Origin: the human T2T-CHM13v2.0 reference genome, Homo sapiens
DNA length: 64,000 nt
Direction: 5' to 3'
Assembly: GCA_009914755.4 (NCBI GenBank)
Contig: CP086569.2
Coordinates: 5,760,001 to 5,824,000 of the forward strand
Shown: in pieces, positions 1 to 64,000 of the stretch
Layout of the letters: each line of letters begins with the position of its first letter
How positions within the stretch are numbered: the first letter of the stretch is position 1
Made by a program: the position numbers and the translations under genes
The notes under the pieces: generated by a model
The model's database searches: none
The model's input: the letters and a program-made list of their open reading frames with translations, nothing else
Told to the model about the DNA's origin: nothing

Positions 1-18460: not shown

Positions 18461-18961
18461 AATTGAGGTAGAGATACAGTTCAACTTTTTTTAAGATGGC
18501 AATCCAGTTGTCACCCAAGAGACAGAGATTGGAGCTCTAGTCTACTAAAATTGTCTAGAAACCTCGGGGCAGTTTGTCAGAGAGGAGAGCTGTGCACATA
18601 AGGAGCTCTAGAAACCTGTACAGAAGACCTTTTGAGTCTTTGACCTTTTTTTTCACTTTTTACTATGTACAAATACATAGTTGTGCAGTGCATGTGCACA
18701 GAGTCCTCAAGGTGAGTAAGAACTTCAACTGAGGAGAGATATTTGAGAATAATTACCAGGGAGTCATAAAGTAAGCAATCACTAGAGCTCCCAAAGGGTT
18801 GGGAAGTGGTTGATTTTTGACCAGTAAGAATGGAGTTTTTTTTTTTTTTAACACTTTGAGAATTCAGTAGATACCTCAAAACGCCGCAATTTATGAGTTA
18901 ATTTAGTCCTAGAGTAAAGGCCACCCTAGCCTCACCATAATGTATCTTAAAAATAAGCCTC

Positions 18962-19062
18962 AATGGAGGTTGCCGTGAGCCTAGATGGTGCCACTGCACT
19001 CCAGTCTGGGTGACAGAGCAAGACTCTGTCTCAAAAAACAAACAAACAAAACAAACAAACAA
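18962..19062 (+). mobile_element. Alu 3' fragment (right-monomer end) + (CAAA)n tail
   Basis: ggaggttgccgtgagcctagatggtgccactgcactccagtctgggtgacagagcaagactctgtctcaaaaaacaaacaaacaaa. Confidence 0.85.
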
Positions 19063-19229
19063 ACAGAGCCTCAAAAGGGTACAGGGGATATGCAAGTAAT
19101 TTAACTTTCTGCCAAAACAAACTTAATACTCCATTAACGACTAAAACCCAGACACTCAACAATATAACAACCATAATGTTTTTCATTTACAATAAAAAAA
19201 ATAACAAAGAGGCAGAAAAAAATGTGATC

Positions 19230-19700
19230 TGAAGAAGAAAATAATTAATCAAAAGAAACTGATCCAGAAATGAAAGAGATAATGCAATTAGCAGATGTGG
19301 ACTTTAAAATAGCTATTATGAATTTGTTGACTTTTTAAAGGAAAATGTAAGCATAATGAGGATGCAAATAGGGGATTTCACATAAAGCTATAAAAAGTAC
19401 TGGTTGAAACTTCCAGGAACAAAGTATTCAATATCTGACTGTAAAAAACAAAACAAAACAAAACTGGCTGGATTTAATAACAGATTAAATGTAACAGAAT
19501 AAAAGATAAATGCACGTCAATAGAAATCATCCAAACTAATGTCTAACAAACATTTACCTAGAAAATTCCCAAATGTTTGTATATTAAGCCACAGACTACT
19601 AAATAGCACATGGTTCAATGAAGAAATTAAAAGAGAAATTGAGGCCAAGTTTAGGAAAGGAAAGAAACAACCCACCAGTACATTCTTCCTAAAACCCCAA
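19230..19700 (+). mobile_element. Ancient L1 (L1M-like) ORF2 N-terminal fragment
   Basis: ORF 19539..19868(+) includes …LNSTWFNEEIKREIEAKFRKGKKQ…, close to the ORF2 'NNxWVKEEIKxEIKK' region. Confidence 0.5.
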
Positions 19701-20311
19701 AATTTCTTCTTCATCTCTCTAGCCAAACTTTTTGTACATCCATTATCTCCCCAATTACGTTTATTAATTTGCACATTCAATCAGCAAAAAAAGCCTCAAC
19801 AGGAGCTTATTCTATGTACCAGGTGCCTTGTTCTTTGCGATAGTGGTAGAGAAGTTTGTTTTTTTTAAAAACTGAAATTTAGGTGTACTTTAGAAACAGA
19901 TCATTATCTTTATTAGTATAGAAGAAAGCATCAGCTATTTATTTCCTACGGTTACAATTTGGACAAAAGATGTAAGCTTCAAAGTTCCTAGAGTGAAATT
20001 TAATCAATAAGGAGTTTTTTTTGTTTTGTTTTGTTTTGTTTTATTCCACAGAAATCCAAGCACACTTGTCTTATATTCTTTCTGCAACCCATATTTTTCC
20101 TCTACTGGTTCCAGCATAAAGCTAATAAGACGAAGCTTGCAATTCTGAACCCCTTAAGTCCAGTGGGTTTCCACAGAGAAACATCTCTTTGTGAAAATAT
20201 TCTATATTCTTTACTCAAACTAAGTCTCATGAACTGATCCCAAGGGCAACATGGGAAAGCATGTGATAAAAACTTTACATAAACCCATCGTCTCTTTAAA
20301 AATAAACATTC

Positions 20312-20585
<274 letters not shown>

Positions 20586-23500
20586 TCAAGGTCATTTTGT
20601 TTGTTTTGTATTTGGATAAAGCACCTTTTGTTTGTGCCTCCACTGTTTTACAATTACATCTTGGATTCGTCTATTTGTGCCACTTCCACAGACAAGTCCA
20701 TGTGCAGAAGTTTGTCTCAGTAACAACAGCTTGTGGGAGAGATACAGGTAGACAATATTAATTCAACTTTGCAGTTTACATAACTGTAGTGTTTGCAGTT
20801 CACATACATTTGTTCATATGGTCCTCTGATCAACCTTGTGAAGAATCTATTATCTTTTTATTTCACAGTGAAGCAAAAAGTGGCCTGGAAATACTAAATG
20901 ATTCCCTTCAATGTTATTGGTAGCAAGTGCCAGAGCCTGATCTTGAGTCAAAAAACAGCTGGCATGAAGTTTCTTGCTCTTTTCTTCTACAGTTCACATA
21001 GGTTCTGATCTCTCTAAAATGCAAGAAGCTAGCATCTATTTTGAAATGCTTTATACTCATGAAAATGTGGGTGATAAAAATGTAACTTTATCTGGCCTAA
21101 GTTCAACATTAAACAATGTATTTTGTAACTATATGAAGCTTACCTTCAAGTTTTAGAACTTTCTTTTATCTAAACTCTCAAACTATCCACATCCAACTTG
21201 GACTGTTGTGTTTTTTATTAAAGAAACATTATTATTTTTTACAGGATTAAGACTCTGCCTTCTTCATGAGCATGAATTCAGACTAAAGTAATAATTTTTT
21301 TAAAAAATAGTAAATTTATATTCTAAGTTTTTACTTATTTGAATTCTGGTTTTAAATTTTCTCAAATTTAATTTTTGAAATAACACTGGGAAGTTCTCCC
21401 AATAACCTTACATTCAGGGTTGCTCAAGACAACATAATCATGGATACATGTCATTATGGTTATTAATAACATCACCATCATCATTATAATTACGATAGCT
21501 AAGCATTTATTGAACACTTTCTCCTTCTCATGCGTATTATCTCATATGATCTTCACAACAGTTTAATGAGAAGTTATTCCCATTATTTCCATATGTAAAA
21601 TGAGAAAACTAAGGCTCAGAGAGTTTAAATAATGTGTCCCAGGTAACATAGCCCCTAGGGTTGGAGGCAGAGTTAGGGCCCAAGCAATTTTTTGCGAAAG
21701 CATATGAGTTTGCCCCCATACTACACTGCTTCTTTTCTATGATACCTGATCTTTTACCTCAGAGTACTTCTACTTTTTTAACTTCAAACCTCTTTGGTTT
21801 TTGCCAGCATCATTTAGGCTTTTGCAATACCAATAAAAAAATAATTGTATATTCTTAGTCTTACATGTATTACTCCCTTAGAGTTGCATAACACAGTTTG
21901 AGAAATCTTGTGTAACCTCCACTCTTGTTTCACTTGTAATTACAATTACAATGATTTTAAGTTGAAAGAAAAGCTGTATTTGGGTTTGATAAGATAAACA
22001 TATATATATGCATATAATTTAAATAGATATTTGACACTCTCTATACGCAATTGTGGCACCTTGTTGAACAGTTTAAGTATATTGATTTTGTATCTGGTGC
22101 TGGAGCTTGAAGTCTGCAGAATAGGCAGTTGGGAAGGGGATAAATGTGAAGTGGGAAATAAAAAGAATAAGCCAGATAATATGAAGATGGACTGGATTTC
22201 CTGTTGGTCTCTCACTGCTTCTAAATTCAGTGATGTTGGTGCCATGCGGAAGATGGTATTTTTCATCAAGGAGTTAAAAACATCTGACCCAAGAGCCAGA
22301 GAACCTTGAGGATCCATGGGGAGGAGAAACACCTGAAGGCCTGTTCCTGCCTCCATGCCAAAATGATCAGTCATAAGTGACGACATGTGTGAACGTGGTG
22401 CCCCTGCACCAACCTTCCAAGTATAAAAGTAATTTGACTGCTATTTCATTTCTGCCTTCCAAATCTCACACAAAATGACTCTTGTGACCCTTGATAACTC
22501 AGAGCTATACAGGGAATGAAATTCTGAGAAACATAATTCCAACTTAGCAGCTAAGTTGACAATACAGCTCCACTACATATGCTACCCATAGTATAGCAAA
22601 ACCCACTGAGAATTAGAACCTAGGTCTCTGTTGACACTGAGCACACTCTGAAACTCTGAAATTATGGTTATGAGAGATTGCAAGTTACCTTATTATTGAA
22701 GTCAAATTGTCTGTTCTTGCAATTGAATGCATCCTGATATAATAATCAGCACATTATTAGGAACATCCACTCTCACAAAGTAGAATGTAAGAGAATGAAA
22801 CACAGGGAAAGGAGATTTTTGTTTATGAGGAATGATGGAAGACGGAAGATAAATTAGCAAAAATCGACAATATGGAGGCTTTTTTGAAAGCTCTGAAATA
22901 TCAGTAGTTGAGATAGGGAACCATTAAGGAGAAGTCATATATTTTATGTTTTGGCAGGAAGTCAACCCAGTTGGCAGAGAAGGAATGTTTTTAATTGTCT
23001 CCCTCATGCACATTTGTTTCAGAACAAATATCCTGTCAATATTATGTTTTTGATTTTTAAAATGCACTTCTCTAGTTCATATTGTAAAACTAGGAAAGAA
23101 GCATTAAACATGCATTTTATGGATGGATTCCCGGGGGGAAGTACACACCACACTCAAATCCACTTTAGTGACGTTACATGACACAAGCTGAAGTATTTTA
23201 CTAAATTAAAATAAAAACAAGGGGCTTTCCTCTTCACTAAATATACTAGAGTGCATGACAATATTCTTTACTACATAAACTTGTCATTTTTCAATATGTG
23301 TCTTCTTATTTTCTATCATCACTAAAGCTAAGCTCTGGTTTGAAACTCAGATTCCTATGCCTAACAGTAAATTAATACTTTTTAAACACACAAAAAAACC
23401 AGAATCCTGCTACACACTGAAGGCAAAACACAACAGTGTTACACTCTGTAAAATCATCAATGTAAAATCAGGTACACTAAATCTTGAGTATTCATTTGCC

Positions 23501-24861
23501 TATGTAGTTTAACAACCAATCTTGAACAATTTTTATGGAACTATTTTGTTTATAGGATAAACTCCAAATTCCTTAGAGATACTTTTTGAGACATGGCTTA
23601 GTACCCCTTTCAAACATCCCTAAAACACAGTTTTTTCCAACTACCCTATCTCCTTTGAACACGAGCATGACGCTTATCTTTCTCATTTCATTCTTTTGGC
23701 AGAGGATATACCTCTCCTCCACCTAGGAAATGCCAGCTTAGATACTGCTTCCTCTGGGAAGAGAGGTTCTGCATCAATTACCCAAGCAGAATCAATTCTG
23801 TTTTCTCTTTTATCTATACTTACGTAGCACTTTGTATCTACCTTGGTTTTGGTATGTAACAGACTCACATTTTCATTGATTGTTTACGTATTTCTTCTCT
23901 TGCTAAACTGCAATCTGAACCATTTGAAATCATAGTCATCTTTTCAGAAGTATTTACTAAACTCTCAAGATTTGAAAATGAATATGACATTGTAACAAAT
24001 CTATGGATAAGGTGTGATGGAGACCTCAAAGGTTGAAACATTATTATTGGTTTTCACCTGGAAGAATGAGAGCACTCTAGATATTACATGGATTTTGAAG
24101 AATGAAGAAGAGTGCCCCTCACAGACATATGGGAAAGGTGAAAATTTAGGCCACATGACCAGGCAAAGAAAACAGCTTTGGCAACCATATAATTTTCATC
24201 CTCCTTTCTGTAGCATCTCACACAATACCTGGCACAAGTTAATATCTCAACAGATTTTTTTAATGAGTATATAAAGCAACAAAGAAAATCTCAGCAAATT
24301 CCCAAAGGTAAAATATCTTACCGATCACATTCTCTAACCAATATCCAGTAAATCGAGAAGTTACACAAAATTATAGCATTTGAATGACCAACAAGATATA
24401 TTTAACGCACACACACATACACACTTAGAAATTAACAATAATTATTTTAAGCTACTCTTGGTTAAAGAAGTAACCAAAGTGAATATGAAGATAGTAAGGA
24501 AAGAAAAAGAGAAAGATATAAGCTAGCCAAATATAAAGTTAGCATACAGGAAATAGCTTTCAATTTACCTATAGTTACCAACCAGAAAATTCACTGCAAT
24601 ACAAAATCCCGTTTACATTAGAAAGAAATCCATATTCTGATATTCGCTGCTCAGCTAGTTCCCACTTTCTTCTGCTAGAGAGCACTTGACGGAAGGTGCT
24701 CTAAAAAATTTGGTGCCTTAGTATTAGCTCCTGCTAAAGCAACTATGTTGCAACCACCATTTAGAAATTTTCAGACACAATTGGCATTTCAACCTGCAGA
24801 GTTTCAAATCTCGACTTTTTGTTAAATTACACATAAGCATCAGCAAGAGATTTTCCTTTAA

Positions 24862-25172
<311 letters not shown>

Positions 25173-25693
25173 CTTCTTTCTTAACAGAGCTACTTGAGTG
25201 CCTAGTTCTAGTGCGAGTTCAACTATGTCAGGCAAGAACTTTGCTAAAAATAGCAAGAAAGAGGCTAGCATACGTAAACATCATGAATTTTTCTTACCAT
25301 CTCCTTTAATACTACAATGTCAGTTGACACATAGGTCTATTTTCTAACGTAAAGCAGGCAATTATTTAACTAAATGCTTTGTCACTGTCTAACAAGGCTT
25401 TCCAGCCTGCTATCTGTATCTGAAATATTAATATGCAGCTCCAGATTTCTTCCATTTAGCAAATTCTATAATTAGGTTCTATTAATTTCAGCATCACACT
25501 TACAAGTATAAAATCTGTATCAGACAGAATTGACTCATGCATATAAAGGTATATATATATAAAATACGTATGTGTATCTATAAACTGAAATTGCATCTCA
25601 TTACTTTGATTTGCATATATATAAAATAACAGTGGCTTAAATAATTTTTTTTTTCTTTCTCAATTAAGAACTCAGGCTGCCCTTGGCTGATAT

Positions 25694-26480
25694 TGTATCC
25701 GGAATTGGTTCCTTCCGGTGGGTTCTTGGTCTCACTCACTTCAAGAATGAAGCCCACTGTGAATGTTACAGTTCTTAAAGATGGTGTGTCTGGAGTTTGT
25801 TCCTTCAGATGTTCAGATGCATCCAGAGTTTCTTCCTTCCAGTGGGTTCCTGGTCTAGCTGACTTCAGTAGTGAAGTGGCAGACCTTCCCAGTTAGTGTT
25901 ACAGCTCTTAAAGGTGGCGCCTCTGGAGTTGTTTGTTCTTCCCAGTACGTTCCTGGTCTCACTGACTTCAGGAATGAAGCCCCAGACTCTTGCAGACCCT
26001 TGCTGTGAGTGTTACAGCTCATAAAGGTAGTGCGGACCCAAAGAGCAAGCAGCAGCAAGATTTATGGTGAAGAGCGAAAGAACAAACAAACCACTTCATT
26101 TAAGGGGACCAGAGTGGATTGCAGCTGCTGGCGCCACTGACCAGCTTTTATTCCCTTATTTTGCCCCGCCCAAGACCTGCTGATTGGTCCATTTTACAGA
26201 GCACTAATTGGTCCATTTTACAGAGTGCTGATTGGTCCATTTTTACAGAGTGCTGATTGGTGCGTTTACAAACCTTTAGCTAGACACAGAGCGCTATCTA
26301 GTGCATTTTTACAGAGTGCTGATTGGTGCGTTTACAAACCTTTAGCTAGACACAGAGTGCTGATTGGTGCGTGTATACCGAGTGCTGATTGGTGCATTTA
26401 CAAACCTCTAGCTAGACAGAAAAGTTCTCCAAGTCTCCACTTGACCCAGGAAGTCCAGCTGGCCTCACTTCTCAATATGG
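25694..26480 (-). mobile_element. LTR12-family (HERV9) solo LTR, probably antisense
   Basis: R/U5-like segment 'tgtatccggaattggttccttccggtgggttcttggtctcactcacttcaagaatgaagcc…gtgagtgttacagctcataaaggtag' followed by tandem 'gagtgctgattggtgcgtttacaaacctttagctagacacag' units typical of LTR12 U3. Orientation follows from the CCAAT boxes being on the minus strand. The 3' boundary is uncertain. Confidence 0.65.
26179..26395 (-). promoter_or_regulatory. Tandem array of 6-7 CCAAT boxes (ATTGG on + strand) within the LTR12 U3
   Basis: ctgattgg at about 26179, 26227, 26251, 26317, 26357 and 26383, plus ctaattgg at 26205. In LTR12 elements these repeats are the known NF-Y-binding CCAAT repeats of the HERV9 promoter (established knowledge). 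Confidence 0.55.
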
Positions 26481-26838
26481 TGGCTTCACTCCTGCTACCA
26501 TTCTACTCTACTAACTTTAAATCTAGCGCTGATCCTCCAGAATGTTTCATATTCTCAAGTGACTGCAGGAGATGCAGTTATCACATGGACTTTCAAGACA
26601 GATAAAAGGAAGTAGGAAAAGAAAGGGTGAAAAATATATATATATGTATGAGCAAAGTCAGTGCTTTTTGAGGAGATTTTAAAGAAACCCCAACCAATGA
26701 CTTCCACTTATTTATCATTGGCCATCCCTAGATGCAAGAGGGATTGGATAAAATAATCCTTTGCTCTTCCTTATATTCTTCTGGAATATAATCAGGATTC
26801 TGTGTATTTACATATAAAAATGAATATCAAATAGTCCC

Positions 26839-27222
26839 TGATATGGCTTGGATTTGTGTCCCCGTCCATATCTCATGTCAAATTGTAATCTCCAGTGTTA
26901 GAGGAGGGGCCTGCTGGGAGGTGACCGGATCGTGGGGGCATATTTCCCTCTTGCTATTGTTGTGATAGTAAGTTCTCATGAGATCTGGTTGTTTAAAAGT
27001 GTGTAGCTCCTCCCCCTTTGCTCTCTCTTTCTCCTGGCCCAGCCACGTAGGATGTATCTGCTTCCCCTATGCCTTCTGTCATGACTATAAGTTTACTGAG
27101 GCCTCCCCAGCCATGCTTCCTGTACAACCTGTGGAACTGTGAGCCAATTAAACTTTTTTTCCCTTATAAATTACTTAGTCTCAGGTAGTTCTTTATAGCA
27201 ATGTGAGAATGGACCAATACAG
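26839..27222 (+). mobile_element. MaLR (ERVL-MaLR) solo LTR, MST/THE1-like
   Basis: Starts TGATATGGCTTGGATTTGTGTCCCCGTCCATATCTCATGTCAAATTGTAATC and ends …aattacttagtctcaggtagttctttatagcaatgtgagaatggaccaatacag. Confidence 0.85.
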
Positions 27223-28628
27223 TCCCAATTTCGCAGGCTTTACAACAGAGCCTACTTTCCAGAATTCAAAAAAGTTAATTGGAGATAAAGATCTGAACTT
27301 TATTTAAAAGTCTATACAATTATTAGGACAATATTTAGGATAAATCTTTACAGCTTTGTGAGATATAAAAGGGATGATGGGCAAGGTTAATTGCATAAAA
27401 TTTAAATGAACAACACAAAATAATCTGTATGTCAAAAGATACTATACACAAATACTTGAAGAATTTTTAGATAACATCTAAAATTTAGATAATGGTCTAA
27501 AAATCAACAAGCATTTCAGATAAGAGAAAACACAAATGGCCGGTAAACATGAAAGATACTCAACCATGCAGTAATTAGGGGAGTGCCAATCAAAGTAATG
27601 AGATACAATTTCAAGTCTATCATTTAGAAATAATTAAAATAATAAAAAAACAATTTGAAAGTTAATATCAAAGTCCAGTATGGCATGAACTAACATGCAC
27701 TCTTACACATGCTACCTTTCTGGAACATAATTCAGTATCTATCAGAATTCTAAATGCACACACTCACTGGGCACACAATTTCAATTATAGATAGCACTTG
27801 TAAATGCATACTTGTGCATATATGAAAATATATCTGTATAAGGAAAGGTCAAAACAGCATTGCTTAATTCAGCAGAAATATGAAAACTCCTTACATGTTT
27901 ATCGACAAGAAAAAAGAAAAATGATAATATTATTTATTAAATAAATAATAAATTTTATTTATTAGTTAATTAAAAAAAGAAAAAAGAAAAAACATTATTT
28001 TATAATCTGCAATGCTTAAAATAAAGAAAATGTATTGTATGTACTGACATAAGCATAATTTGAAGTCAATTTGGTAAGAAATAACATCTTTACTATGTTG
28101 AGACTGCCAATTCATTAATCAGATATGTTTCTTCATTTATTTAGATCTTATTTTGTTAATTGGCCTTTAATAATTTTTAGCATATGGTTTTTAACATGTT
28201 AAGTTTTGTATCTAAATATGTTATATTTTGGAGAGATTGCAAATGGTATTATGTCTTATATTTTTGTTTCCACAAGTTCACTGTTAGTATACAAGTATGG
28301 GATTGATTTTTGTGTATTGATCATGTATCCTGCAACCTTGAGGAACTCACTTATTAGTTCCAGGAGATTTGTTTGTTTTTATTGCTTATTTCTTCTGATT
28401 TTCTATGTAAATAATAATATCACATGCAGACAGGAACAACTTTATCTCTCTTTGTAATCTACATGATTTTAATTTTCTTTTCTTGACTCATTGAAGTAGC
28501 TAGAACTCCCAGGACTATGTTGAATAAGAGTGATGAGAATAAGCAATTTTACCTTTGTTCCTGATGAACTTAAGGCAAAAGCATTCAGAATGTCAGCATT
28601 AAGAATAATGTTAGCTTTAGTCACACTG

Positions 28629-28660
<32 letters not shown>

Positions 28661-28753
28661 CAGAGTTGTCTCTTTTCTCTCACTCTCTCTCTCTATATAT
28701 ATACACACAGATATATATATATATCTGTGTGTGTGAGTGTGTGTGTGTGTGTA
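28629..28753. repeat. Compound microsatellite (CT)n(TA)n…(CT)n(TA)n(CA)…(TG)n
   Basis: tctctctctctctctctatatatatatata…ctctctctctctatatatatacacacag atatatatatatatctgtgtgtgtgagtgtgtgtgtgtgtg. Confidence 0.95.
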
Positions 28754-29011
28754 AAATTGTATACTTATATCAAGTATAAGTTTTTCTCCTCTCCTGATTT
28801 GCTGAGTTTGGGTGTTGGATTTTGTCAAATCCTTTTTTCTTCATCAATTAATATGATCATATAATTTGTCCTTGCTAGCCTTTTGATAGGTTGAACTATT
28901 TTGATTGAAACACAACTGATATCATTCACAGTGACAGCTTTGCGTATCTGGAATAAAGCTCATGTTGTCATGGCATATTCATCTTTGTATACATTGCTGG
29001 GTTTATTTTTA

Positions 29012-29032
29012 TATGTATATATATATATATAT
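29012..29032. repeat. (TA)n microsatellite
   Basis: tatatatatatatatatat. Confidence 0.9.
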
Positions 29033-29649
29033 TTAGAAATTTTCAACCTGAATTTTAACTAATTCCATCTTTTAAATGTTCCTGAACTATTCATATTTTC
29101 TACCTAATCTCGGTTAAGTTCTAGTAGTTTGTGATTTTTAAGGAAGAGGATCTATTTCTTCTAAGATGTTAATTTATGACCATGGAGTTTTCATAGTGCT
29201 CCATCTATTATTCTTTTAATGATTATACAATCTCTAGTAAAAGCTCCTACTAAATTCATGATATTGGTGATTTATATCTCATTTATATTTTATCAGGCTT
29301 GTGAGACATTAATTTTTATTTATTTTGTCAAAGACACACATTTTATTTTATTGATTTTCTCTATTGCTTTCCTTCTTTCAGATTTACTGATAACTGTGTT
29401 TATCTTTAATATAGCCATCCCCTTGCTTGATTTAATTTGATTTTTCTCCTTAATAAGAACTTAAGTTATTAATTTAAGACATTTTCTTGTTGTTGATGAA
29501 AGAATTCAATGCTATAATTTTTTATCTCTACACTACTTTAGCACTATTCACATATTTTGATGTTGTATTTTCAATAATTATGTTAAATGTAAGTGGACTA
29601 AACACTCCTGCCATAATTTAGTAAAGGGGAAAATGGATTTAAAAACTGT

Positions 29650-30972
29650 ATCCTCAGTATAGAGACAGTAACAAGCAATAGGGAAAAAACTCCCTGTTCA
29701 ATAAATGGTGCTGGAATAACTGGCTAGCCAAATGCTGACGAATAAAATAGGACCCCTACCTTTCAACATTTCAAACAATAACTCAAGATGGATTAAAAAT
29801 TTAAACTTGAGACCTGAAAATATAAAAATCTTAAAAGAAAACTTGTGAAATTCCATTCCAGGCATCAGCCTTGGCAAATAATTTTTGGCTAAGTTCCCAA
29901 AAAACAATCACAACAAAAACAAAATTGACAAGTGGGACCTAAGTAAACTAAATAGCTTCTGAACAGCAAAAGAAACTGCCAATAGAGTAAACAGACTACC
30001 TACAGAATGGGATAAAAAAAAATTGCAAACTATGCATCTGACAAAGGTCTAATATTCAGCATTTATATGGAAATTATACAAATTTTCAAGAAAAAACAAA
30101 CAACCCCTTTAAAAAGTCGGAAAATGGCATGAACAGATATTTTTCAAAATAAGATATACATGTGGCCAACAAGCCTATTAAAAATGCTCAGGATCACTAA
30201 TAATTGCAGAAATGCAAATCAAAAGCACACGGAGATAGCATCTCACACCATTCAGAACAGCCATTATTAAATTAACAAAATATACCAGACGATGGTGAGG
30301 TTGTGGAAAAAAAAGAGCACTTCCACACTGCTTCGGTGGGAATGTAAATTAGATCAGCTGCTGAGGAAAGCAGTTTGAAGATTTCTCAAAGAACTTCCAA
30401 CATTGCCATTCAACCCAGCATTCCCATTACTGGGTATATACACAAAAGAAAGTAAATCATTCTAACAAAAATACACACGCACTTGTGTGTCAACTGCAGC
30501 ATTATTCACAATAGCAAAGACGTGGAATTACCCTACAGGCCCATCAATACTGGACTGGATAAAGAAAATGTGGTACCTATACATCATGAGATGCCACACA
30601 GCTATATAAAAGAAGAAAATTATATCCTTGTCAGCAACATGGATAAGGTTGGAAGTCATTATTCTAAGCAAATTAACACAGGAAAAAAACCCAAATACTG
30701 TACATTCTCACTTACAAGTTGGAGCTAAACTTTGCATACACATGGACATAAAGATGGGTACAATAGACAGTGGGCACTGGGGACTACTAGAGAAGGGAGA
30801 GTTTTAGGGAGGAGAGGGCTGTAAAATTAACTATAGGGTGCAACGCTCACTACCTGGGTAACTGGGCCATTTGTATACCAAACCTCAGCAACATGCAATT
30901 TACTCATGTAACAAACCTGTACATGAACCCCCTGAACATATAATAAAAGTTGAGTAAAATAAATAAATAAAG
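29650..30972 (+). mobile_element. L1 (L1PB/L1MA-like) 3' portion: ORF2 C-terminus + 3'UTR
   Basis: Contains 'ctccctgttcaataaatggtgctggaataactggctagcc' (…[13 protein letters not shown]…), 'aatgcaaatcaaaagcacacggagatagcatctcacacc' and '…caatagcaaagacgtggaa', and ends in the 3'UTR '…aaaataaataaataaag'. Confidence 0.85.
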
Positions 30973-30989
30973 TTCTCAAGTCAGGAACT

Positions 30990-31165
30990 CAAATTTTAGC
31001 CAGGTGCATGGCTCAGGTCTGCAACCCCAGAACTTTGGGAGGCTGAGGAAGGTGGATCACTTGAGCTCTGGAGTTTGAGACCACCTGGGCAAGATGGGAA
31101 AATCCCATCTTTACTAAATAACACAAAAATTAGCCATGGGAGGCAGAGTACCCCTGTATATAAAA
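30990..31165 (+). mobile_element. Alu-like monomer fragment (FLAM/old Alu 5' part)
   Basis: agccaggtgcatggctcaggtctgcaaccccagaactttgggaggctgaggaaggtggatcacttgagctctggagtttgagaccacctgggcaagatgg. Confidence 0.55.
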
Positions 31166-31429
31166 TATGTGATCATACATTACTTTTTTCTTCCTTCTTT
31201 CTGTCGTTATTGTCACAAATTACATCGTAATATATTGTTTAATATTAAGTATTGATCTATAATTATTGTTTTGTGCAATTCTTTTTTTAAAACATGGGGT
31301 AAAAATACAAGTTATAAGTAAAAAACAAATGTATACTATCTTTTTTATTTATTTATGTAGTTATCATTACTGATGCTCATATCTTCAAGTGAATTTGAGT
31401 TACTGTCTAGTATCTTTTCATTTCTGCCT

Positions 31430-33662
31430 TGATATGGTTTGGTTGTGTCCCCACCCAAATCTCATATTGAATTGTAACTCCCATAATTCCCACATGTTGT
31501 GGGAGGAACCCTGTCAGAGGTGATTGAATTATGGGGACAGATCTTTTCTGCACTGTTCTTATGATGGTGAATGGTCTCACAAGAATTGATGGTTTTAAAA
31601 ATGGGAGTTTCCCCACACAAGCTCTCTCTTTGCCTGCTGCCATCCATGTAAGACATGATTTACTTCTCCTTGCTTTCCACCATTTGTGAGGCCTCCTGAG
31701 CCACGTGGAACTGCAAGTCCATTAAACCTCTTTCTTTTGTAAATTGCCTGGTATTTGGTATGTCTTTATCAGCAGCACAAAAATGGACTAATACAGTAAA
31801 TTGATACCAGTAGAGTGGGGCATTGCTGAAAATATACCCAAAAATGTGGAAGTGACTTTGGAACTGGGTAATGGGCACAGATCGGGACGGTTTGGAGGGC
31901 TCAGAAGAAGACAGGAAAATGTGGGAAAGCTTGGAACTCCCTAGAGACTTGTTGAATAGCTTTGACCAAAATGCTAATAGTGATATGAACAATAAGGTTC
32001 AGGCTGAGGTGGTCTCAGATAGAAATGAGAAACTTATTGGGAATTGGAACAAAGGTGACTCTTGTTATGTTTTAGCAAAGAGATTGGCAACATTTGCCCC
32101 TGCCCTAGAGATGTGTGGGACTCTAAACTTCAGAGACATGATTTAGGGTAACTGGTGGAAGAAATTTCTAAGCAGCAAAGCTTTCAAGAGGTGACTCAGG
32201 TGCTGTTAAAGGCATTCAATTTTATAAGGGAAGCAGAGGATAAAAGTTCAGAAAATTTGGAGCCTGACAATGCGATAGAAGAGAAAAACCCATTTTCTGA
32301 GGAGAAATTCAAGCGGGCTGCAGAAATTTGCGAAAGTAATGAGGAGCCAAATGTTAATCCCCAAGACAACAGGGAAAATGTCTCCAGGGCATGTCACAGT
32401 TCTTCGTGACAGCCTGTCCCATTACAGGCCTGTAGGCCTAGGAGGAAAAAGTGGTTTCATTGGCTGGGCCCAGGGTCCCCATGCTGTGTGCAGCCTATGG
32501 ACTTGGTACCCTGCATCCCAGCCACTCCAGCCATGGCTGAAAGGGGCCAACATAGAGCTTGGACTGTGGCTTCAGAAGGTGCAAACCCCAAGCCTTGGCA
32601 GCTTCCACCTGGTGTTGAGCCTGTGAGTGCACAGAAGTCAAGAGCTGAGGTTTAGGAACCTCCTTCTAGATTTCAGAAGATGTAAGAAAATGCCTGGATG
32701 AACAGGCTGAAGTTTCCTCTAGAGTTGGGGCTCTCATGGAGAACCTCTGCTAAGGCAGTGCAGAAGGGAAATGTGGGGTCAGATTCCCCACACAGGGTCC
32801 CTACTGTGGCTCCACCTAGTGGAGCTGTGAGCAAAGGGCCACAGTCCTCCAGAACCCAGAATTGTAGATCCACTGACAGCTTGCACAGTGTGGCTGGAAA
32901 AGCTGCATACACTCAACACCAGCCCATGAAAACAGCCAGGAGGGAGGCTGTACCCTGTAAAGCCACAGGGGTGGAGCTGCCCAAGACCATGGGAACCCAC
33001 CTCTTGCATGCAAGACATGGAATCAAAAGAGATAATTTTGGAGCTTTAAGATTTGACTGCCCTGGTGGATTTCAGACTTTTATGGGGCCTGTAGCCCCTT
33101 TGTTTTGGCCAATTTCTCCCGTTTGGAAAGGCTGCATTTACCCAATGCCTGTACCCCCATTGTAGCTAGGAAGTAACTAACCTGGACTGTGGACTTTTGA
33201 GTTAAAGCTGAAATGATTTAAGATTTTGGGAGACTGTTGGGAAGGCATGACTGGTTTTGAAATTTGAGACATGAGATTTGGGAGGCCAGGGGCTGAATGA
33301 TATGGTTTGGCTGTGTCTCCACCCAAATCTCATTTTGAATCGTAACTTCCACAATTCCACCTGTTGTTGGAGAAACCCGGTGGGAGGTGATTGAATTATG
33401 GGAGCAGGTCTTTCCTGCACTGTTCTCATGATAGTGAGTGAGTCTCCTGAGATCTGAAAGTTTTAAAAATAAGAGTTTCCCTGCCAAGCTCTCTCTTTGC
33501 CTGCTGCCATCCATGTAAAACATAACTTACTCCTTGACTTCTGCCATGATTGTGAGGGCACCCCAGCTACATGAAACTGTAAGTTCATTAAACTTCTTTC
33601 TTTTGTAAATTGCCCAGTCTCAAGTACGTCTTTATCAGCAGCATGAAAATGGACTGATATAA
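31430..33662 (+). mobile_element. THE1 (ERVL-MaLR) full-length element: 5' LTR 31430-31795, internal 31796-33297, 3' LTR 33298-33662
   Basis: Both LTRs start TGATATGGTTTGG…CCCACCCAAATCTCAT and end …tctttatcagcagca(c/t)…ggact(a/g)ata. They flank about 1.5 kb of THE1 internal sequence. Flanks are tgcct|…|agcct, a likely 5-bp target-site duplication. Confidence 0.85.
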
Positions 33663-34503
33663 GCCTGAAGAACTACCATTAGTATTTCTTGTAGTCTAGA
33701 CTGGCTAGTTGTGGATGTTGTTCACTTTTATCTAAGAATATTTCAATTTCTCCTTTATTTTTTTCAAATCAAAACTTTTGTTTGACAGGCCTTTCTCTTA
33801 GTACTTTGAATATATCATCCCACTAACTTCTGACTTTATGATTTCTGATAAGGCAGTTGTTAATATCATTTAGGATTACTTTTAGATAATATGTTGCCTA
33901 TCTTTTGCTCCTTTCAAAATTTTCTGCTTGTCCTTCAACAGCTTGATTATAATTATGTGTCTAGGTGTGTATCTCTTGGGAGACATTCTGACAATTCCTC
34001 AAAATGTTAAACATAGGTTACTATATGACCCAACAATTTCACACTTTGCTATATACTCAAGAGAATTTCAAACATATATTTACATATTAACTTGTAAACA
34101 AACATTCACAACATCATTATTCATAATAGCTACCATATGGGGAATGACCCAAAAGTCCATCAGATGCTAAAAGGTTAACCAAAATGTGGTATATTCATAA
34201 AATTGAATATTGTTTGGCAATAAAATCTATGAATTACTGTTATATGCTGCAACATTGATGAATCTTAGAAACATGCTAAGTGAAAGCAGTTAGACACAAT
34301 AGGGCATGAATCGCATGAATCTATTTATATAAGTTATCCAGAATAAGTTAATCCATACAGACAGAAAGGGAATTAGTTGTTGCCAGGGCCTTGCAGGAGG
34401 GAAGAACAAGGAGTGATTGCTAATAGATACAGAATGACTAAAATACTCTAAAAATTTATTGTAGTGATGGTTTCACAACCATCACAGTTTATTTGTATAT
34501 ATA

Positions 34504-34586
34504 TTAGGATGGTACAAAAGTAATTGTGGTTTTTCCATTAAAAGTAATGGCAAAAACCACAATTGCTTTTGCATCAACCTAACCTA
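34504..34586. mobile_element. MADE1 (Hsmar1-derived 80-bp MITE)
   Basis: ttaggatggtacaaaagtaattgtggtttttccattaaaagtaatggcaaaaaccacaattgcttttgcatcaacctaacctaa. It is a palindromic inverted repeat with TA flanks. Confidence 0.8.
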
Positions 34587-35599
34587 ATACTAAACACCAG
34601 TGAATTGTACAATATAAAAGGGTTAATTTTAGGGTTAATTGTATGTCTTGTTAATTATATCTCAATAAAGCTAGTATAAAAAAAGAAATGGAGTGCTAAT
34701 ACTAAAAATGAATAAATAAGTCAATAATTGACAGTCAAAAATAGTGTGATCTCTTTCAACTTTTATAGCCATCATCATTAGTAGTTGTAATAGTAGTGAT
34801 AGCAGTAGCATTTCACTGTTATTGACTGGAGTATTTGCTCTTGGAGATATAAATTTATTTATATCAGAGTGCAGGAGAGTAAGATTGCAACCATTTCTAA
34901 CAAAGAATAATACTAGATGAAGACGGATGTTACACTAAGCTCAGGGCATACAATGCAAATGCACAGAGCATAATTATTTTTATTTTAGAAAACTTCCAGT
35001 TTAAATTTACTTTCTATATTAATTTGAATATCTATATGACTCTTTAATAAGTACAGTATTAAATTTATTTTTATTCTGATATTATTGTGTTAATAAGACC
35101 CTTTTTGGAAATAAATAATGCATCATTTAGAAGGAAAATCTGTATGTGTTATAGAATTATGAAGCGACAATATCTCCAGGTGAGAAAACTGTGTAGAGAT
35201 AAAGAAGAAAACGTAAGAAATATAAACATGGTAAGTAAACAGAGCTGAGTTTTTCAAAATTAGTCAATCTTTTTAATCTAATCAAAAATATTAAAATATG
35301 TATCACGTGATGATTCAATTTAAAATGCACACTCAGAAGCTATCAACTTTTTGCCTACTTTCTTTATGGCTAGGAATGTTAGAATTGTTATAGTTACCAA
35401 ACAAAAACATTTCTAAAACAAATTCTACAATTACTTTGAAAAAATAATAAAGAAAGCAAATGCTATGTAATTTTATGTGCTTGAATTTGAAAATAAACTG
35501 TATAAAATACCAGACAAAGAGATTTGTGGTAGTAAGCTGACAAGAGTAACTAGTGAGTTTCTGCATTTTTCAAATGCTTGAAGTAAATACATCTATAGG

Positions 35600-35965
35600 C
35601 TGAATGTCTGTGTCTCTGCTCCCAAATTTATGTTGAAATCCTAACCCACAATGTGATAGTATTAGGAGTTATGGCCTTTTGTAGGTGATTAGCTTATGAC
35701 ATCAGATCTCTCATGAATTGCATTAGTGTCCTTATAAAAGAAAGCTTAGAGAGCTTCCTTCTCCCTTGCCTCCCCAATTAAGTGAAGTCACACTGAGAAG
35801 ACAGCTGTCTCTGAATCAGGAAGCAGGCCCTAACCAGACATTAAATTTGATAGTGCCTTGATCTTGGACCTCTCAGTCTCCAAAACTGTGAGCAATAAAT
35901 TTCTGTTGTTTCTAAGCCACCAAGTCTATAATATTTTGTAATAGTTGCCCAAATGGAATGAGACA
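35600..35965 (+). mobile_element. MaLR-family solo LTR (MST/MLT1-like)
   Basis: …tgtgtctctgctcccaaatttatgttgaaatcctaacccacaatgtgatagtattaggag…ctccaaaactgtgagcaataaatttctgttgtttctaagccaccaagtctataatattttgtaatag…. Confidence 0.6.
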
Positions 35966-37021
35966 ATATCATATAGCTAAAAGCTTCCATAAAGAGTTCA
36001 CAGCAAAACGAAAAAGTAACCGTCCCTATGTGATTGATTTAAAAACAAAAAACAAATTTTTGTATAAATTATGAAAGCTAAATTGTTCTATATTAAATAA
36101 TTCTATAAGATGCTATTCTATAAAACTTGTATTTAGTCTAATGATGTCTTTAAGGAAATTAGTCATTATATTACTTGTAGCCTGATTCATGAGGATTTTC
36201 CATATAAATTTCTTCCTAGTCTTAACATCAATAATATTTGTGCATTTTTCTGAGCCAGTCTCCTGTTTTCATCTGATAGGCCCTATTAACTATGTTTTGG
36301 TTTCTCTAGTATGTGTATGGATTTAATGATATGTATTTTTCATACTAGCTTCATTCTCAGATATGTTTTATATTCTACTATTGTTATTTTTTTCTTTGTC
36401 ATATAATTTAAAATATTTCTCTACTTTCAAATTTTCTTGTAAGTAGCCTTACATTCATGTTGGTGCAGGATGAAAAATAAATATTAGGTGTCAATTGACT
36501 ATTAGACACTTGTTAGGTGTCTCAAAATCAACTGAATTCATAATGTCCAAAACTGAACTTATATCAATTTCTTTGCAATGCATATATAGTACAGGAATAT
36601 CTTATTTTATTGCACTTCACTTTATTGTGCCTTGCGGATATCGTGTTTTTTCTTTTTTACAAATGGGAGGTTTGTAACAATGCTGTGTTGAGCAAGTCTA
36701 TTAGTACTATTTGTTCAATAGCAAGTGTTCACATAGTATCTATGTATCATATTTTTGTTATTCTAACAATATCTCAAAGTTCATTATTATTATTATTATA
36801 CCTGTTATGGTGATTTTTAATCAGCAGTCTTTGATGTTACCATTGTAAGTGTATGGGATGATGAATCACTCCCATATAAGAAAGAAAATGTAATTGATCA
36901 ATTTTGTAGATGTTTTGACTGCTCCAACTACCAGCCATTCCACATCTCTCTGCTTCTCCTTGGGTCTCCCCCTTTACTGAGACATAGTGCTATTAAAACT
37001 GGGCTAGCTAATAACCCTATA

Positions 37022-38534
37022 ATGGCCTCTAAGTGTTCAAGTGAAATGAAGAGAAACAAATCTCTCACTTTAACTCAAAAGCTAGAAATGATGAAGCTTA
37101 GTGAGGAAGTCATGTCTAAAGCCAAAACAGGTTAAAAGCTAGGCCTCTGTGCCAGTTAGTCAAGTTGTGGAGGCAAAGAAAAATTATTTGAAAAAAATTA
37201 AAAATGCTGTTCCAGTGAACACACAAATGATAAACAAGCAAGACACCCTTTTGCTGATATAGAGAAAATTTTAGTGGTCTGGATATGAGATCAAATCACA
37301 TAGTATTTTCTTAAGCTAAAGCCTAATTCAGAGCAAGGCTCAAACTCTCTTCAATTCTCTGACGGCTGACAGAAGTGAGGGAGCTGCAGACAGAAAATTT
37401 GAATCTAGCTGGGGTTGGTTCATGAGGTTTAAGGAAATAAGCCATCTGCATAATATAGAAGTGCAAGGTGAAGTAAATGCTAATGGAGAAGCTGCAGCAA
37501 TTTATCCAGAAGATCTAGCTAAGATAATTGATGAAGGTGTCTACACTAAATAACAGATTTTTAGTGTAGATTAAAAAACCATATATTGGAAGAAAATGTC
37601 ATCAAGGGCTTTCATAGTTAGAGAGAAGTCAATGGTTGTCTTCAAAGCTTCAAAGGACAAGCTGACTTTCTGTTAGGGACTAATGCATTTGGTGGCTAAC
37701 TTGAAGCCAGTGTTCATTAACTATTCTGAAAATCCAAAGGCCCTTACAAATTATGCAAAATGCACTCTGCCTCTGCTCTATAAATGAAACAACACAGCCT
37801 TGATGAGAGCACATCTGTCTTCAGCATGGTTTACTAAATATTTTAAGCTCACTGTTGAGACCTACTGCTCAGGAAAAAAAAAAAATCCAAAATGTTACTG
37901 CTCATTGAAAATGCAGCTAGTCATTTCAGAGCTCTGATGGAGATGTACATGATCATTAATGTCCTTTTGATACTTGCTAACACAACATCCATTCTATAGC
38001 ACATGGCTAAAAGAGTCATTGGGACTTTCAATTCTTATTATTTGATAAATATATTTTCTAATGCTATAGCTACCATAGATAGTGATTTCTCTGATGCATC
38101 TGGGAAAAGTAAATCGAGAACCTTCGGGAAAAAACTTGCCATTAAAGATGCCCTTAAAAATATTTGTAATTCATGAAAGGAGCTTAAATTATTAATATTT
38201 ACAGGAGTTTGAGAGACATTGGTTCCAATTTTCATGGATAACTTTTAGTGGTTCAAGACTTCAGTGGGGGAAGTAATTGCAGATATTGTAGAAATAGCAA
38301 AAATACTATAATTGGAAGTGGAGCCTGAAGATGTGACTGAATTATTACAATCTCATAATGAAAATTGAAAAGATGAGAAGTCATTTCTCATGAATGAGCA
38401 AAGAACATAGTTTTATAAGATGAAATCTACTCCTGGTGAAGATGTCGAGGACTTTGCTGAAATGACAAGAACGGATTCAGATTATTTCATAAATGAAGTT
38501 GATAAACCAGAGACAAGGTTTGAGAGAATTGACT
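37022..38534 (+). pseudogene. Tigger1 transposase (pogo/CENP-B-like) decayed ORF, truncated by the L1 insertion
   Basis: Translation gives MASKCSSEMKRNKSLTLTQKLEMMKLSEE…, close to the Tigger1 transposase N-terminus MASKRSSS…KRKSLTLEQKLEIIKRSEEG. Many stops and frameshifts are present. The C-terminal remnant (…CFKKLPWPTPTF…) resumes at about 47960. Confidence 0.75.
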
Positions 38535-39238
38535 CCAGTTTTTTTTTTTTTTTTTTTTTTTTTTTAAGGTTAAGAGGTATATGCTTGTTGGCCACATGCA
38601 TGTCTTCTTTTGAAAAGTGTCTATGTTCTTTGCCCACTTTTTAATGGGATTTGTTTTCACTTGTAAATTTGTGTAATTTCCTTATAGATGTTGGATATCA
38701 GACCTTTGTCAGATATCCAACAAATGTTTAGCTTGCAAATGTTTTCCCATTCTATATATTGTCTGTTTACCCTGTTGATAGTTTCTTTTGTTGTGCAGAA
38801 GCTCTGCAGTTTAATTAGATCCCAGTTGTCAATTTTATTTTTGTTGCAATTACTTTTGGCTACTTTGTCATAAAATCTTTTCCAGTCCTTATGTTCAGTA
38901 TGTTACCACCTAGGTTGTTGTCCAGAGTTTTTACAGTTATGGGTTTTACATTTAAGTGTTTAATCCATGTAGAATTGATTTTGTATATGGTGTAAAGAAG
39001 GGGTCCAGTTTCAATTCTCTGCATATGGTTAGCCAGTTATCCCAGCACCATTTACTGAATGAAGAGTCCTTTCCCTACTGCTTGTTTTTTGTCGGTTTTG
39101 TCAAAAATTATACGGTTGTAAGCATGTGGCCTTATTTCTGGGCTATCTATTCTGTTCTATTGGTCCATGTGTCCTTTTTTTTTTTTGCACCAGTACCGTG
39201 TTGATTTTGATTACTGTAACCCTGTAGTATAGTTTTGA

Positions 39239-40022
39239 TATGGACAGGAGGGAGGGAAATGCTGAGAAGAGGGCAGTTCCCTGACAAAGGCCCCACCCTC
39301 AAGCCCAGAAACTGCATTCCTAAATGAGAACAGTTATACCTGTTTTCCCACGTGACTGTTGCTTTTTCCAAAACCACCCTGGCACATCATGCCCCCCATC
39401 GTGTACCCATAAAAAACCCGAATTCCACTGGTAGAAGAGTAGAGCAGTGTGGCAGAGGAGAAGAGAAGAGAAGAAGCAACTGAGAGTCAGAGACTACAGA
39501 CGGACGTGGCTTAACTTCAGACAGCATGTCTTTGGAGAGGAGCTCAGCCAGAGCCAGCCGGGCTTCAGGAAATAATCACCTTCCGCATCTTTCCACTTCC
39601 AGCTCCCCTTCCACTGACAGCCACTTTCACTACTTAATAAAACCTCCACATTCACCATCCTTCAAGTCCATGTGACCTGATTCTTCCTGGATGCTGGACA
39701 AGAAACCCGGTACCAAGATGGCAGGGTGTAAGAGGCTTTCACCCTGACTCTTCACTGAGCTGGTTAACACTTAGCCATCTGCAGATGACTAATATTAAAA
39801 GAGCTTTGTTTGTAACACACACCGTCTGGGGCTCCAGAAGTCATGGGCAACCACTAGATGGCCATGGGCTGGTACAGGGTTTGTTCCTGCCAGCTCCTAA
39901 AGGCACTTGCCCCAGCTCCTGCATCAGCTCATCTATGTGCTCCCCCTTCCACAAGGGTTTTGAGCCCAGCCACATCCTGTTGCAAGTCACTTGAGGGGGT
40001 CAAGGAAATGTCCTTTCTCAGT
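39239..40022 (+). mobile_element. Unidentified ERV solo LTR (class-I-like) nested in the L1
   Basis: About 785 bp of GC-richer insert interrupting colinear L1 sequence. It has TATA-like 'cataaaaaacc', then about 200 bp downstream 'cttaataaaacctccacattcacc' as a poly-A signal, then a U5-like tail. Flanks 'tagtttga' / 'cagtttga' may be a target-site duplication. Confidence 0.45.
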
Positions 40023-40639
40023 TTGAAGTCAGGTAGCATGACACTTCTTGCTTTGTTCTCTCTCCTTTGGATTGCCTTGGCTATTTGGGCTAGTTTTAGC
40101 TTCATAAAAATTTTAAAATAGCTTTTTCTAGTTCTTTGAAGAATGTCACTGGTAGTTTGACAGCCGTAGCATTGAACCTGTAAATTGTTTTTGACTGTGT
40201 GGCCATATTAATGACACGAATTCTTCATTCACAAACATAAAAGGGTTTTCTATTTGTTTGTGTCATCTCTGATTTCTTCCAGCAGTGTTTTGTAATTCTC
40301 ATTGTACAGGTCTTTCACTTTCCTGGTTAGCTATATTCATAGGTATTTTATTATTTTTGTGGTACTGGAAATGGAATTGTGTTCCTGATTTTGCTTGTGG
40401 CTTGGCTGTTGTTGGTGTACAGGAGTGCTAGTGTTTTTGTATGTTGATTTTGTGTCCTGAATCTTTGCTGAAGTTGCTTATTAGTGTAAAGAGTTCTGGG
40501 ACCAAGACAATAGTTTTTTTTTATAGATATACAATCATGTCATTGACAATTATGGATAGTTCAACTTCCTCTCGTCCAATTTGGACACGCTTTATTTACT
40601 TTGCCTGCTTGGTCTGGCCAGGACTTCCAATGTTATGTT

Positions 40640-41050
40640 TGATATGGTTTGGATCTGTGTCCTTGACCAAATCTCATGTTGAAATGTAATCCCCAATGCT
40701 GGAGATGGAGCCTCATGGGGGCTATTAGTTCATGGTGGTGGTTTCTCATGATTTAACTCCATCCCCCCTTGGTGCTGTCATTGCAATAGTGAGTTCTCAT
40801 GACATCTAGTTGTTTGAAAGTGTGTGGCACCTCCCTCCTCTCTCTCTTGGCCTTGCTCCTTCCATGCAAGATCCTATGCCTGCTTTGCCTTCTGCCTTGA
40901 GTAAAAGCTCTCTGAGGTCACCCCAGAAGCAGATGCTATCATGATTCCTTTGCAGACTGCAGGACTGTGAGCTAATTAAACATTTTTTTTTTTTGTAAAT
41001 TAACCAATCTCAGGTATTTCTTTATAGGAATGTAAGAATGAACTAATACA
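40640..41050 (+). mobile_element. MaLR solo LTR (MST-like) nested in the L1, perfect 5-bp target-site duplication ATGTT
   Basis: TGATATGGTTTGGATCTGTGTCCTTGACCAAATCTCATGTTGAAATGTAATCCCCAATG…aattaaccaatctcaggtatttctttataggaatgtaagaatgaactaataca, with flanks …tgttatgtt| and |atgttgaat. Confidence 0.85.
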
Positions 41051-41704
41051 ATGTTGAATAGTAATGATGAGAGAGGACATCATTGTCTTTTGCCAGTTTT
41101 CAAGGGCAATTCTTCCAGCATTTGTCCATTCAGTATAATGTTGGCTGTGGGTTTGAAATAGATGACTCTTATTATTTTAAGATGTGTCCCTTCAATACCA
41201 ATTTATTGGGAATTTTTAACATAAAGAGATGTTAAATTTTGTCAAAAGCTTTTTCTGTATCTGTTGAGTTGACCATGTTTTTTTTGTCTTTAGTTCTTTT
41301 TATGTGTTGAATTATGTTTATTTATTTGCATATGTTGAACCAATCTTGCATCACAGTGATAGCCTACTTGATGATGGTGGCTTAGCTTTTTGATGTGCTT
41401 CTTGATTTGATTTGCTAGTATTTTTTGAGGATTTTAGCATCAACGTTCACCAAGAATATTGGCTACAGTTTTCTTTTTTGTTGTTGTGATTCTGCCAGGT
41501 TTTGGTATCAGGTTGTTTCTGGCCTCATAGAATGAGTTAGGGAGGAATCCTTTTTCCTCAATTTTTGGGAATAGTTTCAGTAGAAATAATATCAGCTCTT
41601 CTATATACATCTGATAGAATTTGACTGTGACTGCATCTGGTCCTGGGCTTTTTATTTTTGGTTGGTTATTTATTACTGATTCAATTTCAGAGCTCTTTAT
41701 TGGT

Positions 41705-43998
41705 GTACTAGTTCATTCTCATGCTGCTATGAAGAAATACCTGAGATGTGTACTTTATAAAGAAAAGTGGCTTAATTGACTCACAGTTCTGCATGGCTGG
41801 GGAGGCCACAGGAAACTTAAAGTCATGGCAAAAGGCACCTCTTCACAGGGTGGCAGGGGAGATAATGAATGAGGGCTGAAAGAAGGGGAAAGCACCTTAT
41901 AAAACTATCAGATCTCATGAGAACTTACTATAATGAGAATAGCATTGGGGAAACCAACCATGTGAATCAATTACCTCTCACCAGGCCCCTCCCACAACAC
42001 ATGGAGATTATGGGAATTATAATTCAACATGAGATTTGGGTGGGGACACAGCTAAACCATATCATTCTACCCTGACCTATCCCAAATCTCATGTCCTCAC
42101 ATTTCAAAACACAATCATGCTCTTCCAACAGTCTCCCAAAGTCTTAATTTATTCCAGCATTAACTCAAAATTCCAAGTCCATAGCCTCATCTGAGGTAAG
42201 GCAAGTCGATTCTGCCTATGAGCCTGTAAAATCAAAAGCAAGTTAGTTACTTCCTAGATACAATGGAAGTTCAGGCATTGGGTAACTACATATGCTTCAA
42301 ATGAGAGAAATTGGCCAAAACAAAGGAGCTACAGTCCCCACTCAAGTCAGAAATCCAATACGGCAGTCATTAAACCTTAAAGTTTGTTTGACCCCATGTC
42401 ACATCCAGGACATGGTGATGCAAGAGGTGGGCTCCCACAACCTTGGGCAGCTTTGCTCTTGTGGCTTTGCAAGTTATAGCCCTCTGTACTGGCTGCATTC
42501 ACAGGCCAGCATTGAGAGTCTGTGGCTTTTCCAGGTGTATGGCAGAAGCTGTCAGTGGATCTACCATTCTAGGGTGTATAGGATGCTGGCCTTCTTCTCA
42601 CAGCTCTTCTAAGCAGTGCCCCAGTGGGGACTGTGTGTAGGGTCTCTGACCCAACATTTGCCTTCTGCATCACCCTAGCAGAGGTTCTCCATGAGGGCTG
42701 TGCCCCTGCAGTGGATTTCTTCCTGGACATCCAAGCATTTCCATACATCCTCTGAAATCTAGGTGGAGGTTCCCAAAGCTCAATCCTTGTCTTCTGTGCA
42801 CTTGCAGGATAAATACCAAATGGAAGTTGACAAGGCTTATGGCTTACACCCTGTAAAGCAATGGCCTGAGATGAACCTTGGCCCCTTTTAGCCATGTCTG
42901 GAGCTGAAGCAACTGGGACACAAGGCACCATGTATCAAGGCAGTATGGAGCAGGTGGGCCCTGGGCCCAGCCCAGGAAACCATTTTTTCCTCCTAGGACT
43001 CTGGGCCTGTGATGGGAGAGCCTGCTGCAAAGGTCTCTGACATGCACTGGAGACATTTTCCCCATTGTTTGGGGATTAACATTTGGCTCCTTGTTACTTA
43101 TGCAAATTTCTGCAGTGAGTTTAAATTTCTCCTGAGAAAATAGGTTTTTCTTTTCTATCACACTATCAGCCTGCAAATTTTCCCAAACTTTTATGCTCTG
43201 TTTCCTCTGGAATGCTTTGCTGCTTAGAAATTTCTTCCACCAGATACCCTAACTCATCTCTCTCAAGTTCAAACTTCCACATATCACTAGGACACAGGCA
43301 AAATGCCATCAGTCTCTTTGCACAGCAAGAGCGACTTTTACTCCAGTTCCTAAGAAGTTCCTCATCTCCATCTGAGACCACCTCAGCCTGAACATCATTG
43401 TTCATATCACTGTCAGCATTTTGGTCAAAGCCGTTCAACAGGTGTCTATGAAGTTCCAAACTTTCACATCTTCCTGTCTTCTGAGTTCTCCAACTCTTTA
43501 GGAAGTTCCAAACTTTACCACATTTTCTTGTCTTCTTCTGAGACCTCCAAACTGTTCCAACCTCTGCCTGTTACCCAGTTCTAATGTTGCTTCCACATTT
43601 TGGGGTATCTTTATAGCAGCACCCCACTGTCTGCAGTACCAATTTACTGTATTATTTCATTCTCATGTTGCTGTGAAGAAATACAGAGACTAAGTGATTT
43701 ATAAAGAAAAGAGGTTTAATTGACTCACAGCTCTGCATGGCTGGGGAGGCCTCAGGAAATTTACAATCATGGTGGAAGGCACCTCTTCACAGGGTGGCAG
43801 GAAAGAGAATGAGCGAGAGCTGAGTGAAGGAGGAAGACCCCTCAGATTTCATGAGAACTTACTATCATGAAAATAGCATGGGGGAAATCACCTACATGAT
43901 TAAATTACCTCCTACCAGGTCCCTCCCATGACACATGGGGATTATGGGAACTACAATTTGACATGAGATTTGGGTGAGGACATAGCCTAACCATATCA
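41705..43998 (-). mobile_element. THE1 (ERVL-MaLR) full-length element, antisense: LTR 41705-42065, internal 42066-43647, LTR 43648-43998; nested in the L1
   Basis: Both LTRs are reverse-complement THE1 (tgtattatttcattctcatgttgctgtgaagaaatac…catgagatttgggtg(g/a)ggaca(c/t)agc(t/c)aaaccatatca). Internal ORFs 42569..43459(-) are homologous to the + copy's 31871..32409 ORFs. Flanks attgg / attag are a likely target-site duplication splitting L1 'gctattggtctattcaggg'. Confidence 0.85.
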
Positions 43999-44384
43999 AT
44001 TAGTATGTTCAGGGATTCAATTTCTTCCTGGTTCAGTCTTCGGAGGGTGTATGTGTCCAGGAATGTATTCACTTCTTCTAGATATTTTAGTTTCTGTGCA
44101 TAGAGGTGTTCATACTAGTCTCTGATAGTTATTTGTATTTCTGTCATGTTACTAGTGGCATCCCCTTTGTTGTTTCTAATTGTTTTTATCTGGATCTTCT
44201 TTCTTTTCTTTTTTATTAGTTTAACTGGTGACCTATCCATCTTATTAATTTTCTTCAAAAAAGCAACTCCTGCATTTGGTTATCTTTTTCATGTCTTAAT
44301 CTTGTTAAGTTCAGCTCTGCTTTTGCTTATTTCTTGTCTTCTGCAAACTTTGGGATTGGTTTGCTCTTGCTTATCTAGTTCTTT

Positions 44385-44829
44385 TGTAGCGGGACGAGAT
44401 GCAGACAAAATCCCTCAGACACCGAGTTAAAGAAGGAAGGGCTTTATTCGGCCAGAAGCGTTGGCAAGACTAACATCTCAAAAACCGAGCTCCCCGAGTG
44501 AGCAATTCCTGTCCCTTTTAAGGGCTTACAACTCTAAGGGGGTCCGCATGAGAGGGTCGTGATTGATTGAGCAAGCAGTGGGTACGTGACTGGGGGCTGC
44601 ATGCACTGGTACTTAGAATGGAACAGAACAGGACAGGGATTTTCACAATGCTTTTCCATCCACTGTCTGAAATCTATAGATAACACAAGCAGTTAGGTCA
44701 GGGGTTGATTTTTAACTATCAGGCCCAGGGTGTGGTGCTGGGCTATCTGCTTGTGGATTCCATTTCTGCATTTTAGTTTTTACTTCTTCTTCCTTTAGAG
44801 GCAGAAATTGGGCATAAGACCATATGAAG
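44385..44829 (-). mobile_element. Unidentified GC-rich LTR-like insertion (probable solo ERV LTR, antisense) nested in the L1
   Basis: It interrupts colinear L1 antisense sequence. The reverse complement has an R/U5-like '…gccgaataaagcccttccttctttaactcggtgtctgagggattttgtctgc'. Family is unknown. Confidence 0.4.
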
Positions 44830-47800
44830 GGTGGTCTCCTCCCTTACTTTTTGTTGTGATGCTAGGTTGCTAAATCAAGATCTTTCTAACTTTTGATGTG
44901 AGCATTTAGTGCTATGAATTTCTCTCTGAACACTACCTTAGCTGCATCTTAGAGATTCTGCTTTGTTGTATATTAGCTCTCATTAGTTCCAAAGAACTTC
45001 TTGATTTCTGCCTTAATTTCATTATTTACCAAAAAGTCATTCAGGAGCGGGTTGTTTAGATTCTACTCAATTGCATGATTTTCAGTTATTTTTGTAGTCT
45101 TGGATTCTATTTTTATGATTTTGATTCTTTTGAATTTGCTGAGAATTATTTTATTTTGGATTGTGTGGTCAATTTTAGTGTAGGTACCTTGTGAAGATGA
45201 GAAGAATGTATATTCTACTGTTGTTCAGTGGACAGTTTTGTAGATGTCTATCAGGTTTATTTGGTCCAGTATTGAGGTCAGGTCCTGTATATGTTTGTTA
45301 ATTTTCTGTCATGATGATCTGTCTAATACTGTCAGTGGGGTATTGAAGTCTCTCACTATTCTTGTGTGGGAGGCTAAGTCTCTTTAAAGGTCTCTAAGAA
45401 CTTCCTTTATGAATCTGTGTGCTCCTGGGTTAGGTGCATGTATATTAGGGACAATTAGGTCTTCTTGTTGAATTGAACTCTTTACCATTATGTAATTCCT
45501 TTCTTTGTCCTTTTTGATTTTTGTTGGTTTCAAGTCTGTTTTGTCTGAAATTAGGATTGCAACTCCTGGGTTTTTTTCCATTTGCTTCATAGATTTTTCT
45601 TCGTCCCTTTATTTTGAGCTTATGTTTGTCACTGCATGTGAAATGGGTCTTGTGAAGACAGCATAGTATTGGGTTCTCTTTCTTTATCCAGCTTGACACT
45701 CTGTACCTTTTATTTGGGGCTTTTAGCCCATTTACATTCAAGATTATTATTGATATATGTTTATTTGATCATGTTACAATGTTATTAGGTGATTGTTATG
45801 CAGACTTGTTTATGTGGTTGCTTTAAATCACTGGTTTGTGTACTTAAGTGTGTATTTCAGTGACTGGTAACAATCTTTCTTTCTCATATTTAGTGTTTCT
45901 TTCAGGAACACTTGTAAGGTCTAGTGGTAACTAATATCCTCAGCATTTGTTTGTCTGAAAATAATCTAATTACTCCTTCACTTATGAATCTTAGTTTGGC
46001 CAGATATAAAATTCTTGGTAGGAATTTCTTTTCTATAAGAATGTTGAATATAGGACTCTAAGCTCTTCTGGCTTGTAGGTTTTCTGCTTTGAGGTCTGCT
46101 GTTAGTCTAATGGGCTTCCCTTGGTAGGTGACTTGCCCTTTTCTCTAGCTGCCTGTAACATTATTTTTTATTTTTGACCCTGAAGAATATGATGGTTATG
46201 TATCTTAGGGACAATCTTCGTGTGAAGTATCTTACAGGGGTTCTCTGCATTTCTTGAATTTAACTATTTACCTTACTAGCTAATCTGGGGAAGTACTCAT
46301 GGATGATATTCTGAAATATGTTTTACTAGTTACTTTCATTCTCCCCTTCTCTTTCAGGGATGCCAATGGGTCATAAATTCAATCTCTTAATTCCATGTTT
46401 CTTGGAGATTTTGTTTGTTTCTTGTCATTTTTTAAATTCTTGTCTGACTGTCTTATTTCACAAAGCCAATCCTCAGGTTTGGAGATTCTTTTCAAAGCTT
46501 GGTCTATTTTTCTATTAATATGTGTGATTGCATTATGAAATTCTTGTAGTGTGTTTTTCAGCTTGATCAGTTCAGTTACTTTTCTATACCAGCTACTTTG
46601 TTTGTCAGCTGCTGTATCATTTTACTGTGATTCTTAGCTTCCTTAGGTTGGGTTTCAACATATTCCTAGATCTTGATCTTCATTCCTATGCACATTCTGA
46701 ATGCTATTTCTGTCATATCAGCCAACTCAGCCTGGTTAAGAATTCTTGCTGGAGAAATAGTATGGACATTTAAAGGAAAGAATGCATTCTGGCTTTTTGA
46801 GTTGTCAGAGTTCTTGTGCTTGTTCTTTCTCATCTGTGTGGGCTGGTATTCCTTCAATCTTTGAGGTTATTGTCTTTGGGAATTTTTTCCTTTTATCCTA
46901 TTTGATATCCTTTAGGGTTTGATTATGATATAACGTAGGTTTAGTCTCCTGGCTTCATTTCTTGAAGGTTTTAGGGGAGCAAGGCTCAGCTCAGGACTCC
47001 TTGACTGCATCCTCTAACTCTGGGAGAATGGCATCAAGCCCTGGCTTTGTTCTCTGTCTTCTCTAGGTTAGGAACCTGAGTGCTAGAGAGGCCAATGTGC
47101 TTTCAGACTGATGGTCATGACAGTCCAATGTGTGGTGCCAGCCAAAGTACTTTATATGGCAGTGGTAGTGGGATCCATCCTTGTCACACATGCCAGCAGT
47201 AGCAGCAGTGGGAACATGGTGGGGTGCATATTCGTTGGCTGTGGCAGGGTGTTAGCAGGTGTTTAGGTGCCAACCTCCAAGCAGATGTTCACAGCAGCAG
47301 TGGTGGCAGCACAGCTAGAGTGAATGCCAGGCTAGTGTCATGGGCAAGGCCAGCAGACTTAGGGGTGCTCAGGTTGGATGGGCTTCTTCTCATGGGCAAG
47401 ACTGGCATGCAGAGTTTAGGTTCCACAGTTCCCCTAGGACTAACATCTCCTATGGAGTCAAGTTGAGCCTAGGGAGATGGCCATCCCTGACCATGCTTCT
47501 CTACAGACACTCACACCAAACCCTCTGGACTCTACACTGGCTGGAATTCTGCCCCTACCATAACTCTTAGCAGCTCTCTCTGTCAACTCAAGTGTCCATG
47601 GTGGTTGAGGAGTCTCCTTCTGCCAGTATTCCAGAGACCCGTGGTGAGAACAGGTTGTTGATTGCTTGTTCAACTCACCCTTTTCCTCAGGGTTCTTAGG
47701 GGCTAGGAACAAGCCCTGATGCACAGTAGACCCGTGCAAGGTTCCTAGCTTCCTCCCCTTTCAGCCCAGCATCTGTGTTTTTGCTCCATCCACTGTCAAT

Positions 47801-48452
47801 GCCTTCTCTGTGAAGATCTACTGAGAGTGTGCCAGTCTTCCTGAAGTCCCATTTTTTTGGTGGGAGATGTTTATCCTGGCTGCATCTAATCAGCCATCTT
47901 ACCTCCTTCTCTGATTCCAGTTTTAAATGAAATTCTACTACGGGTAAAATTCAGTGAAAAAGCATCACTTGTTATGGAGAAAACTTTTATGAAAGGGAGA
48001 GTCAATTGATGCAGCAAATTTTAGTGTTGTTTTAAGAAATTGCCATGGCCAACCCCAACTTTCAGTAATCACAACCCAGATCAGTCAGCAGCCAACAATA
48101 TCAAGGCAAGACCCTCAATCGGCAAAAAGATTCTGACTCACTGATGGCTCCAATGATTGTTAGCATTTTTCAGCAATAAAATATTTTTAATAAAGGTATA
48201 TGCATTTTTTTGGACATAATGCTATTTCACACTTAATATAGTATAGTGCGAACAGAACTTTTATATTACTACCAAAATTTGAATGACTTGTTTTATGGAG
48301 GTGCTCTGGACCCAAACTATTTCTGAGGTATACCTGTTTTTCTTATCTCAATGCACTGCACCTTCCATGGGAAAAATTATAAACTATGAGATCATCCTTG
48401 ACCACCTCCCACTTCCTCTTTCTTCCTCTCCAATATACCACTAATTCTGTAG

Positions 48453-48864
<412 letters not shown>

Positions 48865-51800
48865 TTACTACATTATTCTTATGAGTGATGTAATGCATCT
48901 AAGCATCTACCCTTTTCCCTTATCAATCTATGCTCTCCTCTGCATCCAGAAAGAGTGTTACAAATACAAATGTTATCAAGTCACTCAGTTGTTTGAAAAC
49001 TTGGAATGACTTCCCAATTCTCTTAGGAAAACAAAAGAGCTCGACATTAGTCTGTAGATACTATAAGTTTTAGCCCTTACATCTCCTTGTACGACTCTCT
49101 CTTTTGTTCTCTGTGCTCCTGTCATGCTGGGTTTCTTTCAGTTTTTTTTTTTTTTTAAATATATGCCCCAGGGCCTTCACATTTGCTTTTTTCCCTACCT
49201 ATAAATCTCCTAAGCAGTCCCTCTCTCACTACCATACAACCCTACCCTACCTAATCATTAATTCCTCATTGAAATCTTTCTTAACTTTTCTGACTAGATT
49301 AGATCCCTTTATTGTACAATTTCATATTAATATGTACTTCTCCTTCATGGCACATAACACAGATTATGTTAGTTTTCTTTGTGTAATTATTTGGTTAATA
49401 TTTATCTCCCCAACTATCTGCTATGGGTCATGAAACCAGAGGCAGCGACTATTTTTCCCACTATTTCTACCCAATTACCTACTTCAGTGACTGGCATGTA
49501 GTACATCTTCAGTAAATCTAAATAAATTAATAAAAGAAACAAAGAGAGTGAAAGAAGTAATACACACACACACATAAAAAGAGAAAGAGAATTCTGTACG
49601 TGTTCTTGTATTTGTGTAACATATTTAATATTGATTGTCCCTGTCCTAGGATTTATGTGATAACTTATTTGAAAAAGACAAGATTTTAGAGTTTTTCCAG
49701 AGACACAATGCTGAGAGCAATGCTGTCCAGTGGAACATCCTGCAATGATGGCACTGTTCTTTATTGGTACTGACAATAGAGTAGCTACTACTTACATGTG
49801 GTTGTTAAGCAACTGAAATGCAGCCAGTGTGACTGAGAAAGTAAATTTTTAATCTTATTTTATTTTGACTATTTTCTATTTAAGTAAATACATGTGTCTG
49901 TGTTGCATGGAGCGGATATAGAGATCAATTTTAAGCAGGATAAATTCATAAAGAAGCCTAGTATGTCCCTGGTAGAAGTTAAATTATCTTCCAAGCCCTC
50001 AGATTTTTCACCTTCCACTAATTAAACAAAATATTATGAAATCCTAAAGTTTCCCAGAGTTGGCCATTGGATTTCAGAGGAAGGGTAAGGTGAAAGCCAA
50101 GTGATTGAGGATAGGTACTTTCCACTGCTTTCTACTCCTACACTTTCAAAAAAGAGCAGAATTTTGTGTATTTGGTAAATTAATTTTTCACTTAACTTAT
50201 TTGCATAAAGATCTGTACCACTTGAAAATTTTGAAAACCACTACCTTGTATAACAGATTGTACCCATATTCAGAAAGCAGTACACGATATGTTTCCAGTA
50301 TGTGGCTGTACATATTTATAGGAAGGGAAAGTTGCTATTCATGCAGAATGATAGGAGAGGCACAAGATGGTCTCTCTACCTCTGTTTTTTCTCTCTCACC
50401 CACCTACCATAGTACAAATGAATATATGTACATAGAATATGAAAGATGTACAAAACAGGTCTAGAAATTATCTTGTCAAAACTTGTCCCATAACAATGAA
50501 TTCCTAACAGAATACCTGACAAAAGCAAATTAACTGTTTTAGAGCAGAGACTGGAATAGAGAAGTCAGTGTAGTTGAGTAACCCAATTTTCCTAAGAGAA
50601 AGATAAGAAGTTATTTTAAAATTATTATTATTATTTTGTTTCTCTTTCCTTCATTCCTCTTGTTCTCGGCTTTCCACTTAGCTCTTTAGAAACACAATTA
50701 TAATCTTTACCTTCCCTTTACCAGACACTCCCTATACAGCAAGCTTATTTATATGCTTATTTAGAAGCTCCAGAGCCAGAACTCTCTCCCAGCAGGAGAT
50801 TTCCTTGAGACAACAGTCAATTTACAACCTAAATTATGCTCACGATGAAACTCTCTCTCACCTGGAAAGCATCTTGCGACATCAGCCACTTTACAACCTC
50901 ACTCTGCCCATAATGGCACCAGCTCAACCACCTGGTAGATAACTCCAAGTCATGTAACTCCCACACCTGCTCACTCTCTTCTCTGCATGCCTTTTAGTGA
51001 AAGCTGCCCTTTAAAACTCCTTTTTTCTGCCCCTAAAGTAAAGCAATTCCCTTAAAGGCAGGAGCCTGTACCTCTTCCCCTGTGCTAAGCTTTGAAACAG
51101 TCACTTCCTTTATACCAGACCTTGCTCTTGTTAATTGAACTCTGCAAGTGGTGAGTGACTGAACTTGCATTTCAGTTACAGCAGTAATGACTGTAATGTT
51201 TTATAAATACATACCAATAGTGGACCAAGTTGCCAGAGACAATTGGAGTTAAGGAGCTAAGGCAGAATAAGTTGGTTGTGGCAGATAGAGGCCAAACATT
51301 CAAAGCAAAAAAAAAAAAAAAAAAAACTAAAGCAGTAACTGCAGTAACTCATGCTGAAACACAGAGGAGCAATTAGAAAGGCCACAGCTGACAACCAGGC
51401 AAACAAATTAGTGGTTAGCAGGTAGTCAGGAAGCTGAGATTCATTACAATAAAGACTAAAAGATCAGATAACAGTCAGTTTTACTAGAGAGGTGAGTGCT
51501 TCTGAAAATCATGCTGGCTATTGCCCTACTGTTAAAGAATGTAACTAATGTAACTGACCTCCTTTTATAACCTTCTTAGTAGTGGTTCTCATTTTTTAAG
51601 AAGTCTGTGTTTTCCCTATGGCCTTGAGTATGCTTGCTGTCTTAACAGTCATTCAACTTTTTCCTGAGCATTTACAGTAAATGGAAAAGGAAATGAAGAA
51701 GATTGAACACCTGTTACTTGCCTGAAAGTGTAGCAGAAGAGAGCTAACCAGATAGCTAAATAAACACTCTCATGGGATATTAATCAACAATTTGATATAT

Positions 51801-54450
51801 AAATAAGTACCCTTACTAATAAGATTTTACAAGTAGGAAGCTCAAAAAAGTGAGGTAAAGAATCCAAGTTTACATAGCTAGTTTGAAGTGGTGAAATGTA
51901 TCAACTCAAGACTTTTATTATCCCCTATGCCCTTTTTTATGTATTTTATGGACTACTAAGACTCCTCTCAGTATGTGAGGCTGAAAACTAATCTCTGATT
52001 AGTCCAGATTTTGACAAAAATATGGCCAGTACTCTAGAACTAAGTTATTATTTTCAGAGGATCTCTTTTAGAATGTATGATTCCTGGGAGGAATTAATTA
52101 AACCGTACAACACACTGCAATACAATTTTTTTTAATCAGATAAGTCGTGGGAGGCCAAGACTCCAGGGAATCAGAACAAAGGGTAGGATCATAATGGGGG
52201 CAATGGGGGTTATAGTGAGAAGTATTGGAAGGCATAGGGGGTAAAGAAGTAAAAACATTAATAGAGGCCAATTTTTAGAGAAAACAGGATAAATCGACTT
52301 TTTAATAGGCAATCTTTATTATACTGTTTGATTTTTTTTAACAGCCAGGAGAAAGTTCCAGCTAAAATATTTCACCTGTGGCCATATTGATTATTTTGCA
52401 ATAGCCTATCATTTCTTACCATATTTTTAAAAGCTATGCCTTGTGGTTATTAAGAGGTGATTCTACAATACTTTTCTGAGTGATAGCTTTCATCTGACAA
52501 TGCATCATATTTAATGAGTAGTAAAACTGTAATTCAGTCTTTGATCACTGTCAACAAACAACTTGGGTTGGCAAGGAGCTATTAAGTGTATGCTGCATTG
52601 ACAATTTATTTTCTTTTAGGCTATTTTATAGTAAAAAAAAATCACCTGGTATAAAGTGTTGTGTTAATTGTTTATAACTAACTAGTAGAATTTGACTGCA
52701 GAGTTAATCTTAGGCAATAATTTCTTCAACTACCAGTGGAATTTTGCACTCAAAGTTGTTAAAGATTTCTTTCATTCAAATCCCTGAAGTGTGGTGCAGT
52801 TCTAGTCATTGTAAAGATTTTTTCAGGAGATGGGAGAAAGATCTAATAAGGTCATTTTTCACAGTGTTATACTGAGAGTTGTCTTGGATGGAATGGCTCT
52901 GCAGTTCATCAGTTTTGATATTTATATTCAGTACCTCTGAGTAGTTAAAGATCAATGACACCATAAAATGCATTTATCTCATACATACTTTAAAACATCT
53001 CACAACAAAGCATTTAGAGAACTGTGTCAAAAACATGACTAGATCTTGTAACTTACAAAAAGGGACACATTTTGCCTTTTTATATTTTCCATTTTTAAAA
53101 TTTTTTTAAAGAGTGTGTTTATTACAAAGATATTTTAGGAGCAAAGATAAAAAAATGTATTCCAAAAATGAGCCTGTACATTCTAGGACTTCTGATATTG
53201 TGACTAAAGTGAGATATATTCTATTAACCTTTTCCAAATAGGATTGTACTTGTTTATAAATGATGTCCAGCATTTGGTCCCAAATGCAAATTTTAACTTC
53301 ATAATCATATAAAAAACTTGAACTGATATATCAAACCCACATACTATCTAACTTTTAAATGTATATCTATTTTTATTTCATAATCACAATAACAGTAAAA
53401 TGCAATATTTCTCTGACTTCTTATAATAATTTCCCCCTATCCTTCTACAAGAATTCAGGGAGTTTCCAGACCCTTTCTCTTGTGGGCTTATGCGTAGGAG
53501 ATTCTTATGTTATCTTCTCTCAGTGTCAGCATCAGTATGTCACATGCTCCTTAAATCTGGGTTTCTGTAGTGACATGTTCTGCTACTTCACTGTGCCTGA
53601 GAAATGATGTGCTATGATCCAATGATAATTATATTGCATCGGCTCAGTTGTCCTGCACACTTTATGATAAGCTTGTGAAACAGAGCTGTCTTCTGTTTTT
53701 TGTTTCTTTTGTATATTTCCATGATGATGATCTATGTTAGTTACTCACTTCTAAATGAGTAAAAATAAAAGGCAGTACAACACAGTGGTTAACAATATGG
53801 ACTCTGACACTTCAGTACTTGGGTTTGATTGTCAACTCTACTACTACTAGCTATGTAGCATTCAAAAAACTACTTGATTCCCCTTTGCCACCATAGCCTT
53901 ATTTACTAAATGTGGGTAATGACAATCAGATCTGCCGCATAGGATGGTTTATGAAAATTAAAAGATTTAATGTGCATAAACTACTTAATGCATGACACAT
54001 AATAAACATTATATCAATGTATTATTATTATTATTGCTGATTCCTCTCTTTAAGGTACCATTATGAGTACAGGGTGACTAAGCCCTATGTGACACCTAAA
54101 ACTTAAGAGTTTGGTTGATACAATTAAGCAAAAACTATTAGGCAGAAAGTCTCAGCAACAAGGACTATCCAATCTGTTGTATAGAATTCCGAATTCCAAC
54201 AACCATTTTTGTTTTAAAGATATGTGTCATTATTATTTGACATGGAGATAAAATAGACTTCTACCCAAGATGATGAATTATGAAGAATATGTCAAATCAA
54301 TAAAAATGCAGAATAAATAATTGTTAGATATAGTTATGACAACTGTCAGTATGAAGGATTAAAAAAGGAGCACATCAGGAATTAGGATGTCAAATAACAT
54401 TAATGATGTAGCTTAAATAGAAAATCCTGTTTTTAAGACATTACTCTGTA

Positions 54451-57400
54451 AGAAGCACCAAGATGGCTGAGTAGAAGCAGATGGTGTGTGCTGTTCTCAT
54501 GGGGAAAAGACAGAGTGGTGAGTAAACACTACCTCTTCAAGTGATAATCCAGGAAGCCTCATTGGGATTCATAAAAAAAGCAATGGTGCCACATGAACAC
54601 CAGTAAAAACTGAGGCAGGACAGCTGCCTACCTGGGATTGGTGCAGAGCCAGGGGAGGCTCCCTACCATGAGAAAAGGGTGAGTGAGGGAGAACCCTTGG
54701 GGACTCAAATTTATGCCACAAACCTTTGAGGTTATGGGCACTGAAGATCCCCATTGGCACCCCCAGGCTTATAGTCCAACACAGAGAGCTTCCTGGTGTC
54801 TCGGCAGAGCCACAGCTCAAGCTCATGTTCAGCCCCATTAGTGTGGTTTCCTTGTGCCAGCTTTCATAGCCCTGCCAACAAGGGAGGCCAGGCTCTCTCA
54901 CACATCCCTAAGATAGGGGCCATATTCATGATGGTGAGGAGCAGAGAGACCACAAACCCCACCTCTGCTGTATCTCATCAGGCAAGGTCCATTGGCTGGG
55001 GTCCACAGAACAACCACCCGACCCCTGTCTGAGCACTCCAGCTGGTTGTGGCCCTGCATTTCTCTGAAATACAGCTACCGGAAGTAACTTACAGGTCTGC
55101 TGCAATTGCTATGGTTGTGGACCCCACCCCTGCTGCTCTCAGGCTGGGGAGGCAGCAAAGAATCCAAGAAATATAGTGGGCCTCCAGCAAGCCACAGCTG
55201 CCCTATGAAAAGGTATCCAGATTGTTTTCCACATCTGACCCTGCTTCTGCTGCTCCTCACTGGGCAGAGCCTCCTGGCTTTGGCCCACAGTGCAGCCACC
55301 TCACACCTGCTTAATCACATCGGTCCATGGCAGCTCTGTATTTCTCCAGGATGGAGCTCCCAGAGACAACTGACAGACCCTCTGCCATTGCTGCCACCAT
55401 TGCTCCCCCCAGGCTAGGAGGAAACAAAGAGCCTGATTGTTTTCACATGCCTACAGTATGCCACAGCCATTTTATGTAGAAGAGTTTAGATTGCCTTTAA
55501 TGTGAACTGAGCACCCTGTTCTTTGTCAGGCAGTCCTCCACTCCCCACCCTCAGCTTGGGTCTGCAGTACAGCAGCCCCACTCCTGGCTGATCATCACAA
55601 TCAGCAATGGCTCTGCATTTCTCTGGGGTGGAGTTCCCAGAGGCAACTAACAGCCCCTCTTCCACTGCTGCCACTGTATACCCTGCCTTGCTGCCCTAGT
55701 GATGGAAAGGGAACAATTCACCTGATTGCTGTGTTTATATCTCCAGCATGCCATAGCCGCCCTACAGAGGGAAGGCCAGACTGTCTTCCCTGTTAGTCCC
55801 TGCCCCCACTGCTCTTTACAAGGCAGGGCTCCCTAGCATGGGTCATAGCACACCTGCCACATCCCCAGCTGTTTACTAATCAGCCATGGTTTTTCATTTA
55901 GCTGAGGTGGAATACCCAGAGTCAACTGACAGGCCCTCTGCCATTGCTGCTGCCATGGTCCCCACCCCTGCTGCCTCCAAGCTGAGGAGGGAAGAAAAAA
56001 CTTCACCACACTCCAGGGTGGCAGTGCACAGCTTGGGAGTGGTGAACGGAGATCTGTGACCAGCACTCTGAAAGGAGAGGAGTTTACACTCCCAGAGCAC
56101 TGAGAGGGGTAAGTTGCATGGGCTCATGGGCTGTCACAGGTGGGGAGAATGCCTGCCTCCACAAAGCCAGCCCAGAAAATGTGAGGCCTGTTTCCCTCCT
56201 GCCTGCTGCCTCTGCCTGAGGAAGCCCCATGAACCAAAAGAGCTAAGAAAAGAGAAACTGACACAGTGCCAGTGATATGAGGAAGCTCCCCTAAGGTCCA
56301 GATGTATAGCTAATGAGGTCATCTCTCTCTCTGTTGCAACACAGAGCACAGCTACAAACGCCAGGAAACACAAAGAAGCCAGTGGCTTAGTAAGAGCCTA
56401 CCTACTGCCAGTACTCTTAAGAACCATCTACTGCATCTCAGCCCAATGTAAAACACCAAAACTACTAAGCTAATATACCCCCCTATGGAACCAAGGGCAG
56501 TAATTCAGTCACAAAAAAAGAAAGACTCTACACAGAGCATTGGCTTTCTGAAACCATCTACAAACAAAGCTAACTGACTATATTCAACTTATAACCACAA
56601 TTAAAAGAACATCAACCCTTCCAGATGAGAAATAATTAGCACAAGAACCCTGGCAATTCAAAAACCGAAGTGTCTATGTACCTCCAAGGGAGTCCACTAG
56701 TCTCCAACAATGAATCTTAAGTTGGAAATAATAGATATAGAATTCAGAATCTTTATGGCAAGGAAGTGCATTGAGTTGCAAGAGAAAGTTGAAACTCAAT
56801 CCAAGGAATCCAGTAAGATGATCCAAGAGCTGAAATACAATATAGCTATTTTTAGAAATAACCAAACTAAACTTTTAGAGCTGAAAAACTCACTACAAGA
56901 ATTTCATACTTCTATGTAAAGTATTAACAGCAGAATAGACCATGCTGAGCATAGAATTTCAGAACATGAAAAATGGTTCTGTAAATCAACTCAGTCAGAC
57001 AAAAATGAAGAAAAAAAATTGTTAAAAAATGAACAAAACGTCCAATAAATAATGGGGTTATGTAAAGAGACCAAGTGTTTGACTTATTGGCATTCCTAGG
57101 AGAGAGAAGAAGGGGGAAAATAACTTGGAAAATATATTTGAGGATATAGTCCATGAACATTTCTCTACTCTCACTAGAGAGATGGACATTCAAATCCAAG
57201 AAATAGAAAGAATTTCAGCTAGATATTTTACAAGATGACCAACCACTAAGGCACATAGTCATCAGATTCAACAAGCTCAACGCAAAATAAAAAAGGCTTA
57301 AAGGAAGCTAGAGAGAAGGATAAAGTCATATACACAGCAAACTCATTCAGCTAGCAGCAGACATCTCAGCAGAAACATTATAAACATAAGTGATTGCAGA

Positions 57401-64000: not shown

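What the first reader, a model, noticed from the sequence alone, without database searches (positions are those of the whole stretch)
36592..48336. Four-level nested transposon stack: Tigger1 split by L1, L1 carrying THE1, MST LTR and two unknown LTRs
Tigger1 is split by a 9.4-kb L1 with a 12-bp target-site duplication (gactccagtttt). That L1 is interrupted by a full-length THE1 (41705-43998), an MST-like solo LTR with a perfect ATGTT duplication (40640-41050), and two unidentified LTR-like inserts (39239-40022, 44385-44829). This gives an internal relative chronology: Tigger1 first, then L1, then the MaLR/ERV insertions. It can date the L1 subfamily between a eutherian DNA transposon and primate MaLRs. 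Roughly 12 kb of sequence is transposon-within-transposon. The repeated LTR hits inside one L1 body are notable.
Basis: seen in the sequence. Interest (0 to 1): 0.55.

Follow-up and report, generated by a model that had tools for sequence, protein, structure and literature searches.

The report
Ordinary nested transposon pile in primate DNA
This 11.7-kb stretch is a dead Tigger1 DNA transposon split by an L1 retrotransposon that was later hit by four LTR-element insertions; this kind of junk-DNA layering is common and well described in primate genomes, so it is real but ordinary.

Summary
Two corrections apply. The second unknown LTR ends at 44846, not 44829. The nesting is three layers deep, not four.

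Tigger1 (36592-38542 plus 47925-48336, + strand) is split by a minus-strand L1 (38543-47912). The L1 has a 12-bp target-site duplication (11/12 identical), a 23-nt poly(A) tail and a TTTT/AA endonuclease site.

The L1 carries four clean insertions:
- an unnamed ERV1-type solo LTR (39236-40020, TSD GTTT);
- a MaLR solo LTR (40640-41050, TSD ATGTT);
- a full-length THE1-type MaLR (41704-43998, TSD ATTGG/ATTAG, LTR K2P 0.21);
- a HERV-E LTR2-type solo LTR (44385-44846, TSD CTTT).

Human TIGD1 aligns colinearly across the Tigger1 halves, and L1 ORF1p and ORF2p align colinearly across all the L1 pieces. Deleting each insert plus one TSD copy restores one reading frame through all four L1 junctions. 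Uninterrupted Tigger1 and L1 copies from unrelated contigs abut exactly at every junction.

One unreported oddity: the L1 is 5'-complete but lacks ORF2 codons ~1093-1275 and the 3'UTR, although the tail and TSD are intact.

Nested-insertion chronology is an established genome-wide method. Interest is low.

The parts
36592..38542 (+). Tigger1 DNA transposon, left part (5' TIR CAGG..., transposase residues 1-511). Positions 38531-38542 (GACTCCAGTTTT) are the left copy of the L1 target-site duplication. TA lies at 36590-36591.
   Evidence: tblastn of human TIGD1 (P0005) gives aa 1-95, 47-292 and 301-511 at 37022-38536. Pfam finds CENP-B_N, HTH_Tnp_Tc5 and DDE_1 in that order. Termini were read.
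38543..38565 (-). Poly(A) tail of the L1, seen as 23 T on the + strand. The T run 38539-38565 includes the 4 T's of the TSD.
38566..39235 (-). L1 segment a: ORF2p ~884-1092, then 13 unassigned nt (ACCTCTTAACCTT in sense) directly before the tail. ORF2 1093-1275 and the 3'UTR are absent.
   Evidence: It is colinear with the L1 at window 14656-15296 and with L009 4684-5266.
39236..40020 (+). LTR_A: 785-bp solo LTR-like insert with TG...CA termini. A TATA-like ATAAAAA lies at 39409 and AATAAA at 39636, both on the + strand. The 4-bp TSD GTTT lies at 39232-39235 and 40021-40024. It is ERV1-type by TSD length. The family is not named.
   Evidence: No other copy was found in the window or in 77 fetched loci.
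40021..40639 (-). L1 segment b: ORF2p ~669-887.
   Evidence: It is colinear with L009 5264-5864.
40640..41050 (+). MaLR (MST/THE1-like) solo LTR, 411 bp, TGATATGG...AATACA, with a perfect 5-bp TSD ATGTT (40635-40639 and 41051-41055).
   Evidence: It is 69% identical to the solo LTR at 26839-27221 and 76-82% identical to the ends of the THE1 LTRs.
41051..41703 (-). L1 segment c: ORF2p ~452-672 (reverse-transcriptase region).
   Evidence: It is colinear with L009 5860-6517.
41704..43998 (-). Full-length THE1-type MaLR, 2295 bp. The 3' LTR is 41704-42064, the internal part 42065-43647 and the 5' LTR 43648-43998. The TSD is ATTGG (41699-41703) / ATTAG (43999-44003).
   Evidence: LTR pair. MAFFT gives 82% identity and K2P 0.206. 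It is 71-73% identical over its full length to a second MaLR at 31430-33655. Junction shown.
43999..44384 (-). L1 segment d: ORF2p ~322-450.
   Evidence: It is colinear with L009 6513-6896.
44385..44846 (-). LTR_B: 462-bp solo LTR of a HERV-E (LTR2-type) endogenous retrovirus. The sense strand is the minus strand (TAAGGG...GCTACA). In the LTR's own numbering, a TATA-like motif is at position 326 and AATAAA at position 399 (window 44443-44448). The 4-bp TSD CTTT lies at 44381-44384 and 44847-44850.
   Evidence: In 72 HSPs against 71 unrelated contigs, the homology starts (26 HSPs) and ends (49 HSPs) exactly at these ends. Many related copies are followed by TGGTTCCCTGACCGGGAA, a tRNA-Glu primer-binding site, or preceded by a polypurine tract. 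The consensus is 462 bp and the window copy lies at K2P 0.093 from it. The published LTR2 consensus is 463 bp with its poly(A) signal at 399-435 (PMC4379568).
44847..47912 (-). L1 segment e: ORF2p 1-305 (45777-44898), ORF1p 1-337 (46833-45843) and a 1079-bp 5'UTR (46834-47912). The sense strand starts AGAGAAGGAGGTAAGATGGCTGATTAG.
   Evidence: Window 45114-46833 matches another L1 at 56625-58293. The 5'UTR end is shared with a copy in L071 that stops within ~10 nt of the same point.
47913..48336 (+). Tigger1, right part (transposase residues 510-591, 3' TIR ...CCTG). Positions 47913-47924 (GATTCCAGTTTT) are the right copy of the L1 TSD.
   Evidence: TIGD1 aa 510-544 and 558-591 align at 47913-48154. 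The uninterrupted Tigger1 in L068 spans the junction.

Best explanation
The region is a fossil record of six independent insertions into one spot of a catarrhine-type primate genome. None has any evident present function.

1. A ~2.36-kb Tigger1 (pogo/Tc1-mariner-type) DNA transposon integrated by cut-and-paste.
2. An L1 integrated into the 3' part of the Tigger1 transposase gene, at codon ~510. It used target-primed reverse transcription: the L1 endonuclease nicked at TTTT/AAAT, the T's primed on the poly(A) tail, and staggered second-strand cleavage produced a 12-bp duplication. The copy reached the L1 5' end but lacks the last ~0.55 kb of ORF2 and the 3'UTR.
3. to 6. Four LTR retroelements then integrated independently into the L1 body by retroviral integrase, each making its own short duplication. 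Two are MaLRs (5 bp): one still has both LTRs, the other collapsed to a solo LTR by LTR-LTR recombination. Two are class I ERVs (4 bp), both solo LTRs, one of them HERV-E LTR2-type.

Shown: the order Tigger1 before L1 before the LTR elements, the boundaries, the duplications and the colinearity. Inferred: the mechanisms, from the textbook signatures of each element class. Inferred: the absolute ages.
For: **Tigger1.** The two halves are colinear on human TIGD1, aa 1-511 and 510-591. The conceptual translation carries CENP-B_N, HTH_Tnp_Tc5 and DDE_1 in that order. The best named hits are TIGD1 orthologues and the 'putative transposase' Q13537. An uninterrupted Tigger1 in contig L068 spans the break, and both window halves overlap on it by the 12-nt duplication.

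**L1.** The ORF2p reference was validated as identical in coordinates to PDB 8UW3_A. ORF1p 1-337 and ORF2p 1-1092 lie in strict order on the minus strand. Removing the four inserts plus one TSD copy each gives a single-frame HSP for ORF2p 307-885 across all four junctions. L1 copies in the window (14160-15296) and in L009 abut or overlap at each junction by exactly the TSD length. The poly(A) tail, the 12-bp TSD and the TTTT/AAAT empty-site sequence are.

**Inserts.** Termini and TSDs are. THE1 LTR pair K2P is 0.206. The HERV-E assignment of LTR_B rests plus PMC4379568.

**Relative ages.** LTR2 0.093 and THE1 ~0.10 per LTR are both lower than Tigger1 at ~0.15 per copy.
Against: - The L1 TSD has one mismatch, and its T's merge with the tail, so its exact length is 12 or 13 bp.
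- The Tigger1 flanks read TA...TT rather than TA...TA.
- The L1 lacks its 3' ~1.1 kb, and the 13 nt before the tail could not be assigned. So 'one simple L1 insertion' needs either an internal deletion or template jump, or a prematurely polyadenylated source RNA.
- L1 subfamily, MaLR subfamilies and LTR_A could not be named because no repeat library was available.
- No L1-specific divergence could be computed, so the middle layer is dated only by nesting.
Confidence: 0.95

Rival explanations
1. The L1 material is not one element. It would be two or more separate L1 fragments, or a rearranged mosaic, that happen to lie between LTR elements, so the 'nesting' would be apparent only.
For: The L1 body is in five pieces. 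Its 3' part is missing. ORF2p identity varies from 31% to 61% between pieces.
Against: All pieces share one strand and follow strict consensus order with no gaps or overlaps beyond the TSDs. After excision, one reading frame runs through all four junctions. Uninterrupted L1s abut at each junction. A single TSD brackets the whole 9.37 kb and restores the Tigger1 frame.
Confidence: 0.02
2. The L1 copy derives from an L1 RNA that was prematurely polyadenylated inside ORF2. Such an RNA could not encode complete ORF2p and would have been retrotransposed in trans. The missing 3' end would then not be a later or internal deletion.
For: The L1 body runs from ORF2 codon ~1092 through 13 nt straight into a 23-nt poly(A) tail followed by the TSD. 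The 13 nt cannot be matched to L1 3' termini above chance.
Against: No AATAAA or ATTAAA lies within 30 nt upstream of the tail (sequence). By eye, the last ~20 nt weakly resemble the L1 3' terminus (...CATGTACCC.AGAACTTAAAG). That would fit an internal deletion or a reverse-transcriptase template jump at a CATATG/CACATG microhomology. Trans-mobilisation of L1 RNA is rare (established knowledge).
Confidence: 0.3
3. The cluster, or one of its LTRs (THE1 or HERV-E LTR2, both known to act as promoters elsewhere), has been co-opted as a regulatory element. It would then be maintained by selection rather than being neutral debris.
For: LTR2 and THE1 LTRs are documented alternative promoters at other loci (PMC4379568). 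LTR_B retains its TATA-like and AATAAA motifs.
Against: All layers show neutral-type decay: 199 stops in one L1 frame, LTR divergences of 9-20% and 12 of 40 LTR_B changes at CpG. There are no Rfam hits in the window. Nothing in the sequence indicates constraint.
Confidence: 0.03

Closest known systems
Nested TE clusters used for interruption chronology (TCF defragmentation, Giordano et al. 2007, PMC1914374; TinT, used for MaLRs in PMC10735291)
   Same: The logic and the type of object are the same. The published example figure already shows an L1 interrupted by Tigger1, which is interrupted by an L1PA8, which is interrupted by Alus. The principle that an insert is younger than its host is the basis of both methods.
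   Different: Nothing of substance differs. This is one more instance, with four LTR-class inserts in a single L1.
Tigger1 (pogo-like DNA transposon; source of TIGD1)
   Same: It has the CENP-B_N, HTH_Tnp_Tc5 and DDE_1 architecture. It is colinear with TIGD1 over its full length at 53-62% amino-acid identity. It has CAGG...CCTG termini and a reconstructed length of 2363 bp.
   Different: It is a decayed copy with many stops and frameshifts. The 3' flanking dinucleotide is TT instead of TA.
Primate L1 (LINE-1)
   Same: ORF1, ORF2 (EN and RT) and a poly(A) tail are present. The endonuclease target is TTTT/AA and the TSD is 12 bp. From memory, the 5' start (GGAGGTAAGATGGCTGATTAG) resembles the canonical GGAGGAGCCAAGATGGCCGAATAG.
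   Different: It lacks ORF2 residues ~1093-1275 and the 3'UTR. The subfamily is not determined: 50-61% amino-acid identity to L1HS ORF2p in EN/RT, versus 79-82% for a younger L1 in the same window.
THE1 / MST (ERVL-MaLR) elements
   Same: The full-length element is 2.3 kb with ~350-bp LTRs, TGATATGG...AATACA termini and 5-bp TSDs. A solo LTR is also present.
   Different: The THE1 versus MST label rests on remembered consensus features (THE1-type CCCATAATCCCCA... versus MST-type GTTGGAGGTGGGGCCT). It was not tested against a library.
HERV-E LTR2 (Dfam DF0000449, 463 bp)
   Same: The insert is 462 bp, with AATAAA at position 399 and a TATA-like motif at 326. These fall inside the published R/U5 (399-435) and U3/R (298-337) windows. 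Related copies carry a tRNA-Glu primer-binding site. The TSD is 4 bp and the element is a solo LTR, as in most HERV-E loci.
   Different: The window copy is more diverged (K2P 0.093) than the other sampled copies (median 0.029). It was not compared directly with the Dfam consensus, so the LTR2 versus LTR2B/2C assignment rests on length and on the best-matching group.

Membership tests
Tigger1 / pogo-type DNA transposon | Transposase with an N-terminal CENP-B-type HTH, a Tc5 HTH and a DDE_1 catalytic domain, in that order | tested here: met
   Pfam: CENP-B_N 3e-10 (residues 13-60), HTH_Tnp_Tc5 2e-4 at 21.7 bits, just under the 22.2-bit cutoff (83-142), DDE_1 1e-19 (230-393).
Tigger1 / pogo-type DNA transposon | The two halves join into one consensus-colinear element | tested here: met
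   TIGD1 aa 1-511 on the left and 510-591 on the right. The uninterrupted copy in L068 spans the junction with a 12-nt overlap.
Tigger1 / pogo-type DNA transposon | Terminal inverted repeats CAGG...CCTG flanked by a TA duplication | tested here: inconclusive
   CAGG at 36592 and CCTG at 48333-48336. The flanks are TA on the left but TT on the right.
LINE-1 | ORF1p followed by ORF2p (endonuclease, reverse transcriptase) on one strand, colinear with the reference | tested here: met
   ORF1p 1-337 and ORF2p 1-1092 lie in order on the minus strand. The reference was validated against PDB 8UW3_A.
LINE-1 | TPRT hallmarks: 3' poly(A), variable-length TSD, TTTT/AA-like nick site | tested here: met
   23-nt tail, 12-bp TSD (11/12), empty site ...CAGTTTT|AAATGA.
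LINE-1 | Complete 3' end (ORF2 C-terminal domain and 3'UTR) | tested here: not met
   Alignment to ORF2p stops at residue 1092. Other L1 copies continue past this point, while this one goes into the tail after 13 nt. This concerns completeness of the copy, not family membership.
ERVL-MaLR (THE1 / MST) | LTR-internal-LTR of ~2.3 kb with ~350-bp LTRs, TG...CA termini and a 5-bp TSD | tested here: met
   361-bp and 351-bp LTRs with a 1583-bp internal part. TSD ATTGG/ATTAG. LTR identity 82%. The solo LTR at 40640-41050 has a perfect ATGTT TSD.
ERVL-MaLR (THE1 / MST) | Subfamily assignment (THE1A-D, MSTA-D) by match to curated consensus | not testable with these tools
   No repeat library was available. 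Only homology to other MaLR copies in the window could be shown.
HERV-E LTR2 | LTR of ~463 bp with the U3/R boundary at 298-337 and the poly(A) signal at 399-435 (PMC4379568) | tested here: met
   462 bp. TTAAAAGG at 326 and AATAAA at 399, in both the window copy and a 30-copy consensus.
HERV-E LTR2 | Proviruses of the family use a tRNA-Glu primer-binding site | tested here: met
   About 20 related copies are followed by TTTCT-TGGTTCCCTGACCGGGAA. The match to the 3' end of tRNA-Glu is from established knowledge of the tRNA sequence and was not computed here.
HERV-E LTR2 | Direct match to the Dfam LTR2 consensus rather than LTR2B or LTR2C | not testable with these tools
The best group of copies is 88-91% identical, and other groups are ~87% and ~82%.
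Class I ERV solo LTR (LTR_A, 39236-40020) | TG...CA termini, 4-bp TSD, TATA and poly(A) signals on one strand, multiple dispersed copies | tested here: inconclusive
   Termini, a perfect GTTT TSD, ATAAAAA at 39409 and AATAAA at 39636 are present. No second copy was found in the window, in 241 kb of human-derived contigs, or in the collection scans.

The most novel reading that the evidence does not exclude
The L1 layer is a bona fide TPRT insertion of an L1 RNA that ended inside ORF2, at about codon 1092, and received its poly(A) there. Such a transcript cannot make functional ORF2p, so it would have been mobilised in trans. That would make it a fossil example of retrotransposition of a prematurely polyadenylated, 5'-complete L1 RNA, rather than an ordinary L1 with an internal deletion.
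Probability: 0.25. Interest if true: 0.2.

Novelty: already known. Interest (0 to 1): 0.07.

Why it matters
It matters very little beyond annotation.

The locus is a clean worked example of nested-insertion chronology: Tigger1, then an old primate L1, then MaLR and ERV1 LTRs including HERV-E. The family order it yields was already established genome-wide by interruption analysis (PMC1914374, PMC10735291).

Its practical value is as a positive control. Every junction could be verified to the base without a repeat library, which shows that the first-stage reader can recognise TE boundaries and TSDs reliably.

The only mildly unusual feature is the 5'-complete but 3'-deficient L1 with an intact tail and TSD.

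Tried and rejected
1. **Rfam scan** of the whole window found nothing.
I replaced it with a hand-stitched Tigger1 translation and tblastn with reference proteins.
3. **Assigning the 13 nt before the L1 tail** to an L1 3' terminus failed. Local alignment against six L1 3' regions scored no better than shuffled queries (one search used wrong coordinates and is void). The deletion versus premature-polyadenylation question stays open.
4. **Naming LTR_A** failed. There is no other copy in the window, none in 71 human-derived metagenome contigs and none in viral contigs. Two genome-contig scans returned nothing or only 19-26-nt chance matches in bacterial MAGs.
5. **The LTR_B motif in viral contigs** gave no hit. 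The metagenome scan succeeded.
6. **My first guess for LTR_B, from memory, was a MER41-type LTR.** I rejected it in favour of HERV-E LTR2 on the tRNA-Glu primer-binding site, the 462-bp length and the signal positions.
7. **Dating the L1 layer** by pairwise K2P to other L1s (0.31) was rejected as uninformative, because the compared copies are probably different subfamilies.
8. **My first Tigger1 reconstruction** dropped one T of the TSD. It was corrected to 38531-38542.

Full report
**What the window is.** The sequence is AT-rich (GC 0.29-0.48), repeat-dense primate-type DNA. It contains Alu, L1, MaLR and ERV sequences throughout. No Rfam family reaches threshold anywhere in it.

**Outer layer: Tigger1.**
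- The element starts with CAGG at 36592, preceded by TA. It ends with CCTG at 48336, followed by TT.
- A frame-stitched translation carries CENP-B_N, HTH_Tnp_Tc5 and DDE_1 in that order.
- A database search with that translation returns TIGD1 orthologues and the human 'putative transposase' Q13537 as best hits (E down to 2e-187).
- tblastn of human TIGD1 (P0005, 591 aa) against the window places residues 1-511 at 37022-38536 and residues 510-591 at 47913-48154. There are no other hits in the window.
- By luck, metagenome contig L068 (host contamination) holds an uninterrupted Tigger1. The window's left half ends, and its right half begins, on the same 12 nt of that copy: reference TTACTCCAATTTT, window GACTCCAGTTTT and GATTCCAGTTTT.
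- With one duplicate removed, the element is 2363 bp and the transposase frame reads through as IDSSFK*NSTTGKI. TIGD1 reads IDSNFERSSTVGKM at that point.

**Middle layer: L1.**
- Between the two 12-mers lie 23 T's (38543-38565) and 9347 bp whose minus strand is an L1.
- As a coordinate reference I used an L1HS ORF2p sequence written from memory. I first checked it against the PDB: it aligns 1-1275 to 1-1275 of 8UW3_A with about two mismatches visible in the printed part of the alignment.
- tblastn gives ORF1p 1-337 at 46833-45843.
- ORF2p then follows in strict order. Residues 1-305 lie at 45777-44898, 322-450 at 44384-44007 and 452-672 at 41703-41044. Residues ~669-887 lie at ~40645-40019 and 884-1092 at 39210-38578.
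- I removed four blocks: 39236-40024, 40640-41055, 41704-44003 and 44385-44850. The remaining 5376 bp give a single HSP in one frame for ORF2p 307-885. It crosses all four junctions.
- At the nucleotide level, the L1 at window 14160-15296 is contiguous across the first junction. The L1 in contig L009 is contiguous across all four. The window pieces overlap on it by 4, 5, 5 and 4 nt, exactly the duplications.
- The empty target reads ...CAGTTTT|AAATGA, the classical TTTT/AA L1 endonuclease site.
- The sense 5' end (AGAGAAGGAGGTAAGATGGCTGATTAG...) resembles, from memory, the canonical L1 5' start. A related copy in L071 ends within ~10 nt of the same point. The copy is therefore 5'-complete, with a 1079-bp 5'UTR.

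- The L1 body stops at ORF2p residue ~1092.
- Other L1s read ...AAGCATATGAAAAAATGCTCA... at that point. This copy reads ...AAGCATAT-ACCTCTTAACCTT-A(23)-TSD.
- About 0.55 kb of ORF2 and the whole 3'UTR are missing, although the tail and the TSD are intact.
- The 13 nt could not be assigned to an L1 3' terminus above chance.
- Either an internal deletion or reverse-transcriptase template jump kept only the extreme 3' end, or the source RNA was polyadenylated prematurely. I could not decide between these.

**Inner layer: four sister inserts.**
1. Insert 39236-40020 (+) is 785 bp with TG...CA termini and a perfect GTTT duplication. It has a TATA-like box at 39409 and AATAAA at 39636. The 4-bp duplication points to a class I ERV. 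No second copy was found anywhere I could look, so the family is unnamed.
2. Insert 40640-41050 (+) is a MaLR solo LTR (TGATATGG...AATACA) with a perfect ATGTT duplication. It is related to the THE1 LTRs and to a solo LTR at 26839-27221.
3. Insert 41704-43998 (-) is a 2295-bp MaLR with LTRs of 361 and 351 bp and a duplication of ATTGG/ATTAG. It is homologous over its length to a second full-length MaLR at 31430-33655.
   - The two LTRs are 82% identical, K2P 0.206.
   - At an assumed 2.2e-9 substitutions per site per year, that is roughly 45-50 My. This agrees with the simian-specific age of THE1 (PMC10735291).
4. Insert 44385-44846 (sense on the minus strand) is 462 bp with a perfect CTTT duplication.
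   - A 25-nt motif from it found 71 metagenome contigs, mostly human skin or oral samples, that is, host DNA.
   - In 72 HSPs, homology to the window copy starts (26 HSPs) and ends (49 HSPs) exactly at these coordinates.
   - About 20 copies are followed by TGGTTCCCTGACCGGGAA, the complement of the tRNA-Glu 3' end. Many are preceded by a polypurine tract.
   - A 30-copy consensus is 462 bp, with a TATA-like motif at 326 and AATAAA at 399. The window copy lies at K2P 0.093 from it.
   - The published LTR2 consensus is 463 bp, with U3/R at 298-337 and the poly(A) signal at 399-435. HERV-E entered after the New World/Old World monkey split (PMC4379568).
- This 'unknown LTR' is therefore a HERV-E LTR2-type solo LTR.

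**Depth and chronology.**
- Nothing is inserted into THE1 or the solo LTRs, so the stack has three TE levels, not four.
- Nesting fixes the order as Tigger1, then L1, then each of the four LTR elements. The order among those four is not fixed by nesting.
- The divergence figures that could be computed increase outward as predicted: 0.093 for LTR2, ~0.10 per THE1 LTR and ~0.15 per Tigger1 copy (0.30 pairwise).
- The L1 could not be dated by divergence, because the only available comparators are probably other subfamilies.

**Is the LTR clustering remarkable?**
- Four LTR-class insertions in 5.4 kb of L1 is above the genome average.
- The window as a whole is LTR-rich, with at least four further LTR-class elements at ~26.2, 26.8, 31.4-33.7 and beyond 59.9 kb.
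- My rough estimate, from general knowledge of copy numbers rather than a tool result, is that a handful or more of such L1s are expected genome-wide.

**Comparison with what is known.** Nested TE clusters and their use for relative dating are textbook material. The example figure of the genome-wide defragmentation study shows a Tigger1 interrupted by an L1, itself interrupted by Alus (PMC1914374). The same principle (TinT) has already ordered all primate MaLRs (PMC10735291). Each component here passes the membership features I could test. The subfamily names need a repeat library.

**Verdict.** The finding is real, accurately described and correctly interpreted. It is ordinary. Novelty: already known. 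Interest: 0.07.

Noticed in passing
window 38566-38600 (minus strand): The nested L1 is 5'-complete but ends at ORF2p residue ~1092. After 13 unassignable nt (ACCTCTTAACCTT) it runs into the poly(A) tail and TSD. The ORF2 C-terminal ~180 codons and the 3'UTR are missing.
   Followed up: partly
window 31430-33655 (+): A second full-length MaLR (THE1/MST-like, ~2.2 kb), 71-73% identical to the nested THE1. It follows an old L1 3' end and an Alu-like fragment at ~31000-31130.
   Followed up: no
window 26178-26418 and 26839-27221: Tandem 24/66-bp repeats carrying CTGATTGG motifs, which from memory are typical of LTR12/HERV9 LTRs. Next to them is a solo MaLR LTR that is 69% identical to the nested MST-like LTR.
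   Followed up: no
window ~59900-64000 (+): A C-rich region (GC skew -0.24 to -0.42) that looks like the internal part of a gammaretrovirus-like ERV. A gag zinc knuckle, CYKCQKSGHQAKEC, is readable at 61441-61482. A 44-bp tandem repeat lies at 60217-60338.
   Followed up: no
window 14160-16075 (+) and other L1 hits: A younger L1PA-like 3' fragment (ORF2p 712-1275 at 79-82% amino-acid identity) with an intact 3'UTR and tail. At least eight further decayed L1 fragments lie across the window, including 5194-9028, 29664-30950 and 56625-59178.
   Followed up: partly
window 733-1345 and 48540-48870: Two tandem Alu copies (TRF period 319, 87% match). A minus-strand Alu with a 42-T run lies just downstream of the Tigger1 3' end.
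   Followed up: no
loci L001-L071 (metagenome contigs): A 25-nt HERV-E LTR motif retrieved 71 contigs, mostly from human skin or oral 'metagenomes'. These are host-DNA contamination. They include proviral HERV-E fragments, an L1 (L009) and a Tigger1 (L068). A divergent subgroup (~82% identity; L004, L007, L017, L035, L046, L054, L056, L058, L071) is followed by a different sequence, TTGGGAGAGGCCAATGTGGG, instead of the tRNA-Glu primer-binding site.
   Followed up: partly
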